DNA from: a virus
Lineage: Duplodnaviria > Caudoviricetes
Direction: 5' to 3' (one strand)
Length of the DNA: 64,000 bases
IMG/VR virus record: IMGVR_UViG_3300027533_000667
Location: 13,626 to 77,625 of that record
This document shows positions 1 through 64,000 of this stretch, piece after piece. Position 1 is the first letter of the stretch; each line of letters opens with the position of its first letter. The position numbers were made by a program, and so were the translations under genes. Under the pieces are notes generated by a model. The model saw only the letters and a list, made by a program, of their open reading frames with translations. It had not been told where the DNA came from and did no database searches.

Positions 1-339
1 AAGCGATCCACCAGACTCAACCGTATGTTGTTTCTGCGAACAGAAAAAGCCAAAGATGGTTGTCGTGCAGATTTGTGGTACGAATCGCTGTTGGCCAGCG
101 TGTAAGGAATGCCGGAAAGCCTACAGCGGAAGATGGAAATACCCAAGATGACTAACCACTCGCCGCGGCGGGCAAGGAGACGAAGGGATGAAATCATGGC
201 TCGACCTGCTCCATCTCCACGACCGCGTGTGGCGCTGCTACCGCTGGTCGTTCGCAAAGCGCCGACGGATTTGTCAGTCGATCCACGAGCGGATGATCCG
301 AGTCCATTTGGAAGACGCCGAGAAACGAAAGGTGACGTC

Positions 340-711
340 ATGACCGACGCCGAACTGCGAGAGCGAGTTAAAAGTTCTCTGGAGCATTCGACACACGATG
401 CTTACGTTCACGAAGCCGCTCACCGCTGGCTCGAAATGACGCGGGCTGACGACGGGGAGGCGATTGATGAGGCGTTCCTGCTCTCAATTGAATTCAGTAA
501 GGACGACACGAATGGCGACGTTGCCTATTGGACGTACTGCGATCCACCAGAAAACTTGTGGGTCGGACAAGTAGAGAAAACCAAGGACTGGCACGTTTGG
601 CTCGCCAGCCCGGACGAGATCGTTGTCACGTTCCAAAGAGAGTACAGAACTCGCGGCCATCTTCGTCATCTCTGCAAATCGTTAGGCATCGAACTGAAGG
701 AGACGCCGTGA
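340..711 (+). CDS. hypothetical phage protein
   Basis: ATG at 340 after a purine-rich leader; the stop overlaps the next GTG (GTGA). The longer 109 start looks like a low-complexity extension. Confidence 0.6.
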   Translation: MTDAELRERVKSSLEHSTHDAYVHEAAHRWLEMTRADDGEAIDEAFLLSIEFSKDDTNGDVAYWTYCDPPENLWVGQVEKTKDWHVWLASPDEIVVTFQREYRTRGHLRHLCKSLGIELKETP

Positions 712-1046
712 CCATCGACGACATGACAGCCGATGAGTTCGAGCGGGAAGTGGAGCAGCATCAAGCACCACACCACGCTTTTTGGGTTCAGGTCCGACGT
801 GATATATACGACCGTCTCGTCCGCGAGCGGAAGGAGCGGGGCGAGCGATTGAAAGAGCGTGATAGATTAGTTGATCGAGTTGTTTTAATGGAGGAACGTC
901 TTACGAAGTCAGAAAAAGATTGCGACTCGCTCGCCGCACAACTCGCCGAGGCGAAGGCGGAGGTCGAGCGATGGGAAAAGACCGCTGAGAACACCTCAAT
1001 TTGCCAGGGGTGCGGCGAGGACAAAGGGGACTGTGTTTGCAACTAA
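708..1046 (+). CDS. coiled-coil protein with C-terminal Cys cluster (CQGC..CVC)
   Basis: GTG start overlaps the upstream TGA; heptad-like E/R/L-rich helix. Confidence 0.6.
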   Translation: MTIDDMTADEFEREVEQHQAPHHAFWVQVRRDIYDRLVRERKERGERLKERDRLVDRVVLMEERLTKSEKDCDSLAAQLAEAKAEVERWEKTAENTSICQGCGEDKGDCVCN

Positions 1047-1073
1047 CCATCGGCCTCGGGCCGGGAGCGAGAC

Positions 1074-1517
1074 GTGAGCGAGCATCGAATCGAATTCGTT
1101 GGCCAACAATCAGGCGACATGGAATGTTTCTGTTTTGAGGTTGACCTTGAAACATATAGAAGACTCGAAAAGCGTGAACCGGATTATTACGACATGTGTG
1201 GTCGGAGCGATCCATTTGAGCCGGACGGCTGGAAGCCCGATCCGTCGGCTTTGTATCGCTACTACCCGGATTTTGGTGAGCAAAAAGATAAACCGATCCA
1301 CGTTCGGATTGCAACTAGCGACGAACCGATTCCTGAAGACGCGGTGACGAAGTTGGTGGCGGCGGCGAGACTTGCCGAACCGCTCTTGGATGAGGCGTCC
1401 AAGATGGCACCGTGCAAACCGGACTGCGGGTGTTGCCTGGAAATCATTAAGGATCGGCAAGAGGCGTTTGAGAGCATTCGTGCCGCCCTCGCCGCATTCC
1501 CGGATACGACATCATGA
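1074..1517 (+). CDS. hypothetical protein
   Basis: 147-aa ORF coupled to the next gene by ATGA overlap. Confidence 0.6.
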   Translation: MSEHRIEFVGQQSGDMECFCFEVDLETYRRLEKREPDYYDMCGRSDPFEPDGWKPDPSALYRYYPDFGEQKDKPIHVRIATSDEPIPEDAVTKLVAAARLAEPLLDEASKMAPCKPDCGCCLEIIKDRQEAFESIRAALAAFPDTTS

Positions 1518-1705
1518 CCTGCCCGAAGTGCAAATCGCCGAACGCCCACCGCCGTAGCGGCGTCCATTTCGATCATGAGTATCGTTGCGGCGAATGCGGG
1601 TTCGTGTGGGAGCCGTGCCATAAGTGCGGAATGCCGGCGGCAAAAGATGATTTGTTTTGTGCGGAGTGCCGAGAATCTGTGCATAGAGAGGAGAAGCGAA
1701 CATGA
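1514..1705 (+). CDS. small double zinc-ribbon protein
   Basis: Four CxxC pairs (CPKC, CGEC, CHKC, CAEC); ATGA overlaps at both ends. Confidence 0.65.
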   Translation: MTCPKCKSPNAHRRSGVHFDHEYRCGECGFVWEPCHKCGMPAAKDDLFCAECRESVHREEKRT

Positions 1706-1929
1706 CGCCAGCGGAACAGGCGGCGAAGGAATACGCCGACAACCAGACCGACGTGCAGCCGTACCACAAAGGGTTGAGGTTGGCCTTCCTCGCCGGCGCA
1801 GCGTGGCAGCGTGAGGAAAGCAAACCAAAGCCGGCGTCGCATCCTTGCCGATGTTCGAAGTGTGACCATCTTTTTGAATCGACCGAGTATCCGTCGCCGT
1901 GTCCAAAATGTAGGCATGTGTGGACGTGA
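1702..1929 (+). CDS. hypothetical protein with C-terminal zinc ribbon
   Basis: CSKC...CPKC; ATGA-coupled. Confidence 0.6.
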   Translation: MTPAEQAAKEYADNQTDVQPYHKGLRLAFLAGAAWQREESKPKPASHPCRCSKCDHLFESTEYPSPCPKCRHVWT

Positions 1930-1951
1930 TCCGCGACGAAGGGAGGGCGGG

Positions 1952-2323
1952 GTGAAAGTCATCATTGCTGGTTCGCGAGATGCGCCCAAGCACGTCCTTG
2001 ATTGCTTGGCGTTTGTGATCGACCAACTCATCAACAAGCGCTGGGAAATCGATGAGATTGTATCAGGCGGATGCGCCGGACCGGACATGGCCGGCGAAGA
2101 TTGGGCCATAGTCTACGGCGTCCCGGTGAAGCGGTTCGATGCCGACTGGAAGAAACACGGCAAGGCGGCAGGACCGATTCGCAATCGCGAGATGGCAGAC
2201 TACGCCGATGCCGCGGTTGTGATTTGGGACGGCAAGAGTCGCGGCAGCAAAAACATGATCGACGAGATGAAGAAACGCGGCAAACCTGTTGAGGTCGTTA
2301 TATTCGGAGCGAAGCCAGCATGA
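1952..2323 (+). CDS. SLOG-fold protein (DUF2493/YspA-like)
   Basis: VIIAGSR, IVSGGCAGPD, ADWKKHGKAAGPIRNREMADYADA, WDGKSRGSKNMI match the family pattern; GTG start at 1952 after GGAGG. Confidence 0.85.
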   Translation: MKVIIAGSRDAPKHVLDCLAFVIDQLINKRWEIDEIVSGGCAGPDMAGEDWAIVYGVPVKRFDADWKKHGKAAGPIRNREMADYADAAVVIWDGKSRGSKNMIDEMKKRGKPVEVVIFGAKPA

Positions 2324-3171
2324 CCGCCATCTCCTCCGACTGCGACGCCCTTCTCCGAGCGATCCTCGAAGCGCCGCGCGATGATGCGCCGCGGCTCGTC
2401 ATGGCGGATTGGCTGCAAGAGCACGCCAGGGAGGTTGAGTGCGAGCGGTGCGAGGGAGGAACTCTCAGCGTTTGGGAAGAACACTCGCACCAATTTTGCC
2501 CTAAGTGCTCCTGCTCCGGCCGCGTGTCGAACGGCTTGGCGGAACGGGCCGAGTTTATTCGCGTGGGGGTGGAGCTGGCTAGAACGCCGGACCACGAGTA
2601 CGGCATGATCACTTACGAAGATTCCGTCTACGGCGGCACAGTCACGCAAAGCAACGTTAAGTATGCCGACCGAAGATTGGAGTTAGAAGCACGTTCGCGT
2701 GGACTCTTGGACACTCACGGCGAGCGCTGGACGATGGATGATCTTAAGAAGCCGTGCGGGTATCGGAATGACGATAGTTTTGAGGTACGATTGGACAGAG
2801 AAAGCGGACCATCTTGGGTTGAATATTCACGCGGCTACATCTCAGCAATTACCCTCTCCGCCGACGATTTCGAACGGCACGCGGAGGCGATCTTCAGGCG
2901 GGTGCCGGTGGAGCGGGTGACGCTGTCGGACAAGAGGCCGTATTGGAACGGCGGCGGATATTGCTGGTATGACCATGAGCGTGGAAACCATAGCCAATCT
3001 GTACCAGCGACTGCAAACATTCCAAGAGATTTGTTCAATGGATTGTCAAGAGTCAAATATCAGTTAAATCGGTGGGAGTCTTTCGCCTCCGAACCAGTCG
3101 CGCACGCCGCCCTCTCCGCCGCGCTCGTGAAAGTGGGGCGGCAGCGGACGGGACTGCCAATCCAAAAATAG
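2320..3171 (+). CDS. TIGR02996 domain-containing protein
   Basis: N-terminal ALLRAILEAPRDDAPRLVMADWLQE...ERAEFIRVGVELAR signature, interrupted by a Cys-rich insert. Confidence 0.85.
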   Translation: MTAISSDCDALLRAILEAPRDDAPRLVMADWLQEHAREVECERCEGGTLSVWEEHSHQFCPKCSCSGRVSNGLAERAEFIRVGVELARTPDHEYGMITYEDSVYGGTVTQSNVKYADRRLELEARSRGLLDTHGERWTMDDLKKPCGYRNDDSFEVRLDRESGPSWVEYSRGYISAITLSADDFERHAEAIFRRVPVERVTLSDKRPYWNGGGYCWYDHERGNHSQSVPATANIPRDLFNGLSRVKYQLNRWESFASEPVAHAALSAALVKVGRQRTGLPIQK

Positions 3172-3186
3172 AATGGAGATAATGCC

Positions 3187-3930
3187 GTGTTTCTTCGGCC
3201 GTTTTTCAGCTTTTACGGTTCTAAATATCAGGCGTGTAGACAAAGGCTATATCCATCCCCACTGCATTCTACAATCGTAGAGCCGTTTGCCGGAGCAGCT
3301 GGATACTCCGTCAACAACTTTCGTCGTAATGTAGTGCTATTCGACATTGATCCGATCATATACGGCATTTGGCATTATCTGATTCACGTCAAGGCAAGTG
3401 AAATAAGAGCATTGCCAAAGACAATCGAATGCGTTGACGACGTTCGAGCGCCGCAAGAAGCGTTGTGGCTGATCGGATTCTGGTTGGGCAGAGGCGGGTC
3501 TTCTCCTAGAAGCAAACCTACGCCTTGGATGAAGAATAGATTGTCCGGTCAGAATTTCTATTGGGGTGATTATGTCAGAGGCATGATCGCTCATCAACTC
3601 AAATACATTAGGCATTGGAAAGTATATCATGCCTCATACAAATTGTGTCATAACAGAGAAGCATCATGGTACATCGACCCGCCTTATCAGAATCCAGCAG
3701 GCCGTCATTACAAACACAATAAGATCGACTTCGATCATCTAGGTGATTGGTGCCGTAGAAGAAAGGGGCAGGTTATAGTATGTGAGGGCAGAGACGCTGA
3801 TTGGCTGCCGTTCCGACCTTTGAAGAAACTGAATGCAACTGTCAAGAAAGGCGGAGTCAGCAAAAAGAGTCAGGAAGTGGTTTGGATCAAAACAGATAGG
3901 CATACGGGTTTCAAAAACTTGTGGCTTTGA
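3187..3930 (+). CDS. DNA adenine methyltransferase (Dam/D12-like)
   Basis: FYGSK, EPFAGAAG (SAM-binding) and YIDPPY (N6-adenine catalytic motif). Confidence 0.85.
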   Translation: MFLRPFFSFYGSKYQACRQRLYPSPLHSTIVEPFAGAAGYSVNNFRRNVVLFDIDPIIYGIWHYLIHVKASEIRALPKTIECVDDVRAPQEALWLIGFWLGRGGSSPRSKPTPWMKNRLSGQNFYWGDYVRGMIAHQLKYIRHWKVYHASYKLCHNREASWYIDPPYQNPAGRHYKHNKIDFDHLGDWCRRRKGQVIVCEGRDADWLPFRPLKKLNATVKKGGVSKKSQEVVWIKTDRHTGFKNLWL

Positions 3931-3950
3931 GAATGCAAAGGAGCAATAAC

Positions 3951-4445
3951 ATGAGCGATCATTCAGACGAAGAGATCAGCAAGGAAATAGGACCAGCATC
4001 ACGAGTCGTCGGTGAAAGAATCGAAGAATTTATTTTTGGCGGTGGCGTGAGTTACGAATTCATCAACATGCCTGGTACGGAACCAAGGAAGGCTTTGTGT
4101 TATTACGTGCCTAATGGACTGGCAGATTTGTTCACAGAACGAGGAATCTGTGATTTGATTTGGAAGTTCATTGCCGAGTTTAGTCACAGAGAAATCAAAA
4201 CCATTTCAGCATATTCAGCCCACTCAGATCGTGAAGGATTCACAGCATTCTTCCATCCGTCCATGAAACCAGAAGATCAAGAGCCGTTCATTGCCATGTT
4301 GGAAGAACGCAAAGCCGGAATGTTGGCAAGATTTCCAACGAGTGTTTTGGAATTGGAATTGGTGAAACGAGCAAATGATCATAACTGCATAGCCAACATT
4401 TCATACACAACAAAAACACCGCCGTCAGACAAATGGAGAGAGTGA
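3951..4445 (+). CDS. hypothetical protein
   Basis: AGGAG SD upstream of ATG 3951; fills the gap between neighbours. Confidence 0.6.
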   Translation: MSDHSDEEISKEIGPASRVVGERIEEFIFGGGVSYEFINMPGTEPRKALCYYVPNGLADLFTERGICDLIWKFIAEFSHREIKTISAYSAHSDREGFTAFFHPSMKPEDQEPFIAMLEERKAGMLARFPTSVLELELVKRANDHNCIANISYTTKTPPSDKWRE

Positions 4446-4446
4446 A

Positions 4447-4683
4447 ATGAAAGTATGGATTGTGTTCGAGAATGACTATGACGGATATATGCTGCTTGGT
4501 ATCTTCACAAACAAAAGAGCAGCCGAAGACAGCAGGGATTATTACAACCGACCTATGCCAAATTCTGACTACGTTGACGGCATTGAAACTAAAAGTGCCG
4601 TCTTGGAAGAAATCGAAACTGACGTTAGAATGGGACATAAAACGGATTGGCGGGAGAAAATTGATGTTCGTGCCGAAGACTAG
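4447..4683 (+). CDS. small phage protein (MKVWIV...LLGIFT..KRAAE type)
   Basis: Pattern typical of small phage proteins; 61724..61918 has a similar pattern. Confidence 0.55.
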   Translation: MKVWIVFENDYDGYMLLGIFTNKRAAEDSRDYYNRPMPNSDYVDGIETKSAVLEEIETDVRMGHKTDWREKIDVRAED

Positions 4684-5863
4684 CTTGACTGTGATAGGGC
4701 AAACATCCTCCGGCATACCTAAGTGCGGCAAATGCGGTTTGTACCGCACATGCAAATCTCCAAAGATGGAACCACACGGCAAGGGCCGGAAGGGAATCCT
4801 GATAGTCGGCGAAGCGCCGGGAGAGCAGGAAGACAGGGATGGAATCCAATTCACCGGCAAAACCGGAAAGACTTTGCAGCGCGTTCTTGCCAGTCACGAC
4901 ATCGACATGCGTAAGGATTGCTGGACCACAAACGCCAACATCTGTCGGCCGCCTAACAACGAAACGCCAAATGATAAATTGATCGGTTACTGCCGACCTA
5001 CTCTGATCAAAACTATTCAAGAGTTGAATCCGACAGTCATAATTCTGCTTGGAGGTAATGCCGTCAAATCTCTAATCGGCAAGTATTGGAGGCGATCAAT
5101 CGGAGGCATAACACGATGGCGTGGCTGGCGGATTCCGCATAGGGACTTGAACACTTGGATTTGTCCTACATTCCATCCGTCCTATATTGAACATATGGAC
5201 AATCGGGTTGTTAGTAGGATGTTCTCGCAAGACTTGCAAGCTGCTGTCGCACTGAATGAGCGGCCATATGCAGAACGCCCGAACGATGAGATCAAGATCA
5301 TCATTGACGCCGACAAAGCAACTAGATGGCTGCACAGAATAAAAGACGGCGATACGATTGCCTTCGACTTTGAATCCAACCCGCTGAAGCCAGATCGAGA
5401 CGGATCATACATAGTCAGCTGCTCTGTTTGTAAGAATGGAATATGGACGATTGCCTTTCCGTGGTATGGTTCGGTTGTTGCTGCGATGAAGCGCATCCTC
5501 AAGAATCCTAAGATCAAAAAGATCGGATCGAACATCAAACACGAGCATCGCTGGTGCAAGCGGATTCTGGACATCGAAGTCAAAGGATGGTATTTGGATA
5601 CGATGCTCATGGCTCATACGTTAGATTCTCGTGGCAAAATAACCAGCCTCAAATTCCAAGCATTCGTCCGGCTTGGCGTAAACGATTACAGTGCCCACAT
5701 CGAGCCGTATCTGGAAACGAAAGGCGGGAATGAGTGGAACAAGATCAAGCAGATAGACTTGCCATCTTTGCTGCAATACAACGGTTACGATAGTTTGTAC
5801 GAGTATCAAGTAGCAATGTACCAACTGGAGGAAATCGAAAATGGCGCAAACTCTGCTAATTGA
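4664..5863 (+). CDS. family-4 uracil-DNA glycosylase fused to a PolA-type 3'-5' exonuclease (N-terminal part of a split DNA polymerase)
   Basis: UDG4 motifs CGKC, VGEAPG, TNANICRPP, FHPSY; exonuclease motifs AFDFES (ExoI), NIKHE (ExoII), YNGYDS (ExoIII). Confidence 0.85.
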   Translation: MFVPKTSLTVIGQTSSGIPKCGKCGLYRTCKSPKMEPHGKGRKGILIVGEAPGEQEDRDGIQFTGKTGKTLQRVLASHDIDMRKDCWTTNANICRPPNNETPNDKLIGYCRPTLIKTIQELNPTVIILLGGNAVKSLIGKYWRRSIGGITRWRGWRIPHRDLNTWICPTFHPSYIEHMDNRVVSRMFSQDLQAAVALNERPYAERPNDEIKIIIDADKATRWLHRIKDGDTIAFDFESNPLKPDRDGSYIVSCSVCKNGIWTIAFPWYGSVVAAMKRILKNPKIKKIGSNIKHEHRWCKRILDIEVKGWYLDTMLMAHTLDSRGKITSLKFQAFVRLGVNDYSAHIEPYLETKGGNEWNKIKQIDLPSLLQYNGYDSLYEYQVAMYQLEEIENGANSAN

Positions 5864-6077
5864 ACATGTGGTGGATCGAATCGCTTTGGCTGAGTTAGAT
5901 ACGATACACGAGTTCGTGTATTATGTCGAACGCGGCAGAACGCACGGACCATTCAAACCTATAGGCAATGGCTTGTTGATGAACATCCATGGCTGTACAT
6001 TTCCAGTCCATGCGATTTCTAATACGGCAGTATTCTTCGTGAAGGGAGACAACTCTAAACTATTCAAGGGAGAATGA
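5841..6077 (+). CDS. hypothetical protein
   Basis: GGAGG SD; lies between the two polymerase genes. Confidence 0.6.
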   Translation: MAQTLLIEHVVDRIALAELDTIHEFVYYVERGRTHGPFKPIGNGLLMNIHGCTFPVHAISNTAVFFVKGDNSKLFKGE

Positions 6078-6081
6078 TGAC

Positions 6082-6408
6082 ATGAACGAAATATACACAC
6101 CAACTGTTCCTTTTGCCGACATCAAGCAAGAAATCGCTTTCAGGGCTTTGGATAAGATCAAGACAATGACAGAAGATCAAGTTAGATACGCTTTGTGGTG
6201 TACATTAACTTTGCTTTTCGGTGATCCTAGCAGCAATGCAACGGAAGTTGTGGATCGGTGTGAATTCAGTCTAGAATCGCCGTTAGCTATTAGAGAAGCG
6301 CACTTGATTCTTACTCAGATAGGCATTGGTAGAGTGATACCCCTTTCCGCAGATCGTAGAAAAGCAGAACTTGAAGTATTCAAGAAAGGATTACATGCAA
6401 AACACTGA
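6082..6408 (+). CDS. hypothetical protein
   Basis: 108-aa ORF in operon context. Confidence 0.55.
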   Translation: MNEIYTPTVPFADIKQEIAFRALDKIKTMTEDQVRYALWCTLTLLFGDPSSNATEVVDRCEFSLESPLAIREAHLILTQIGIGRVIPLSADRRKAELEVFKKGLHAKH

Positions 6409-6538
6409 CCGCGAAGATAGTAAAGCAATTGGCTATCTCGGTCTGATCATGGCGGTCATGGCATTGTTCATGCTGTGTCTGCGCAATGGATGGGATTTGT
6501 ATCTGCTGCGTCCGATTTGGAAACTCTTTGGAGCATAA
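6395..6538 (+). CDS. small membrane protein (47 aa)
   Basis: Read manually: MQNTDREDSKAIGYLGLIMAVMALFMLCLRNGWDLYLLRPIWKLFGA, one hydrophobic helix; below the ORF-track cutoff. Confidence 0.5.
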   Translation: MQNTDREDSKAIGYLGLIMAVMALFMLCLRNGWDLYLLRPIWKLFGA

Positions 6539-6541
6539 ACT

Positions 6542-6793
6542 ATGGTCTTAGTCACAATCCAGTTGGTATCTGCTCATGGTGAAGATAAGAATAGAATGCT
6601 TTGTGTTATGAAGATCAGCAATGACGGAACAGGCACTAAAGAGTTAGGCAATTACAACTACGTCCTATCTCACGCTGGCAAGTACATCGGTAAGAGAGGG
6701 GTATATAGAAAAGGCAGGATCGAAAACTTCCCACGGAATGCCAGTCCATATCGCCTAATACAAAGGTGCTTGAAACATGCCGGTGAAATATGA
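6542..6793 (+). CDS. hypothetical phage protein
   Basis: ISNDGTGT..LGNYNY pattern recurrent in phage proteins; ATGA overlap downstream. Confidence 0.6.
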   Translation: MVLVTIQLVSAHGEDKNRMLCVMKISNDGTGTKELGNYNYVLSHAGKYIGKRGVYRKGRIENFPRNASPYRLIQRCLKHAGEI

Positions 6794-7068
6794 GTAGAGT
6801 CGCTGACAATCGCCGGTATAGTGTTCAGCGCACACTGCTGATTCTATTGATTGGCAGCAAGTGCACCTATTGTCAAGAACGGCGTCCTTGGAAATTGGAA
6901 TTTCATCATACCAAAAAGACCAATTGGAAGCCATGGAAAACCAGCAGACACAGACGAATCCGACGATATATGAAAGATTGGATAGACGGATCATGTGTAT
7001 TGGCTTGCGGTAAATGTAATAAAAAACAAGGCAGCCCAGACCACGAAGACGACATCATTCCATTTTGA
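6790..7068 (+). CDS. small HNH-type endonuclease
   Basis: CTYC...LEFHH...LACGKCNKK zinc/HNH layout. Confidence 0.65.
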   Translation: MSRVADNRRYSVQRTLLILLIGSKCTYCQERRPWKLEFHHTKKTNWKPWKTSRHRRIRRYMKDWIDGSCVLACGKCNKKQGSPDHEDDIIPF

Positions 7069-7074
7069 GGTACA

Positions 7075-8550
7075 ATGCCTAAATACACATCCACGATGGA
7101 AGCATACCAATTGCTTCACGAAGGCACTCTAGTCTTGTCGGAGATCGAACACAACGGCGTCAGAATAGATAAGGATTATCTCGACGCCACGATCCTAGAC
7201 ATCGACGAGAAGATTAACGACCTCACCAACAAGATGAAGAAGGACAAAGAGGTTTATCCAAGATGGCGCAAACGGTATGGCAGCAAACGATCCTCTCCGA
7301 CCAGAGTTGAACTCGCAAAAGTGCTGAACAAGATGGGTTATGATCTGCCTAAGACTGCTAGTGAATTGGAAAACGAAGACGAATTTGGCAGCCAAGTTAA
7401 CAAGACAGTGCTGGAGAAACTAAGGACGGAATTACCGTTCCTGAAAGACTTCCAAGACATAGAACGGCTGAAATACACAAAGGCCACGTACTTCGCCGGC
7501 ATCCAACGAGAGTTAATCAGGCATCATAAAGATTGGTACGTCCACCCATCGTACAATCTCAACACTGTAATCACAATTCGATCATCTTGCAACGCTCCTA
7601 ACTTTCAAAACATTCCGGTGCGAAATCCAGTAATTGCCGAAATGGTTCGGAAGTGTTATATCCCGCCGGATGGGTGGTACTTTGTCGAGGTCGATTTCGA
7701 GCAGTTGGAAGTCAAGATTTCTTACTGCTATCACAAAGACCCAACGATGGGCAAATACCTCAATGAGAATGTAGACTACCATAGGCAATTCGCCTCTCGC
7801 ATATTCATGGCGGATGAAGATCAGATAAGCAAGAATGCCAGATACGCCGCCAAGAACATGTTCACATTCCCGCAGTTCTACGGCTCCGTGTACTTCCAAT
7901 GCGCCGAAGCCTTGTGGAATTCGATGGACGTACTGGATGGTATGAGGTTGATGAAAGAAGGCGACGACCCTAAGAATCCTACAGGCAGATCGCTGAGGAA
8001 TCATCTTGAAAGAAAAGGCATAACCAAACTAGGCAAGTGTGATCCGCAGATCAACACCAGAACTGGCACATTCGAGCATCATATAAAGCAATTAGAGAAG
8101 ACTTTATGGGAGGATGAGTTCCCCGTCTACAACGAATGGAAGCGAACGTGGTACGACAAGTATCTGCGTGACGGCGGATTCATGATGAAGACTGGATTTG
8201 CCGTTAATGCGTTTCTGAAGCGGAATGACGTTATCAACTATCCGGTGCAAGGACCGGCATTCCATTGCATGTTGAAATGCCTAATCAAGATCAGCAAATG
8301 GTTACGTAAGTACAAGATGAAAAGCAAGATGGTTGGAGAGATTCATGACTCGGCACAATTCGTATGCCCACACAATGAACTGCAAGACGTTCTCACTTAC
8401 TGCCATTGGGTGATGACAGTCTGGTTGCCGAGAGAATTGAAGTGGATCATTGCTCCGATGGAGACTGAGACGGAAGTCTCCCCGCGCGGGGAGTCGTGGT
8501 ATGCTAAAAAGGTGTGGAACCGAAAGAAGGGAGTGTGGCAAGCCGCATGA
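7075..8550 (+). CDS. polA: family A DNA polymerase, polymerase domain only
   Basis: Starts with the thumb helix LSEIEHNGVRID; motif A DFEQLEVK, motif B RYAAKNMFTFPQFYG, INYPVQG, motif C EIHDS; no exonuclease domain. Confidence 0.92.
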   Translation: MPKYTSTMEAYQLLHEGTLVLSEIEHNGVRIDKDYLDATILDIDEKINDLTNKMKKDKEVYPRWRKRYGSKRSSPTRVELAKVLNKMGYDLPKTASELENEDEFGSQVNKTVLEKLRTELPFLKDFQDIERLKYTKATYFAGIQRELIRHHKDWYVHPSYNLNTVITIRSSCNAPNFQNIPVRNPVIAEMVRKCYIPPDGWYFVEVDFEQLEVKISYCYHKDPTMGKYLNENVDYHRQFASRIFMADEDQISKNARYAAKNMFTFPQFYGSVYFQCAEALWNSMDVLDGMRLMKEGDDPKNPTGRSLRNHLERKGITKLGKCDPQINTRTGTFEHHIKQLEKTLWEDEFPVYNEWKRTWYDKYLRDGGFMMKTGFAVNAFLKRNDVINYPVQGPAFHCMLKCLIKISKWLRKYKMKSKMVGEIHDSAQFVCPHNELQDVLTYCHWVMTVWLPRELKWIIAPMETETEVSPRGESWYAKKVWNRKKGVWQAA

Positions 8551-8834
8551 TAACTAAAGAATTCGCCAAACAATTGGCAGAAGATGTATTGTCAGCAGAT
8601 GAGATCGAAAGACGACTGCTCCTATTCCTATGCAAATTTACAAAGGGATATGGAGATCATACGCCTGAAAGAGCCAAAGAACGGCAGTATGCAAACACAC
8701 GCGGATTCTTCTGGCTTCCTTGCTTCATATGCGGTAAATGGCTGGGTGACATGCAATCCAAGATCAATAATGGCTTTTCTATCCTTGCGGACCAACGACG
8801 AAACAGCCAAATTCGTTTCATATCCGTTATATGA
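8547..8834 (+). CDS. hypothetical protein, probably truncated or chimeric at its 3' end
   Basis: ATGA-coupled to the polymerase; GFFWLPCFICG motif; the 3' part overlaps the thyX remnant in another frame. Confidence 0.45.
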   Translation: MITKEFAKQLAEDVLSADEIERRLLLFLCKFTKGYGDHTPERAKERQYANTRGFFWLPCFICGKWLGDMQSKINNGFSILADQRRNSQIRFISVI

Positions 8835-8931
8835 AATTGAAGTGGCGGCTAGAATTGTAGAAGACATATTTTCAAGAGAATGGCCACTTACCTACAAAGC
8901 ATTTGTAGAGAACGGCAGGGTCGGCCCATGA
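8743..8931 (+). pseudogene. thyX: C-terminal remnant (~62 aa) of flavin-dependent thymidylate synthase
   Basis: WVTCNPRSIMAFLSLRT...SYPLYEIE...WPLTYKAFVENGRVGP matches the C-terminus of actinobacterial-type ThyX; the RHRxxS motif and N-terminal part are absent. Confidence 0.75.
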
Positions 8932-9236
8932 AATACGTTATCGGGTATAATGACAGCACCGGATATCATCATCCAATTGTCTTTGATGAGCATATAGTCC
9001 ATGCGCACGTTGCGGCGGTTTTGCATCTGAACAAATGTAAAATAATGTCTGCCGGTTTCGTCAATCTGCACAACGGTGTTTGGGGAGTTTCGTCTCGCAA
9101 AAGCAAAAGCCTCAATCTAGGACCATCGCCGAATGACGAATTTATCCTCAATCAATTCCTGATTGAAAATCTTTCTGGTTTGAATTTAGCCAATGCAGTC
9201 ATATACAGAGAGATTCAGAAAAGGAAAGGCAAATGA
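8928..9236 (+). CDS. hypothetical phage protein
   Basis: PIVF..H..H...SAGF pattern; ATGA overlaps. Confidence 0.6.
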   Translation: MKYVIGYNDSTGYHHPIVFDEHIVHAHVAAVLHLNKCKIMSAGFVNLHNGVWGVSSRKSKSLNLGPSPNDEFILNQFLIENLSGLNLANAVIYREIQKRKGK

Positions 9237-9739
9237 ATAAAGATGACGGCACATATCTTCGTGGAACACGCCCACCACCGATGCTTCCATTCCGATCAGA
9301 AAAAGGCCGCAAGCGAATCATAGTAGCATCTAGTCCGACGTTTGGTAATTGGACGCTGATGGCAAAACGATTGGAAGCCTACACCGATGGCGTTCGTGAT
9401 CCTATTCTACTCATAGGCAGCTTTCATCAAAAGGGGGACAAACTTGCTGCCGATTGGTTTGGCTATTATTGGTATCTGTACCGCATCTATCATCTAAACA
9501 CTGAGAAGCACAAAGATCGTGCTGAGTTTGTTCGCAACATCGAAATGATTAAACAAGCGGACATGCTCATAGCCTTTCACAACGGCAATCCTCACCCGCC
9601 GCTGGATCATTTGATTCGAGTAGCCAAACTGCGAGAGTTGGAAGTGCATGTTGTGAAGTACAAACCAAAAGCATGGATCAGAGTAACGAAGATCAAGAAA
9701 CCAAAATTCAAAATCCGTATTAGGAGACATGGTGATTAA
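9233..9739 (+). CDS. divergent SLOG-fold (DUF2493-like) protein
   Basis: RIIVASS, GDKLAADW, AEFVRNIEMIKQADMLIAFHNG parallel the 1952 gene. Confidence 0.6.
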   Translation: MNKDDGTYLRGTRPPPMLPFRSEKGRKRIIVASSPTFGNWTLMAKRLEAYTDGVRDPILLIGSFHQKGDKLAADWFGYYWYLYRIYHLNTEKHKDRAEFVRNIEMIKQADMLIAFHNGNPHPPLDHLIRVAKLRELEVHVVKYKPKAWIRVTKIKKPKFKIRIRRHGD

Positions 9740-10259
9740 GTTACATCAGTTAAGCGACCCGATTGGACGGTCCTGCTATTTCACACTCAGCGCTGCATCC
9801 AAAGTCAAAACGTCGTTGGCGATGCCTGACAAACCGACATTGCCGATAATGGATACTCGGATGTTAGGTGCCAAGTTGATTCTCGAAGAAGCATTAGAGA
9901 CAATCAAAGCGCTTGGATTCCAGGTTCGTCTTGACAAGTATAATCTGTACGACACATTTGTAGACATAAGTCGCATATCATTCATGCCATATGTCAATCC
10001 AGACTCTTCCGATGAAGAGGCAAAACAGAAACGACTCTTGGATGTGATCGACGGTTGTTGCGACACTGCCTACGTTTCCGCCTACACTATGCTTATGTGC
10101 GGCGTTCCTGATCTTCCGCACTTCACAGAAGTGTGTGATGCCAACAATCGCAAGTTTCCTGAAGGCGTTGCAACACTCAACGAATACGGCAAGTACCAAA
10201 AACCCGAAGGTTGGGTTGGTCCCGACCACGCCCGAGTTATTGCGGAGTGCAGCAAATGA
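9729..10259 (+). CDS. MazG-like / PRA-PH-like all-alpha NTP pyrophosphohydrolase
   Basis: KLILEEALE...DVIDGCCDTAYV...EVCDANNRK...GKYQKPEGWVGPD. Confidence 0.8.
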   Translation: MVIKLHQLSDPIGRSCYFTLSAASKVKTSLAMPDKPTLPIMDTRMLGAKLILEEALETIKALGFQVRLDKYNLYDTFVDISRISFMPYVNPDSSDEEAKQKRLLDVIDGCCDTAYVSAYTMLMCGVPDLPHFTEVCDANNRKFPEGVATLNEYGKYQKPEGWVGPDHARVIAECSK

Positions 10260-10465
10260 AACAAACTCTAGATTCTTGCATGTATTTACTCGACCCACCG
10301 AAAGGATCAAACATCTATCAGGCGGTGGATTGGTTGCTTGAGGCTGTCAAAAACCCAAATCATTACAGAAAAGTGGTAGGATTGGTGTTTAACCATAAGG
10401 TTATCCGGTATTGGGATGGGGATACAGCAACCGACTTGCTGATAAAATACCATAAGGGAATGTAA
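10256..10465 (+). CDS. hypothetical protein
   Basis: ATGA overlap upstream, TAATG overlap downstream. Confidence 0.55.
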   Translation: MKQTLDSCMYLLDPPKGSNIYQAVDWLLEAVKNPNHYRKVVGLVFNHKVIRYWDGDTATDLLIKYHKGM

Positions 10466-11394
10466 TGGAACTTTACAAGCAGTATCGCCCGAAGCAATTC
10501 AACGACATCATAGGGCAGGATGATGTCGTTCGTGTCCTGCGTGCCTTTATCAAGAAAAGCAAAGTGCCGCACGCCATGTTGTTCAGTGGTCCGTCAGGTA
10601 CGGGCAAGACCACAGCTGCTAGAATCATGCGCAAGAAACTCAAATGCGGCAAGCGTGATTTCTATGAGATAAACGCTGCTGATAAGAATGGCATCAACGA
10701 CATTCGATCTATCGATTCTAGGATGCGGCAGTCACCAGGACCGGACAGTGAGTGCAAGATTTATCTGATCGACGAAGCACATCGACTCACACCTGATGCC
10801 CAAGGTGCAATGCTGAAGATGCTAGAGGATACGCCGTATTGGGTGTACTTCATTCTTTGCACCACGGACCCGCAACGGCTGAGGAAAGAGATACACACAC
10901 GCTGTACGCACATCAAGTTCAAAGACGTGCGGCCGAAAGATATGGACTCGCTGATAGAATATGTTTTGAGCGAAGAAGGTGCTCAAGATGTATTTCCAAA
11001 CGATGTTAAAGACAAGATCGTAGAAGTTGCCGATGGATCGCCACGAAAGGCATTGGTTCTTCTTGGGCAGGTGATCGATCTGAAAAGCGAAGACAATATG
11101 ATTGAGACGCTTGAGAAGTCCAATCTCCGCGCTCAAGGATTCGATATTGCACAAGCTTTGATATATGCCAAACCGTGGAAGGAAATAAGCAAGTTGGTTG
11201 AAGTGGTGGATGAGGAGCCTGAGACGGTAAGGCGAATTATCCTTGCCTACGCCGTCAAAGTGCTTCTAGGCGGCGGTAAGTTTGCAAGTAGATCATACAT
11301 CATCATAGAAGCATTTCGCGAAAACTTCTACGACTGCGGCAAGGCCGGACTCGCTGCGTCCTGTTTCGACGTAGTTCACGCTGGAAGGAAATAA
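10465..11394 (+). CDS. dnaX: clamp-loader AAA+ ATPase, DNA polymerase III gamma/tau-like
   Basis: YKQYRPKQFNDIIGQ, Walker A GPSGTGKTT, EINAAD, Walker B LIDEAH, AMLKMLED, ADGSPRKA. Confidence 0.85.
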   Translation: MELYKQYRPKQFNDIIGQDDVVRVLRAFIKKSKVPHAMLFSGPSGTGKTTAARIMRKKLKCGKRDFYEINAADKNGINDIRSIDSRMRQSPGPDSECKIYLIDEAHRLTPDAQGAMLKMLEDTPYWVYFILCTTDPQRLRKEIHTRCTHIKFKDVRPKDMDSLIEYVLSEEGAQDVFPNDVKDKIVEVADGSPRKALVLLGQVIDLKSEDNMIETLEKSNLRAQGFDIAQALIYAKPWKEISKLVEVVDEEPETVRRIILAYAVKVLLGGGKFASRSYIIIEAFRENFYDCGKAGLAASCFDVVHAGRK

Positions 11395-11421
11395 CCGATA
11401 TACTCTAAGGGAGGATCGACG

Positions 11422-11886
11422 ATGAGGTATTTGATCGTTCTGCTGTCCATGTCTTTCCTGGCAATCGGTGCGAATCCGCCTGAAACAAAAAGAACTGTTG
11501 TGCCTGTGCAAAAAGGAACTACAGTAGGGAGTCTCAGTACAGGCACAATCTTTGAAGACAATCCAAACGGCTGTTTGTTCATGCGGGTTGATCCGGTATT
11601 CCCACCTGCCGATAGTAGTTATGCTTTGTATGGAGTCCGAGAACAGCCGACCCGACTCGATCCTGCACGATTTGCCAAATCACCAGATTGGGTGAACAGC
11701 CCATACCTAGATCAAATTGCTGTTGTGCATTCTGGATTGATTCAAGCGCTAGATTTGCCTGAGCCGATATGGGCGATCCAGATCAGCCCTACCCCAGGCA
11801 TACTTCTCAAAATGTCGCCTGATACGTGGGTCTATCCTGTGTCGAGTGTTTCGTTTTCTGTCACCATTGCTAGAATCGAGGAGTGA
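11422..11886 (+). CDS. exported protein with signal peptide
   Basis: MRYLIVLLSMSFLAIGA-NPPE N-terminus; AGGGAGG SD. Confidence 0.6.
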   Translation: MRYLIVLLSMSFLAIGANPPETKRTVVPVQKGTTVGSLSTGTIFEDNPNGCLFMRVDPVFPPADSSYALYGVREQPTRLDPARFAKSPDWVNSPYLDQIAVVHSGLIQALDLPEPIWAIQISPTPGILLKMSPDTWVYPVSSVSFSVTIARIEE

Positions 11887-12167
11887 TTATGAGTCTTTCA
11901 TTTGATGTAGGCGATCTAGTAGCCCATCGTGGAAGTCATGCGCGGGCTGTTGTGTTGGAAGTAATTGAAGTATGCAAAAATCCAAAGCATTCGGATTTTG
12001 CCTGTAATGCAGTAATGTTGGATTGTGTACCAGAACCAACATATTGTCGTGTTTCATACGATTTCAACCAAACGTCCACAGAGTCAGTGATCTGTCTTGA
12101 CTTGCTAGATGACAGCGAAATGTTTGCAGATGATGAGCCTGAGGAAGACGAAGAGGAGGGTTTTTGA
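11883..12167 (+). CDS. hypothetical protein with acidic tail
   Basis: FDVGDLV... SH3-like start; operon context. Confidence 0.55.
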   Translation: MIMSLSFDVGDLVAHRGSHARAVVLEVIEVCKNPKHSDFACNAVMLDCVPEPTYCRVSYDFNQTSTESVICLDLLDDSEMFADDEPEEDEEEGF

Positions 12168-12637
12168 TGGATTCTGTCATCGATATTGACGATAGTCAAC
12201 TGGACGTAGAGTGGCTGAAGCAGCCGAAGAAGATGCTACTAGCAGGTCGGAAATTAGCAGATGCCAGATTGAAGTTCAACGAAGCAAAAGCAATGCTCGA
12301 TCTTGTAGAGGCAAATCTTAACTTAAAATGCAGGCAGAAGCCAGAGAACTTCGGTTTGGAAAAGGCGACAGATAAAGCAGTTGAATTTGCTGTGGTGACC
12401 CACGAAGATTACCAAAAAGCAGTCAGGAGGATGAACAAACGCAAGCATGAAATGGATTACGTCGAAGCCCTTGTAACCGCACTCCATCACCGGAAAGGAG
12501 CATTAGAAGGTCGAGTTCAATTGCTGGGTATGGAATTCTATGCCGAGCCTAGAGAAAGCAAGCACAGCCGAAGGGCAAGTGAGAAGATTGCAAAGAACAG
12601 TCGTAGAGGCATTAACCTTGACGATGAGGATGATTAG
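12167..12637 (+). CDS. UvsY-like coiled-coil recombination mediator
   Basis: IDIDDSQLDVEWLKQP...ALHHRKGALE pattern; sits next to the SSB and RecA-like genes. Confidence 0.45.
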   Translation: MDSVIDIDDSQLDVEWLKQPKKMLLAGRKLADARLKFNEAKAMLDLVEANLNLKCRQKPENFGLEKATDKAVEFAVVTHEDYQKAVRRMNKRKHEMDYVEALVTALHHRKGALEGRVQLLGMEFYAEPRESKHSRRASEKIAKNSRRGINLDDEDD

Positions 12638-12638
12638 C

Positions 12639-12878
12639 ATGAAAGCAATAGTCAGAGTGCCGATTCAAACATCGAAGGACGGCGGACCTGCAGAGCATAT
12701 AGATTTTGATAATACTGATCCACTGACTTTTGAATCTCCTGGATTTGGCGTAACTTACGAACGTCAAAGTGTGGATCATCTGCCGGTTCTAGTTCTGCAC
12801 TTCATTAGCGAGAATAAGAAAATCGTACATAGGCAAAGGTTCCCAGCAAAAGGCACAGGCATCGTTCTTGAAAGTTAA
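12639..12878 (+). CDS. hypothetical protein
   Basis: ATG after GAGGA. Confidence 0.5.
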   Translation: MKAIVRVPIQTSKDGGPAEHIDFDNTDPLTFESPGFGVTYERQSVDHLPVLVLHFISENKKIVHRQRFPAKGTGIVLES

Positions 12879-12910
12879 TTCGCCCAAACACCATCAATAG
12901 GATTTACGAA

Positions 12911-14152
12911 ATGAGCAAGAAAAGCCGAGCAGAGAAGAAGGAAAAGTTTGCATCCGCGAGCGACCGGCTCGCATTTCGAAAGGGGGTTGGTGAACGAACG
13001 GCGATTGCCGTGCCGGAAGGTGTCTCGTTCTTCGGCCCCAAGAAAGAAGGAACGTGGAAGATCGAAGTCATTCCATACAAAGTAGGCAAACGCAATCCGA
13101 ACAAGAAAGTAGAGAAAGGCAGCTATTACTACGAATTGACTTACTTCATCCATCCGCGGATTGGAGCGGACAACAATTCGTATTGCTGCCTGCAGCGCAC
13201 GTTTGGCAAGAAATGTCCGGTCTGTGAACATCGGATCAAGCTAGAGAAATCAGCAGAGTCGGAGGAAGAGAAAAAGCTAGTCAAGTCGCTCTATCCCAAA
13301 GAGCGGCAATTGTTCAACATCTTCGATCACGGTGAGCCGGAAAAGGGAGTGCAGATTTTTGAAATCTCATTCCACAACTTCGGCAAACATCTGGACAAAA
13401 AGATCAGGACGGCAGACGATGAGGATCGAGAACGATTGAATCAATTCTTCCATCCAACGAAGGGCCGAACGCTACGAATCACTGGCTCAGAAGAATCGAT
13501 GGGCAAACAGAAGTACATCGAATTCTCCGACATTGAATTCAAGAAGCGGTCTGAGCCGCTCGACGAAGCATTACTAGAAGAGGCTGTTGATCTTGAATCG
13601 CTGCCGATAGAGTTGGAATATGACGAGTTGAAGAAGATATTTCTGCAGAGCGGTGATGATGAAGATGATGACGAGGACGACGATGACAAGCCGAAGAAGA
13701 AAAAGAAAGCAAAAGATGACGACGAAGAAGATGATGAAGATGATGCCGAAGAAGATGAGGATGGCGATGAAGATGCAGATGATGAAGATGAATGGAGCAA
13801 AGGTGACTCGGTAGACTTTGTGTATCGTGGCAAGCGCATGAACGGCAAAATCAAACGATTGAATCGAAAGCGCGGACTTGCTGAGATCAAAGTTCCAGGC
13901 CAGGAACGTCTGTCAGTCATCGACATCGACGAATTGATGAAACCAAAAAAGAAAGGCAAGAAGCAGGAAGACGAAGAAGAGGATGAAGAGGAAGATGATT
14001 GGGATGATGCGGATGACGATGATGATGAAGACGATGATGAAGACGACGAACCAAAGCCGAAGAAGAAGAGCAAAAAGAAAAAGAAGAAAGCAGAAGACGA
14101 TGACGATGACGATGATGATGCCGACGACGACGATGATGATGATGATGACTGA
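12911..14152 (+). CDS. gp32-like single-stranded DNA-binding protein with very long D/E- and K-rich tail
   Basis: OB-like core with HPRIG..YCC...CPVCE zinc site and ERQLFNIFD; low-complexity acidic tail containing a small beta (SH3/KOW-like) insert. Confidence 0.7.
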   Translation: MSKKSRAEKKEKFASASDRLAFRKGVGERTAIAVPEGVSFFGPKKEGTWKIEVIPYKVGKRNPNKKVEKGSYYYELTYFIHPRIGADNNSYCCLQRTFGKKCPVCEHRIKLEKSAESEEEKKLVKSLYPKERQLFNIFDHGEPEKGVQIFEISFHNFGKHLDKKIRTADDEDRERLNQFFHPTKGRTLRITGSEESMGKQKYIEFSDIEFKKRSEPLDEALLEEAVDLESLPIELEYDELKKIFLQSGDDEDDDEDDDDKPKKKKKAKDDDEEDDEDDAEEDEDGDEDADDEDEWSKGDSVDFVYRGKRMNGKIKRLNRKRGLAEIKVPGQERLSVIDIDELMKPKKKGKKQEDEEEDEEEDDWDDADDDDDEDDDEDDEPKPKKKSKKKKKKAEDDDDDDDDADDDDDDDDD

Positions 14153-14218
14153 TCCACGATGGGGTCTGGTGTGGGGTCTGGTGCCGAGTGCGACGGCACC
14201 TGTTTTTAGGAGCATCAA

Positions 14219-14338
14219 ATGACAATCAGCGTACATATGGAACAAGTTTGTGTTTGGGTCTGCGCCATATTCGGCATCTTGATTATGCTTATGCTTAGCT
14301 ACTGGTATGTTCCTGTGCCTTTTGAACTTCTGGACTAA
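14219..14338 (+). CDS. small membrane protein (39 aa)
   Basis: AGGAG SD; MTISVHMEQVCVWVCAIFGILIMLMLSYWYVPVPFELLD. Confidence 0.4.
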   Translation: MTISVHMEQVCVWVCAIFGILIMLMLSYWYVPVPFELLD

Positions 14339-14589
14339 ACGAACACGCGCTGGTGGGGTGTTCTTCGAGTACATTCTCTATCGCAAGGCGTTCCAAGAAT
14401 ATTTTGATGAGCAGAAAAAAATAGATGCCGAGAAGGCAAAAACAAGTGCTGAGATACTCAAGTCTTTGAAGGAACACAAATGACTGCTGTTGCTTTGTGT
14501 TGTGATTGGAAAGGTGATTGGCAGGATGAAATCGCCAATCTGATTTGGCTAATACTATCACCAGGAATCAATCTATCCAGGTGCCTGCA

Positions 14590-15684
14590 ATGTCCATTGT
14601 AAAACGAATAAAGGCAGCAATGAAATCAAAAGAAACCAAACACGTAACCAAAGCTGAGGATTTGCTATCCACAGGATCGACTCTGCTCAATCTCGCCATG
14701 ACCGGACGCATTCGAGGCGGGATAGCAAAGTCCGATTATGTATTGGTGGTAGGAGATTCACAAGCCGGCAAGACATGGATAGGTTTGACTGCTTTGGCTG
14801 AGGCTGCCAACAACAAACACTTCGACAACTACGAACTGATCTACGACAATGTGGAGAACGGTGCCAAGATGGAACTGGAGCGATTCTTCGGTTCCAAAAT
14901 GGCAAAACGAATCCGCCCACCAGCTGGAACACGAGACGAGCCGGTATACAGCGAGACAGTACAAGAACTCTATTACAATCTTGATGATGCTCTAAGCGCC
15001 AAGAAACCATGCATCTATGTACTAGATAGTATGGATGCCTTGGACGCTGAAGAGGATATCGAGCAATTCGACAAAGAGAAGCGAGCGCATCGCAAAGGCA
15101 AAGAAACGACCGGCTCTTACGGTATGGCCAAGGCCAAAGCCAACAGCGGAAAGATTCGATCCATTCCACGCAAGCTGCGCAAGACACGTTCAATTGTCGT
15201 TTTCATAGCACAGACCCGCGATAAAGTCGGAGGGTTAATTCCAAACCAGAAGACTAGAGGCGGCGGTCGTGCAATGAAATTCTATGCCCACATTGAATGC
15301 TGGCTCTCGATCAAAAAAGACATTGAGAAGGATATCAAAATAGGAAGCAAGAAAAGCCGAGAACAGCAAGGAATAATTGCCAGGATCAAAGTTGAGAAGT
15401 CTCGACATACCGGACGAGAAAAGAAAGTCGATGTTCCAATCTATTGGTCGTTCGGCATAGATGATGTTGGATCGTGCGTTGACTTTCTAATCGAGCGAGG
15501 TCATTGGAGTAAGAAAGGATCGAACATCCACGCAGAAGACTTCGGCTTGTCCACGACAAAATCCAAACTGATTCGCAAGATCGAGAAGCGTGGCATGGAG
15601 CGTGAATTGCAAATGCTTGTTCTGAAAGTCTGGAAGTCCATTGACGAGCAGTTATCAATTCACCGAAAGAGCAAATACGAATGA
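14590..15684 (+). CDS. recA: RecA/UvsX-like recombinase
   Basis: STGSTLLNLAM, Walker A GDSQAGKT, YVLDSMDAL, IAQTRDKVG, GGRAMKFYAH, KVEKSR. Confidence 0.85.
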   Translation: MSIVKRIKAAMKSKETKHVTKAEDLLSTGSTLLNLAMTGRIRGGIAKSDYVLVVGDSQAGKTWIGLTALAEAANNKHFDNYELIYDNVENGAKMELERFFGSKMAKRIRPPAGTRDEPVYSETVQELYYNLDDALSAKKPCIYVLDSMDALDAEEDIEQFDKEKRAHRKGKETTGSYGMAKAKANSGKIRSIPRKLRKTRSIVVFIAQTRDKVGGLIPNQKTRGGGRAMKFYAHIECWLSIKKDIEKDIKIGSKKSREQQGIIARIKVEKSRHTGREKKVDVPIYWSFGIDDVGSCVDFLIERGHWSKKGSNIHAEDFGLSTTKSKLIRKIEKRGMERELQMLVLKVWKSIDEQLSIHRKSKYE

Positions 15685-16118
15685 CTAAGAAACAATTGCA
15701 AGAGTTTGTTCTATCTCTTGCTGAAGCAATATACTTCCGTTACGAGATTCTAGCACACCTAGCGGAGAAAAAGAAAATGCCAGTGATACATCTTGCCGGT
15801 CCTGCTGTCGGTTTGTACTTTGAAGCCGATCAAGAAGAGACAAGAGTGATCCAACGCTGCGTGATTTGCGGTGAAAAGCTGATGGAGAAATCAGTATCTA
15901 AAGGCAAAAGAAAACGAGCATCCTTTTTCAATGAAGGACAACATGTGATGGTAGATGATGAGCATAAGTACGGAGTGCTGTCTTTAGACTCTGGCATATT
16001 GCACAAAGACAGCTGCGCCTTTTTAGTGGAAGCGGAAGACGAGCCTTTATCTGAGCAGGATAAAAAGGCATTTGCTGCGGAGTCCGATGATTTCAGAGGG
16101 GATGATGATGAAGACTAA
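15681..16118 (+). CDS. hypothetical protein (CVIC...H..C zinc site)
   Basis: ATGA-coupled to the recA-like gene. Confidence 0.55.
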   Translation: MTKKQLQEFVLSLAEAIYFRYEILAHLAEKKKMPVIHLAGPAVGLYFEADQEETRVIQRCVICGEKLMEKSVSKGKRKRASFFNEGQHVMVDDEHKYGVLSLDSGILHKDSCAFLVEAEDEPLSEQDKKAFAAESDDFRGDDDED

Positions 16119-16138
16119 GACTTGGCTGAGGAGTAATC

Positions 16139-16735
16139 ATGCCTAGGGAATCTGCCGTATGCGAGCGGTGTGGGAAAGAATTCCAATACTATTCCAACAA
16201 AGTACGCAAGAAAGCAAGACTATGTTCTAGGAAATGCTTCGCTGACTTTGGAAAACAAAAGAATTGGCCTACGAATAAATGGATCGCTCGTAGATTTTGG
16301 ACCAATGTAAATATTGGCAAGCCTAATGATTGTTGGAATTGGAAAGGCACAAAGCGTCGCGGGATTTTCTCCATAGGAAGAACCTTTGCAACAAGCACCA
16401 GCAGATTTGCTATGATATTGCATCTAGGTAGATGGCTGGAAGATACTGAATGGGTGCTTCATGATTGTGATAATCCTAGATGTTGCAACCCCAATCATTT
16501 ATGGATAGGCACAGCACAAGATAACACGAACGACATGATGAGCAAAGGCAGACATAAGGTGCCTTTTGGAGAAGAGCATTGGAATAGTAAACTGCACGAA
16601 AAATCCATATACCAAATTCGCCGATTGTGGAAAACAGGAAGATGGTCTAAATCTGAATTGAGTCGGCTTTTTGATGTGTGTCATGCACTTATTGGCAAAA
16701 TCATTTCTAAAGAGATATGGAGGCACGTACCGTGA
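16139..16735 (+). CDS. free-standing HNH homing endonuclease
   Basis: N-terminal CERC..CSRKC, CWNWKG, VLHDCDNPRCCNPNHL, NTNDMMSKGR, C-terminal HTH. Confidence 0.85.
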   Translation: MPRESAVCERCGKEFQYYSNKVRKKARLCSRKCFADFGKQKNWPTNKWIARRFWTNVNIGKPNDCWNWKGTKRRGIFSIGRTFATSTSRFAMILHLGRWLEDTEWVLHDCDNPRCCNPNHLWIGTAQDNTNDMMSKGRHKVPFGEEHWNSKLHEKSIYQIRRLWKTGRWSKSELSRLFDVCHALIGKIISKEIWRHVP

Positions 16736-17590
16736 AAACAGAAACGTGGTTGATCTTTCGACATGTACAATCTTGCTTATCGTGCCTTGTTCACTACTGG
16801 CGATCTATCCCATGAGGGCGGACCTACAGGTGTCTTGTACGGCGTGTTCCGAGAGATCGTCAAAGTGCAAGAGAAGTTTGGAACGCATCTGTCTGCCTTT
16901 GCATTCGATCTAGGCAAGAGCAGACGATCAGATCAGTTTGATTGGTACAAATCCACACGTCGAAAGAATCGTGATCCTAAAAAAGGCGAAGTTATAAGCG
17001 TCATGAAAGAGCAAATTGAATCGTTGCGTCGGAATTATCTTGAACAGCTAGGCTACCCAAACATCCTTTATCAAGAAGGGATGGAGGCAGATGACATTAT
17101 GGCGTCAGCCTGTGACTATCTCAACATGAATCAGGACGCCATTCTTGTTTCAGGCGACGAGGATTTGTATCAGTTACTAAGTAATCGAATCTCGATCTAT
17201 CAGCCCAGATCACAACAGTATTTGACAAAAGAAAAGTTCGTGCGCGAGTATTGCATAAGTCCTCACGAATGGATTCAAGTGAAAGCCATAGCTGGTTGCG
17301 TCTCAGACGATATCCCCGGCATTAAAGGGGTCGGCGAGAAGACTGCAATCAAATGGATTCGTAATAAGATACAACATGCAGAGATTGATAAGTGGGTGCG
17401 CAGTAAGCAATACAAGATCAATATGGAACTTGTTGCTTTGCCCCATCCAGAAACTAAAAAATTCAAACTAACCGAACACAAACCTCCAACCAAAGAAGCA
17501 TGGATGGAGTTGATGGATAAGCTGGGGATGGCTTCAATGGCAGATCACGACCCGTCTGCTGCATCTAGGCATCTCTTTTCAGGACGGTAA
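16732..17590 (+). CDS. 5'-3' exonuclease / flap endonuclease (PolI N-terminal, T4 RNase H-like); needs a +1 shift at ~16756-16759
   Basis: GTG at 16732 (GGAGG SD, GTGA overlap) gives VKTETWLIF, then the +1 frame continues DMYNLAYRA; EADDIMAS, SGDEDLYQL, AGCVSDDIPGIKGVGEKTA. Confidence 0.85.
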
Positions 17591-17591
17591 T

Positions 17592-18284
17592 ATGTCAAAA
17601 GATCACTATGAATTCCTGGGCGTTTCTAAACTTGCCACAACAGAAGAAATCGAAAAGGCGTATTCCAAAATGGCAAAGCAGCATCACCCTGATCGTGGTG
17701 GAGATCGAAAGGTGTTCGAGCGGGCTGTAGTTGCCTACAGCACTTTATCCGATCCAGAGAAGAGGCAACGATACGACGAGTATGGAGAAGAACCCCAATT
17801 CAATACCTTCAACGATGTGATGGGTATTCTTGCTCAGGCGCTGGATCAGGTAGTTGAGCAATTAGTGGAACAAGGTTACGATCTCGACAAGGTGGACCTC
17901 GCCAAACATATGGATGTTGGTATGGTTCAAGTTCTGAATCAATTATCTGAAAGCAAATCATCCTTCCAGAAGAAGTTGAAAGGTTTTCAGAAGATGCTGA
18001 AGCGATGGAAGCGTGGCAAAAAGAAGAAAGATAAACCTAGCGAAATCAAACAGGTGATCGAGCATCAAATCGACAGACTCAAACATCAAATCACCTATAC
18101 AGACAACACCATCAAAGCAGCAGAAGAAGTAATACGAATATTTCGAGAACACGAATACGATTTCGACCAATCAAATTATACTCAGCGGCCCGGCAAATCC
18201 GGGTGGGTAACGTCTACTGTCTTCGATGCTTGGCTTTCTGGTGCGGATAAATTCAAATTCGATCCTCCAAGAGAATCAAAATAG
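17592..18284 (+). CDS. J-domain (DnaJ-like) protein
   Basis: DHYEFLGV...AYSKMAKQHHPDRGGD...LSDPEKRQRYD with HPD motif. Confidence 0.9.
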   Translation: MSKDHYEFLGVSKLATTEEIEKAYSKMAKQHHPDRGGDRKVFERAVVAYSTLSDPEKRQRYDEYGEEPQFNTFNDVMGILAQALDQVVEQLVEQGYDLDKVDLAKHMDVGMVQVLNQLSESKSSFQKKLKGFQKMLKRWKRGKKKKDKPSEIKQVIEHQIDRLKHQITYTDNTIKAAEEVIRIFREHEYDFDQSNYTQRPGKSGWVTSTVFDAWLSGADKFKFDPPRESK

Positions 18285-18296
18285 GAGATTTGACAA

Positions 18297-18485
18297 ATGA
18301 CACCATACGAATACATGATGGTCGAATTTGAATGTTTCATGCCAGAAGTAATCGAATCAAAAATGAAGGAACTTGGCACTGTTGGTTGGTTAGTCGAGCA
18401 TGTGTTCGATCAGCAAAAACCGAAGGTCCATATCCTTCTGACTCGACAATCTAATGAGTACGCCATCGCGGAGCCTATCAAATGA
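18297..18485 (+). CDS. small protein (DUF4177-like)
   Basis: YEYMMV...MKELGTVGWLV pattern. Confidence 0.5.
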   Translation: MTPYEYMMVEFECFMPEVIESKMKELGTVGWLVEHVFDQQKPKVHILLTRQSNEYAIAEPIK

Positions 18486-19129
18486 AACGCAAACGCAAGA
18501 AGCATCGCAAATCTCAAAAGGGCGGCAAATTTGAACGGGAGTTGTGCTACATACTTTCTGCCTGGTGGTTGGGTCATGAAGAAGATTCGTGCTTCTGGCG
18601 CACAGACAACTCAGGCGCACGAGCAACTACTAGACGCAAGAAGGGAATGAGAACTACAGGCAAATGTGGGGATGTGTCTGCTACGCATCCTTGTGCCGAG
18701 CCATTCACTAGATTAATCACCGTAGAAGCCAAACGTGGATATGGAACAGGCATTCACGATCTACTAGACCGGCCTCGCAAGATGAAAGCCAAATCAAACA
18801 TGACTCAGTTCGAGAAATTTTTGGATCAAACGATTACGGCAAGAAACAACGCCAACACACCATACTGGATGCTGATTATACGAAGGGACAATCATGAAGC
18901 AATAGTTTACTTTCCACTGAAGTTATATATGGCTTTGTGCGTTAAAGGCTGCTTCATATATACCAAACCGACAAAACCGTTTCTAGCGATGAATGCTAAA
19001 CGTGTGACTGCTAATGGAGATTGCATTCCAATTTCGTTTGTTGCTATGAGATTGGATCATTTTCTTGCCAACGTATCCAGAAAGGACATCGAGAAGTTAT
19101 GGCAAAAAGAAAAGAAGCTGAGGGAGTAG
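18482..19129 (+). CDS. Holliday junction resolvase-like PD-(D/E)xK nuclease
   Basis: KGGKFERE, RTDNSGA, GDV, VEAKRG. Confidence 0.75.
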   Translation: MKRKRKKHRKSQKGGKFERELCYILSAWWLGHEEDSCFWRTDNSGARATTRRKKGMRTTGKCGDVSATHPCAEPFTRLITVEAKRGYGTGIHDLLDRPRKMKAKSNMTQFEKFLDQTITARNNANTPYWMLIIRRDNHEAIVYFPLKLYMALCVKGCFIYTKPTKPFLAMNAKRVTANGDCIPISFVAMRLDHFLANVSRKDIEKLWQKEKKLRE

Positions 19130-19389
19130 AAACGCCACACTACGTCATATTCAGTGAGAGTCGTGGAGTGTTCCTTAATTTTGGTGTGACGATGGTGTGG
19201 TCCGGCGATCCAGCAGCTAAACTATATAAATCCGCACCATGCATGCCAAAACGAGTTGCGGTTCGTGTGATGAAGGGACTTCTACAATACGTCGGATCGG
19301 CAACTATCAAAGAATGCTATCCTGACGCGGAATATAGAAGAGCAAGTGAAGATGCTTGTGCTAGAATAGGGATCAAACGATGGCTCTAA
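19099..19389 (+). CDS. hypothetical protein
   Basis: Probable ATG 19099; fills the gap in the operon. Confidence 0.5.
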   Translation: MAKRKEAEGVETPHYVIFSESRGVFLNFGVTMVWSGDPAAKLYKSAPCMPKRVAVRVMKGLLQYVGSATIKECYPDAEYRRASEDACARIGIKRWL

Positions 19390-19395
19390 CGGAGA

Positions 19396-19644
19396 TTGAG
19401 AATGAAGAAATCCGAAGAGATCAGCAATCCAAACAGCTGTTTCAACAAAGCAAAAGATGACGAGGTTTTATTTGTGTTGTTGGAGCGAGACGCAGCAGCG
19501 CCAGCAGCAATCAGAGAATGGATTCGACAGCGGATCAAAATAGGATTGAACAAACCAGGCGACGCGCAAATCCAAAGTGCATGGGACACCATACTAGCAA
19601 TGACAGAAGAAATCGACGACAACGAGGAGAAACCAAATGCGTGA
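19396..19644 (+). CDS. conserved phage hypothetical protein
   Basis: NSCFNKAKDDEVLFVLLERDAAAPAAIREW pattern. Confidence 0.6.
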   Translation: MRMKKSEEISNPNSCFNKAKDDEVLFVLLERDAAAPAAIREWIRQRIKIGLNKPGDAQIQSAWDTILAMTEEIDDNEEKPNA

Positions 19645-19942
19645 CACCGGAGCAGCCCCAAAGTTCGAAAGAAAGAAAATCAGCATAGACGAAGTTAAAG
19701 CAGAACTGGACAAAGCTATATCAGAATTGGGAGAGTATGATAGATGGACAATTGCTTTTCTATCATTCATGGATTTCCTTTGCAAACTTGATTGGAACAA
19801 AACTGAAATATACTTTGAGAAAGAATCAAGCGGAAGTGGAGGCAGATCAGGATGGCGTGTCGTTCACTTCCACGAGAAGATAGAAGAGAAGTGGCATGAC
19901 ACGTTTTCGACATGGTTCGGTCTAAGCGCTTGGATGCACTAA
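19637..19942 (+). CDS. hypothetical protein
   Basis: GGAG SD; TAATG overlap with the next gene. Confidence 0.55.
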   Translation: MRDTGAAPKFERKKISIDEVKAELDKAISELGEYDRWTIAFLSFMDFLCKLDWNKTEIYFEKESSGSGGRSGWRVVHFHEKIEEKWHDTFSTWFGLSAWMH

Positions 19943-20988
19943 TGACAATCAGCAAACTAACACTTAAGGATTTTCAATGCCATGAGCGACTCACCATCAG
20001 ATTCAGCCCAACCGTTACAACTCTCATCGGACCCAACGATGCCGGCAAGTCCGCCATCATTAGGGCCTTACGCTTTATCGCCGCCAATCAACCAAGCGGG
20101 TTGGGATTTGTTAGGCGATCCAACAGTAAATTATCCAGGAACCTTAAAGCAAACCTTACGGTCGATGGGCATACCGTCAAACGTATTCGCGGGGAAAGAA
20201 CCAACACCTACAGACTCGACGGACGCCGATTCGCCGCATTTGGTAGAGGCAAAGTCCCAGACGAAGTAGACAAACTGCTCAACATCAGCGAAGTAAACTT
20301 CCAACGGCAGATGGAAACGCCGTTCTGGTTCTCAGATTCAGCAGGTCAAGTCTCAAAGAAACTCAATCAAATCATCAACCTCGATGCGATTGACAACTCG
20401 CTCGAATTCATAGGCAAGAAAGTAAGAACAGCCAAATCTGAAATTGCCGTATCGAGAGAGCGGCTAAAGTCAATCAAGATCGAAATTGCCAGAGCGAAAT
20501 GGATAAGGAAGTGCGAAATGGACCTTGCCGAGTTAGAAGCAGCAAAAGAGCGACATAGCGACATTGTATTAAATCGCTCCAGACTTGCGATCTTAGTCCA
20601 GACCGCTCGGAAGTCCAGACAAAGGGAGATCGAGTCTGTACGAATCGCTGGGGAGATCGGTAGGGTGGTCCGTCTAGGGGAAAGAGCCGAGAAACGCCAG
20701 GAATCGGCCCGGACACTGACCGATCTGATCGAAAAGGCCAAAAAGTACAAGCGCCTAGTGAAGAAAACCACAACAGAATTCTTGGCAGACTTTGATTCGT
20801 TGCTCGAAGTGAATGGTGAAATGTTCAAGTATGCCGAGGACAGAAGAGCATTGGATTACCTTGTTGCTGAATTAAAGGAGGCAGAGACATGCGCCATCGA
20901 AAAGAAAAGGTCGCTGAGAACGTCGGAGAAGTCCCTTTTGAAGTATGCAAAGAAACGATGCCCCGTCTGCGGCAGGAAATACGAATAG
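19942..20988 (+). CDS. sbcC: SbcC/Rad50-like ATPase, N-terminal part (Walker A, coiled coil, zinc hook)
   Basis: LTLKDFQCH, IGPNDAGKS, NFQRQ (Q-loop); ends CPVCGRKYE; no Walker B. Confidence 0.85.
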   Translation: MTISKLTLKDFQCHERLTIRFSPTVTTLIGPNDAGKSAIIRALRFIAANQPSGLGFVRRSNSKLSRNLKANLTVDGHTVKRIRGERTNTYRLDGRRFAAFGRGKVPDEVDKLLNISEVNFQRQMETPFWFSDSAGQVSKKLNQIINLDAIDNSLEFIGKKVRTAKSEIAVSRERLKSIKIEIARAKWIRKCEMDLAELEAAKERHSDIVLNRSRLAILVQTARKSRQREIESVRIAGEIGRVVRLGERAEKRQESARTLTDLIEKAKKYKRLVKKTTTEFLADFDSLLEVNGEMFKYAEDRRALDYLVAELKEAETCAIEKKRSLRTSEKSLLKYAKKRCPVCGRKYE

Positions 20989-21857
20989 GAAAAGTGGAAG
21001 ATGTGGTAGCACTTGCAATCTCGGATATTCACTTCTCGGCGAAAGCACCAGTAGCAAGATCATTAGAACCTGATTGGTTTGAAGCTATGCGCCGTCCATT
21101 CAAAGAGTTGGTATGGCTTAATTCACAATTTGATGGTGATTTGCCTATCCTAATTCCAGGTGACATATTCGACAAATGGAATCCAAGCCCAGAAGTGATC
21201 AACTTTGCAATGGATGTGTTCAAAAGCTTCGATGGTAAATGGACATACACGGTTCCTGGCAATCATGATTTACCGTATCACAATCCAGAATTGATAGACA
21301 AATCAGCATACAATACAATGATCCGTGCTGATTTGTTCAACGGTTGCGATATGGCGAGTTTAGGAACCCTACGAATTGCATTGAATCATCAATACATCTG
21401 GAAGGATGCCAAAACCAAAGTACCGGGAATGGATAATCGAACGCATGCATCGAAGTACAACAGAAGCATGAAGCGAGATAAAATTGATGTAGGTGTCTTC
21501 GGCGACAATCACCATCCGTTCATTCACAAACGAGCCGGCACTAGCATCATCAACTGCGGCTGCTTCATTCGCCGAAAGATCGACGAGCGGGAAATCCGAC
21601 CGATCATTGGTATGATTCATGCGGATGGCGGGATCACGCCGTACTATCTCGACACGTCAGAAGATAAATGGGAAGAGGATGGCGGTACATTGCGTGAAGC
21701 AGAAGATCATGCCGATGCAAAGAACTTGATTGATTCTTTGACAAAGTTGGCAGAACAAGGAATCAACTTCACAAGTGCGGTTCGTCGTTACAGCAAAGAT
21801 GGAACAATCAACGAGGATGTGAGAAGACTCTTACTTGAAGCAATCGAGGAGATTTGA
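20958..21857 (+). CDS. sbcD: SbcD/Mre11-like metallophosphoesterase nuclease
   Basis: SDIH, GDIFD, PGNHD, NHQY, GDNHHPF motifs. Confidence 0.88.
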   Translation: MPRLRQEIRIGKVEDVVALAISDIHFSAKAPVARSLEPDWFEAMRRPFKELVWLNSQFDGDLPILIPGDIFDKWNPSPEVINFAMDVFKSFDGKWTYTVPGNHDLPYHNPELIDKSAYNTMIRADLFNGCDMASLGTLRIALNHQYIWKDAKTKVPGMDNRTHASKYNRSMKRDKIDVGVFGDNHHPFIHKRAGTSIINCGCFIRRKIDEREIRPIIGMIHADGGITPYYLDTSEDKWEEDGGTLREAEDHADAKNLIDSLTKLAEQGINFTSAVRRYSKDGTINEDVRRLLLEAIEEI

Positions 21858-21858
21858 A

Positions 21859-22065
21859 ATGGAAGTCGGCACACAAGTTGAATTGCTTATTAATAAACCA
21901 AACAGCAATTACTTTACGAAAGCATATGGCAGGATTGTGTACGTCCGCGGCAGAAAAGAATACATAATCAAATTGCTGACGAATGGCCCTCCTGGCTGGT
22001 ACATCGGAGATTCAATTAGAGTAACATACAAGAACTTCCACGAAGGTACTTTCTATGTTCGATGA
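21859..22065 (+). CDS. hypothetical protein
   Basis: GAGGAG SD. Confidence 0.5.
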   Translation: MEVGTQVELLINKPNSNYFTKAYGRIVYVRGRKEYIIKLLTNGPPGWYIGDSIRVTYKNFHEGTFYVR

Positions 22066-22309
22066 TCTGCCTAAATTGAAACGACAAGTAGAGCGGCTCC
22101 GAACGGAGTCCGACAAAGCAGCAGGTGCCTACGAACAATTGCTAAAACGAATTCGAGATGAGTTCGGATGCAAAACATTGCGAGACGCAGAAGCCAAGTT
22201 AGCTGAGTTGCAACAACAAGAGATCGAGGCGTTGAGTAGATACAATACCAAGCGGAAGAAGTTCGATAAACGCTGGAAGCAAATCTTACGGGAGTTGAAA
22301 GATGATTGA
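22055..22309 (+). CDS. 84-aa coiled-coil protein, possible middle segment of split SbcC
   Basis: All-helical heptad pattern; lies between the SbcC halves. Confidence 0.55.
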   Translation: MFDDLPKLKRQVERLRTESDKAAGAYEQLLKRIRDEFGCKTLRDAEAKLAELQQQEIEALSRYNTKRKKFDKRWKQILRELKDD

Positions 22310-22634
22310 ATATATCGCTATTAGCTTTATAGGTTTGTCCTGTTGTTGCCTTGCTTTATACAAAATGAACAGTCGATGCCTAAGTAAGATAAGGGATTTA
22401 GAAAATCGCTTAGATGAAATCTCTTTTGCCGAGCCTGTCAATGAAACTGAAACTAATCAAACAAATTGTCTCTGGCCGGAAGATGAAGTACATCTCGTTG
22501 TTGTCACAACGAAATCAGGAACGCACCGCCTTAATATCTCGCAAGAAGCGGCTAGATTCTTCCCTTCAGGCTCAAGAAATCCTGCAGCGACTGGCAAAGA
22601 ACGTCCAGCAACAGGCACACAAGCAAATAGCTAG
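22302..22634 (+). CDS. membrane-anchored hypothetical protein overlapping the sbcC C-terminal gene
   Basis: Hydrophobic N-terminus and GGAG SD; the 3' part overlaps 22414..23010 in another frame. Confidence 0.35.
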   Translation: MIEYIAISFIGLSCCCLALYKMNSRCLSKIRDLENRLDEISFAEPVNETETNQTNCLWPEDEVHLVVVTTKSGTHRLNISQEAARFFPSGSRNPAATGKERPATGTQANS

Positions 22635-23010
22635 TGTGGTGACTAAATGCCTTAGGGCGATCTTCCCTGATCCCTACACGTTCAAAATCATCTTCGAGCG
22701 TAAGCGCGGGAAGACAGAAGCTAATCTAGTTCTGTATCGAGATGGGTTGTTGCTAGAAGACCCGCTTAATGAAACTAGCGGAGGGGTGGTAGATGTAGCT
22801 GCGTTTGCTTTGAGACTTGCTTGTTTGATATTCGCCAAACCGGCGAAGAGAAGATTACTCTGCCTCGATGAACCGTTCAAGATGGTTGATGCAGATAACG
22901 CAGCCAGAATCGGTGATTTGCTTATGTCATTGTCGGAAGAATTGAAACTGCAAATTATCCTTGTCACTCACAACGAGAACTTGCAAATAGGAAAGGTAAT
23001 CCAACTATAA
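22414..23010 (+). CDS. sbcC: SbcC/Rad50-like ATPase, C-terminal part (signature, Walker B, H-loop)
   Basis: ETSGGVVDV (signature), LLCLDEPF (Walker B/D-loop), IILVTH (H-loop); the true start could be ATG 22483. Confidence 0.85.
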   Translation: MKSLLPSLSMKLKLIKQIVSGRKMKYISLLSQRNQERTALISRKKRLDSSLQAQEILQRLAKNVQQQAHKQIASVVTKCLRAIFPDPYTFKIIFERKRGKTEANLVLYRDGLLLEDPLNETSGGVVDVAAFALRLACLIFAKPAKRRLLCLDEPFKMVDADNAARIGDLLMSLSEELKLQIILVTHNENLQIGKVIQL

Positions 23011-23026
23011 TCATTCAATCCAAGCA

Positions 23027-23050
23027 CGGCCGACCGGCCGCTTTCTTTTC
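23027..23050 (+). terminator. rho-independent terminator ending the replication operon
   Basis: CGGCC-GACC-GGCCG hairpin followed by CTTTCTTTTC, at the junction of convergent gene blocks. Confidence 0.6.
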
Positions 23051-23053
23051 TTG

Positions 23054-23209
23054 TCAGTGGCGCTTCGCGGCGGCAACTTCGGAGAATGTCATTTTCTTTT
23101 TGCCTTTGCCGCACCATCGTTGCCAATGGAATTCGATGTGACGGATCGAGCAATAAGGACACCCTTCAACTGGCGTCTTGTCGCATCGATGTCCACAAGG
23201 CAGTATCAT
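23054..23209 (-). CDS. small Cys/His-rich protein
   Basis: MILPCGHRC..GCPYC...WC; ATGA-coupled to the upstream gene. Confidence 0.5.
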   Translation of the reverse strand: MILPCGHRCDKTPVEGCPYCSIRHIEFHWQRWCGKGKKKMTFSEVAAAKRH

Positions 23210-23730
23210 TCCGTTATAACGCCCGTGTATGTTCCGGAACTCACGGCCGCGCAACACAAAGGGGCCGAGTTGATATTTGAGCTAAAAAACACTGAACTAG
23301 AATACGTCACTGAAAACGGTAGCGAACAAGTTCCCGTGGTTGAAGTGCCAGCTCCATGCCCAACCATAAAGCACGTGCCACCGTCGCCGGAAATTCCATC
23401 TTCTAAATCCCAAGTAGCATCAAACGTCTGATTGCAATAGAACCTCACTACCCAAGTTTGGTCAGTACAAACGGTTGCCGAACCCTTCCAATATCCAGGT
23501 CCCCATAACGGACCAGAATCGACGATCCAAGTCAAAGTTACAACGGTGCCATCGAAACACGTACATGATCCGCTGACATGAGTCAGCGTAAGATACAGAG
23601 TTTCCGGAATCGCAATCGAGCTGCAACAATCAGTGATGATGCCGCCAGATGGACAGCAGCATGGCATCCAACCGAAAGCAATCAATACTACAGAAAGAAA
23701 CGACAATAGTAATGTTGAAATTAAGGACAT
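23206..23730 (-). CDS. Cys-rich tail-tip/virion protein with hydrophobic N-terminus
   Basis: MSLISTLLLSFLSVVLIAFGWMPCCC; about 12 Cys; beta-rich; at the distal end of the tail operon. Confidence 0.6.
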   Translation of the reverse strand: MSLISTLLLSFLSVVLIAFGWMPCCCPSGGIITDCCSSIAIPETLYLTLTHVSGSCTCFDGTVVTLTWIVDSGPLWGPGYWKGSATVCTDQTWVVRFYCNQTFDATWDLEDGISGDGGTCFMVGHGAGTSTTGTCSLPFSVTYSSSVFFSSNINSAPLCCAAVSSGTYTGVITE

Positions 23731-24359
23731 TCTACTTGGATAATCCAATATTTGTCATTGGTAGGATCATAGCTGGCCAATCCAGTGTTTCCGCTTGCTC
23801 CAAAAAATATATAGTTCGTACTTGCCGGTATATTATAAACAGTGATAGTAGAGCCAGGACTCGGACCATCCCAATAACCGCCTACTGTACAACTAGCCTT
23901 GCTGGCATCAGTAACAACTAGAGCACTAGGTAGTGTGAACATAACAAATCTTGCCTTGCTTCTACTACCATCGTCTATAAATCCTCTAGGTAATTTGTCC
24001 TTGAATCCAAGTATGGAGCATTCGTAGTTTTGATCCACGCCTAGTTTGCTTCCATTGTACCCTTTTACTTTCAGCGCATCATCATCGTTGTCAGCATCTT
24101 TGGTTACTTCAAAGTCACATTCGAGATCAGGATCGCCTGTATCATTGCCAGGATGGAAACCTTTAGTTATGAACACCGCATTATAATAACCATCAGCATC
24201 AGGCGTACCATCTATGACCCTGACAATGGTTTTTACCAAACCAGCAGGCGCGGTTGGCTGAGGCGTATGTCTGCCTTCAGACTTTGTGTTAGCTTCTGTT
24301 GCCCTTATGCTAGCACAAAGTCTGTCGAAATCGTCATTGGATAGATTGATTAAGGACAT
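23721..24359 (-). CDS. minor tail protein
   Basis: Position after the tape measure; beta-rich. Confidence 0.55.
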   Translation of the reverse strand: MSLINLSNDDFDRLCASIRATEANTKSEGRHTPQPTAPAGLVKTIVRVIDGTPDADGYYNAVFITKGFHPGNDTGDPDLECDFEVTKDADNDDDALKVKGYNGSKLGVDQNYECSILGFKDKLPRGFIDDGSRSKARFVMFTLPSALVVTDASKASCTVGGYWDGPSPGSTITVYNIPASTNYIFFGASGNTGLASYDPTNDKYWIIQVECP

Positions 24360-24860
24360 TTAGAATGGCTGCTCATTGACCGTGAGTTGAACCAACAACC
24401 CCTTACCATCTGGAGCAGATACAGTAATGTTGGCTTCAAGCCAATCACCAGCCACATAGTTAGGAGATGCAATACCAGCAGAAATGTCATCGAAATCCGT
24501 ACCACCTGTGCCTGGTGTGGAATTCAATGTAATTGTGGCGCTTAGTACAGTAGCTCCGTTCTTCAGCAGATCAATCGTCACAGTGCCAGTGCTATTGCTA
24601 TCACTCAACCCACAAGTGAAGTCCTCAATAGTGCCAGCAGCAAGCGCCCTTCTAAGAGCAATTCGTTTTGCTGCTGGTGAAGAAGCGCGGGCCTCCGCAT
24701 ATGGAATAGTATGCTGTTGTACTGACTTGTCTGGTTCAAACGGATCGGCTGCATCCGCCGATGCATTACCTACAGAACCAGCAGGAAGGCTCGTCTGGTC
24801 GAATATCCAATTACCTCTAGCATTGAAATTCTCGCCAGGCGTTCCTAATGATTGCGACAC
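24360..24860 (-). CDS. minor tail protein (beta-sandwich, TVTIDLLKNGATVLSATITL type)
   Basis: Motif recurrent in phage tail/fibre proteins; position. Confidence 0.6.
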   Translation of the reverse strand: MSQSLGTPGENFNARGNWIFDQTSLPAGSVGNASADAADPFEPDKSVQQHTIPYAEARASSPAAKRIALRRALAAGTIEDFTCGLSDSNSTGTVTIDLLKNGATVLSATITLNSTPGTGGTDFDDISAGIASPNYVAGDWLEANITVSAPDGKGLLVQLTVNEQPF

Positions 24861-24870
24861 GACTTGCTCC

Positions 24871-25881
24871 TTATAGCAGACCTTCTAAATTGAGCGGCTT
24901 GAAAGGCTGCTCAAGATGAGTTTTGAACGTCAGCCACGTCGGCAAAACTTTACCAGTAACCAGATCGGGTTTTGCTTCTTTGCCAGCGCCGTCCAAACAA
25001 ACCGGCTGGGATATCGGCTGTCCCATTTTGTTGTAGATCGGCACCAACACCATTTTAGGAATAGGAATTGCAGGACCGGCAGCCCCAAAGAAAAACTTCA
25101 ACCGCAACTCGTTAAGACCAGCATCTAGGAACCGCGGCTGCCAAGTTCTCAATACAAGATTACCAGGCAAGTTCTTCCAATGAGTGATGAATCTAATCTT
25201 GTATGTAATTCGCCAATACTCATATGGACCCTTGTATATCTTCTTGGCTTTCCAAGGATACATCAAGCATTGACCCGGCTTCTTGCCTCTGAAATCATCC
25301 TTGTTGACAGCAAACTGATACTCTTCTGCTTTGTCGTTATCGTATTGCAACTCATTGCGAGATATCATAGCAACACGAAAGCCGACTTCAAACGTAGGTG
25401 CTGGAGTAAACGGTTGTTGTGCAGAATTCAGGAAAGCTTTGCCTTCCGAATCATACTGCAAAGCCATCCGTATCACTTCACTATCCCATTCAACATCTGG
25501 CGGATCGGACTCTGGTTTGTCACTGTGTCCTGGTTTGTTAGCAGAGCCAGGTCGCGGTCCGCCTGGCGGAACTTTGGTAGAATAAAAACAAATCACAATC
25601 CAAGATTGCCAATCATCCTTGACCTCCATGTCTGCCGATATTCTCAACAACAAAGCCAACGGATCAACTATAAATCCATCAGCCCGCTGCATTGGTGAAT
25701 ATGGTCGTGGGATGCCTGGACCAAATCCAACAGTCACCTGATCCACCAACGGCGAATTAACCATCATGCGGAACTTACGAACGTACTCACGCTTGGCATC
25801 ACCACCAGTATCATCGAATGGTGTGCCTGGACGTTCATCAAACAATTCTTCGGTCGCTCTCCACCAATCAGGTGCTGACAT
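24871..25881 (-). CDS. distal tail/hub-like protein
   Basis: First gene after the tape measure (TAATG overlap), 336 aa. Confidence 0.55.
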   Translation of the reverse strand: MSAPDWWRATEELFDERPGTPFDDTGGDAKREYVRKFRMMVNSPLVDQVTVGFGPGIPRPYSPMQRADGFIVDPLALLLRISADMEVKDDWQSWIVICFYSTKVPPGGPRPGSANKPGHSDKPESDPPDVEWDSEVIRMALQYDSEGKAFLNSAQQPFTPAPTFEVGFRVAMISRNELQYDNDKAEEYQFAVNKDDFRGKKPGQCLMYPWKAKKIYKGPYEYWRITYKIRFITHWKNLPGNLVLRTWQPRFLDAGLNELRLKFFFGAAGPAIPIPKMVLVPIYNKMGQPISQPVCLDGAGKEAKPDLVTGKVLPTWLTFKTHLEQPFKPLNLEGLL

Positions 25882-28538
25882 TATTTAATCGCCTGCGGGT
25901 TTTGTAATGCTTTCAAAGCTTCAACTATCTCAGCATTTCGTTCAGCTATCTGCTGATGATATGTGTTTGCTTGTTCCAGCACAGATCGCACCTGCTCCAA
26001 AACAGACAACTGCGCATCACTGGATCGATTGATTGCATCCATTGCCTCAGACGATCCAAATTCCATCGCAGGTGTCAAACGCTCAGATACTTTAGGCAGT
26101 GATCTTTCTAATTCCTTGAACTGGATAAGATTGGCTTGATCTCTGAATCCTTGCACAGCTTGGAATACACCAGGCAGTATGGCTCCCATCAAGCTGCTGA
26201 TTTGTCCTGCCCCAAAAGAACTCCATCTAGCAGCTTTAGGAACAGAAAAATTAGAATCAGTAGATAGGGCAGGCCCACTCAGCGTATACTCTGGCCCCCT
26301 TGGGATCATCCCCCTCATGTAGCCAGACAAAGCTTCCGGAAACATTCCGATTGGACTGCCAACCCCGAATGCCTTAGGAAATGCCCTCTCGGTCATTCCC
26401 ATTCCATACTGATAAGCAGCATATGGGGACGGGGTGCGTCCACCGAAGCTTCTTGACTGTCGTTCCATCTGCTCTCTAAACCGCACTACATCTTCATCTT
26501 CTTTGCCAAGGCCAGGATAATCGCCTAGTGCAATTTCAGGCGTCACCGATGTTTCACCACCCCAAATGGATCGGACCATCGAGTCATAAATTGATTTTCC
26601 CTTCCTGAAATTCCTGCCACGATTTCTCTGTCCTTGCTCTATATCAAAAGCCCTTTCATTTGCCTCTCGCATCTCGAAATATGACTTTCTCACATGTGGA
26701 GGGACGGCAAGTCCGAGATTACCTAAAGCTACAGCTGCGGCTGGATTCACTATTCTGAATGCTTTAGCAGCTAAGCTGACCGCCTCTGGGATTGCCAATA
26801 TCGCTTCTTTCATCATGTCAAACAAAGTGACAGTTGTTATAGCAAATTCCCTAATCTCCCCCTGCAGTTCTTCAAACTTAGGAGTAGCGTCACTTATGCG
26901 GCTAAAAGCATCGGTGGCAGAATCTCGAATTAAATGGAGTGTGGTGATAAATGGATCGGCGGCGTTTGTTGCCCTTTCAAGCCAATCCAAAAAGGCATCG
27001 AGTCTCGGCTTCTGAGCATCAAGAACATCACCTAAATCCTTGATACCGCCACTAACTCCAAGCTGCCCCATGCCCTTCTCACCGAATTCTCCTAGCGCTA
27101 TGCCTCCCCTAGCCATTAGATTCTTCCACTGACCCGATATAGTGTCTTCCATCAATCCTTTTGAAGCGCCAAAGAATCGACCTACGGGATTGGTGAGTGC
27201 GTTGATTGCTCCCGTAACCAGATTAGGACTGGCACCGCCACCACGCATCAACTCACGCAACTCAGCAGTGGACATACCACCAGCACCAGCAATGTCTTTA
27301 ACACCTACACCAAGTTCAGCAAGCTGTCTTGCTTCTTGTCCTAGCAACCTTCCGTGAGTCAACACCTGGCCATAAGCCAACGACAGTCGCCTTAGTTTGT
27401 CTGGATTGCCTACAGCAAGATCGCCAAGCCTAGACAACATATTTGGAATCTGCTCGGACTTGACACCATATCCGAGCAGAACTTGAGCATTGGAAGACAG
27501 CCCCTCCAACCCGTAAGGGGTGGTCGTAGACATCGCCTTTAGCTGACCGAATAGTTGCGACCCCTTTGCTTTGTCGCCAGTAAGAATGCCGTACATCACA
27601 ACAGACTTCTGGAATTCCACACCTAGATGCACAGCAGCTTCGCCAGCCTCCATAATGGCTTTTGCGAGCATATGGAAGGCGCTTATGCCTACATCCTTCA
27701 CCTTGTCGATAACACTCGACACGATGTTGAATCCAGCACCAACAGCAACACCAGCACCAGCGCCTGCTAACCCACCAGCAGGTCCGCCAATAGCAGAACC
27801 TAAGTATCCACCAGCAGCGCCAAATTGGGAAGCAGCTTGTCCACCAAAAAACCTTCCGCCAACTCCACCAAGAATAGCACTGATGATATTACTACCCCAT
27901 GCACTACTAGCAAATGAGCCTCCGCCGCCGACTGCACCGCCTCCTCTACCTCGACCCGATCCCACCATATCAGCAGTAGCGCGAATCATTCGCCTATCTA
28001 ACTCATACTGCCTGCCGAACACATCTGGTCGATATTGATCAGGCAGTCCTGGAATGTGCATGGATGAAGCGGACTGAATTGGTGGAAGAGGCGGCAGCAG
28101 TCCTCTTTGACGCAAATCCTGCAATATAAAAGGAGCAGCGCCTCGAAACGTATTTGGTCTAAAATTTTCAGGCAATCCTGGAACGTGCATGGGCGATGCA
28201 GATGCTCCAGGCGGGATCAATCCAAAATACTGCATCTGCCGTACCAAATTAGGATCAGCACCCCTCCAATCTCCTGCCAACCCCATAGATACTTTGAGTC
28301 CCTGCATCGCAACTTTGGTTGCGGTCCTTTCGTATTGCGCTTCAAATTGCAATAGCGCACGATTAGCAGCATCTAATGCTGTGTAATTGACCTTTATGTC
28401 GATAGGGCTTCTAGCTGTTGTCAACAAATGCGCAACACGAGCCTCGAAAGCTTTTGTAGCTCTCTCAGCCCGTTCCATTCCAGTAACCCATTCCGTAGAG
28501 TGCGCTATCAGCCGCTGCTCGATGGGTTCAATGTTCAT
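25881..28538 (-). CDS. tail tape measure protein
   Basis: 885 aa, Ala/Gly-rich helical; tape-measure domain (TTPYGLEGL...AQVLLGYG...LSRLGDLAVG...LAYGQV...GRLLGQE); follows the chaperone genes. Confidence 0.88.
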   Translation of the reverse strand: MNIEPIEQRLIAHSTEWVTGMERAERATKAFEARVAHLLTTARSPIDIKVNYTALDAANRALLQFEAQYERTATKVAMQGLKVSMGLAGDWRGADPNLVRQMQYFGLIPPGASASPMHVPGLPENFRPNTFRGAAPFILQDLRQRGLLPPLPPIQSASSMHIPGLPDQYRPDVFGRQYELDRRMIRATADMVGSGRGRGGGAVGGGGSFASSAWGSNIISAILGGVGGRFFGGQAASQFGAAGGYLGSAIGGPAGGLAGAGAGVAVGAGFNIVSSVIDKVKDVGISAFHMLAKAIMEAGEAAVHLGVEFQKSVVMYGILTGDKAKGSQLFGQLKAMSTTTPYGLEGLSSNAQVLLGYGVKSEQIPNMLSRLGDLAVGNPDKLRRLSLAYGQVLTHGRLLGQEARQLAELGVGVKDIAGAGGMSTAELRELMRGGGASPNLVTGAINALTNPVGRFFGASKGLMEDTISGQWKNLMARGGIALGEFGEKGMGQLGVSGGIKDLGDVLDAQKPRLDAFLDWLERATNAADPFITTLHLIRDSATDAFSRISDATPKFEELQGEIREFAITTVTLFDMMKEAILAIPEAVSLAAKAFRIVNPAAAVALGNLGLAVPPHVRKSYFEMREANERAFDIEQGQRNRGRNFRKGKSIYDSMVRSIWGGETSVTPEIALGDYPGLGKEDEDVVRFREQMERQSRSFGGRTPSPYAAYQYGMGMTERAFPKAFGVGSPIGMFPEALSGYMRGMIPRGPEYTLSGPALSTDSNFSVPKAARWSSFGAGQISSLMGAILPGVFQAVQGFRDQANLIQFKELERSLPKVSERLTPAMEFGSSEAMDAINRSSDAQLSVLEQVRSVLEQANTYHQQIAERNAEIVEALKALQNPQAIK

Positions 28539-28990
28539 TTTTTCTTCCTACCGTTATCAAGACTTCGCTTAGGAATATACATCTTGGAAGTCCGATGACC
28601 GTCCACTTTCGGAATATGCCCAAACAAAGCAAAAGCGCCTTTGATCTTATCCAATCGCTGATTGAACTCAATCCTTGCTTTCGGAAGCGACTTAGGACCA
28701 CCAGGTTTCTGCTCAACCTTTTCAGGTACGACTTCCTTGAACTTAAGCAGAAAATCCTTGATGGTCACATTGTGTTTTTGCTTGCTAAACATCCGAAGTG
28801 GCAGGCGGAATATTTCAAAAGCGATCTGAGCTAGATAGTGGCAAATCAAATCCGGCTCATTCCATTTCTGCCGAAAATGCTCTATCCACCGAATGAACTC
28901 TGTTTCGGGAATAGAGCTCTTTGCCTCACTCTCTGTCAGTCCGAGTCTTTCGCAGAGGATGAGCCAGAGTTTTTCTTCCCCCCTGACCCT
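28535..28990 (-). CDS. tail assembly chaperone, -1 frame extension (GT-like)
   Basis: The -1 frame reads ...KLWLILCERLGLTESEAKSSIPETEFIRWIEHF..., open from the A8 run to 28535. Confidence 0.75.
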   Translation of the reverse strand, partial: RVRGEEKLWLILCERLGLTESEAKSSIPETEFIRWIEHFRQKWNEPDLICHYLAQIAFEIFRLPLRMFSKQKHNVTIKDFLLKFKEVVPEKVEQKPGGPKSLPKARIEFNQRLDKIKGAFALFGHIPKVDGHRTSKMYIPKRSLDNGRKKK

Positions 28991-29406
28991 TTTTTTTCCT
29001 GATCCTCTGCCTTCTCAGTCATGGCATTTAGTTCCAAGCAGATCAAAAACAAATCCTGCTTGATAGTCACCGGCCAAGGACGAATAGTTTCCAGCTTGAC
29101 TTGCTTGCCTTCTGGATCGTGAAGACATTGGGATATCAAAGATTCCTGAAAGTCGCGAAGATCGTGAAGATATCGATTGCCTGCTTCATCATACTGATAC
29201 CGCTTGTTGTTTTTCATCTGCCATTCCGACCGATTAGGTCCAACAAACTCACGTATCGTATGCACGCCGAGGTCTGTCCCATCTTCGTCGTACAAATGAA
29301 TCTTGCGGTGCTTCCTGACCAGTTTGACTACAAGAACTTCGTCTGGCGGAGGATCGGGCTGTTCAACCTCTGCCTCTACCTCAGCAACTTCTTCTTTGTC
29401 ACTCAT
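28936..29406 (-). CDS. tail assembly chaperone (G-like)
   Basis: Between the tail tube and tape measure; ends after the slippery run. Confidence 0.75.
   Translation of the reverse strand: MSDKEEVAEVEAEVEQPDPPPDEVLVVKLVRKHRKIHLYDEDGTDLGVHTIREFVGPNRSEWQMKNNKRYQYDEAGNRYLHDLRDFQESLISQCLHDPEGKQVKLETIRPWPVTIKQDLFLICLELNAMTEKAEDQEKKGSGGKKNSGSSSAKDSD
28990..28997 (-). other. programmed -1 frameshift slippery site (A AAA AAA within GAA AAA AAA GGG)
   Basis: T8 on the + strand; the -1 frame is open and chaperone-like. Confidence 0.7.
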
Positions 29407-29432
29407 TTTGCTTCTCCAAAAAGAAAGGGCAA

Positions 29433-29879
29433 TTATGGGGCAGCACGGAACACTGGATCGACTTCAACATCACTGTTGTTGATTCCGGTGAATATAACAA
29501 CCAACGTAGCATTAGCTTCTTCCATCTCTTTCTCGGAGTATGTGCTGCTGCTCCAATCGTTGACATACATCCACATATCCGTTTCTGCATCATCAGCATA
29601 TTTGATGGTGAATAGCTGATTGTGATTTATCAAAGCATACATGCCGGTGGTCGGGTCGAAGATGTCTGTTTTGTAAGCACCGATCAAAGTCATAGGACCG
29701 ATGGCTTTGAGTTTCTTCGGTGTCGCTCTGCGAAAGCCTACTGTGCCCATCCACGATCTGTCCAGCGGACCACCACCAGTAACAGCAGGAACAGTCACAT
29801 CCTTGATGTAGAAAGCAAAGTTGGGGAAATCCGCCATCGTAACCATGGCTGGAAATCCATCATACAGTCGATTGGCCAT
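29433..29879 (-). CDS. major tail tube protein
   Basis: Canonical position upstream of the chaperones; 148 aa, beta-rich. Confidence 0.65.
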   Translation of the reverse strand: MANRLYDGFPAMVTMADFPNFAFYIKDVTVPAVTGGGPLDRSWMGTVGFRRATPKKLKAIGPMTLIGAYKTDIFDPTTGMYALINHNQLFTIKYADDAETDMWMYVNDWSSSTYSEKEMEEANATLVVIFTGINNSDVEVDPVFRAAP

Positions 29880-29906
29880 TACAGTTATCTCCTGCGAGAA
29901 TTGGGG

Positions 29907-30518
29907 TTAGTTGATGTAAGTAACAGCAGTCACTTCACGCACGGCATCACTAGCGGCATGGCTTATGTATATCTTACCCACTGTCTGTCCAGTGATGGGG
30001 TTTGTCACGCCACTCTGCACATCCCAAGCGTACATATCTCCAGCAGCAACTCTCTTAGCAAAAATCAACGTATTATCTGCTTGGGTAAATGCAAACACAG
30101 CGTCGGCATTCGCTGGAGCGACTAAGAACAAACCTTGAGCATCAGTACCGACAAATGCAGGTCCGAAAGCTTCAGCGACCTTTGCTGTTATCTGAGTTAA
30201 ATTTGCCGGCAGATTATCGCCTGTGCCGCCAGTGATCGGCACAGAATTAACGGACACCACCCCCACAATTACTCCAATCCTTGCACCGCCAGACCAAAAC
30301 AAATCAATACGATTGGCGTCAACAATGCCGTGGCCCGCGGTCATTGTAAGTGTACCGACCGTATCACTAGTTCGCGTAGTCAACTGTCCGGTTTTAGCAG
30401 CAGTCGGTTCTACCACAATATCAATCATAGACTCGGCAGGAATCTTCTTTTGGATGGCTGGGTATTGCCGACCATCCTTGGAAACGCTTTGATTGATAAC
30501 CATCTGCTTAGTAGCCAT
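29907..30518 (-). CDS. virion structural protein
   Basis: Thr/Gly/Val-rich beta protein between the tail terminator and tube. Confidence 0.55.
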   Translation of the reverse strand: MATKQMVINQSVSKDGRQYPAIQKKIPAESMIDIVVEPTAAKTGQLTTRTSDTVGTLTMTAGHGIVDANRIDLFWSGGARIGVIVGVVSVNSVPITGGTGDNLPANLTQITAKVAEAFGPAFVGTDAQGLFLVAPANADAVFAFTQADNTLIFAKRVAAGDMYAWDVQSGVTNPITGQTVGKIYISHAASDAVREVTAVTYIN

Positions 30519-30519
30519 G

Positions 30520-30963
30520 CTATTCCCTCTTGAGTTTTACAAGCCAATTGATCGTAAACTGCTCACGCTTTCGTTCGTTCATTTCAGGCCCAATCCAAAC
30601 CGGACCAGACGACAACTTCATATTCTTGATGTTGTAATCAATGGCATTGACTGTGAAGACTTGATTGATAACTCCTGCCATGGTGTCCCGCATTGTCTCG
30701 ATCTTTAGCCAACCTAGATCGTAGTCTATGGTGGATCGCACCATAGCCATTATGCCAAACCATCGAGTTTGATAAAACGAAAGCTGCTTGAGTCTAAAGC
30801 CAATGATTGGAGAGGTATCGTACACCGTGACATATTTGTCTGGCGTGTCTGGCATTTTGCTGTGAGACAAACCCCATCCAGTCACACCACCAGCCAAAGT
30901 CAGATTCTGCAAAGCAGTCTGAATTATAAAACATGCCGGCGATGGAATTAGCGATTGACTCAC
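30520..30963 (-). CDS. tail terminator / tail completion protein
   Basis: PDTPDKYVTVYDT...GIMAMVRS...REQFTINW pattern; position. Confidence 0.65.
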   Translation of the reverse strand: MSQSLIPSPACFIIQTALQNLTLAGGVTGWGLSHSKMPDTPDKYVTVYDTSPIIGFRLKQLSFYQTRWFGIMAMVRSTIDYDLGWLKIETMRDTMAGVINQVFTVNAIDYNIKNMKLSSGPVWIGPEMNERKREQFTINWLVKLKRE

Positions 30964-31443
30964 TTATCTTGCTCCAAAATTGAATCCACCACCAATGAAC
31001 TTAGGACCAGATGAATGTATGAAAGAATCAAGATCGGCAGCTATCATGCTGCTTATATCAGGCATGGCTTCTCTGCTGGCTCGTTCTAACCATTTGTAGC
31101 AAGTTGGAGGTTTGTGCTGTTGTCTATCCGGCGGATTCTCATGGACATACACGGCGTATGGAGCAGACGCACCCCCATATTGAATTATGATTTCAATATC
31201 ACTCATCATACTGAAAGAAGCAATGCTTTGACCTTTAAGTATATGCACAGATTTGCTTCTTACCAATTCCAAAGTATCTTTTGGGCAATAGTGATCGCCC
31301 AGTTCGCCTATTAAATCAGCAGCTGTATTAACTAACTTAAAATACTCAACCGGCAGTTTCTGCCTAATATCGTGCAGCACGCCAATGGTGTTACGTACTT
31401 TCGTCTCAACGGAACGGTCCATTCCAAATACAATTCGTGCCAT
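30964..31443 (-). CDS. HK97 gp10-like neck protein
   Basis: YCPKDTLELVRS...APYAVYVHE...YKWLE pattern. Confidence 0.65.
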   Translation of the reverse strand: MARIVFGMDRSVETKVRNTIGVLHDIRQKLPVEYFKLVNTAADLIGELGDHYCPKDTLELVRSKSVHILKGQSIASFSMMSDIEIIIQYGGASAPYAVYVHENPPDRQQHKPPTCYKWLERASREAMPDISSMIAADLDSFIHSSGPKFIGGGFNFGAR

Positions 31444-31820
31444 TAGACATATGCCGTTCTAAGGAACTCTTCATCTTCCTGATGCATAGTAGGCAATTTA
31501 TCAAATCGAATAATCACATGGGAATATTTGTTTTGAAGCGGATCATCCAAATCAAGCACATCTGCCTTTTTGCCTTTATGAACAATTCCATCTTCCTTCA
31601 AATCCACACCAACGTATATCTTCGATTTGGAAGTTATCTGAGTGCCTGTTTTAGTGACGAATAACTCCACAGAATCTTCCCATCGGCAAGGCAAATCCAC
31701 AGGGTCATCATATAACTGATCGCCTTGAGGGTCTGTGATTGGATTGCCTTCATCATCTTGAAGCGGAGCCCAATAGACCAACCATCCGCCTTCCAGCATA
31801 TCTTCAAGAATTTGCATCAA
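31443..31820 (-). CDS. head closure / head-tail joining protein
   Basis: YDDPVDLPCRWE...SKSKIYV pattern; position. Confidence 0.65.
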   Translation of the reverse strand: MMQILEDMLEGGWLVYWAPLQDDEGNPITDPQGDQLYDDPVDLPCRWEDSVELFVTKTGTQITSKSKIYVGVDLKEDGIVHKGKKADVLDLDDPLQNKYSHVIIRFDKLPTMHQEDEEFLRTAYV

Positions 31821-32284
31821 TCACCGCCTCTGCCAGATCGACCGATGCCATATTGGTTGCCTAGGAAATGCACACGCTTCTTTCCCTCTGCGTTAGCGCC
31901 TATAGGCAACTGTGTTTTCACAGTGAGTAGTGTATTGTTGTAGGCAGCCAATCTGCCTGACGTATCAAGAAGGATGGCTTTCTGTCCATATTCAGTAACA
32001 TGCAACAACAAAGCAACTTTACCTTCATACGTTACCTGCACTGAACCGACCGATTCCTGAATAGCCCGTCTGTAAGCAACAGCAACATAGTGAGCGGCAA
32101 GCCATCGTTCAATCAATTCCAACCGAACGTCCGTATGAAATGACACTGGTGGATCGCCCTTTGTGGCAGAAGCGCAAAGTTCAGTCACCAGTTCATTTGC
32201 CGGTTCTATGTAGGGATCAAGATCAATGGTTGACTTGATCTTGATGATCCCACGAACCAGCGGCTGGGTAGTTCTAAATGGCAT
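31817..32284 (-). CDS. head-tail adaptor protein
   Basis: IERWLAAHY...ESVGSVQVTY...TEYGQKAILLDTSG pattern. Confidence 0.7.
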   Translation of the reverse strand: MPFRTTQPLVRGIIKIKSTIDLDPYIEPANELVTELCASATKGDPPVSFHTDVRLELIERWLAAHYVAVAYRRAIQESVGSVQVTYEGKVALLLHVTEYGQKAILLDTSGRLAAYNNTLLTVKTQLPIGANAEGKKRVHFLGNQYGIGRSGRGGD

Positions 32285-32301
32285 TGCCGCTCACTAGATG
32301 G

Positions 32302-32853
32302 TTAGTGCTTCTTGTGCTTAACCGTAACCTTGGACTTCTTTTTGCCCTTCTTTGCCTTCTTCACATGTACTTTGACATCTTCGTCTTCGTCGTCGTCTTC
32401 GACATCTTCGTCTTCGGCATCTGCTTTTTCAGCATCTTCGTCGTCTTCATCCTCTTCTTCGACATCTTCATCTTCATCGACTGCCTCCTCTTCATCGTCT
32501 TCGATCTCTGCTAGTTCTGCAGCATCCGCCGCAGCCCTTGCAGCCTTCGTCGTTTCGATCTCGTCAAGTTCTTCGGCTTTCTTGCCTTTCTTCTTCTTTG
32601 CAAGCTTGGCTGCTCGGATGGCATCGGCATCAAGCGATGCTTTCTTCTTTTCATTTAGGGCATCCAACGCCTCAAACTTGTCCACCGAACCAGGCGGAGC
32701 AAATTCCCACTTGTTTGGATATTCAAGAATCAAATCGCGATCTGATTTGCAGATATCCCCATGCTCATACGGACCTCGGCGGTCCGTTCCAACACCTTCA
32801 TAGTGAGTCCCACCTTTGACATTGTGATACCCACTCAGTCGATACACTGGCAT
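32302..32853 (-). CDS. low-complexity acidic/basic virion-associated protein
   Basis: ATG 32853 after GAGAGGA; small folded N-terminus, then Ala/Lys-, D/E- and K-rich blocks. Confidence 0.6.
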   Translation of the reverse strand: MPVYRLSGYHNVKGGTHYEGVGTDRRGPYEHGDICKSDRDLILEYPNKWEFAPPGSVDKFEALDALNEKKKASLDADAIRAAKLAKKKKGKKAEELDEIETTKAARAAADAAELAEIEDDEEEAVDEDEDVEEEDEDDEDAEKADAEDEDVEDDDEDEDVKVHVKKAKKGKKKSKVTVKHKKH

Positions 32854-32884
32854 GTTATGATCCTCTCTCGGTTTTGAATTTGTT

Positions 32885-32920
32885 AAAAGGGGCCGGCAGG
32901 AGTGACAGCAGAACTGCCGG
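32885..32920 (-). terminator. hairpin/terminator after the major capsid gene
   Basis: CCGGCAG...CTGCCGG 7-bp inverted repeat, followed by a short T run on the - strand. Confidence 0.5.
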
Positions 32921-32959
32921 GTGGTAATAACGACCACGGCTCCCCACCGCGACAGCGAC

Positions 32960-34042
32960 TTACGCCACTGACACGTCCACAACGCCAGTGTTGCCATCGG
33001 CGTCCGCACGCAACTGCGGCAGGTAGCTGCACATTGCCTTTTGGCACTTTAAGAATCCGCCCTGCTCTTCCCATCGAACGACTTGCATCCGAAGTGCGAT
33101 AATTGCCCTAGCAACCCGCGGGTCCATCTGAACCCAAATCGACTTGAAGCCGGTCAGCGTATCGAGTGAGCGGATATCTGCCACACCGCCAACACGCATC
33201 AAACGATCCTTCAGCGTCGCCCCGCCGTACATATCACTGTAGTCATCTTCGAGATACAAATCCCAATCCGGTGCTGTGTAAACGATGAATGGCCCGTATC
33301 GCTTCTTGCTGCGCAACAGCTTCTTGATATCCAAAAATTCCTTGACCGAATCATTAGGCGTCCAACCAGCACCAGACGGATCGGTCATGGTGTAAGTTAG
33401 CCGAGACGGCCAATTCAGATAACCGTAGACGGCACCGGAACCATAAGCGTATGCTGTTCCAGTACCGAGAACTAACGCTTCGACCTGCTGAGCGATGTTG
33501 TAGCCAGCTTCAGATGCCTGTGACGTATCGAGAGGCAATCCAGCACGCTCGAATACACGCATGTCGCGATCATCGTTGTCAAAGTCAGCATGGATGATCG
33601 GAATGGGCATGTAGTCGAAGTCGATCTGTTGACGATCCCGCTCGCCTATGCGAATCGGATTCATGCTCACAATAGCCTTACCGAAGTGCGACGCTTTGAC
33701 CGTCCGCAACTCAGTGATGCTATAACCATCAGGAATGACGTATGGAGTTCGGGCTGCTAGATCGTCCCAAACCTGCATACGAATGTTCGATGCCTCAAGA
33801 ACAGCATCGTCCCATTTCTGCCAGTACCCGGCAGGCATCAACGTCGCAGCATTAGCAACGTCGATCCTAAATGGTTTTCTGACTGTTGTGCCGTCGGGCT
33901 TGTACCCGACTATTCTGGCAACATAAGGCTTTCCATCCTCACCCAAATATGGGCGAAGAGCGCCAGTGTCCCAGTTTACAGACGCCAACCGATCGGCAAC
34001 GCTACCGAAGGCTTGGCCGCCCAGAATGTAGTTCGGCTCCAT
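32960..34042 (-). CDS. major capsid protein (HK97 fold, encapsulin/Linocin-M18-like)
   Basis: PIPIIHADF..DDRDM...GLPLDTSQASEA...AQQVE.LVLG, YGYLNWPSR; follows the protease and decoration genes. Confidence 0.85.
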   Translation of the reverse strand: MEPNYILGGQAFGSVADRLASVNWDTGALRPYLGEDGKPYVARIVGYKPDGTTVRKPFRIDVANAATLMPAGYWQKWDDAVLEASNIRMQVWDDLAARTPYVIPDGYSITELRTVKASHFGKAIVSMNPIRIGERDRQQIDFDYMPIPIIHADFDNDDRDMRVFERAGLPLDTSQASEAGYNIAQQVEALVLGTGTAYAYGSGAVYGYLNWPSRLTYTMTDPSGAGWTPNDSVKEFLDIKKLLRSKKRYGPFIVYTAPDWDLYLEDDYSDMYGGATLKDRLMRVGGVADIRSLDTLTGFKSIWVQMDPRVARAIIALRMQVVRWEEQGGFLKCQKAMCSYLPQLRADADGNTGVVDVSVA

Positions 34043-34114
34043 TTCTGGATGCTCCCTTAGTTATGTAAAGATAAACGGCCGTTTGCCGTACGGTTGTGTC
34101 ACTCGAAGGCAAAA

Positions 34115-34567
34115 TTACTTCACTTCGACCCGAATAAAAGCTTCGGAACCACCGGCGGAGTTGTCAAGCGATTCAAGCGCTTTAACTACCGGAATTCCTG
34201 CGCCAGTTTGCAGAATGAAACAACCACCAGCATCCATTTGGAGCGAGTCGTCTGCCACAATCGCTGTAGCAGATGCCGGCACACGAACATATAGCCTATC
34301 GCCCTTCTCAGCGATATAACCAAACACCGTTGTACCTGTCGTGTAGGCAACCGTAATCGGTTGACCGCCAAGCGAGTTCTCAAGCGCGACAATCACAGGA
34401 TTGTCCGTACCGCTTGTGGCGTTGTTCTTTCTCCAAGTACCATCAGCATTGCCAATAAGAGCATGACCCGGCTTGATGTTTCCATCGAATGCCGGCCGCT
34501 CCTCCCATTTACCACCCCTGCCTTTGAGGCGGATGGTGCTTGGGGTTTTGAAATCAGGGAAAGCCAT
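34115..34567 (-). CDS. capsid decoration protein
   Basis: 150 aa between protease and capsid; IKPGHAL...VALEN pattern. Confidence 0.65.
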   Translation of the reverse strand: MAFPDFKTPSTIRLKGRGGKWEERPAFDGNIKPGHALIGNADGTWRKNNATSGTDNPVIVALENSLGGQPITVAYTTGTTVFGYIAEKGDRLYVRVPASATAIVADDSLQMDAGGCFILQTGAGIPVVKALESLDNSAGGSEAFIRVEVK

Positions 34568-34622
34568 TGCAGTAATCTCCGAGTGTTAAGAAATCAAAAC
34601 CAAAAACGCTTAGCGTAATTAA

Positions 34623-35975
34623 TTACGCCGTGACTTTTTTGCCAATAATTCCATTCAACCGTTCGCCGAACTTCGGAGTCGCCGGCAGTTCCAATACCGT
34701 GACTTGCGCAGCAGGACCAGCCGAAGGAGCGCCAGACGCTCCCTTGAAGATCGGGCGTCGTGCCGTAGCGGCATTATGAACATCAGTCGTATCAGTGCCG
34801 GCCATGAGCATAAGACCCTGTAATTCTTCGATTGATCGTTCATCCAAGTACGGCTTGTCGAACGGGCATTTGGCGTTAGCAACCAATTGCTCGACCAAAT
34901 GATTCTTCTCAGTCTCATCCGCCTTCCGCTTATTGAGCAGATCGTTGCGCATGTCTGCAGGAGCAGCATCAAGCCATTCCTGAGACGTCATTGGCCGCAC
35001 CGCAGGTGGAGTGATGACCGCGGGTGGAACTACCGGCGGTGGATCAACCACAGGCGGATTGGCATTGCTGACTTGAATGGTGGAAAGCTTTTTCAATTGT
35101 GCTTCCCCCATTTTCATATACTCAGCACGATCTTCTTCCGCGCATAGACCTTTGCTAATGAGCTGGTCGATGAGCGCCTTCTTCGGGTCCATGTTATGTA
35201 CCTCGGTTTCGAGAACAGGATCGGTGACAGCTACAGCAGCATCACCATCAACCAACTGATACGTCACTTCACGTTTGATTGGCAAAGCCTCGCCATCGAG
35301 AACGAATTTGCCATCCGCATTAACTATGTACTCTTGGCGCATCATGCTGCCATTTTGTACATAGATCACATGTGTCGGACTCACATCCTGAATTTCTATC
35401 CCTTCCTGGTTCATTACAAACATACCAGCACCCTGCTCAATAGAACATGCTCCTTGCATGTCCGGCAGAATCGCAAGATGATCTGGAATGACTTTGAGGC
35501 ATTTATACAGATAACTTTTGCCTCGCCACGTAGCACCATTCTCGTTTTTTAGTACGAGAGCTTTGATGCCTGTACTAACATTCATCCTTTTGCCAGTTTT
35601 GATAGCATCGTAAACGCGAGGATCGACCTCCCTTGTGCGCTCACAATCGTAATAGCCTTTGGTGCGTAGTTTCTTTGCTCTCTTGTCCCAAACAGTATCA
35701 AGAATCGGTCCTATATCCTGAGCGTTGAGAATATTGAAAGTTCTTGCTGATTTGTCAGCGCCTGGATGATAAACGATGCTCGGCATATTGTTCCAAGCAA
35801 TTACTGATTCTTCCAGCGGACCTTCTTCATATAGAACCGGCCCTTTGTCGCCGATGAACACGCCTTCTGGCAACATTGCAATCGGCACCACAAAGTGATC
35901 CCTGCCTTTGAACTTATGAATCGTGGCTTTTCCAAACACGTTGAAAGTCAAAAGCTGAGTCAGTTCCTCATCCAT
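34623..35975 (-). CDS. DUF2213 prohead protease / scaffold protein
   Basis: WNNMPSIVYHP, VSTG, PDHLAILPD..GACS motifs, then a helical Pro-rich scaffold-like C-terminus. Confidence 0.8.
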   Translation of the reverse strand: MDEELTQLLTFNVFGKATIHKFKGRDHFVVPIAMLPEGVFIGDKGPVLYEEGPLEESVIAWNNMPSIVYHPGADKSARTFNILNAQDIGPILDTVWDKRAKKLRTKGYYDCERTREVDPRVYDAIKTGKRMNVSTGIKALVLKNENGATWRGKSYLYKCLKVIPDHLAILPDMQGACSIEQGAGMFVMNQEGIEIQDVSPTHVIYVQNGSMMRQEYIVNADGKFVLDGEALPIKREVTYQLVDGDAAVAVTDPVLETEVHNMDPKKALIDQLISKGLCAEEDRAEYMKMGEAQLKKLSTIQVSNANPPVVDPPPVVPPAVITPPAVRPMTSQEWLDAAPADMRNDLLNKRKADETEKNHLVEQLVANAKCPFDKPYLDERSIEELQGLMLMAGTDTTDVHNAATARRPIFKGASGAPSAGPAAQVTVLELPATPKFGERLNGIIGKKVTA

Positions 35976-35988
35976 TATTACCCTCCGC

Positions 35989-36318
35989 TCAAGTTTTCTT
36001 AGGGCGTTTCACATGACAAACTATGCTGATCTCGCCAATGTAAGCACCAGCAGTTGTGGTCACTAGAATCTTCATGTAGTATTTGCCATCACCGTCAGGT
36101 CCGCCTGTAAGTAACCCACCCGTAATTCGGCATTGCACAATCGAACCACTGATTACAGGAGCGCCGGCAGTGATATCAGCAGGCAATGCACCGCCATCCC
36201 AATCCGTAACTGCTGATGCCGTAATAGGTGGACTCGTTACATACGTCCGCCAACCACCTACGTCGAATTCAAATAGTAGGTCTTCGCTTGGCGTTTTTTC
36301 AATGCGGACGGCAATCAT
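35989..36318 (-). CDS. small virion protein (KTPSEDLLFEFD type)
   Basis: Pattern recurrent in phage fibre-associated small beta proteins. Confidence 0.55.
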   Translation of the reverse strand: MIAVRIEKTPSEDLLFEFDVGGWRTYVTSPPITASAVTDWDGGALPADITAGAPVISGSIVQCRITGGLLTGGPDGDGKYYMKILVTTTAGAYIGEISIVCHVKRPKKT

Positions 36319-36324
36319 ACTTTA

Positions 36325-37272
36325 TCAACCATCGTAAAGGTCTGGCACAGTAAACAAAGTCTCACGTTCCGGCACAGTGAATAGAGTTTCTCGTTCAGGC
36401 ACAGTGTATCTCTGCCAAGGACCAACTATAAATCCAGGCAAGGAAGCAGCAGCAGATACAGCAGATACATTAACACCAGCAATACCAGTATCGGCACTAC
36501 CTATACCCAATGCCGACGCGGATGGAGCGACAGCCAAACAATTGACAACAGCGGCTCCTGGAAAGGCTGAAACGCTTCCAAATGGAGTTGCGTCGTTGCT
36601 AAACGCATCCACCTGCACATTTGCAATTCCAGAATCAACACTAACAGAACCAGCACCTGATGATGTTGGTGATGCTGCCGTTATTAATATCGATGCGATG
36701 CCAGTCTCAGCCTCTCCAGGAACAGAAACCGACGGTGACTCTGCTGACACAATCACCACAGCAGCGCCAGAGTTTATCGGTGCTGATCCTGTAGCTGCAG
36801 CCGTTGGAGATAATCCAGACACAGATACCGTCGCAAAACCTGCATCCGCCGACGATGATCCTGTTGCTGTTGATATTGATGCTGTCGCACTTATAGCAAC
36901 AGATGCTGCGCCGCTAACCGACTCGACAACTCCAGCCCCAACAGCTATCGGCGATGCCGCTAATATGACTACTAATGCCACACCAGAATCGACTGAAACG
37001 GAACCAGATGCTGCAGCTATCGAAGCGGCTGCCGTTATATTTATAGTCGCGGCGCTTGAATCAACACTGACAGAACCGACACCCAATGCTGTTGGAGCTA
37101 TTGCCGTTATGGAAACAATAGCCGCGCTAGTATCAACACTGCCACTACCTGATCCCAATGCTGCAGGACTAACCGCAGTAATGGGTGCGGTTGCTGCTCC
37201 TGTAGTAGCTGTAGCTGCTCCTGACCCCGCATCGAAGGCCGAACTGAACGCACTAGAAAAAGCGCCGGCCAT
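36325..37272 (-). CDS. Ala/Ser/Thr-rich repetitive fibre-like protein
   Basis: MAGAFSSAFSSAFD start, ~30-aa SVDSGAA..ITA.SP repeats, duplicated YTVPERETLF at the C-terminus. Confidence 0.6.
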   Translation of the reverse strand: MAGAFSSAFSSAFDAGSGAATATTGAATAPITAVSPAALGSGSGSVDTSAAIVSITAIAPTALGVGSVSVDSSAATINITAAASIAAASGSVSVDSGVALVVILAASPIAVGAGVVESVSGAASVAISATASISTATGSSSADAGFATVSVSGLSPTAAATGSAPINSGAAVVIVSAESPSVSVPGEAETGIASILITAASPTSSGAGSVSVDSGIANVQVDAFSNDATPFGSVSAFPGAAVVNCLAVAPSASALGIGSADTGIAGVNVSAVSAAASLPGFIVGPWQRYTVPERETLFTVPERETLFTVPDLYDG

Positions 37273-37275
37273 CGA

Positions 37276-37458
37276 CTACGCTCCAATTTCTTCCGCCCTA
37301 GATTTTTCAGCGTCTTCTAGCATTGCTGCTATGAGCCGAATGTCCTTGAGCGAAGCGTAGGACATTCCTTCTGGACCGTAAATTTCTGCATAGATTGATC
37401 CGTCATCGTCCGTTTTTATTGCAACGCCACAAACACGTTCAAAGTCTGGTTCGGTCAT
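37276..37458 (-). CDS. small hypothetical protein
   Basis: Ends EEIGA, like the upstream gene's KEIGA. Confidence 0.45.
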   Translation of the reverse strand: MTEPDFERVCGVAIKTDDDGSIYAEIYGPEGMSYASLKDIRLIAAMLEDAEKSRAEEIGA

Positions 37459-37460
37459 CT

Positions 37461-38105
37461 CTACGCTCCAATTTCTTTCAGTTCGCCCATAGAACCTGAC
37501 AAAATCGTGACCGCATTGCCATTCGTCTCGCTTGCAAATCGCAAAATGAATGTGCCGCCAGCCGCGCCTGTCGATATGTTACCGTCGATCCAGAACGTCA
37601 TCGCCGTCGCGCCACCGCTCGCCAACCCAGCTATCGCCGTGTTGTACGCGCCAGTCGCTCCATTGCGTGTGGTTGTCGCCGACTCAGCGATGCAGCCGAC
37701 CACGCGGACTAAACTCGGAGACGCCGGTCCATTCACAGCCAAACTGATTCCTGTTGTCGCTCCGACAGCCGTATATGCGCCGACGAAAGCAAAGGAATAA
37801 TGCGTGTTCGGTTTCAGTTGAAATTCGAGCCCAGCCACATCGCTAAGTGCGTTGCTCGTCGTTTGCCGATTCGCCGACAGCCTCACCATCGCGTGCCGCA
37901 ACACCGGATTGCCCGTTCGAGCAGCCAACCAAATATCATGCGCTGCCTGCGACCAGTCGAAGGACGAGACGGCCGAGTTCGCCGCCGTTTGCTGCGGAGC
38001 GGTCGCGCCGTTGAAAGAAATCGTGATGTCGCCCTGCACGCCCGACACACCGTGAATCGGGCAGACGGCGGCGACGGTCTCGTGTAGACGATTAAGCATC
38101 GACAA
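37461..38105 (-). CDS. fibre-associated structural protein
   Basis: LHETVAAVCPIHGVS...ATAPQQTAANSAVSSFDW N-terminus, then a beta-sandwich. Confidence 0.6.
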   Translation of the reverse strand: MSMLNRLHETVAAVCPIHGVSGVQGDITISFNGATAPQQTAANSAVSSFDWSQAAHDIWLAARTGNPVLRHAMVRLSANRQTTSNALSDVAGLEFQLKPNTHYSFAFVGAYTAVGATTGISLAVNGPASPSLVRVVGCIAESATTTRNGATGAYNTAIAGLASGGATAMTFWIDGNISTGAAGGTFILRFASETNGNAVTILSGSMGELKEIGA

Positions 38106-39024
38106 TCCCCTGCATTCCAGACGCCGGCGCGCCGTAGAGCGTGTGGCTCGATGTCGTCCCAGCCTTTTCCAACCATGCGTAGTAGTGGTATCCCAGCGCC
38201 GGAACGAACACTTCGCGGATGGTGCTGACTATATACGCGCCGTTCGCAGCCATGTAAATCGCCGGCGCAAGGTCCGCGCTTGGCACAGTGATCGAATCGG
38301 CACCGATCGACAGGTGAGGCCCTGTGCTCGCCGTGGTGTCCGCTCCCTGAATCAACGTCAAGTCCACTGCCGGCCCGGCCAGACCTATCACCACTTCCGC
38401 TTGGTTCGTGACCGTCGCCCGTGCCTGTCGCCAAGTGACAGTAGCGTAAGTCCATGACACGGTTGCGTCACTGACGCGGAGCTTCCGCAGAACCCGATTG
38501 TTCGCATTCCACACGAACCGCCGACGCGCTGAATCCTCCGTCGTCGTCGTTGCGGTCGTTCGGATCGTGCCGAGATACCGCCGCGTCGTCGCGCCGCTCT
38601 TCACGTAAACCCCGTCCTGAGTCGTCAGCGCATCGGCCCGCGTCGTGTCGTTCGTCCACGCCGCTGAAAGTTCCAAGGTCAACGTGCCGGCGTTGTCGTA
38701 CAGGAAGACATCGTAGTTTTTGTCGGCCGTGATCGTGCCGAGGGCGAGCGTCTTTTCCGTGAACGTGTAGAGCTTCCAACTTGTGCCGTCGTACAGGCCG
38801 ACCAGGTTGTGAGTGAACGGCGTGTAATAGACGTTCGTCTTTGCGGCCTGGTCGGCCGTGCTGATAGGGACGCCGGACTCCAGCGTCAACCGCCCGCCGG
38901 CAAAGCCTTGTGGGGTGTAGGCGCTGACGACGAAGTCACGCTGATCCTGTGCGCTGATATCGCCGGCTGCATTGTCGGCGAACAGCGTCAGCAGTTCGGC
39001 TCGGGTTCGTGGTACGTCAGCCAC
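38092..39024 (-). CDS. fibre/adhesin-like structural protein
   Basis: GGRLTLESGVP...YYTPF...KNYDVF...RRYLGTIRT pattern recurrent in phage fibre proteins. Confidence 0.6.
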   Translation of the reverse strand: MADVPRTRAELLTLFADNAAGDISAQDQRDFVVSAYTPQGFAGGRLTLESGVPISTADQAAKTNVYYTPFTHNLVGLYDGTSWKLYTFTEKTLALGTITADKNYDVFLYDNAGTLTLELSAAWTNDTTRADALTTQDGVYVKSGATTRRYLGTIRTTATTTTEDSARRRFVWNANNRVLRKLRVSDATVSWTYATVTWRQARATVTNQAEVVIGLAGPAVDLTLIQGADTTASTGPHLSIGADSITVPSADLAPAIYMAANGAYIVSTIREVFVPALGYHYYAWLEKAGTTSSHTLYGAPASGMQGIVDA

Positions 39025-41874
39025 TTAGCCTCCAACTTTCTTGTAAACCGCCTCGCCTTCCCAACTCAATTTCGGAATCACGACATATTCGACCGGCGTC
39101 GGCGGGACTGGCAGAACCATCGTGCGAATCGCCACGCTCGCCGTCGCCGTCCCACCCTGGCCAGTCGCCGTGGCTGTCGCCGTGAAATCGCCAGCCGACG
39201 CATACGGATGCGTGATCGTCAGTGCGTTGCCGGTCGTACCGTCACCGAAGTCCCAAACAACACCCGTCGCATTCGTGACGACTGCCGCGAACGACACGGA
39301 CAGCGGCGCAACTCCCGACGTCGGGCTTGCCGCGATCGTGATCGTCGGCGCAGGTGTCGGCGTCGGCGGTTCTGGCGCGTCTTGCGGCACGTTCGGCAAC
39401 GGTAATGCGGGCTGAATCGGCGTGCTGGCCGGTGGTTGAGTAACCCACCAATCGTAAGCCTGTCGATTCGGGTACGGCGCACCGTCCGGAATGCGGTTGA
39501 CCCACACACCAAGTTGGAAGCCGTCAACCATAGTCTGCGGGCAGTTCAGGCCGAGCGTGTAGACGTATGGTCCGGTTTGAATCCACTCGCCGGTTGCGTC
39601 CTGAATAATAAGTGGGCCATCGGCATTGACCGTCTGTTGGAATGCGCCGTGACTTCGAGATGATTGAGTCACCCAAATATCAGGTAGTACCGTCGGCGGT
39701 CCGCTGGACACATAAGCTTGAATGCCGTCCGTTCCTTGCACTGCATCCGCCGGCAAGAGCTTCATTCCGATCCGCGTGTGATACTTTTCCCAGAACGTCG
39801 CGTTCGTGTGACCGACCGCGTGAGGCGGAATGTTCAGCACGCTCGAGTAAGGGAAATCGTCGGCCAGTTCGGGATAATGCAGGAACTTGTCGCCGACCTT
39901 AACCACATCATCCCAATAGCACATTTGGCCATTCTGCATGAACGGCATCAGCATCGGGTATCGCGGATCACCCGTGTAGAGGTTCGCCCCGAAGTGGTTC
40001 ATCCTCAGTCGAACTTTGAACATCGGACAGTCGAACGTCGTCGCCGCATCGAACGTGATTCGTCTCGGAACGCGATGGAACACCTGCGGTATCGAAATCC
40101 CAACGTCGGCGCGAATGGCGCAGTTGACGTAGGTGTTCGTTTGGCTCGTCCATCCGGGAATTGCCGACGGCCAACGCTGCCGACCGGCGACGGAGAGCAT
40201 TGATAGGTTTGTCCACGAGATGCCGCCCGTGAACCCGCTGTGACCAACAGCCGCGAATGGTCCGGTTGCGCTCGGAATCGGATCGGGGATGACGATGTTC
40301 TCGAAGTCCATCCACGTCATGTAGCCGAAAAACACCGATTGCAGCGATGCTTCGAACCAACAGTTTTTTACCGTGCTGTTTCGCACCGGCGCTTGCGTCG
40401 GCGTGATGTTCAGACCGACTTGCCAGAAATCGACAGCCTCGCCGCACGCGAACACGTTCAGCCCGTCGATCACTTGTGGCGCGAGCGCCGGCGCGCAACC
40501 GCTGGTGAGAATAGACGGCGTGTTGCACGTGCCCTTGATGTTGACGCCGGGGAACACAACCTCGGTAGTGAAGTCTGGCGGTAGCTTGAACGACGACGAG
40601 CCAGCGAATCCCATCAAGAACACACCATGCGATTTTGGGAACCCAGCTACGTCGCAGTCGTAAATCTCTTCGCCGCCGCAGTGCGTCCAAATGCCGTGGC
40701 CATTTTTGGCATGATCTTCAGTTGGCGATGCTGGCTCCTGTAAATTTACGATAGGTACAAGACAGGTTGTTCGCAGCATAGAACATTCACGCAACTCACC
40801 GATCTCCGTGCCGATCTCACTGACTAAATGCCCTCCAAAGATTTTGTACGCCGCGCATCCGAACCGGTTCACATATGAACCGTGGTTGACAAGTCCCCAG
40901 CCAGGCGATCCTTCAAAGTAGCACTCCTCAACCTTGTGCGGTTCATCGGTCCACGTCCCGCCGTTCAGATGGAAATGGAGCATGTACCGGCCGCGAGCGT
41001 TCTCTAGGCCGTTGCCGAAGCCGTCCGGGTCCGTGACTGGCAACGCCTTGTCGGTCCGCCCGAGGTTGACAAACCCCGCATGGCAGATGTCCGTCATCCC
41101 GCCGTGACCGTGCGAACCGTGGCCACTCATCACCATGATGTGCCCGAAGCGTTTCGGGTCCGTCGATTCGCTAGTGAAATGAACGGTCCGCTTGCTGCGA
41201 TTGATGACGAACATCTCGCGGTAGAGGCCGGTCTTGGCGTCAGCAAGGCGAACGTGGTCAAACAGAAGCGGAGCATTGAGAACCATCGACATGCCATCGG
41301 CGGCGACCGAGACGATGCTCAGTTCCTCATCTTCATTCGCCAAGCAACTTGTACCGGCCATGGCAATCGAATCGCCAGCGATCCAACCGGCAACCGGCTT
41401 TTGAAATCGGATCAGCCTTTCCCCGGCCATGTTGCCGAGCGTCCGCACTCTCGCCGTCCGCTTCTCGCCGCACGCTTCGAACATTCCCATCGCGATCAAG
41501 CCGCGACCCATTGCCCACGGATCGGCAGTGAAGTCCATCGGCCCGAAGTCTGCGAACACCACGTCGCACTGGCCGGTGACTTCGTTGTGATGATCGCCAA
41601 ATTTGAGCACGCTCCCCATGTCGCTGACGATCGTCTCGCAGTGGAGTCGCGTGTTCGCATCGACTTGCGTGATGAGCGAGCCGCCGACGCGCAACCACTT
41701 GAGTTTCGGCGTCTGGATGTCGAGAGTGAGTGTTATCCCTGGCGGGACGTAGACGCGATCGCCGTCGTTTAGGACCAAAGCAGACATCGGGCCGCTTTGC
41801 GCGACGACAACCGTCGCCGCGTTCAGCGGGCAGATTGCCAAAACTTTATCCATGTCCGTCACGATGTTCTCCAA
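39025..41874 (-). CDS. G8-domain, parallel beta-helix, PKD-domain protein (putative receptor-binding protein/depolymerase)
   Basis: G8 pattern (DRVYVPPG.TLTLD...WLRVGGSL...RGLIAMG), GRYMLHFH beta-helix, C-terminal PKD (ASPTSGVAPLSVSF...WDFGDG...HPYASAGDFT). Confidence 0.8.
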   Translation of the reverse strand: MENIVTDMDKVLAICPLNAATVVVAQSGPMSALVLNDGDRVYVPPGITLTLDIQTPKLKWLRVGGSLITQVDANTRLHCETIVSDMGSVLKFGDHHNEVTGQCDVVFADFGPMDFTADPWAMGRGLIAMGMFEACGEKRTARVRTLGNMAGERLIRFQKPVAGWIAGDSIAMAGTSCLANEDEELSIVSVAADGMSMVLNAPLLFDHVRLADAKTGLYREMFVINRSKRTVHFTSESTDPKRFGHIMVMSGHGSHGHGGMTDICHAGFVNLGRTDKALPVTDPDGFGNGLENARGRYMLHFHLNGGTWTDEPHKVEECYFEGSPGWGLVNHGSYVNRFGCAAYKIFGGHLVSEIGTEIGELRECSMLRTTCLVPIVNLQEPASPTEDHAKNGHGIWTHCGGEEIYDCDVAGFPKSHGVFLMGFAGSSSFKLPPDFTTEVVFPGVNIKGTCNTPSILTSGCAPALAPQVIDGLNVFACGEAVDFWQVGLNITPTQAPVRNSTVKNCWFEASLQSVFFGYMTWMDFENIVIPDPIPSATGPFAAVGHSGFTGGISWTNLSMLSVAGRQRWPSAIPGWTSQTNTYVNCAIRADVGISIPQVFHRVPRRITFDAATTFDCPMFKVRLRMNHFGANLYTGDPRYPMLMPFMQNGQMCYWDDVVKVGDKFLHYPELADDFPYSSVLNIPPHAVGHTNATFWEKYHTRIGMKLLPADAVQGTDGIQAYVSSGPPTVLPDIWVTQSSRSHGAFQQTVNADGPLIIQDATGEWIQTGPYVYTLGLNCPQTMVDGFQLGVWVNRIPDGAPYPNRQAYDWWVTQPPASTPIQPALPLPNVPQDAPEPPTPTPAPTITIAASPTSGVAPLSVSFAAVVTNATGVVWDFGDGTTGNALTITHPYASAGDFTATATATGQGGTATASVAIRTMVLPVPPTPVEYVVIPKLSWEGEAVYKKVGG

Positions 41875-42228
41875 TTATACTTTGCCAGTCTTCTTGAATA
41901 TCTTCACCAATTCCACCAACGTCCAGTTACGTGAATCGTCCGGGTGTTGCTTGTGCCATGCCGGATTCTTCTTCAAACACGCCTTAGCCGATGCTTCCGC
42001 TTCCTTCTCAATGTCCATCAATTCCTTTTCGGACAAACCAACCAGCGTAGCCAATTCCGACGCCTTCGGCTTCATATTGTTGCGTAGTCTAGCGATTAGC
42101 ATCTCCCGTTTGCCGTGAGCTACTAATTCTTTGTTTATCTCGGCAGCACGTTGTTTGATAGAATCACGAACCTCCACCCGCTCTTTCTCCAAAGCAGCTT
42201 TAGATACTTGTAGTTTTGCTACTGACAT
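41875..42228 (-). CDS. basic helical hypothetical protein
   Basis: GGAG SD; 117 aa. Confidence 0.55.
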   Translation of the reverse strand: MSVAKLQVSKAALEKERVEVRDSIKQRAAEINKELVAHGKREMLIARLRNNMKPKASELATLVGLSEKELMDIEKEAEASAKACLKKNPAWHKQHPDDSRNWTLVELVKIFKKTGKV

Positions 42229-42237
42229 AATTACTCC

Positions 42238-42756
42238 TTAGACAGTGAATCGTATGTTTCCATTGGTGTCGTCGTTGTTGACCAAAATGTCCGACCCGTT
42301 GGTCGTCAAGTTGCCGGTGAATTCCAAATATACGATCGGCAGCGATGCGCCGTCGTTGGTGATCTCAAATATCAGCACAAGACTTGCCAAGGTATTGTTC
42401 GTGGCTCCGCCAATGGCAGTCCATGTTTTGTCTTCGGGGATGGCGACTACGCGATTGTTTGCCGTTTGTTCTGTAATCGTAATCGCAAATGTCAGTCGGT
42501 CGGCTCCAGCAAATCCGCCAGTGTAGCCTGTAGCATCAGATTCGCTAGAACTTACATCGTTGACAAAATCATGATCGGGATCGTAAGTGTATGCAGATTT
42601 GACAAGCATCCCTTTGATAGTAGATGTGTCTAGGTTGTACGATTGAAGAATTAATCCCTCGACGCCATTTGAATAGCATCCTGCGGCGTGATAAACTTCT
42701 GGAAGCAGTAGGTGCTTAAACCCCAAATCCCCATGCAACAAGAATTTGCGTAGCAC
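42238..42756 (-). CDS. virion structural protein
   Basis: NLDTSTIKGMLV...YDPDHDFVNDV...GYTGG...LTTNGSDI pattern common in phage structural proteins. Confidence 0.6.
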   Translation of the reverse strand: MLRKFLLHGDLGFKHLLLPEVYHAAGCYSNGVEGLILQSYNLDTSTIKGMLVKSAYTYDPDHDFVNDVSSSESDATGYTGGFAGADRLTFAITITEQTANNRVVAIPEDKTWTAIGGATNNTLASLVLIFEITNDGASLPIVYLEFTGNLTTNGSDILVNNDDTNGNIRFTV

Positions 42757-42757
42757 T

Positions 42758-43162
42758 TCAATCTCCTGCCGTTGTGGCTGTTAAATTTCCGACTTCTAAG
42801 TGAGTGCGGAATCTAGCTTCTGTGTATTTCGCCCGCACATGATCTGCCATTTTGCGGGCGGCTTCGTATGGAATGCTAACCCGTTCGTGTAGTGAGCACT
42901 CATCCCCAACCACGGTAAATCGAATGTTGATAAAACCGTCCCAGCTTTTCACTAGGATGTTCCAATCTTGCCCTTTCACCAATTCGCCACGCCCGCCTGA
43001 TTGCATCCATGATTCGCAAACGACGCACAACTCTTCTATCTTTTCGGCAAATCGCAAACCATCATCAGGCGAAAGTAGTAAGTCACGCTTACGCCCACAA
43101 AAATCAACAATGACACGATCACGATTGCAGCCGAAGCCCAATTTGACTTGCATGTCTGTCAC
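42758..43162 (-). CDS. hypothetical protein
   Basis: Directly downstream of the portal gene. Confidence 0.5.
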   Translation of the reverse strand: MTDMQVKLGFGCNRDRVIVDFCGRKRDLLLSPDDGLRFAEKIEELCVVCESWMQSGGRGELVKGQDWNILVKSWDGFINIRFTVVGDECSLHERVSIPYEAARKMADHVRAKYTEARFRTHLEVGNLTATTAGD

Positions 43163-44710
43163 TTATGTAGTGTTTCGATTAAGCTGAGTCTGTCCATTTC
43201 GATTTTGATTCGTTCTATCGGCACTACTGGTTGTACCAGAACTAGGCAATCCGCTACCTTCTTCCCGCCAAATCATCTCAGTGAGTGCTTTATATCCTGG
43301 CTTCTTAATTTGTACTATGATCTTCGTTGCCAAATCATGCTTCCACTTCAAAACCTCAGTGAGATAAAAGTAGTATGGCATGACTTTCTCAGCACCGCTC
43401 GTGACGTACTGCAGCAGCGATTGCGTCAACTTGAGAGCGATTTCCGCCTGCTCTGTTTCCTTTAGAGCATTCAAATCCTTCCAAGAAATCTTGTACTGTT
43501 TTGGTTTCGACAGAACACCGAACATTATCAGACGATCAAGCAATTCACGGCAAAGTTCTGGTTCGGCGACCTGCCATTGTCGTTTGGCGATTCTACCATT
43601 CCATCGCTTGCCTTCTTCGTCACCTGTAGTTTGGCCAGATTCACTACCGAGCAGAATGCGAACTGGACACCCCAGCGCCATGGCGATCATCAATAACTGC
43701 TGATATACATGCGCTGTTGGATCGGAAATGGTTCCAGTAAGTGCTTTGATCGTGACGCCTTCAACTGCTATGAATCTTTGTAGATGATTCAGAAACAGCT
43801 GGAACTCTTCGCTTAACTCTTCCTTGTTGATACTTTCAGCATCGAGGAACTCCGGCAACGACTCAACCGAATAACCTGGATATCCGCCCTTGTAGAACAT
43901 CTCGCCGGAACCGGCAAGAATCTTTCTCAGATCACAACATCGATTGATTGTTGTTTGCAGTCTCGGCGTGCCGTATATTTCACTCTCTACTTTGTCAGGG
44001 GCAAAATGAAGAACTCTCTGCCAATGAACCTTCTCTGGCACAGGCCCTTTTCGCCTGGCTGTCATAGGCGAAGAAGCAGACTGCTCACCTTCCACGAAAG
44101 TAGAATTTGCTGTATCAGTAAAAGTGAAATGATACATTTTGGGTCTGCCAAAACGATCACTATTAGCATCCTCCTCTATCTCAAAAACCTGAGCATTCTG
44201 CTCTGAGAATACCCGGATGAACTTCAAACTGAGTTTTGCCGGTCTGCCTTTGATTTTGTTGCCATCCTCATCAAATCCTTCAATTGGCTGATCCAATTCT
44301 GCTTCGTCATCGAAACCAAGCAGAAGACAACCATATCGACCGATACCAGCAACCTTATCCAACCTATGAAGATATGCCCACAAGTTTATAGTAATCAGCA
44401 ATTCATCTAGCGATCTTTCAAACTCTGTGGATTCTTCACCTTCCTGTTCGTAAGCATCTGGATAGACCTTCCATGTCTCATCCGGCAACAGATTAACGAT
44501 CTGAGTGGCAAACCCTTCTTCGTCAAACCACTGCTTGTAAACTTCGTAAGGAATTGGACGTGATGGATATCCGCACTCCGCATTCATGTCGCGGGTTGGC
44601 GGATCGAGGAAGTTCCTACCTCCAGCCTGCTCTCGGCTTAGGAAATTACGGATCACTCCCGTAATTGCCCTGCCCATCATCTTGTTGAAGATCAGTTTCT
44701 GATCTGACAC
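43163..44710 (-). CDS. portal protein (DUF1073-type)
   Basis: GIGRYGCLLLG, VHWQRVLH, GTPRLQ, GCPVRILLGSESG, SWKDLNAL.E.EQAEI motifs. Confidence 0.88.
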   Translation of the reverse strand: MSDQKLIFNKMMGRAITGVIRNFLSREQAGGRNFLDPPTRDMNAECGYPSRPIPYEVYKQWFDEEGFATQIVNLLPDETWKVYPDAYEQEGEESTEFERSLDELLITINLWAYLHRLDKVAGIGRYGCLLLGFDDEAELDQPIEGFDEDGNKIKGRPAKLSLKFIRVFSEQNAQVFEIEEDANSDRFGRPKMYHFTFTDTANSTFVEGEQSASSPMTARRKGPVPEKVHWQRVLHFAPDKVESEIYGTPRLQTTINRCCDLRKILAGSGEMFYKGGYPGYSVESLPEFLDAESINKEELSEEFQLFLNHLQRFIAVEGVTIKALTGTISDPTAHVYQQLLMIAMALGCPVRILLGSESGQTTGDEEGKRWNGRIAKRQWQVAEPELCRELLDRLIMFGVLSKPKQYKISWKDLNALKETEQAEIALKLTQSLLQYVTSGAEKVMPYYFYLTEVLKWKHDLATKIIVQIKKPGYKALTEMIWREEGSGLPSSGTTSSADRTNQNRNGQTQLNRNTT

Positions 44711-44715
44711 AGCAA

Positions 44716-45042
44716 CTATCCTCTTAATTTCTTAACTTCAGCACACACACCGGCAAGTCGATCCTTTTGTTTTGGATCGCGTAATTGTGACATTAACTCT
44801 ATTCGCAACGAATCCCGCTTCTTCGCCGGGATTCGTTTTCGCCGACTGATCCGATCAATCAACCTCTCCACCCGCTTAGGTCGCTTGATTGCCAACTTTT
44901 GAATTGCCTCTTCCGGCGGTGTCTGCTTCGGAAGACATATAGATGCTGCCTGCAAAACCCCGATCAGAAATTGAAGCAACAAAGCAGCATCTATAGCTAA
45001 CTTAGCAGACATCTCTCCGGCGGTCTGGCGGGTTTCGGTCAT
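44716..45042 (-). CDS. hypothetical protein
   Basis: ATG 45042 overlaps the upstream TGA. Confidence 0.55.
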   Translation of the reverse strand: MTETRQTAGEMSAKLAIDAALLLQFLIGVLQAASICLPKQTPPEEAIQKLAIKRPKRVERLIDRISRRKRIPAKKRDSLRIELMSQLRDPKQKDRLAGVCAEVKKLRG

Positions 45043-45317
45043 CCTGTCACGATTGAAAAAATTGGAACCTCTCGAATCGACTTCACCGCCTCGCGGCACT
45101 TCGGGCAGAAGCGGTCGCCCGGTTTACCTGACCCGCGAAAGTAGAATTCTCTAACGTGCAACGGCCCGAGGCATCGCGTCATATCCGCGGCAGCCCCCTT
45201 TTGTCCTGCCATCGGCTTCGCTCCCCGTCTCCGGTCGGGCAAGCCCCGTAGGTGTCTGGCGGTCGGCATCACTCTCGCTTTCGCCGGACACGCCGGCGGG
45301 TTCGTTGCCTTTATCAC
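45039..45317 (-). CDS. small basic zinc-binding protein
   Basis: C...H...RFCPKC; ATGA overlaps. Confidence 0.5.
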   Translation of the reverse strand: MIKATNPPACPAKARVMPTARHLRGLPDRRRGAKPMAGQKGAAADMTRCLGPLHVREFYFRGSGKPGDRFCPKCREAVKSIREVPIFSIVTG

Positions 45318-45976
45318 CCTCCGGACAGGCGGGCCGGCCGCGCTGCCGGACGTGCGGCTTGGCGTCGCACGGGCGATGCCATGATCGGCAGGGACAACGC
45401 ACCTTTCGCGTCGCGGATTTTGACTTGGGCTATTGTTTTGGTCGTTGTGACGCTCGCCCCGTCCACGAATTTCTGAGCCATCCCCTTATCGATCGCGGCG
45501 GCCGTCTCGCCCGTGCAATCGCACATCGACACGAAACGGCCGCCGCCGCTCTTGTCCATGAACAGCAGCCGCGAACCTATCGCGTCCGTCTCGTTCCCGA
45601 AACCTTTCTCCAGGTAGATCAGTACGGCCTTGTCGACGAATTCATCGGCGAGCAAACGACCGGCGCGACTGGTCAGGCTGTCCTTGCCCGCGAAGATCAT
45701 GTACGGCTTGTTGACTTTCTTCGCGGCCGCTTTCCCGTCCGCGATCGTGCGGAACAAATTGGTCCCCGTGGTCAGACTCTTGTGGTGCGCGTAGAGGAAA
45801 TCCGGATCGGCCCACGCGCGGGCCTTGGCTTCCTCGCGAGTCATTTCCGGTTCGTCGTCGCGCGTCCCTTTCTTTTCGTAGTCCTGCCCGGCCGAGACCC
45901 CGGAGAGCGCCAGGACGATCAACAGACTAGCGATCACGACCATCGCCGACAGGAATGTATCGATCAACTTGCTCAT
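45314..45976 (-). CDS. exported/membrane protein
   Basis: N-terminal hydrophobic signal (VVIASLLIVLALSGVSAG); CDC motif; GC-rich. Confidence 0.6.
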   Translation of the reverse strand: MSKLIDTFLSAMVVIASLLIVLALSGVSAGQDYEKKGTRDDEPEMTREEAKARAWADPDFLYAHHKSLTTGTNLFRTIADGKAAAKKVNKPYMIFAGKDSLTSRAGRLLADEFVDKAVLIYLEKGFGNETDAIGSRLLFMDKSGGGRFVSMCDCTGETAAAIDKGMAQKFVDGASVTTTKTIAQVKIRDAKGALSLPIMASPVRRQAARPAARPARLSGG

Positions 45977-46004
45977 GATGTTTCTCCGAATGTGAAAAGC
46001 GGAC

Positions 46005-46361
46005 TCAGCGGCCGAACAGGAAATCCCTGACCGGCGTCGCCCGGCGCCGTGGCACGACGTAAACGGGAACGTAGGCCGGCTTGGCGCGAGCGGCCTCGAG
46101 AACGACGTAGCGAACGGCCGGCGCTTGTGCCGGAACGTAGCGAATCCGTCGCTCCTCGATCGCTGCCGGCGGCGGGATATCTTCCTCGATCGTCAGGATG
46201 CGCACGCCAGGCGTTCCGGGGATCTCAGTGACGATCCTCCGGGCCGGTGTGCCGGGATACTCTTGGATGTTCGTGATTCGCTGGCCGGTGGCTGGCGGGT
46301 TCGCGCAGACCAACGACCGGCAAACCAGAACGGCCACAACGGCGAACAAAACAACTCGCAT
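46005..46361 (-). CDS. exported Pro-rich protein of planctomycete style
   Basis: MRVVLFAVVAVLVCRSLVCA signal; ends PRRRATPVRDFLFGR. Confidence 0.6.
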   Translation of the reverse strand: MRVVLFAVVAVLVCRSLVCANPPATGQRITNIQEYPGTPARRIVTEIPGTPGVRILTIEEDIPPPAAIEERRIRYVPAQAPAVRYVVLEAARAKPAYVPVYVVPRRRATPVRDFLFGR

Positions 46362-46369
46362 GGTTAGCC

Positions 46370-46561
46370 TCATTTCTTCGGGCGAACGGCCGGGCGATCG
46401 CTCCACTCTTGGATGCCGATCCGCTTGCCGTCGATCATCTCGTACTCAGTGACCTTCACGACTGCCTTGGCCGGCGGAGTCGAAACGCCACGGATCGGGC
46501 CCGCGTAAATGGCTGGTAGCGGGCCGAACAGCATGATCAGGATCGCGGCAAACTGGATCAT
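46370..46561 (-). CDS. small membrane/exported protein
   Basis: MIQFAAILIMLFGPLPAIYA. Confidence 0.45.
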   Translation of the reverse strand: MIQFAAILIMLFGPLPAIYAGPIRGVSTPPAKAVVKVTEYEMIDGKRIGIQEWSDRPAVRPKK

Positions 46562-46601
46562 GTTCGAGCCTTTCGAAAAAAAGGGCGATGGGCGAACGGA
46601 A

Positions 46602-47060
46602 TCAAGACCGACGAATCACCTTCGGGTTCCTGTTGACTCGCGGCGATACGCCGAACGTCGACGGCCCAGGCTCGTCGGGAATCACGCGCACGAAATTGAT
46701 CGACAAAATCTGCGGCTGCGTCGGCCCGGTCGTGTCCGGCGGGGTCAGATCAAAAGACACGGCCGCGCTTGGCGTGCTCGCGTTGTTCGCTTGATCGTAG
46801 TCGACGAGAAACGCGGAGCCGGTCTGCCCGGGGTTTGGGTCCGTGTTGAACAGAACCGCTTGATCCGTCGGGCTGAGCCCAAGCACGACTTCCTGATTCG
46901 GAGTCAAAACGTGCAGTTCTCGTCGCACCGTCGCGTCTTCCGGAACCACCGCCGACATGTCCGCCCGAAATTCCAGTTTCATGACGATCCTTGGTTGAGA
47001 CACGCTCCCAATATTAGGCCGGGCCGGGGAGCAATTGCGCCGGCATTCTTCGTTGTGCAT
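46602..47060 (-). CDS. hypothetical beta-rich protein
   Basis: Follows the subtilase stop; the alternative start is ATG 46982. Confidence 0.5.
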   Translation of the reverse strand: MHNEECRRNCSPARPNIGSVSQPRIVMKLEFRADMSAVVPEDATVRRELHVLTPNQEVVLGLSPTDQAVLFNTDPNPGQTGSAFLVDYDQANNASTPSAAVSFDLTPPDTTGPTQPQILSINFVRVIPDEPGPSTFGVSPRVNRNPKVIRRS

Positions 47061-47062
47061 GT

Positions 47063-48793
47063 TTAGCCCGGGTCAGCGTCTTCGGGATGCTCGATCTCCC
47101 ACACTTCGTCAAAATGATTCGTGAACATGTTGATTACGAAATTGATATACCCTTGAAGCGTTCTGGAGCCAATGAAATAGCTCCACATCTGCATTGTAGC
47201 CAATGCCGCCGCTACGCCCCTGCGGAATTTTTCCTTTTCTGCTTGCGTTTTTGTCGTTGGAGCCTCGATGACTTTCGCCAGTTCGTCGAATCCCTCAGGC
47301 GTCTTGATTCCCTGATCGCAATAGAACTGTCGGCACGATTTAATCGTTTCATCCGGCGGCGACACTTCCAAAGCATTCATATTGATCGTTGTGATCGTTG
47401 CAGTCAACGATGCCATGACGACAGGATCACTCTCGAAGATCACCCACAATTTGCTCCACATCGCCGTTTCTGTCAACGCATCAAGAAACACAGATGTTGC
47501 TTTGATTCGAGGGTATGCCCCGCCGAAAATCTTCAAGAACCCATTCAACTGTTGTAGCAACAGTCTACTTTGCTCTTTGTCAAGAGCAGCCGCCGCAGTA
47601 ACATTTTTCGATTTCCCCATGTCACTCTCTCCTGTTATAGAATTAAGAACCACTTGCTCAACCGTCTTCCTGGTCGGGTCGATCCTAAGCCTAACGTCAA
47701 ACATCCCCGGTGTTCCGGGATCGGGCGGAAAGGGGGGTTGTGGAGGTTGTGAAGCGAGTTCCGAAACCATCTTCGCGGTGTCGATCAGTCCAGCACCTGT
47801 TCTTTCGTCTGGCCCGGTTGGAACCAAATCAAAAGCAGTGCGACGAAGAATGGCGAGCAACTCAGACTGATTTGGAATACGGAGTCCTAGCTGCTTAAGC
47901 CTACCGCGATAAAGTGCCAAACAACCAGCAATTGCCGGTGTTGCCATTGACGTGCCGCTATAAGTGGCATATCTGTTGCCGGGAATGGTAGACATGATGC
48001 TTACGCCAGGTGCGGCAATATCGTTCTCCCGATGAATGGTGGAGAACGAGGCTCGTTTGTTGCTCTTGTCTGTTGCTGCTACGGCGATAGACTCAGGCCA
48101 ATGCCCAGGGTAACTCTCTGCTGGACCACCATCATTACCAGCTGCAATCACAACCCAACATCCTTTACTTATCGCATACTGCAGCGCCGGACGAGTGACG
48201 GTATCTTTCGACGGTCCACCTAGCGACAATGATATGATGTCAGCTCCCACATCAGCCGCATGACGTATGCCATTCGCAATCCACCTAGAAGCACCAGACC
48301 CTTCATCAGACAGAACTTTAACAGCTACAAGTTTGGCACTAGGCGCAATTCCTATAATGCCATTTCCGTCCGATCTTGCAGCCACAATCCCAGCGCAGTG
48401 CGTGCCGTGTGATTGCTTATCCATGAAACCTGACGACGAGCCAGTGAAATCTTTGCACTTATCAAGTATCACTTGATCGGCTAGATCGACATGTTTGTAA
48501 TCAATGCCAGTATCACAAATAGCGACAATACATCCATTTCCAGTAACGCCGCCATCGTATAGCTGAGATATGCCCAAATTGGTATGCGACCAATCCCTTG
48601 ATTCTGCCAAAGCCATCGACAACAACTCACGCCTTAAAGTCATTTCCGGCTCACGCTGATCTGGCGGCAACGTGACACGCGCTTCTTCCGGGTCTACATA
48701 GCCAGGTGGGAAATCGTTTCGTTGGATAGCTTCTTGTGCTGCAGTCATCATGTCTGGTACGCGATTCATGATTGCCTGAATGATATCCAGCAT
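47063..48793 (-). CDS. S8 subtilisin-like serine protease with C-terminal helical domain
   Basis: Catalytic triad motifs CDTG, HGTHCAG, GTSMATP; oxyanion AAGND; SLSLG. Confidence 0.92.
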   Translation of the reverse strand: MLDIIQAIMNRVPDMMTAAQEAIQRNDFPPGYVDPEEARVTLPPDQREPEMTLRRELLSMALAESRDWSHTNLGISQLYDGGVTGNGCIVAICDTGIDYKHVDLADQVILDKCKDFTGSSSGFMDKQSHGTHCAGIVAARSDGNGIIGIAPSAKLVAVKVLSDEGSGASRWIANGIRHAADVGADIISLSLGGPSKDTVTRPALQYAISKGCWVVIAAGNDGGPAESYPGHWPESIAVAATDKSNKRASFSTIHRENDIAAPGVSIMSTIPGNRYATYSGTSMATPAIAGCLALYRGRLKQLGLRIPNQSELLAILRRTAFDLVPTGPDERTGAGLIDTAKMVSELASQPPQPPFPPDPGTPGMFDVRLRIDPTRKTVEQVVLNSITGESDMGKSKNVTAAAALDKEQSRLLLQQLNGFLKIFGGAYPRIKATSVFLDALTETAMWSKLWVIFESDPVVMASLTATITTINMNALEVSPPDETIKSCRQFYCDQGIKTPEGFDELAKVIEAPTTKTQAEKEKFRRGVAAALATMQMWSYFIGSRTLQGYINFVINMFTNHFDEVWEIEHPEDADPG

Positions 48794-48809
48794 CGTTTGT
48801 CCTCAAATT

Positions 48810-48983
48810 TTACAGTGCGAATCTATCAAACTCTTCGATTCGCTCGTTCTCGATTTGCTGCCCAGAACCCTGACACGATGCACCGCCATCTTCGGTTGTA
48901 TGTTCGATGAACTTCTTTGGCTCGCCTTCCACTTTGATCCACCTATTGCAAATTGGGCACTGAGCTGCTGGATATGACTCCAT
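48810..48983 (-). CDS. small zinc-binding protein
   Basis: CPIC...H...C; GAGG SD. Confidence 0.5.
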   Translation of the reverse strand: MESYPAAQCPICNRWIKVEGEPKKFIEHTTEDGGASCQGSGQQIENERIEEFDRFAL

Positions 48984-49274
48984 TGGAACCTCAAAACACA
49001 AATTTGCCAATTAGAATGCCGCCGACTAACATCAGAATCAGACAAACAATGCCTATAGTCAAATACAATCTCTTAATATCACGAACCTCTTTTTCACTTG
49101 GAGACATCATCAGCGAATTCCCACTTTGATCAAGTAAATCCATCGATCAGGAAATACTTCTGTCGCTAGCGACACGGCAAAACACACCCATAACAATGCG
49201 CCGGTGATGAGCCAATCAAGCAAAGGCAGTCGGTAATCGGATTCGGCGTAGTCGTTGGCTTCCACGTCACAAAC

Positions 49275-49604
49275 TCATTTATCTTCCTTACCCATCACAG
49301 CTGCTTTAACTTCCTTCCGTGTCGCCTTAACTTCGGAGCGAACTGCCTTGACCTCATTCGCAGAATCAGCTGCGGCCTCATGTGCCGAAGTGGCTGCCTT
49401 TGCCGCGTCGTCAACGCGCTTTTCGGTCGACTGGATGCGCTTGTCTGCCGATTCGACTTTGCTTTGCGTCCGAAGGCTCAGGTAGGCGTTGATCGCCTGG
49501 GCGCTGAACACCGTCAGGAAGCCGATTGTGGCCAGCCAGACGCGCGTATCGTGCCACGGCTTGACGGGATGAGCGGTCGGCGGCGTCGGTGATTCGTTAT
49601 CCAT
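49275..49604 (-). CDS. single-TM coiled-coil protein (holin/spanin-like)
   Basis: VWLATIGFLTVFSAQAINAYL followed by an Ala/Lys coiled coil. Confidence 0.55.
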   Translation of the reverse strand: MDNESPTPPTAHPVKPWHDTRVWLATIGFLTVFSAQAINAYLSLRTQSKVESADKRIQSTEKRVDDAAKAATSAHEAAADSANEVKAVRSEVKATRKEVKAAVMGKEDK

Positions 49605-49627
49605 ATAACTCCATTAGTCCGAGAACG

Positions 49628-49783
49628 TCATAGATACCTAACCAGCAGAATAATCAAAATCACGACGAGTAGTACGCCGACAATTCCAATCGGACCATTG
49701 CCCCACTCTCCTCGACGTGTGCCGACCCACCCACCGCCTATCAACAAAAGAACAAGCAGAACGATCAGAATGATCTCAAGCAT
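49628..49783 (-). CDS. two-TM small membrane protein (DUF3309-like)
   Basis: Read manually: MLEIILIVLLVLLLIGGGWVGTRRGEWGNGPIGIVGVLLVVILIILLVRYL. Confidence 0.7.
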   Translation of the reverse strand: MLEIILIVLLVLLLIGGGWVGTRRGEWGNGPIGIVGVLLVVILIILLVRYL

Positions 49784-49863
49784 ATTACTCACCCTCTCAT
49801 TAGACTCATCACCAGAGCAGCATCACCACGATGAAGATGACCAGTAAGACTAGGAACATAACA

Positions 49864-50343
49864 TTACCTCTTATTTTCCATCGATTCCTGCTTTTTCTTG
49901 TGCTCCTCGTAGACTTCTTGCGCGACTTTCGCCTCGGCGATGTTCGCGGCCGTCGGCTTGTCTTCCGCCGATGCCTTGCACTTCGCCGCGAACATCCGCT
50001 TCTGTTCGAGCATCGCACTGTTGACCAAGGAATGCGTGTCCTCGCTGACCTTCGCCATAGCATCGAGCTTGTTGGCCGTGGCCTCTGTTGACTCAGCGAG
50101 AGACGTCTTCACTTCATTGACCGCTTTTGCCGCCGTTGCTGCCTGAACGCGGACCGCCTCCACCTTTTCAGCGGCGATTCTCTCGCGCTCGATCTTGGCG
50201 TCCTCACGGTCGGACAACCGCTTGCGGTCGGCGTAACTGATCACAAGCGACACCACACTGGTAACGATCCCGCCGACGCCTACGCACGAGGCCCCGATGA
50301 TCACGGCCCAGCCCGTTGCGTCGATTTCGGCGATGATAGTCAT
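49864..50343 (-). CDS. single-TM coiled-coil protein (holin/spanin-like)
   Basis: WAVIIGASCVGVGGIVTSVVSLVI TM, then coiled coil. Confidence 0.6.
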   Translation of the reverse strand: MTIIAEIDATGWAVIIGASCVGVGGIVTSVVSLVISYADRKRLSDREDAKIERERIAAEKVEAVRVQAATAAKAVNEVKTSLAESTEATANKLDAMAKVSEDTHSLVNSAMLEQKRMFAAKCKASAEDKPTAANIAEAKVAQEVYEEHKKKQESMENKR

Positions 50344-50609
50344 TCGCGATGTTCCTTTTTCTTTTTGGCTTCCGCTGCGACATTCGCCCTTTGCGATTCC
50401 CGCACGACGACGTTCACCTGCTCAATCACGGCACGCTGAACGCCTTTCACTTCCCGAACGACATTCGCAGCGACGGCAGCGTTCTCTTTTTTGTCCCTAG
50501 CACGCATCACAAGAATCCACGCGCCGGCTACAGTATTAATGAGCAGCACCAATCCACCAACTACAGCCGTGATGATTTCGCCAACGCTCATAGATACTCC
50601 AAGCAGCAA
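50340..50609 (-). CDS. single-TM holin-like protein
   Basis: IITAVVGGLVLLINTVAGAWILV then a basic C-terminus. Confidence 0.55.
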   Translation of the reverse strand: MLLGVSMSVGEIITAVVGGLVLLINTVAGAWILVMRARDKKENAAVAANVVREVKGVQRAVIEQVNVVVRESQRANVAAEAKKKKEHRE

Positions 50610-50978
50610 TCAATACAACAGATGTGCTGATACTGAATACGTATGAGACGTTCCGTTGCCGTGCGTTACCGTCACTTTCCAAGCGGCAGGTAGAACGTCT
50701 TTAGCAATTAGACCAGCTGATGCTGTCAAATCTGGATGAATTCTCAAAAGCACCGTACCGACGGCCGTAATGGCAGCACTAGCGAGTATAGTCCACGTCT
50801 TGCCAGAAAGAGGGTCCACACCTAAAATAGTAAAGGTTGTAGATGGTGATGTTCCTGCCGCTGTCGTGTCGATGACTACCAACAACCCCCTAGCCATCTT
50901 TGTGTTCTTTTGCGTTGCCATTGCTGTGGGAGTGGCAGTGCGAGCGGCAGATGTATAGCATTTGATATTGGTGGACAT
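50610..50978 (-). CDS. virion structural protein
   Basis: SAARTAT...RGLLVVID.TA...GVDPLSGK...LASAAITAVGT pattern. Confidence 0.6.
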   Translation of the reverse strand: MSTNIKCYTSAARTATPTAMATQKNTKMARGLLVVIDTTAAGTSPSTTFTILGVDPLSGKTWTILASAAITAVGTVLLRIHPDLTASAGLIAKDVLPAAWKVTVTHGNGTSHTYSVSAHLLY

Positions 50979-51222
50979 GATTGATTTTCTCAAGTAGCAG
51001 GATTGGCTATCAGCCCATCCCAGGTAATCCTTGTGGTCCCTATAACCAATCCTGCATAAGAATGCAGCTGCCCAGGATTCCAAGTTCCCGATTCAGCTAG
51101 AAAAGAAGAACAAACAACTATGCGGTGTGGATTGTTCTTCCATGCGGTTCGGCCGCGAGCCACAAATCCTAGCAGGTTTTAGTTGCTCATGGCGGACATA
51201 AACTAGCAGCTGCTGTATCGGA

Positions 51223-52035
51223 TTATGCGAACGTGACGGCACCAGACATCTTCATACGACCGTCTGGCATCTGCACACCAACATACATCGTAGGTGTGCC
51301 TGTATCACGAATGTTGAAATTGAAAGCACCCAACGCGTTGGATATCACGTCAAACGTGGATGGACCGAACTGCTCGACAGCATCCACAAATGCAGCTGTT
51401 GTCACGTCGGAGGCATTTACGAGATCGTCCGTGTTGGCTGTCCAATCGCCTGTGTTGTTCGCAATGGCGATATAACCCAAAGCGACATTAGCAGCATCCG
51501 GTACAGGTAGCGCTGCTAGGGCCAATGCAGCTGAGTTATATGCTTGTGGTGATGCCGGCACCTTCGTACTGATCGTACCACCGGCAGTCATCTGAACAAG
51601 AATCACACCGAATTTGCTAGCGGTGATAACGTGAGCGGCCGTAAACGTCAGATCGACAGCGGCCGTCTTTGTAGCGGTTATGCCTCTGACACGAACAGTT
51701 GCCGTGGCGGACGTTGAGAATTGTGCTGTATTTGTTGCGTCTATAATAAGAGTTGCTTTGTTGACCAAGCCATCGCGGAGATGATCGGTTCCTTGGATAA
51801 GAGTACCAACCGAACCAGCATAAACGCCACCAGTCGGCGGAGCAGCTAGAAGAGTACCAGCGGCGTTTGAGAACAAATTGCACTTAACTCGTGTCGCTTC
51901 AGCTATGTTTCTGCCTTTTCGATTTTTGAGTTGCACAGCAACATTAATTATGTCGCTTGCCTCCACCCCAATAGCAATAGTTGATTTGTAAAGACTCGGC
52001 TCGGTGAGCATCAAAAGTGGATTCTTCTTCGGCAT
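51223..52035 (-). CDS. virion structural protein (first late gene)
   Basis: Ala/Thr-rich beta protein; GGGAG SD. Confidence 0.6.
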   Translation of the reverse strand: MPKKNPLLMLTEPSLYKSTIAIGVEASDIINVAVQLKNRKGRNIAEATRVKCNLFSNAAGTLLAAPPTGGVYAGSVGTLIQGTDHLRDGLVNKATLIIDATNTAQFSTSATATVRVRGITATKTAAVDLTFTAAHVITASKFGVILVQMTAGGTISTKVPASPQAYNSAALALAALPVPDAANVALGYIAIANNTGDWTANTDDLVNASDVTTAAFVDAVEQFGPSTFDVISNALGAFNFNIRDTGTPTMYVGVQMPDGRMKMSGAVTFA

Positions 52036-52184
52036 ACCCTGGACTCCCTATAAGGTTGTTGGAAGCGAAGGGGAAAGCGAAGACGTGCGAAACCCCCTCC
52101 CCAGCGGTCCCACCTACTATAAGGGAGATCGCTCTTGTGTCCAATCGCTTTTCGCTGTAAAATCTCGGAATCGCCAGCGAGCGT

Positions 52185-52213
52185 ATTATCACTAGGCGAA
52201 AGGCTGCGCCCAA
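52185..52213 (-). promoter_or_regulatory. putative leftward (late operon) promoter TTGGGC-N17-GATAAT
   Basis: Spacing counted by hand; back-to-back with the rightward promoter. Confidence 0.45.
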
Positions 52214-52218
52214 ACTTT

Positions 52219-52258
52219 TGTGTAAGCCGTACATCTTGACACATAAACGGCTTACACA
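52219..52258. repeat. perfect 12-bp inverted repeat TGTGTAAGCCGT-N16-ACGGCTTACACA enclosing TTGACA
   Basis: Read directly from the sequence. Confidence 0.85.
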
Positions 52259-52264
52259 TATAAA
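52236..52264 (+). promoter_or_regulatory. sigma70-type promoter TTGACA-N17-TATAAA for the terminase genes
   Basis: Near-consensus hexamers with 17-nt spacing, about 40 nt upstream of the terS ATG. Confidence 0.75.
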
Positions 52265-52305
52265 CATATGAACCCGCCCCGATATGTCTAAAAAGGAGCA
52301 TAACT

Positions 52306-53214
52306 ATGGGCATCAGAGTTCTAATCAAGAAAAAGCGAGGATCGGAAGGCAGAGTATTAGGTTCAGCAAATCTAAAGTGGGAGAACAGATTCTACGTGGA
52401 CGCTTATCTGCTGGGCTCTCAAGGAGCCTCTCTTAACAAACTTGCCAAAGCAATTAAAGTGGACCCGCATACTGTGAGCAGATGGTTCATCAAAAGGCCA
52501 TCGTTCAGAGAAGCCTACGAACGTGGCAAAGAATGGCGTGTGAAAAGCATGAATCCGGAAAGCGAGGATTTCATCGAATTCGTTTATGGCAGACTGCCGC
52601 CAAAGCTTCGTCGATGGTGGAAGAAGATTCAGCAGTGGGAATTGACAGACACGGACGGCACCAACTTCAAAGCACGTAACCTAATCATGAAGATGACCAA
52701 GCAACAACGGCAGCACTTGTTCATTCATGCTTTGGTGAATTCATCTTTCAACGTCAGTAATGCTCTAAAGTCAGCACATCTCACCTACGACATGTATCGT
52801 CGCTGGGTCGAGCGAGACAAAGACTTCATAAAGATGCTAAACGAAATTCACGTTCACAAAAGGAATTTCGTTTCCGGTAGTCTATTCAGGCTAATCGGCA
52901 ACGGATCGGAAGCCGCCACGATCTTCGCCGCTCGTAACTTGTTGAAGGACGAAGGATTTGCTGATACTAAGAACGTCGAAGTTTCCGGCAGAATAGACCA
53001 CGCTCATTACAACATGGTGGAGATTCTGAAGCACGTCAGTCCAGAAGCAAAGAAAGAATTCTTGCGTGCAATACGAAAGCAAGAACAGGGCCAATTGGAA
53101 GACGTTGACAAGCCGAACATAACAATAACCAGAATCACTCAAAGAATGGGGATAGACGATGAAGAAGACACAACAGCTGAAGTTGTCGAAGCACAGGAAG
53201 TTGACGGCGACTGA
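52306..53214 (+). CDS. terS: terminase small subunit-like protein (two HTH-like regions)
   Basis: Upstream of and overlapping terL; LAKAIKVD..TVSRW and NVSNAL..AHL...YRRW HTH patterns; AATIFAAR...GF pattern. Confidence 0.7.
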   Translation: MGIRVLIKKKRGSEGRVLGSANLKWENRFYVDAYLLGSQGASLNKLAKAIKVDPHTVSRWFIKRPSFREAYERGKEWRVKSMNPESEDFIEFVYGRLPPKLRRWWKKIQQWELTDTDGTNFKARNLIMKMTKQQRQHLFIHALVNSSFNVSNALKSAHLTYDMYRRWVERDKDFIKMLNEIHVHKRNFVSGSLFRLIGNGSEAATIFAARNLLKDEGFADTKNVEVSGRIDHAHYNMVEILKHVSPEAKKEFLRAIRKQEQGQLEDVDKPNITITRITQRMGIDDEEDTTAEVVEAQEVDGD

Positions 53215-54688
53215 GGCACTTGTAATTGCCTCACTATGCCGAGATTCGTTCGAGTATTTCGTTAGGCGATTTTGGGAAGAGATCGTGCCGGAGAAACTCA
53301 TATGGAACTGGCATATGAGTTATCTGTGCGCCAGACTACAACGTCAAGCAGAACGAGTATTCGCTGAAATGCCGAAAGAACGGGATGAAGTCATCAACAT
53401 CCCACCAGGTACAAGCAAATCCCTAATCTGTTCCGTGATGTTCCCGATATGGGTATGGCTGAACATGCCATCAGCCAAGACTCTCGGAGCATCCTATTCT
53501 GAAAAACTGTCGCTAGACTTATCCCGCAAATCCCGTGATCTTGCCAACAGCGACAACTTCCGAATCTGCTTCCCTGAAATCGAGATCAAAGAAGATCAAG
53601 ATGCCAAATACTACTTCATGAATACTAACGGCGGTGCCAGATATGCTACCGGCAGCAAAGGCACCGTCACTGGAATGCACTTTCACTTCATAATTATCGA
53701 CGATCCGATTGATCCGAACGAAGCAATCTCAGAAGCTGAATTGGCAGCAAAGAACCACTGGATTCGCCAAACCCTTAGTTCCCGCAAAATCGACAAGCGA
53801 ATCACCGTCACATTCCTAATCATGCAGCGCCTGCACGAAAACGACCCGACTGCTGAATTCTTGAAAAAGGAAAAGGTGTTCCACACCAAAATCCCGATCA
53901 GCTTGGAGTTCGAGGTCAGGCCGAAAATCCTAGAGAAATTCTACAAGAACGGATTGCTCGACCCTAAACGAATGCCTGAGTCCGTCGTAGCCGAAGCAAG
54001 AAGAGACTTAGGTGAATATGGATTTGCCAGTCAGTATGGGCAAGACCCAGTGCCCGCCGGTGGCGGTCAATTCCAAACCGACAAGCTAAGAATCGGCACC
54101 CCACCATTCCGAATGAAAGCAATCGGCCGATATTGGGACTTAGCCGGCACACTTGCCAAACAAGCAAACAACATCAACAAAATGTATGCCAGAACATCCC
54201 AAGGCAATTCTGCCACAGGCGGACCCAAATTCACTGCCGGCGTAAAAATAGGAATTGCTGAAGATGGTCGTGTCTTCATCCTACATGTCGCCCGCTTCCG
54301 TTTAGATGTAGGCACCCGAAACAGAGAAATCCGCCGAATCTCCGAAGACGACGGTCACGACATCCCAATCGGAATTGAGCAGGAAGGAGGATCGGAAGGC
54401 TCCCATCAAGGGGTAGTCCAGCATCTAGTAGGGCACCGAATCAAAGTGTTCAAGCCTAAAGGTGATAAAGGTATTCGTGCCGAGCCACTTGCCGATCAAG
54501 TCAACAACGGCAACGTATGGTTGGCTCCTGGAGATTGGCACGACGCTTTTATCCACGAAATGAAATTCTTCCCTTATGGTGCTTTCCTCGATCAAATAGA
54601 TGCTGCCAGTGGATGCCTAGAAATGATCGCCACGAAAAAGCGTAGACGCCGTGTAATCCGTAAACGCAGTGAATACATCATTGCCTAA
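53159..54688 (+). CDS. terL: terminase large subunit
   Basis: INIPPGTSKS (Walker A), IIIDDPID (Walker B), IMQRLHENDP, YWDLAGT, DQIDAASG nuclease motifs. Confidence 0.92.
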   Translation: MKKTQQLKLSKHRKLTATEALVIASLCRDSFEYFVRRFWEEIVPEKLIWNWHMSYLCARLQRQAERVFAEMPKERDEVINIPPGTSKSLICSVMFPIWVWLNMPSAKTLGASYSEKLSLDLSRKSRDLANSDNFRICFPEIEIKEDQDAKYYFMNTNGGARYATGSKGTVTGMHFHFIIIDDPIDPNEAISEAELAAKNHWIRQTLSSRKIDKRITVTFLIMQRLHENDPTAEFLKKEKVFHTKIPISLEFEVRPKILEKFYKNGLLDPKRMPESVVAEARRDLGEYGFASQYGQDPVPAGGGQFQTDKLRIGTPPFRMKAIGRYWDLAGTLAKQANNINKMYARTSQGNSATGGPKFTAGVKIGIAEDGRVFILHVARFRLDVGTRNREIRRISEDDGHDIPIGIEQEGGSEGSHQGVVQHLVGHRIKVFKPKGDKGIRAEPLADQVNNGNVWLAPGDWHDAFIHEMKFFPYGAFLDQIDAASGCLEMIATKKRRRRVIRKRSEYIIA

Positions 54689-54701
54689 CAAGGAGTTTAA
54701 T

Positions 54702-54953
54702 ATGGTAGACAAATGCATGATTGTAGAAAACGAAGCAGCTGCTGCAATACTAAGACTAAACTTGCCGGACGACTGGATGGTCATTTCTGTTGGCAGCGCT
54801 GTAACAGGACACCGTTTCAAATATGCCGTGATTGCCTGCCAGATTGATCTAACCGATTCCAAAACAAAAGAATGGTTGGACCATGTATTGTCTTGCATAG
54901 TCCGAGGAACCGTATTGGGTTTGCCGAAAGATTATCATTGGGGTGATATGTAG
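54702..54953 (+). CDS. hypothetical protein
   Basis: AAGGAG SD. Confidence 0.55.
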   Translation: MVDKCMIVENEAAAAILRLNLPDDWMVISVGSAVTGHRFKYAVIACQIDLTDSKTKEWLDHVLSCIVRGTVLGLPKDYHWGDM

Positions 54954-54959
54954 GCATAA

Positions 54960-55430
54960 ACTGAAAAATTCTCAAAAATAGGGATATAACGCCCATATAT
55001 ATCCCAAATCTCCATACATCTCCCCATATACCACATATTTAATTCCATGCCCGGCAGGACCTAAAAATTCTACCATATTGGATAAACGCTCCTCCCACAC
55101 ATCTTACCTATCTTGCCTATCATACTCGAACCACCCCGTTCGCCTAGGCCGACTGCCACTTTGACAGTGGTCAATTCCTGACCACCTACTTTTCATGCCA
55201 GGCATGAATGTTGAGGTCCGGCAGCAGAATTGTGGTAAGATGGGAGGAATGGGCAAGATAGGTATCTGCCGATATGACAGATGGTCACTTTATGCTCACC
55301 TGTGGCCAGAACGTGACCTGCCACTTTGTACTACAAACTGTCAATCTGACAGGTTTCATGCCAGACAATAGAATACCTATTGTCGGGCAGCAGAAGTTGA
55401 GGGCGGGCATCAATTATTCCCATCTTTGAG
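54960..55430. repeat. non-coding region with direct and inverted repeats (candidate packaging/terminus or origin site)
   Basis: TTTCATGCCAG x2, CTGCCACTTTG x2, GGCAGCAGAA x2; TACCTATCTTGCC / GGCAAGATAGGTA inverted pair; several 6-8-bp hairpins. Confidence 0.6.
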
Positions 55431-55436
55431 AATCTT

Positions 55437-55465
55437 TTGGGTTTGGCGCGGTATGTGCTTAGTAT
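55437..55465 (+). promoter_or_regulatory. putative promoter TTGGGT-N17-TAGTAT
   Basis: The predicted start (~55471) coincides with the first RNA hairpin. Confidence 0.45.
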
Positions 55466-55469
55466 TCCA

Positions 55470-56000
55470 TCGACGGGGGACCGTCGTAAAATCCATCCCC
55501 TCGGGTCCGGCCTCGCCCACGGCCGTTTACCCTGTCAGTATCGAGTCAGGTCTACGGACCTCCGGACGGTTGATCTTTAACAACTTGGAAGCGCTTACCG
55601 GCCTTGACGGGGTTTAACTCCCCCTCAGTATGTAGGATTGTCGTTAGGATGACGAATCCCCCATTTCCTATGTACTCTGTATCGTGCCGATCCATCGGGA
55701 TCAATTGGCCATCGGTAAATCTGGAAAGAGAACAGGGGAATGATCTCCCCGACGACCTCAAGTACAGTGCGGTGAGATTCGCAAGGTTAGGGACAGCGCG
55801 AGAACGGTCAATACGGGGAGGATTCCCCCGTCTACCGTATATGTGTCCTGTATATCAAAACAGGGTTCACATGAATCACAACAACAACAGTCTGGGCGAG
55901 CGTGAGGAACGCTGTAACGGATTCAACCCCGCGCCCAGTTCTGTTCCCTCACTCCGAGGGGACTATCGCGTAGGCGCTTAAATGCGCCCGAAAGGGTTTG
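55470..56000 (+). ncRNA. candidate large structured RNA of unknown class (or a very long structured 5' leader)
   Basis: More than 12 contiguous stems; GGGA, GGAA, GAAA and cUACGg tetraloops; G-U pairs valid only on +; a multi-helix junction; no credible ORF. Confidence 0.6.
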
Positions 56001-56004
56001 TATC

Positions 56005-56685
56005 ATGGAAAACGTCATCGTTGAATCGGCCGCTGTTGAATCGACTGCTCCAGTGTTGAGCGTAGCCGCACAGAAAGCGCTGGAAAGCGCTAAGGTTCAA
56101 GCGGTTATCATCCGCGCCAACAAGGCCGCGGTCCGATCGGCGGACATGGACCAACGGGTCGCCAAACGCAAGGAACGATTGTCGTCTCAGCTGGTCAAGA
56201 TCACGAACGCAAAGAAAGGCGTGAACACTGACCAGATCGTCAGGGATTGTACTCGCGACAAAATCGTTGCCGAACGGAAAATGGCGGATGCGGATCAAAC
56301 GAAAGCGGCGCAGAATCACGTCAAGCTTAACGCATGGGCGAGGGTTCAGCTGCGAAAGGCCGAAATCAAAATTGAGGCCGAAGCGAATGGACAGACCTCA
56401 ACCGGAACCGTATGGACAGTAGAAACGGTTGACGGGGTTTACACTCCGGTTGACGTGGCCTCTGTCGCTCGCCAGATCAAGCGCAGTAAAGTTGTAACGA
56501 TGGGATTTCAAACGGCGATGGGAATGTTCGGCGAGGAGTGTATCGACGCGATGAACGATCGCGGCGGGGTTCTGGTATGCAACGAAATGCGCTGGATGTT
56601 CAAGGTATTGGGCGACGCCAATACGGTTGAATTCAGCAAAGTCAAGATTGTGAAAGTGGAAACGACGGAAGTGACTGCCGAATAG
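56005..56685 (+). CDS. orphan protein, basic Ala/Lys/Arg-rich helical N-half and beta-rich C-half
   Basis: 226-aa ORF directly after the structured RNA and before a terminator. Confidence 0.7.
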   Translation: MENVIVESAAVESTAPVLSVAAQKALESAKVQAVIIRANKAAVRSADMDQRVAKRKERLSSQLVKITNAKKGVNTDQIVRDCTRDKIVAERKMADADQTKAAQNHVKLNAWARVQLRKAEIKIEAEANGQTSTGTVWTVETVDGVYTPVDVASVARQIKRSKVVTMGFQTAMGMFGEECIDAMNDRGGVLVCNEMRWMFKVLGDANTVEFSKVKIVKVETTEVTAE

Positions 56686-56714
56686 TCCAGTCTGCTGAAT
56701 CGCCCAATTTCATG

Positions 56715-56750
56715 AACCCTACATAAATCCCCAGTTATGTAGGGTTTTTC
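56715..56750 (+). terminator. rho-independent terminator
   Basis: AACCCTACATAA / TTATGTAGGGTT 12-bp stem followed by a T run. Confidence 0.85.
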
Positions 56751-56997
56751 GTTGCTTTTGATCGGCATAAACTGAGAGGAAAAGCAAAGCGAATGTGGGA
56801 CCATACAATCACATCATATCGATCTACCATTAGGTCTATATTGGTCCCATATCCCCCATTACCCTCATTCCCGTACACATTACGCGTAAATCTGCAGGCA
56901 CATAGGCCAGCAATTTATTGCGCCTTGCATCGTTGTTCGTTGGGTTTCTTGCATTTTTTGAAACATTCGCCCAAACCTTTTAACTGGAGTGGCTGCG

Positions 56998-57321
56998 ATG
57001 ACTCGTTTCCCTTGCCTAGCGGACAATCCGGGGAAGTTGACCCAAGCAGAAGCAAATTGCATTTGGACTTGGGTAGACTGGCAAGTTGATTATGTTCAAG
57101 AACAACTCGTGCGCGACGGTTGGATGATTAAATGTGAATGGGATGGCGAGTTTTGGATGGAAGGGGAGAATCAGACCGGCAATGTTTGGGAATTCGCCTG
57201 CCGAAATGGAGTAGTCAAAATCGACGGATCGCAATACATCCCAATGATTGCGTATCTGTTGGCACACTCGTTGCGTGGAATGGTTCCACTTTACATTCAG
57301 GCAAACAAAGAACACAAATAA
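56998..57321 (+). CDS. hypothetical early protein (Trp-rich)
   Basis: GGAG SD. Confidence 0.55.
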   Translation: MTRFPCLADNPGKLTQAEANCIWTWVDWQVDYVQEQLVRDGWMIKCEWDGEFWMEGENQTGNVWEFACRNGVVKIDGSQYIPMIAYLLAHSLRGMVPLYIQANKEHK

Positions 57322-57331
57322 GGGGCTGGTC

Positions 57332-57499
57332 ATGCGTCATCGGCGTCAAAAATCTGCACCGCGCGGATTCCAGATTAAACCACTTGCCGATTTGGAATGC
57401 GAGCAACAGTCAAATGAGCGAGAGCAAGACGTATCTGACGTTCTGCCTCCCTCATTCATCTTGGAATTGGAAATCGCGTATTGGGAGCAGCGGTCATGA
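57332..57499 (+). CDS. small hypothetical protein
   Basis: AAGGGG SD; ATGA overlap downstream. Confidence 0.4.
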   Translation: MRHRRQKSAPRGFQIKPLADLECEQQSNEREQDVSDVLPPSFILELEIAYWEQRS

Positions 57500-57867
57500 C
57501 ACGAACTACGCCAAACCTTTGGCTTAGCTTCTTTCAGCACGAAAAGATTGACGTGCTTAAAGTCGATGTTGAATGGGTCAAGCCGTTAATGATACTAGTG
57601 CATAAACTGTCCGAGTTTGCAACGCCGAAATATCGGCCTTACGCAGCACGGCTTGAAACCCGCCGAATACTATGCACTTATGCAATGGACCTAGGCATCG
57701 ACCTCCCAGCGATTCGACACAACGGCAAAGTTGCGATGGGTCGCGGCTTGCTTGATATATGGATGGATGTGTATGCAAAGCGATTTGGTTCCAATCACGG
57801 AACAAACGCTTGGGCGGAGTTGAAGCGTCGAGGGGTCAGCACCAAACTCTCAAAGGAAAAGGAATAG
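57496..57867 (+). CDS. hypothetical protein
   Basis: ATGA-coupled. Confidence 0.55.
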   Translation: MTRTTPNLWLSFFQHEKIDVLKVDVEWVKPLMILVHKLSEFATPKYRPYAARLETRRILCTYAMDLGIDLPAIRHNGKVAMGRGLLDIWMDVYAKRFGSNHGTNAWAELKRRGVSTKLSKEKE

Positions 57868-58105
57868 TTGCGACCTCTCCGCCTTCTTCACTTGCGAGTG
57901 AGGCGGGCTGAGCGGCCGGACTTCCCGACTTGCTCACAATGGTCTATACTCGCCAATGGCGGAATTGAAAGGTGGTGATGCATTTGATTGTCTAAATGCT
58001 GTAAGTCACTTACAGAATGACAGTTGTCGGCACTTAAACCGAACCACCACATATATGGAGGTGCATCATGCTCAACTAAATTCCATTACCGATTTGTGAA
58101 TTGGG

Positions 58106-58140
58106 GCCAATAGGCACAATTAAGTGCCTATTGGCTTTTC
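58106..58140 (+). terminator. rho-independent terminator
   Basis: GCCAATAGGCAC / GTGCCTATTGGC 12-bp stem then TTTT. Confidence 0.8.
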
Positions 58141-58158
58141 TGTTTCAAGGAGCAAGAT

Positions 58159-58353
58159 ATGTTTGCAGATCAGGTCAAAATGAATTTGTCCTTTCTCAAA
58201 GCGCGGCAACGAAAGATGCCAGCGGAAGAAATTGTCAAGCTGATTGCAGGTCGAATCACTCAAGGCTGGCCATTCATCGGGCAATCACGTGAGGCTCACT
58301 ATCGAGAAGTGGCGGAGATCAGGGAAGAAGTGCTCAAACAATTGAAAGGATGA
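58159..58353 (+). CDS. small hypothetical protein
   Basis: AAGGAG SD. Confidence 0.55.
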   Translation: MFADQVKMNLSFLKARQRKMPAEEIVKLIAGRITQGWPFIGQSREAHYREVAEIREEVLKQLKG

Positions 58354-58356
58354 GTT

Positions 58357-58590
58357 ATGTATCTTCAAGGCGATTGGACAATGGCAGGCACGAAAGAAGA
58401 ATTGGAACGTGATATCGGCAACGGCTTCATTGTCCGCGTTGGCTGGACTGAGACGGTATCCGATTCGATCTATTGCGAAATGATCTCGGATGATCGCCCT
58501 GCCAGGTATCGCGTTGTCATTTGGAATGAGGGTGGCGTCCGCGGTAAGATCGCGGCGATTGTTGACAAACCTGCTTACGTGGAGAGATGA
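58357..58590 (+). CDS. small hypothetical protein
   Basis: Operon context. Confidence 0.5.
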   Translation: MYLQGDWTMAGTKEELERDIGNGFIVRVGWTETVSDSIYCEMISDDRPARYRVVIWNEGGVRGKIAAIVDKPAYVER

Positions 58591-58770
58591 TGCTTCGATT
58601 AGTTGGTCTATTCTTGGGCGACGTATTGGATTGTACGTCGGTCCTTATCGAAATCGCTGATGTGTTCGGCGGTTTGATTTTGTTTGAGTGGACGGTAGGC
58701 ATTCACAATGCAATCGCGTCTGCTCAACTCGTCTTACTTTCAATTGGATCATGATATAAGGAACAATGAC

Positions 58771-59130
58771 ATGACACGGTGTACTTACAACGGTGTTGCT
58801 GGAATTGTCTATGATTGGGAAGATGCGGACGATGATGGTCCGCAATTCAAATTTGTCGGCGATGATGGTTCGTTTGATTTTGTCAATCTGTATCAGTTGG
58901 AATTTGGATCGCTTCCCAATGGGCGACCGATCATGTTTTTCACTCGAATCAAATATCGACTAGATCAGATGAACATGACTATCCGCCAGTTGGCGGATAG
59001 TGTCGGAAGTTATGAAGCGAACATATCTAGGATAATCGCCGGCGCTGGCGCTGAGCGGACGACACAAGATCGAATCGCTACAGTTTTGTTGGCAGATGTG
59101 TCGGATTTGTTCGTTCCGGTTAGGAGTTAA
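58771..59130 (+). CDS. XRE/Cro-family HTH protein with N-terminal extra domain
   Basis: IKYRLDQMNMTIRQLADSVGSYEANISRII...RIATVL..DVSDLF. Confidence 0.8.
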   Translation: MTRCTYNGVAGIVYDWEDADDDGPQFKFVGDDGSFDFVNLYQLEFGSLPNGRPIMFFTRIKYRLDQMNMTIRQLADSVGSYEANISRIIAGAGAERTTQDRIATVLLADVSDLFVPVRS

Positions 59131-59133
59131 ACC

Positions 59134-59385
59134 ATGCCATTCATCGGCGTTAATGTAACAGATTATGAGCGAGTCTCATTAGTCTCATCCGATGCGCAAA
59201 CCGGACAATTCAAATGCCCAAGGTGCGCCGGTGTCTGCATCGAAAACAAATCACAAGAGCGGCCTAGCAAGAAAGCTCGTCAATGGGATTGCTCTAAGTG
59301 CGGGCGTGGATGGGATCAAGTACCGTCATGGTGTCGGACAGTTTCCGATGCCAACAAAGCATTCGAGCAAATGGAGAATGAGTGA
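59134..59385 (+). CDS. zinc-ribbon protein
   Basis: CPRC...CSKC. Confidence 0.6.
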   Translation: MPFIGVNVTDYERVSLVSSDAQTGQFKCPRCAGVCIENKSQERPSKKARQWDCSKCGRGWDQVPSWCRTVSDANKAFEQMENE

Positions 59386-59735
59386 TGAAGAATGCACGTT
59401 TCTGGTTTTGGTACAACGAATCGTGGGTCAAGCTGACTCTCGAACCATATAAGCAAATATGGTTCGATGAGGGCGGGCCGAACGAAGAAGGCTATAGCTA
59501 CACTCATACCACAATCACGCATGACGGCGACGGTGTAGGTATGGAGGTCAACACCCGAGCAAAGGATTGTGATGGGCGGCTTGATGCGTATGCGAATTAC
59601 TTCTGCCCATTGGATGAATTGCAATCACGGCTGATGGAAAATCATCCAGATTGGCCTGAAATCCCACCACTGCCTGAATGGGATCGGCGTGGAGCAAGTC
59701 AACGCGATTACTCGGCTGAAGCGGCAGGGTATTAG
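59382..59735 (+). CDS. hypothetical phage protein
   Basis: NARFW.W.N.SWVKLTL...DCDGRL pattern. Confidence 0.6.
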   Translation: MMKNARFWFWYNESWVKLTLEPYKQIWFDEGGPNEEGYSYTHTTITHDGDGVGMEVNTRAKDCDGRLDAYANYFCPLDELQSRLMENHPDWPEIPPLPEWDRRGASQRDYSAEAAGY

Positions 59736-59744
59736 GAGAATCCA

Positions 59745-59864
59745 ATGACATTCGCCGAAGTGAAAATAGGGCAAAAGTTTCTAGTCTATAGATGGGACGG
59801 CGATTATGGTCGGGTTTCGATCATGCCAGAGCGGCGCAAACAATTCAAGCAAATCTACGTGTAG
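59745..59864 (+). CDS. small protein (39 aa)
   Basis: AGGAG SD; MTFAEVKIGQKF... Confidence 0.5.
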   Translation: MTFAEVKIGQKFLVYRWDGDYGRVSIMPERRKQFKQIYV

Positions 59865-59871
59865 GACTACA

Positions 59872-60021
59872 ATGCTTACGAATCACAAATTCGCCGTTGT
59901 GTTAGTGCGAAAACATACCGGCAGCAAAATCACAATTGCAATTGAAGCAGTAAGTGAGGCTCAGGCTCGTCGCCTAGCCGAGAATCAATTGCATGGTTGG
60001 CGAGTCATTCGCCTGATTTGA
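59872..60021 (+). CDS. small protein (49 aa)
   Basis: IEAVSEAQARRLAE pattern. Confidence 0.5.
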   Translation: MLTNHKFAVVLVRKHTGSKITIAIEAVSEAQARRLAENQLHGWRVIRLI

Positions 60022-60031
60022 GGAACGTATC

Positions 60032-60394
60032 ATGCCTCTAGCATTAAATCGAATTGGATACGATCTGCAGGTTCTCAAAACCGATGGTTGTAAACTGGTC
60101 GAGCCGGAAAGTATGTTCCGCGCTCTTCTGATCACAACATCCGGCGATCCATGTACAACAGGTTGTGCATACTTTCGTGACGGTAAGTGTCCGGCCTACC
60201 TAAAGTATCACACAGATGAAATTCATAAGCAGTATCAAGCAAAAGTGGACTATGAAAAGTCCCATACAGATCAATCAGGTCTGATCGGCGGTCAATGGCG
60301 CGGAATGTCTAGTAAGCAAATCCGTGAGAAGGAAGGCGGTATCAGCCCGAACGAGTTCGCCAAGCGCAAAGCCGCTGGCAAATACAAGGAGTAG
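60032..60394 (+). CDS. hypothetical protein (Cys cluster, basic tail)
   Basis: GAGGA SD. Confidence 0.55.
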   Translation: MPLALNRIGYDLQVLKTDGCKLVEPESMFRALLITTSGDPCTTGCAYFRDGKCPAYLKYHTDEIHKQYQAKVDYEKSHTDQSGLIGGQWRGMSSKQIREKEGGISPNEFAKRKAAGKYKE

Positions 60395-60396
60395 CT

Positions 60397-60825
60397 ATGA
60401 AACGAATCGCAGCAGCAATTCTTATGCTGCCATTAGTAGGCGGTTTTGTGATTACATCCGGTTGTGCAAAGAAGAAAACCGAACCTACAATGACAGCAGC
60501 AGCATCGCCACAAGTGATGCCTAAGATCGGCGACATTTGCAAGCTTAGCGATTCTGGACGCCACCATGGCGAGTACATTTTCTACAAGAATCTGCATGCA
60601 CTCGCCGAAGCTTTCAAACACAACAACACCAAGGACGATTACGGAACACGAGAGATGATCCGTGATGGCAAAATCTTCAAAGTGGCAGTTGATCGAGTTC
60701 GATTGATCGGGCTTCATCAAATCTCCGATTTGGTAATGGCAGAGGTTCGGATTCTGGATGGTCCAGCAGAGGGCAAAATTGGCTGGACGATCTATGAAGA
60801 ACTAATTCTGCCAGGCAAGGAGTGA
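60397..60825 (+). CDS. putative lipoprotein
   Basis: MKRIAAAILMLPLVGGFVITSG-C: basic N-region, hydrophobic core, lipobox-like Cys. Confidence 0.65.
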   Translation: MKRIAAAILMLPLVGGFVITSGCAKKKTEPTMTAAASPQVMPKIGDICKLSDSGRHHGEYIFYKNLHALAEAFKHNNTKDDYGTREMIRDGKIFKVAVDRVRLIGLHQISDLVMAEVRILDGPAEGKIGWTIYEELILPGKE

Positions 60826-60829
60826 TACA

Positions 60830-60970
60830 ATGTTTTTCGTGTTCTACATCAGCAGGCGCGGTGGGCTCGTGTATACTCACGGCAACCGTGGATGGTCACA
60901 TGACGAAGCACGGCGAATCCTGCGTAAGATTCGCAAGAACGTCAAATCTGCTTGGATCGAAAGGATGTAA
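60830..60970 (+). CDS. small basic protein (46 aa)
   Basis: AAGGAG SD; read manually. Confidence 0.45.
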   Translation: MFFVFYISRRGGLVYTHGNRGWSHDEARRILRKIRKNVKSAWIERM

Positions 60971-60975
60971 GCATC

Positions 60976-61188
60976 ATGGACCCTATATTCGATGTGGATC
61001 ATGAAGGGACAGGCACTATGACTGTTTACGCTTACGGCAAAACTTGGCGGTGTTCTTTGTTCAAATGGACTTTGGTTTTGTATGTTGATGATTTGGCATA
61101 TCAAGCGCCAGACAGTCAGATAGTTCGATTGATGAGAAGCAGATTATCCACACATCTAGCCTTGATGTCGTCCGGAGGATACGAATAA
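60976..61188 (+). CDS. hypothetical protein
   Basis: TAATG overlap with the next gene. Confidence 0.5.
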   Translation: MDPIFDVDHEGTGTMTVYAYGKTWRCSLFKWTLVLYVDDLAYQAPDSQIVRLMRSRLSTHLALMSSGGYE

Positions 61189-61529
61189 TGTTAGTGATCC
61201 ATAAATCGGCGAGAGAGCAATTCGACACAGCAAAGATCAAAGCAAGGCTGTGCGGATTGACCAAACAATTCGCCAATGTGCTGAACCAACTCCGCACATA
61301 TGGCTGCAGCGGCAAGGGATCGCCAGAAGTGCGGGTCTTTCTGTTCAAAGACTTCGCCCCGCACAGTTTCAGCATCGTATGGAAACGACTGAACAAAGAA
61401 AATGAATGGAGCATTTGGTTCCAAGGCGGCTTGATCTTCCACGGACCGCATGACAATGGCGGCGATGGTAGTGCACCGACGTTCAGCGTCAATCTCACAC
61501 CAATGAACGGATGGAGCGTCCACACATGA
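61188..61529 (+). CDS. conserved phage hypothetical protein
   Basis: KDFAPHSF...GGLIFHGPHD.GG.G..PTFSV.L....GWSVHT pattern. Confidence 0.65.
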   Translation: MLVIHKSAREQFDTAKIKARLCGLTKQFANVLNQLRTYGCSGKGSPEVRVFLFKDFAPHSFSIVWKRLNKENEWSIWFQGGLIFHGPHDNGGDGSAPTFSVNLTPMNGWSVHT

Positions 61530-61714
61530 AAGATCGTGAATTCGAGCACAAGGAAGGTGACATGTACGATGTCACCGGCATATTGAAAAACGGCGACAGA
61601 TTCGTTGACAGATACAAAAACCCGCACGTTGCTCTTGCTATCAATCTATGGAAAGGTTCCGTGTGGCAGGTCAGGAACGGAAAACGCAAGCTTATCAAAC
61701 GAGTGTTCAATTAG
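61526..61714 (+). CDS. conserved small phage protein
   Basis: ALAINLWKGSVWQVRNGKRKLIKRVFN pattern. Confidence 0.6.
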   Translation: MKDREFEHKEGDMYDVTGILKNGDRFVDRYKNPHVALAINLWKGSVWQVRNGKRKLIKRVFN

Positions 61715-61723
61715 AGGAATAAC

Positions 61724-61918
61724 ATGAGCAACAAACCACCGATCTATATTGTCATATTAAATGACAAGAAAATCCATTCGATTCATCGCGATAAGAAAAT
61801 CGCTGAGCAATGGAAATCATGCAAAGAATATGAAGGCGACTGCGGCAGCGTGTCCGTAATCGAAATGTCCGGCGATATGGTGGATGATCTGCGATCCCTA
61901 TTGGAGTCCGAGCAATGA
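61724..61918 (+). CDS. small hypothetical protein
   Basis: GAGGA SD. Confidence 0.5.
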   Translation: MSNKPPIYIVILNDKKIHSIHRDKKIAEQWKSCKEYEGDCGSVSVIEMSGDMVDDLRSLLESEQ

Positions 61919-62178
61919 TTACGAAGCAAGACGCAATGACTATCGGCATGTTTTATCATGCTAGACTTCGCAACGCCGACGGAACTGCATTGCGTGCCAG
62001 ATCAAACGGCAAGTGCAAGACATGGAAGACTCGACCATCTCATTTCCGAGTGCCGATAAAGCACGGGCTTTATGAATATGGCTACATCGATCACAACAGT
62101 GCTCACAATTGGCTGATTTACGATCCAACGATGACAAGCGAATCGCCACCAGTAAGCACAGCAGTCACAGCGGAGTAA
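61915..62178 (+). CDS. conserved phage hypothetical protein
   Basis: RNADGT.LRARSNGKCKTWKTRP..FRVPIKHGLY pattern. Confidence 0.65.
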   Translation: MITKQDAMTIGMFYHARLRNADGTALRARSNGKCKTWKTRPSHFRVPIKHGLYEYGYIDHNSAHNWLIYDPTMTSESPPVSTAVTAE

Positions 62179-62194
62179 CAAGGATGTTGTTTGC

Positions 62195-62479
62195 ATGGAT
62201 TGGCTTTCTATTGTTTCTGATCCTACTCGCCCCAAACTTCAAACGGAGAAAACAGTGAGCGTGCAAATGTACAATCTGCGTAGGCAAAAATTCGATGACA
62301 TTGATGCCGACATCCATGATCTGCCAGTCGTATTCACAGGCACATTCCAAGCCTGCACAGATTACGCAACGAAAGAAGGATTCGAGTGGAGAAACAACAA
62401 GCGGTTCCTGTTCGGCGGATATTGGTATCGCCAACCGGCTGCGTTAGTGCAATCGGAATGTCTTTACCCAACACACTGA
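62195..62479 (+). CDS. hypothetical protein
   Basis: Operon context. Confidence 0.5.
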   Translation: MDWLSIVSDPTRPKLQTEKTVSVQMYNLRRQKFDDIDADIHDLPVVFTGTFQACTDYATKEGFEWRNNKRFLFGGYWYRQPAALVQSECLYPTH

Positions 62480-62486
62480 GGATGTC

Positions 62487-62687
62487 ATGAACTTTGAAAC
62501 GTACCGCAAACGTGGCAAAGGTTGGGAATATCTAGGCGTAGTAAGTGCTGAGACGTGTCGCGACGCAGCACAGATGATCGGATACATTCACAATTTGAAA
62601 GTCATCGGTGTGCGGCCAGAAGATAGTCGTGATATAATTCAAGTCTATCGATTCTTGCGTGTGCCAGAACTCCATCACGGAAAATAG
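62487..62687 (+). CDS. small hypothetical protein
   Basis: GAGGA SD. Confidence 0.55.
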   Translation: MNFETYRKRGKGWEYLGVVSAETCRDAAQMIGYIHNLKVIGVRPEDSRDIIQVYRFLRVPELHHGK

Positions 62688-62749
62688 AAAGCGCTGATTT
62701 GGCAACTCCGATATATCAAATAGGAGAACACAAACAATGAGGAAATAAA

Positions 62750-62977
62750 TTGCCAATAATTCGTTACCGGCATTTAGTTCCGTGGCGTCCGTTGCCTGAG
62801 GAACTGAAACGGCATAGACCGCCGCCTCCTCCGCCTCCGCCTAAAAGCAAGGCGGAGTTGATCGGCATGATGGTACTCGACAAAGATGTGCGAAAGCTAG
62901 GATTATCAGCAGATATTCTTAGCGCGTGTAGTGAAGAGTTTGTTCGTAATCTGGCAAAAGAAATGGGAGTAGAATGA
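62750..62977 (+). CDS. small protein with poly-Pro tract
   Basis: TTG start after GAGGA; RPPPPPPPPKS. Confidence 0.45.
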   Translation: MPIIRYRHLVPWRPLPEELKRHRPPPPPPPPKSKAELIGMMVLDKDVRKLGLSADILSACSEEFVRNLAKEMGVE

Positions 62978-63177
62978 TGTCAAAGTTTCCTGATCCATTG
63001 CCTATCGGTACTGTAGTTTGTGATGGGCAAAAGATCGTTGAAGTTTTGCAGGTTGACAAAAGCGATCCTGACATGCCGTATCAATATTTGCTTGACGATC
63101 ACGATAGAGTGTGGTTGGAAGCACATAACTGGTGCTCGACGTGCCAAGGACCGAAAGACAAAAGCTGCCCACACTAG
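62974..63177 (+). CDS. small hypothetical protein
   Basis: ATGA overlap. Confidence 0.5.
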   Translation: MMSKFPDPLPIGTVVCDGQKIVEVLQVDKSDPDMPYQYLLDDHDRVWLEAHNWCSTCQGPKDKSCPH

Positions 63178-63185
63178 GAGAGCCA

Positions 63186-63500
63186 ATGATAAGAGACCAT
63201 CTGGCGATCCGATACAGATTCGGATACGAGTACGGCATTCCTCGGCACGTCGTTCGAGAGCTGATCCACATGGCAAACAACGCAGCGTATGCCAACGAGC
63301 GGTCGTGTAACGGGGATCGGCATCCTGGCGAACCTGGTGCCGATAAGAACCGCAACAGCGAGTTGTGGGGCATTTCGTGCGACGTGTGGACTTCTGGCAT
63401 TCTTCGCACGATGCAGCCTTACGGATTCACGGATGTAGTTTTCACTGGACTTCGCCCGACGCTCAAACGCAATGAGCAATTCGTCGAAATTCCTAACTAG
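63186..63500 (+). CDS. hypothetical phage protein
   Basis: AGGAG SD. Confidence 0.55.
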   Translation: MIRDHLAIRYRFGYEYGIPRHVVRELIHMANNAAYANERSCNGDRHPGEPGADKNRNSELWGISCDVWTSGILRTMQPYGFTDVVFTGLRPTLKRNEQFVEIPN

Positions 63501-63511
63501 GAGAATTGGTC

Positions 63512-64000
63512 ATGGCAGAACAGTTGCTTTCGTTTCATGGTGATAAAGCGATCAAAAAGAAATATCTTGATCGCGTCAGACTCCATGCAAAGGCAGATGA
63601 AATTGTGAAAGGTCAGTATTGGAAAGACGGCAAAGGATGCGCCGTTGCTTGTACAATTCATGGATACCTGCACAGCAGATATGAAATTGAGTTAGGCATT
63701 CCCGAATGGCTGGCTCGATTGGAGGATGGTCTGTTTGAGCATCTTCCAAACGGACATGCAATATCGTTCCCAGCTAAGTTTCTGTCTGCCATTCCAATAG
63801 GCAAAAACCTAGAGCCTGTGAAATGGAAGTTCGCTTTGTTTCTGTTGGAAGAAAACAAAGCGAGAGTTCAATCATTGCAGATTAGCGATGATTTGAAACT
63901 GAAAGTGATCGCCGCAATTAATCAAGTATCCCTAGTCAATCAATCTGCAATTGATACTGGTGTGTGGGATGACAAAGCGGCGAGGTCGGCGGCGAGGTCG
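63512..64000 (+). CDS. conserved phage protein with C-terminal SAARSAA repeats (truncated by window end)
   Basis: AGGAG SD; SFHGD..IKKKYLDRVR.H..ADEIVKGQYW..GKGCAVACTIH...YE.ELGIPEWLARLED.LFE.LP; the frame stays open to 64000. Confidence 0.75.
   Translation, partial: MAEQLLSFHGDKAIKKKYLDRVRLHAKADEIVKGQYWKDGKGCAVACTIHGYLHSRYEIELGIPEWLARLEDGLFEHLPNGHAISFPAKFLSAIPIGKNLEPVKWKFALFLLEENKARVQSLQISDDLKLKVIAAINQVSLVNQSAIDTGVWDDKAARSAARS

Follow-up and report, generated by a model that had tools for sequence, protein, structure and literature searches.

The locus described here belongs to an uncultured, siphovirus-type phage of 78 kb, represented by a virus record of 77,625 bp (IMGVR_UViG_3300027533_000667) that has open ends and is estimated to be 96% complete, with about 4% missing. 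The window, that is, the whole stretch of 64,000 nucleotides analysed (positions 13,626 to 77,625 of the record), carries the gene of an S8 subtilase in its structural-gene strand, between the terminase and the portal genes. The features of the region, from its upstream end and with the capsid maturation protease added, are as follows (KD, Kyte-Doolittle value):

50340..50609, minus strand, 89-aa protein, N-terminal hydrophobic helix from residue 6 (KD 2.02), then a charged coiled-coil-like tail
49864..50343, minus strand, 159-aa protein, N-terminal hydrophobic helix and a long coiled-coil-like region; GC3 0.76
49628..49792, minus strand, 54-aa protein, DUF3309 member with two hydrophobic helices (KD 2.72 and 3.14)
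49275..49604, minus strand, 109-aa protein, weakly hydrophobic segment (below KD 1.6) and coiled-coil-like tail; GC3 0.65
49110..49265, minus strand, 51-aa ORF, one hydrophobic helix (KD 1.97)
48991..49143, minus strand, 50-aa ORF, single C-terminal hydrophobic helix (KD 2.74)
48810..49010, minus strand, 66-aa ORF, CPIC motif and an additional Cys, 16 nt ahead of the S8 gene; GC3 0.48, core-like
47063..48793, minus strand, S8 subtilase, 576 aa, Pfam PF00082
48569..48793, minus strand, S8 residues 1-75, N-terminal extension with a motif region of latency type and no signal peptide
47759..48568, minus strand, S8 residues 76-345, subtilase catalytic domain with D94, H129, N220 and S282; pLDDT mostly >90
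47621..47758, minus strand, S8 residues 346-391, proline-rich linker and short beta-hairpin tail (strands 364-372 and 377-386, low confidence)
47066..47620, minus strand, S8 residues 392-576, helical partner domain with the motif FDEVWEIEHP
45314..47060, minus strand, high-GC3 island of four genes (46602-47060, 46370-46561, 46005-46406 and 45314-45976); GC3 0.72-0.79
44716..45099, minus strand, 127-aa protein, one hydrophobic helix (KD 2.12), basic tail, immediately ahead of the portal gene; GC3 0.48, core-like
43163..44710, minus strand, portal protein (Pfam PF06381, E 3e-29; phrog_146, E 8e-58), downstream end of the module
34623..35975, minus strand, prohead protease-scaffold protein, 450 aa, divergent DUF2213, assemblin/T4 gp21 fold

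The subtilase proved to be an intact protease lacking a signal peptide, in agreement with the earlier note on this DNA. PF00082 matches residues 85-335 with 181 bits against a cut-off of 21.8 (E 3.4e-53), the protein also matches phrog_3677 (E 1e-71), and an alignment with subtilisin BPN' (E 2.7e-54) places D94, H129 and S282, together with the oxyanion residue N220, at the catalytic positions, which we take to be D32, H64, S221 and N155 of BPN'. The four residues are invariant across 25 relatives. PF00082 is the sole Pfam domain of the protein, an I9-type prodomain is absent, and Kyte-Doolittle analysis gave no N-terminal hydrophobic segment, so that no signal peptide is seen. The N-terminal extension is modelled with a helix (residues 2-25) and two strands (39-41 and 51-54) at pLDDT 60-84, and it carries a degenerate copy (ARVTLPP...RDWSH) of the motif P[IVL][YF]xLPP...RDW[GS]H of its clade, the first part of which is some 55 residues N-terminal to the catalytic Asp. 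Most relatives end, by alignment, in the region of residues 346-391. The helical domain that follows in the window protein was found by whole-library phmmer in nine other proteins, seven of which are stand-alone proteins of 134-198 aa; the window protein is a fusion with a domain that elsewhere is a separate gene. At the start of this domain, the motif AGGAG (47629-47633) precedes an in-frame ATG (47618-47620) by 8 nt; no PHROG, fold or IMG/VR match was found for the domain. With a GC3 of 0.48, against 0.45 for the portal gene, the S8 gene has the composition of the phage core, and therefore stands outside the foreign islands.

With hydrophobic segments defined by the Kyte-Doolittle scale (window 19, threshold 1.6), the four small transmembrane proteins previously noted ahead of the S8 gene are present as ORFs, and three of them have a clear segment, although the 109-aa protein stays below the threshold; beyond these four, the 51-aa and 50-aa ORFs carry one segment each. 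ORFs with such segments are concentrated around the protease, with 9 of the 13 in 44716-50609 against 18 of the 88 in the window (hypergeometric P = 4e-5), and this clustering is not due to chance. The GC3 of the 159-aa protein makes it look foreign to the phage core. Family assignments are scarce: the 54-aa protein belongs to DUF3309 (Pfam PF11752, E 3.3e-7, over the cut-off) and the 50-aa ORF gives a weak Pfam match to DUF3784 (E 0.0014, under the cut-off), and searches of Pfam, PHROGs and NCBIfam gave nothing above noise for the 89-aa protein and no match for the 66-aa ORF.

The description of these genes as holin- or spanin-like holds for their architecture only. A spanin-like layout, with an N-terminal helix followed by a predicted coiled coil, appears in three ORFs without family match, and a holin-like one (small, one to three helices, charged C-terminus) fits several, hole formation being putative. 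However, searches of Pfam, PHROG and NCBIfam with the small proteins gave no holin family at E up to 0.1 and no spanin family, and a reading of the ORFs in 48800-50650 revealed no lipobox-bearing small ORF that could be a spanin partner. The sole lipoprotein-like ORF stands far off, at 60397-60825. Homology between the membrane and coiled-coil proteins of the window and the modules fused to S8 relatives was also considered, and rejected on hhalign probabilities of 3.8% (159-aa protein) and 0.1% (109-aa protein). Downstream of the protease, the high-GC3 island separates the S8 gene from the portal-proximal genes; three of its four genes have signal-peptide-like N-termini, and none of the four matches a family in Pfam, PHROGs or NCBIfam or resembles the exported haem-motif proteins found beside S8 relatives.

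The earlier statement that no endolysin is recognisable in the window can be extended to the whole 77.6-kb record, in which no amidase, muramidase, transglycosylase, M15/M23, holin or spanin family was detected with Pfam (107 ORFs of the whole record), PHROGs (87) or NCBIfam (82), and where a six-frame search with eight endolysin families gave no match; the S8 protein itself contains no peptidoglycan-cleaving domain. Two unrelated viral genomes with a related S8, G001 (68 kb, its S8 copy 41% identical to that of the window) and G002 (83 kb), both 100% complete by CheckV, have essentially the S8 alone in common with this phage. They likewise show no Pfam peptidoglycan hydrolase among their 76 and 98 ORFs and none of the eight endolysin families in six frames, so that three unrelated complete or near-complete genomes with a related S8 are all without a recognisable wall hydrolase. 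As Pfam recognises neither portal nor terminase in G001, the searches might have overlooked a divergent endolysin in each of these three highly divergent proteomes, and they are weak evidence that such an enzyme is lacking.

The clade of the subtilase was found only in metagenomes and viral contigs, and a search with its motif pattern of a genome collection covering 185,579 species yielded no confirmed relative. The RDW[GS]H motif is present in 54 of the 120 homologues listed. Six of these 54 are fused to an N-terminal transmembrane helix and coiled coil, two or three have signal peptides, and 45 have no N-terminal hydrophobic segment; endolysin families likewise range from cytoplasmic to anchored forms. 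The one close locus, L082 (S8 identity 54%), has a membrane-anchored S8 with a two-helix, charged-tail protein encoded one gene upstream. More generally, after deduplication of the viral loci at 70% S8 identity, 20 of 52 S8 genes have a small transmembrane ORF on their own strand no more than 1.2 kb away, as against 40 of 365 control genes (odds ratio 5.1, P = 3e-6; 36/80 versus 93/548 without deduplication). Phage S8 genes are thus statistically linked with small membrane proteins. No PHROG of the 'lysis' category occurs among 147 ORFs around the S8 genes of 13 other viral loci. Exported haem-motif (CxxCH) proteins are encoded downstream of the related S8 in L008/L009, L039/L040, L059, L066 and L082, with CCP_MauG (E 6e-49) and PSCyt1 (E 8e-6) among their families, and they have no homologue in the window (tblastn, E up to 1).

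An intact protease, membrane-protein neighbours and no recognisable wall-cutting enzyme together suggest that the protease may help the phage to exit its host. We favour the reading that the region is an envelope- or egress-linked protease module, to which we would give a chance of about 40%, and egress or envelope attack by the subtilase is a reasonable lead. Counting against this reading are the location of the S8 in G001 and G002, near replication or accessory genes and outside a late operon, the lack of holin or spanin matches and of a lipoprotein partner nearby, the 147 ORFs around other viral S8 genes without a 'lysis' PHROG, the lack in the window of the haem-motif proteins of relatives, and the 45 clade members with no N-terminal hydrophobic segment. 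The region encodes several tiny membrane proteins that are bitopic or have two helices, and three of these carry a long coiled-coil-like tail. The latent-looking subtilase would be made in the cytoplasm, its N-terminal extension preventing activity up to a late stage of infection, to act at or beyond the inner membrane once the small proteins have permeabilised it; in relatives, access might instead be gained through the protease's own membrane anchor. Cleavage of protein components of the host envelope would then contribute to cell disruption and virion release, the subtilase being either the only lytic enzyme or an accessory beside an unrecognised muralytic one, as LysB or spanins are. Timing, latency, localisation, substrates and the lysis role are what we infer from this arrangement. 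Of the footing of the earlier proposal that the subtilase is a protein-wall lysin, part has held (the enzyme is intact, lies in a membrane-rich cluster, has some anchored relatives and is spare for capsid maturation), although the lysin role itself is conjectural. The strongest form of that proposal strikes us as rather improbable: in planctomycete phages, small membrane proteins would gate or tether a latent subtilase that replaces the endolysin as the principal lysis effector, either by digesting load-bearing proteins of the envelope or, as a 'proteolytic amurin', by cleaving host enzymes of wall synthesis or autolysis and so inactivating or activating them. We know of no subtilase that cuts peptidoglycan. 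The host is probably a planctomycete, a group whose phages are, to our knowledge, almost unstudied. In a 2025 review of the phylum, a term search finds the word 'phage' once (PMC12673574). The planctomycete host assumed in the earlier note is plausible. Planctomycetes do possess peptidoglycan (PMC4432640).

Other readings assign the protease elsewhere. Lysis might be the work of an unrecognised peptidoglycan hydrolase, or of one encoded in the missing 4%, with the S8 and its membrane and exported neighbours forming an accessory envelope module for surface remodelling, destruction of a protein receptor, superinfection exclusion or lysogenic conversion. This is somewhat doubtful. In its favour, the record is classed as a provirus and both comparison genomes carry integrases, an island of exported proteins directly follows the S8 gene, the exported haem-c proteins paired with S8 in relatives have no obvious lytic role, and the proteomes diverge enough for an endolysin to be missed. 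Nevertheless, there is no integrase among the 107 ORFs of the whole record, the composition of the S8 gene is core-like, and the three unrelated genomes are all without the eight common endolysin families or a Pfam hydrolase. It is also possible, if unlikely, that the site of action is intracellular, on the cytoplasmic side of the membrane, where the subtilase would cleave host proteins for takeover or counter-defence, or inactivate a membrane-bound step of wall synthesis and so cause lysis without a muralytic enzyme, like the single-gene lysis proteins of small phages. A missing signal peptide, the intracellular subtilisins among the closest solved relatives and the 45 clade members with no N-terminal hydrophobic segment all fit such a role; the positive charges after the helix in membrane-fused relatives weakly suggest, by the positive-inside rule, a cytoplasmic protease domain in most of them, and S8 genes of other phages occur amid replication genes. 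However, the L082 protein and the signal-peptide forms point to export, the gene of the window stands in the structural-gene strand between terminase and portal, and the association with exported proteins in relatives is left unexplained.

A role in processing the capsid, portal, tape-measure or fibre proteins of the virion would suit the position of the S8 gene, which precedes the portal gene if the high-GC island is discounted, the helical C-terminal domain of the protein, a possible means of docking on an assembly, and the L082 copy, which adjoins head genes on the opposite strand. Against this, capsid maturation is already served by a DUF2213 protein, an assignment made from the sequence in the earlier note and now borne out. 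Although the Pfam DUF2213 model itself gives no match to the 450-aa protein, PF09979 is carried by 19 of its 29 homologues, and H70, S134 and H166 are invariant in the 30 sequences. Its model (pLDDT 79) finds T4 gp21 at a Foldseek probability of 1.0 (TM 0.57) and superposes on this prohead protease with a VIA Z of 11.9 (rmsd 3.4 over 140 aa), as compared with Z 7-8.6 for herpesvirus proteases, and the gene lies between portal and capsid genes, the canonical place of prohead proteases. As this dedicated assemblin-fold protease-scaffold exists, the S8 is not needed for capsid maturation; moreover, membrane-anchored and signal-peptide relatives are hard to square with work inside proheads, and the S8 genes of G001 and G002 are far from structural genes. 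We therefore regard virion processing as very unlikely. Least credible of all is an IetS-like anti-phage defence protease of a prophage: matches to IetS models exist (PADLOC E 1.8e-7, NCBIfam E 0.0024), but they are confined to the catalytic core and fall far short of the generic S8 match (E 3e-53), and among 15 neighbours there is no gene for an IetA or other defence-system partner.

Tailed phages are thought to require a peptidoglycan hydrolase to leave bacteria. If it were true, a protease in place of an endolysin would be a third route by which a large tailed phage lyses a peptidoglycan-containing bacterium; a term search of a 2025 survey of viral lytic proteins finds neither 'subtilisin' nor 'peptidase S8' in its main text (PMC12596118). 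Three genomes with a related subtilase and no recognisable wall hydrolase turn lysis in hosts with unusual envelopes into a testable question. Even if the protease were merely accessory, its link with small membrane proteins offers a starting point for understanding phrog_3677, a family widespread in phages whose annotation goes no further than 'protease'.

The envelope- or egress-linked module that we favour can be set beside several known systems. Like holin-endolysin-spanin cassettes, it has very small membrane proteins clustered beside a signal-less hydrolase, and the membrane-anchored forms among the S8 relatives recall signal-anchor-release endolysins; it differs in that the hydrolase is a subtilase, that no holin or spanin family and no lipoprotein partner are found, and that its six membrane ORFs exceed the usual number. 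With the intracellular subtilisin proteases (ISP) of Bacillus (2x8j, 2wv7 and 7y6m; E 1e-46 to 6e-54) the protein shares the S8 core, the lack of a signal peptide and of a large prodomain, and a short N-terminal extension with a proline/aromatic clade motif, which we assume to resemble the ISP latency motif LIPY; unlike them, it has an extension that does not align and a degenerate motif, a proline linker, a fused helical domain and a viral context. Mycobacteriophage LysB is an esterase that acts as an accessory lysin on a non-peptidoglycan envelope layer, as far as is known always together with the muralytic LysA. By analogy, the subtilase may be an enzyme directed against a non-peptidoglycan envelope component and aiding the last steps of lysis, although here no muralytic partner is recognisable. 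In holin-dependent protein export (type 10 secretion), which is chromosomally encoded, a peptidoglycan hydrolase lets the cargo pass; the likeness lies in holin-like membrane proteins beside a leaderless, putatively envelope-active enzyme, and the difference in the phage context and in the fact that no wall hydrolase is seen. Finally, compared with the haem-protein S8 loci of its relatives, the window lacks haem-motif proteins, is richer in membrane ORFs and has its C-terminal partner domain fused to the S8, and it shares with them the lack of a recognisable wall hydrolase, a related S8, small membrane proteins nearby and exported proteins downstream.

Pfam and PHROG scans identify the whole record (G000) as a tailed phage. 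It is 77,625 bp long, is classed as a provirus of 96% completeness (CheckV), lacks a terminal repeat and is open at both ends; although so classed, it shows no integrase or recombinase among the 107 ORFs scanned, only a Cro/C1-type HTH protein (58708-59130). The subtilase studied here (Peptidase S8, PF00082) lies in the following gene order.

Plus strand: replication module with split family-A polymerase, clamp loader, gp32-like protein, UvsX-like protein and FEN, and further with SbcCD, primase, and DnaB-like and SNF2 helicases
52306-54688, plus strand: TerS and TerL
52035 down to about 23200, minus strand: long block that includes the decoration protein and tail genes
50340-50609, 49864-50343, 49628-49792 and 49275-49604, minus strand: small ORFs of 89, 159, 54 and 109 aa
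49110-49265, 48991-49143 and 48810-49010, minus strand: small ORFs of 51, 50 and 66 aa
47063-48793, minus strand: S8 gene, 576 aa
43163-44710, minus strand: portal
32960-34042, minus strand: major capsid protein
25881-28538, minus strand: tape measure

The S8 and membrane-protein region forms the first part of the minus-strand block, flanked by the divergent terminase genes and the portal; promoter and terminator counts over 43-53 kb were not above those of shuffled sequence. Searches with S8, TerL and capsid found no close known relative of G000 among GenBank phages, where the best S8 matches are Bacillus phages (32-46% identity, core only), and single-protein scans of IMG/VR with S8 and with the portal gave no match. 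Two separate genes make up the family-A DNA polymerase, one with the UDG and 3'-5' exonuclease part (4460-5863) and one with the polymerase part (7075-8550); about 1.2 kb with a 108-aa ORF lies between them.

The phage core has 49% G+C and contains G+C-rich foreign islands. With GC3 values of 0.48 for S8 and 0.45 for the portal against a core of about 0.45-0.5, the four genes for exported proteins directly downstream of S8 (45314-47060, GC3 0.72-0.79) are, on this measure, foreign to the core. A second island (37461-41874) includes a 949-aa, depolymerase-like protein with G8 and PKD domains; the two together span GC3 0.65-0.79 and look like acquisitions from a G+C-rich donor, possibly the host.

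As to that host, TIGR02996, the 'Gemmata repeat-companion' domain that NCBIfam names after Gemmata obscuriglobus, is present in the protein at 2320-3171 (E 3e-16). By record titles, 44 of the 78 loci with relatives of this protein are Planctomycetota, mostly Gemmataceae, 21 are Myxococcota-type records and 13 are others. Since the same domain also occurs in L082 and L040, two loci with S8 relatives, and G002, another phage genome with a related S8, encodes a protein with a 'Planctomycete cytochrome C' domain, a planctomycete host is plausible, though not proven. As a marker of the host in planctomycete phages, the TIGR02996 protein may prove useful.

All the small ORFs named in the earlier note are present. 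Of the four transmembrane proteins it had claimed, those of 89, 159 and 54 aa are borne out (Kyte-Doolittle, 19-residue window, threshold 1.6), while the segment of the 109-aa protein is weaker and falls under the threshold. The 89-aa and 159-aa proteins carry a single hydrophobic helix at the N-terminal end, with a long, charged, coiled-coil-like tail behind it, and the 54-aa protein has two helices and belongs to DUF3309 (E 3e-7). The 51-aa and 50-aa ORFs have one hydrophobic helix apiece; the 66-aa ORF, 16 nt upstream of the protease gene, has a CPIC motif. Proteins with hydrophobic segments are concentrated at 44716-50609 (9 of 13 ORFs, versus 18 of 88 in the window; P = 4e-5). None of the small membrane proteins matched a holin or spanin family in Pfam, PHROGs or NCBIfam, and no lipoprotein partner for a spanin pair was found. 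A 142-aa ORF with a lipoprotein-like N-terminus (...ITSGC) lies in the early region, at 60397-60825, far from the S8 module.

The protease is of the ordinary intracellular-subtilisin S8 type and is fused to a second domain.

Residues 1-75: N-terminal extension without a hydrophobic segment
Residues 76-345: subtilase core
Residues 346-391: proline-rich linker and short hairpin
Residues 392-576: helical partner domain

The core (PF00082, E 3e-53; subtilisin BPN', E 3e-54) has D94, H129, N220 and S282 in place and is modelled with pLDDT >90. A search of 1.84 billion representatives found nine other proteins with the partner domain, seven of them stand-alone (134-198 aa, C-terminus of the FDEVWAIEHP type), whose start coincides exactly with Met392. 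At the fusion point an AGGAG stands 8 nt ahead of this in-frame ATG (47618-47633), and the longest contig is 72,522 bases both for the stand-alone partner domain P0153 and for the S8 relative P0015. The stand-alone homologues, the retained AGGAG and ATG and the shared contig figure together indicate that two genes, found separately and probably side by side elsewhere, are fused in the window; judging from the sequence at the junction, the partner domain might additionally be made as a separate product from Met392. The ESM Atlas offers no match to this domain in fold or feature, and it has neither a PHROG nor a match in IMG/VR. The genes adjoining S8 in G001 (a further phage genome with a related S8), G002 and L082 were considered as members of its family and showed no homology.

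Among the best 120 S8 homologues listed, an RDW[GS]H motif is common to 54, the majority of which also have P[IVL][YF]xLPP upstream of the catalytic Asp. The members of this clade come from metagenome assemblies. A scan of 185,579 prokaryote species, one genome per species, with the RDW[GS]H-type pattern confirmed no relative, and motif-based scans of IMG/VR gave no match. In a metagenome scan, a generic S8 pattern returned at least 600 stretches, of which 25 were confirmed, with L082 the only clade member among the matches listed. Six members (P0019, P0044, P0045, P0046, P0048 and P0050) carry an additional N-terminal module of 100 residues, with one membrane helix, a coiled coil and a common RHExAExxQF motif; P0062, P0066 and P0068 have classical signal peptides, and in the remaining 45 of 54 the N-terminus lacks a hydrophobic segment. 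The window TM/coiled-coil proteins were compared with the fused modules, and the homology tests were negative. In L082 (80.8-kb contig, 69% G+C; S8 54% identical to the window S8 over 307 aa), S8 is membrane-anchored, and two genes precede it: first one for a two-helix protein whose tail is charged, then one of 104 aa. The clade member P0047 contains an intein with a homing-endonuclease domain; inteins in phages usually sit in essential genes.

A small hydrophobic-helix ORF lies within 1.2 kb, on the same strand, of 36 of 80 viral S8 genes; for other long ORFs the count is 93 of 548. Once the loci are deduplicated at 70% S8 identity, the comparison becomes 20/52 versus 40/365 (odds ratio 5.1, P = 3e-6), the effect size being approximate because the gene calls were crude (longest non-overlapping ORFs). 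The neighbours of S8 in 13 viral loci fall into mixed PHROG categories, with none of 147 ORFs in the 'lysis' category. Directly downstream of S8 in G001 is a CCP_MauG protein (E 6e-49), a di-haem peroxidase; in G002 the haem-protein neighbour is the one with the 'Planctomycete cytochrome C' domain, and L059, L066 and L082 have CxxCH proteins with signal peptides near S8; the window has no homologue of these exported haem proteins. G002 also encodes a 2378-aa polyvalent protein (L190, 2964-10100) combining Mu-type portal, inorganic pyrophosphatase and LPD1 domains.

The full-genome search for endolysins called for in the earlier note recognised nothing in G000, with no wall hydrolase by Pfam (107 ORFs), PHROGs (87 ORFs) or NCBIfam (82 ORFs). 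G001 (68,279 bp) and G002 (83,203 bp) are both 100% complete (CheckV), and the three genomes share essentially S8 alone with one another. Pfam found no wall hydrolase among the 76 ORFs of G001 or the 98 of G002, and a six-frame search for eight endolysin families scored 0/3 genomes for each. However, G001 is a very divergent phage lineage in which Pfam (E up to 1e-3) recognises no terminase, portal or capsid protein, and since its portal and terminase escape in this way, 'not recognised' is far from 'absent' for an endolysin.

We tentatively favour S8 as an envelope- or egress-linked protease (probability about 0.4). This reading draws on the position of S8 amid membrane proteins, the anchored or exported relatives, the general association with membrane proteins in viral loci, the separate prohead protease and the lack of a recognisable wall hydrolase in three independent genomes. 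Against it, the 'holin' and 'spanin' candidates have neither family membership nor a lipoprotein partner and are unrelated to the modules fused to S8 relatives, the neighbourhoods vary in G001 and G002, the bulk of the clade appears cytoplasmic, a divergent endolysin could have gone unrecognised, and lysis genes were not found near S8 in 13 other loci. The earlier note had gone further and proposed the subtilase as a lysin. The membrane-protein setting, the anchored relatives and the lack of a recognisable hydrolase keep the idea alive; yet a subtilase is not expected to cleave peptidoglycan, which planctomycetes possess (PMC4432640 and PMC4432595), so that a role as principal lysin, counted within the envelope or egress reading, is decidedly doubtful. 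The ease with which divergent proteins are overlooked gives some weight to an accessory envelope module working alongside a cryptic endolysin, a conceivable arrangement that three genomes without a recognisable hydrolase leave on the unlikely side.

Most clade members look cytoplasmic, as an intracellular target would suggest, and the anchored and exported relatives point the other way; we regard such a target as rather unlikely. Nothing backs a defence function for S8, whose similarity in PADLOC is only generic. That it processes virion proteins is very improbable, because G000 has a separate prohead protease, as the earlier note had argued from DUF2213. The Pfam DUF2213 model has no match in the window, but 29 homologues of the 450-aa protein (34623-35975) include 19 that carry the domain, and in this protein's family alignment H70, S134 and H166 are invariant. 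Its AlphaFold model (pLDDT 79), with a helical, scaffold-like C-terminal half, matches the T4 gp21 prohead protease (Foldseek probability 1.0, TM 0.57; VIA Z 11.9, rmsd 3.4 over 140 residues) and herpesvirus proteases (Z 7-8.6). The membrane-anchored S8 relatives argue further against virion maturation.

A full-text literature search found no subtilase described as acting in phage lysis and nothing relevant on planctomycete phage lysis. A 2025 survey covering viral lytic proteins (PMC12596118) uses neither 'subtilisin' nor 'peptidase S8' in its main text, and a paper on Bacillus anthracis phages (PMC13118943) mentions, as the sole subtilase-related item, a tail protein with an inactive domain of this type. 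Conceptually closest are holin-endolysin-spanin cassettes and signal-anchor-release endolysins, together with accessory lysins, LysB for example, and holin-dependent export. What is new here is the arrangement of S8 with membrane proteins, the finding of this arrangement again in phages where no muralytic enzyme is recognisable, and the partner domain fused to S8.

Follow-up and report, generated by a model that had tools for sequence, protein, structure and literature searches.

Positions 55437-56750 of the window, as the 64,000 nt of phage DNA analysed in this study are called here (the final 64 kb of an IMG/VR provirus record of 77.6 kb), probably represent a real and new module composed of a large structured RNA and a protein gene, ORF226. 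An earlier note on this DNA had proposed a large and novel structured RNA in association with an ORF. The proposal gains strong indirect support from the leaders found upstream of related genes in other phages, whereas no significant similarity of the window leader to these leaders was obtained. In the relatives, it is very likely that the gene is indeed coupled to a structured leader with a function. For the window, a functional structured leader coupled to ORF226 is on balance the favoured reading. The two parts of the module, the RNA and the ORF226 gene, would be made as one transcript that is stopped at 56714-56746.

Layout and predicted fold of the unit

No gene is called between orf94 and ORF226, a stretch of 1055 nt (54954-56004), and 3' of ORF226 a series of small ORFs follows on the plus strand. 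The stretch is without a called gene in each of three assemblies made independently (the window, L006 and L007, all of the same phage). The boundaries drawn in the earlier note, with a leader followed by one ORF and a terminator, hold, and the strong terminator was confirmed (Table 1). Since no terminator was found between the leader and ORF226, while a strong one is located after the ORF, both parts are presumably co-transcribed. The unit resembles moron-type units in having its own terminator and a composition unlike that of its flanks: the G+C content is 0.54 in both leader and ORF226 compared to 0.45 and 0.43 in the flanking regions, although 15% of the genome's windows are equally GC-rich. 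Other copies of the window lineage (L006, L007 and run X2) are near-identical, with 3 SNPs only, two of them in the loop of hairpin 55735-55750 and one adjoining its stem. Among 50,697 phage records searched with blastn, no close relative of the window was matched, and the leader/ORF arrangement is absent from the loci collected via the terminase (L002-L005, 30-46% identity).

Table 1. Features of the unit and its upstream region (positions in the window)
Feature	Position	Strand	Remarks
Small and large terminase subunits (terS, terL)	52306-54688	+	upstream of leader
94-codon ORF (orf94)	ends 54953	+	directly after terminase genes
Terminator-like hairpin	55167-55185	+	7 bp, 4 GC, T-rich tail; -10.1 kcal/mol
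Best sigma-70-like promoter candidate	55346-55374	+	CTGACA-N17-TAGAAT, 10/12; consensus may not be that of the host
Promoter candidate of the earlier note	55437-55465	+	TTGGGT-N17-TAGTAT, 7/12; coincides with local G+C rise
Three simple 5' hairpins	55471-55486 (GGGA loop), 55508-55525, 55548-55561 (UACG loop)	+	not above chance alone
Domain 1 (predicted)	55574-55793	+	long-range closing helix 55574-55600/55770-55793, approx 22 bp, 3 G-U
T-loop-like hairpin	55609-55623	+	loop UUUAACU; inside domain 1
11-bp hairpin	55627-55676	+	two G-U; inside domain 1
Hairpin	55686-55709	+	inside domain 1
Stem of the earlier note	55720-55729	+	
Hairpin	55735-55750	+	inside domain 1
Domain 2 (predicted)	55796-55971	+	closing helix 55796-55801/55966-55971, P = 0.62 (RNAfold)
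Nested hairpin	55804-55838	+	inside domain 2
Hairpin	55840-55873	+	stem 55841-55872 of the earlier note; inside domain 2
Three-way junction	55886-55945	+	inside domain 2
Hairpin	55946-55960	+	inside domain 2
Last hairpin, GGCGC/GCGCC	55973-55988 (element 55973-55996)	+	adjoins ribosome-binding site
Stem of the earlier note	55987-55996	+	
Ribosome-binding site GGG	55994-55996	+	8 nt 5' of ATG
ORF226	56005-56685	+	member of 12-protein family (P0001-P0012)
Intrinsic terminator	56714-56751	+	13-bp stem (56714-56746), 8-nt loop, U run; -16.8 kcal/mol

All 11 stems that had been read from the sequence were recovered in place. As modelled, the first approx 540 to 620 nt of the transcript would form three hairpins at the 5' end, followed by two neighbouring multi-helix domains, each with a long-range closing helix, and by a last hairpin at the ribosome-binding site. 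The closing helix of domain 1, which begins at UUUAACAACUUGGAA, was obtained in the MFE and the centroid structures with pair probabilities of 0.7-0.8 (RNAfold) and is missing from the minus-strand fold. The inner helices of domain 2 reach 0.64-0.99 (RNAfold).

Folding energy compared to shuffled sequences had been named in the earlier note as a point on which the RNA could fail. A moderate excess was found overall and a strong one in the 3' 200 nt, whereas the 5' half shows none. In 55466-56004, 43 hairpins of at least 5 bp were counted (28.7 ± 7.2 in shuffled sequences, P = 0.03). The 3' 200 nt contribute 21 hairpins compared to 8.6 after shuffling (P = 0.007), while the 22 hairpins of the 5' 335 nt are not above chance (18.8, P = 0.32). 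The MFE z-score of the 568-nt leader (55437-56004) is -1.9 on the plus strand and -2.4 on the minus strand, that of 55570-55975 is -2.5 and -1.75, respectively. When the leader was folded in pieces of 150 nt, only 55725-56024 was over-structured (z = -3.5, -4.5 and -2.2 on the plus strand). The leader of one relative (L008), with a fold proven by covariation, has a z-score of only -1.5, which is weaker than the -2.5 of the window, so that a modest z-score is no argument against structure.

The protein family and the leaders of its relatives

ORF226, taken for an orphan in the earlier note, has 11 homologues, which were found by phmmer and a profile search. With phmmer, two distant homologues were detected among 1.84 billion representatives (P0002 at 7e-17), and the profile search brought the number of family proteins to 12, with lengths of 195-226 aa, in addition to one 86-aa fragment. 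The members are 31-44% identical to ORF226, the homology of which extends over the full length and includes the family motifs SADMDQRV.KR..RL and G.EC...ND...V.CNEM (alignments A1 and A3). In the AlphaFold model of ORF226 (mean pLDDT 73), a long helical hairpin (residues 29-127) is followed by a small alpha/beta domain (137-212). A charge split is kept across the family, with a basic N-domain (pI approx 10) and an acidic C-domain (pI 4.2-4.9). Sequence searches of Pfam, PHROG, NCBIfam, PADLOC and the PDB gave no meaningful match for the family. With the predicted fold of ORF226, nothing was returned by Foldseek at E ≤ 0.001, no usable match was obtained from the ESM Atlas, and helical hairpins of a generic kind occupy the top rows of VIA-align (Z 9.8 and below); a recognisable RNA-binding fold was found neither with Foldseek nor with VIA-align. 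The scans of IMG/VR and of JGI metagenomes yielded no further family members with DNA.

In each of the 11 loci in which 700 nt or more can be read upstream, the window included, a gap without called genes precedes the family gene on the same strand. Where the gap of a relative could be read completely, its length ranges from 702 to 1264 nt (L008, 1007 nt; L011, 746 nt; L012, 702 nt; L013/14, 1140 nt; L015, 1060 nt; L017, 780 nt; L018, 1061 nt; L019, 1047 nt; contig of P0005, 1264 nt), and at least 747 nt are present in L016. The window has the same arrangement, a gap of at least 700 nt directly 5' of the family gene on the same strand. All relatives possess a hairpin followed by the Shine-Dalgarno (SD) sequence, as does the window, and the 43 nt readable upstream in L010 contain this terminal hairpin and SD as well. 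The phages of the relatives have a G+C content of 64-69%, and in the fetched loci they have only the ORF226-family gene and one 55-aa ORF in common with the window.

The gaps of nine high-GC relatives are 68-89% identical over 560-720 nt and differ by frequent indels not divisible by three. RNAalifold predicted a 13-bp long-range helix, P1, which closes a domain of approx 250-330 nt and in which 8 pairs are changed on both sides, together with inner helices and a T-loop-type hairpin. Within the P1 domain, 90.1% of the cells are paired compared to 30-45% with slid partners, and 21 compensatory pairs were counted compared to 3-7, values reached by none of 500 shuffles. A second, 3' domain was resolved in the six sequences of group A (96.3% paired compared to 37-61% with slid partners; 14 compensatory pairs compared to 2-5; reached by 0 of 500 shuffles). 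It contains a helix P2, a T-arm-like hairpin (85 nt 5' of the ATG) and covarying hairpins 5' of the SD. In the RNA of the relatives, 35 G-U cells stand against 11 A-C cells, an excess that points to the coding strand. Peripheral domains differ between the groups, the link to the protein being constant. No Rfam model matched this RNA; together with the covariation, this leads to the conclusion that the relatives carry an undescribed multi-domain RNA of approx 650-700 nt 5' of the family gene. Covariation among homologues, suggested in the earlier note as a check, is thus strong in nine relatives, whereas the window lineage has just its 3 SNPs to offer.

Several further observations were made on the relatives. 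A conserved AUCGGA in group A could pair with either a 5' strand or the UCCGG after the T-arm hairpin and might act as a switch. A tRNA-like element is located 3' of the ORF in all relatives with downstream sequence; a real tRNA at this place was rejected, as ARAGORN detected none and the tRNA-Sec model gave only 22 bits. TTGACAAC was discarded as a -35 box, because initiation at that site would truncate the covarying strand of P1. Matches to a conserved 23-nt RNA motif (12 in genomes, 11 in metagenomes, none in viral sequences) are attributed to chance, since no fetched stretch carries the family protein or the RNA profile.

The leader of the window was compared to this RNA by several models. 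nhmmer with the profile of the relatives (A2) gave no match in the window. The best match of a covariance model (R1, comprising the 5' hairpins and the junction) in the 1.2 kb upstream was obtained at 55530-55608 with 5.2 bits (E = 0.17), while the held-out L011 was recovered at 60.7 bits as a control. With small HMMs of the junctions, the window leader ranked 5th within the 64 kb for the 5' junction (E = 1.1), and nothing was found in the window for the middle and 3' junctions. As neither the profile HMM nor the covariance model matches are significant, the window RNA is not filed as a proven member of the family. Inside the upstream region, which had been defined beforehand by synteny, the best covariance model and HMM match falls on UUUAACAACUUGGAA (55577-55591), which resembles the invariant UUGACAACUCGAA of the relatives; likewise, GCGCGAGAAC of the window resembles GCGAGAGAAC of the relatives. 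In the relatives, an ACAAC junction motif is followed by P1, which closes domain 1, and by the adjacent P2 (in a GCG.G.GAAC context), which closes domain 2. When the window leader was folded as a single sequence with RNAfold, P1-like and P2-like closing helices were directly adjacent to each other, a resemblance noticed post hoc. The order of elements in the prediction is the same, with three 5' hairpins, two adjacent closed domains and a hairpin at the SD, and the three 5' hairpins parallel three covarying hairpins located 5' of the junction motif in the relatives. Domain 1 is smaller and domain 2 larger than in the relatives, and the 3' tRNA-like domain is absent. The window leader may well be a diverged counterpart of the relatives' RNA. 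The G+C content shared by leader and ORF226, with the family gene and the 55-aa ORF as the only common genes, fits a co-transfer as a module.

Alternative readings and comparable systems

According to the favoured reading, the RNA would work together with its protein, and the basic helical-hairpin domain would most likely bind the folded leader. Binding might occur in a ribonucleoprotein or at an autoregulatory operator, and the 3' hairpins may gate translation. An RNA-protein pair is favoured because the RNA far exceeds known cis-regulators in size and in modularity, because its peripheral domains vary around a constant protein link and because the pair is present in otherwise unrelated phages. 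Only tentatively, and with clearly less confidence than is placed in the coupling itself, the RNA (550-700 nt) and the basic helical-hairpin protein may be regarded as a new phage ribonucleoprotein, a mobile machine that would be produced by a unit of its own where the early region begins and would serve host takeover or counter-defence. Such a ribonucleoprotein would be of the type represented by OLE-Oap or omega-RNA-IscB, without being related to either.

It is unlikely that the leader acts purely in cis as a riboswitch, thermosensor or translational gate, with a host metabolite, factor or temperature controlling ORF226 translation and a protein that is no binder. Most conserved bacterial 5' structures are cis-regulators, and the RNA has the appearance of one in that it always directly precedes the gene and shares its strand, with no terminator in between, with a hairpin adjoining the SD in every member and with a possible switch in the alternative AUCGGA pairing of group A. 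The length of 550-700 nt with several closed domains, however, is far above that of known riboswitch and leader classes, none of the riboswitch models in Rfam gave a match, a conserved anti-SD pairing was not found, and the peripheral domains differ by group, while the tie to the protein is constant. Somewhat less probable still is that 55437-56004 consists of regulatory or spacer DNA and an ordinary long 5' UTR, the hairpins being mostly due to chance and the relatives' RNA being unrelated or lost. The missing profile and covariance model similarity, the z-score of only about -2, alike on both strands for the 568 nt, and a 5' half not above chance are in line with this explanation, as is the adjoining 54954-55436 with its richness in operator-type repeats. 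It is opposed by the recurrence of a gene-free stretch of approx 1 kb in this position, seen in each of the 11 loci of the rare gene family, by the over-structured 3' 200 nt (z to -4.5, P = 0.007), by the predicted domain order, which parallels that of the relatives, and by the equally raised G+C content of leader and ORF.

The leader is very unlikely to be a decayed or unrecognised coding sequence, such as a donor pseudogene or the 125-codon TTG frame at 55604-55981. Although this frame is open and has the G+C content of ORF226, no Pfam or PHROG match was obtained, the gene callers passed over the stretch in all three assemblies, and the relatives display both base-pair covariation and indels that are not multiples of three. 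The lowest probability is assigned to a diverged member of a known RNA class (group I or II intron, RNase P, tmRNA, GOLLD, ROOL, OLE or HEARO), in spite of the size and ornate look of the RNA, its T-loop-type hairpins and its GNRA and UNCG loops. None of the 4227 models of Rfam 15 matches the relatives' RNA or the window, which was scanned at the gathering threshold over its whole length and, with E values of up to 10 allowed, in 54600-57100. ARAGORN detected no tRNA or tmRNA gene in the window, L006, L008, L009 and L010. The statement of the earlier note that the RNA could not be matched to tRNA, tmRNA, RNase P or intron cores is upheld for the window. A cobalamin or SAM-like riboswitch, which had been considered because of the GGUGCAAGNCC hairpin, found no support in Rfam.

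An RNA-protein pair in cis is most simply modelled on autogenous ribosomal-protein leaders (50-200 nt), which are structured, mimic rRNA sites and are bound by the protein encoded downstream, but the size and modularity of the leader described here exceed autoregulatory need. The C4 RNAs of P1/P7 and the CI RNA of P4 are antisense regulators of approx 70-80 nt encoded in the leader of the operon they regulate. The location in a leader and the tRNA-like features (here in the relatives) are shared with the present RNA, which is, however, 8-10 times larger and lacks the tRNA-like parts in the window copy. Both C4 and CI are named as RNase P substrates (PMC3858429; PMC3378863).

Among the large ornate RNAs, GOLLD and ROOL are carried by phages and prophages (10.1101/2024.12.08.627333; PMC5737381). 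They resemble the RNA described here in being several hundred nt long, multi-domain, supported by covariation, phage-borne and of function not known, and in having tRNA-like elements nearby (here in the relatives). In contrast, GOLLD and ROOL are free-standing genes without a fixed protein partner and form RNA-only assemblies, whereas the present RNA is always located 5' of one protein gene and matches no Rfam model. HEARO (omega-RNA) and IscB (PMC9755519) offer another parallel, a large structured RNA directly 5' of a co-inherited ORF, the pair moving together. The partner here is a helical-hairpin protein of 195-226 aa without a nuclease domain, neither a HEARO model match nor transposon ends were seen, and the pairing is known from sequence. 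OLE offers a third parallel, as a structured RNA of approx 600 nt that relies for its function on dedicated small proteins (Oap) with genes next to its own (PMC3413148). The chromosomal location in extremophilic Firmicutes, the action at the membrane and the Rfam model of its own, all of them properties of OLE, do not hold for the RNA of this study.

Large intricate RNAs of bacteria and phages (OLE, GOLLD, ROOL, raiA, HEARO) are few, and each of them opened new biology such as RNA-only cages or RNA-guided nucleases. Large phage RNAs as such are known; what is new here is that such an RNA, structured as it is, has an obligate partner in a single small protein. The candidate class comprises about 10 loci in otherwise unrelated phages and 550-700 nt with several covarying domains and T-loop and GNRA features, and it is strictly linked to one uncharacterised protein family. 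This linkage offers a testable RNA-protein pair, small enough for cryo-EM and genetics, and bears on the use of structured RNA by phages early in infection.

Promoter candidates and the upstream spacer

The promoter that the earlier note had placed at the first bases of the unit is weak: it matches the consensus at 7 of 12 positions and was not listed by the promoter scan, while the candidate at 55346-55374 scores 10/12 (Table 1). The spacer upstream of the unit (54954-55436) contains many repeats and inverted repeats of the operator-DNA type. The hairpin at 55167-55185 is predicted to end the terS-terL-orf94 transcript and to mark the upstream limit of the regulatory spacer of the unit. The 10/12 promoter candidate overlaps one copy of a 14-nt motif that is present three times.

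Elements flanking the family gene in the relatives

A tRNA-like element is located directly 3' of the homologue of ORF226 (family gene) in all relatives for which downstream sequence is available. It comprises an acceptor-type stem and a T arm of canonical form, with the sequence GGUUCGAUUCC or one closely similar to it. No tRNA was called by ARAGORN in these post-ORF elements, and that of L008 scored 22 bits (E = 0.17) against the Rfam tRNA-Sec model and 15.8 bits against the mascRNA model. The element might serve as a signal for processing or for the 3' end, or else be the remnant of an att site. In the window, a plain terminator is found at the corresponding place, whereas the relatives carry the tRNA-like element.

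The leader RNAs of the relatives differ close to the start codon. In group A leaders, a T-arm-like hairpin (GGGGG-UYCRAUU-CCCCC) follows immediately 3' of a covarying helix, approximately 85 nt upstream of the ATG, while group B leaders (L015, L017 and L018) have a GNRA-capped three-way junction at this place instead. Since the invariant AUCGGA of group A has two alternative pairing partners, either the 5' strand (P1b) or UCCGG 3' of the T-arm-like hairpin, these pairings may constitute a conformational switch.

Coordinates of features in the relatives' loci and in the window
Feature	Position	Remarks
tRNA-like element	L008:8620-8686	3' of family ORF
tRNA-like element	~50-60 nt past stop codon	likewise in L011, L012, L013, L015, L017, L018, L019
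Covarying helix + T-arm-like hairpin	L008:7876-7931	aligned positions in L011, L012, L013, L016, L019
14-nt motif TTYCATGCCMGRCA	55043, 55191, 55354	window spacer, 3 copies
Second repeated motif GTCSGGCAGCAGAA	within 54954-55436	window spacer, 2 copies
Long inverted repeat	55088-55120 with 55234-55264	window spacer
Long inverted repeat	54964-86 with 55415-37	window spacer
Long stem GGGACCA...UGGUCCC	~56798-56849	window, non-coding, past terminator

Non-coding DNA on both sides of the unit

Several repeats occur in the spacer that separates the unit from the terminase operon (54954-55436), and this spacer looks like operator or promoter DNA; the site in it that best resembles a promoter overlaps the 14-nt motif at its third occurrence. 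On the minus strand of 55275-55499, folding z values as low as -4.2 were obtained. Downstream of the terminator, approximately 240 nt (56750-56990) are non-coding, of which the first ~175 nt fold strongly in 150-nt windows (z = -5.8 at 56700, terminator included, and -3.7 at 56775).

Further similarities between window and relatives

The covariance model of the relatives' 5' hairpins and junction motif (R1) matched the window weakly at 62569-62617 (11.1 bits, E = 0.28). The sequence resembles the junction motif (UUCACAAUUUGAAAG...GUGUGCGG) and lies within a called gene; the match is probably due to chance. A hydrophobic 55-aa ORF is encoded at 58587-58754 of the window, with 42-48% identity to small ORFs that, in L017 and L018, lie 0.6-1 kb 3' of the family gene. 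Among the fetched loci, no gene other than this ORF and the family gene is common to window and relatives.
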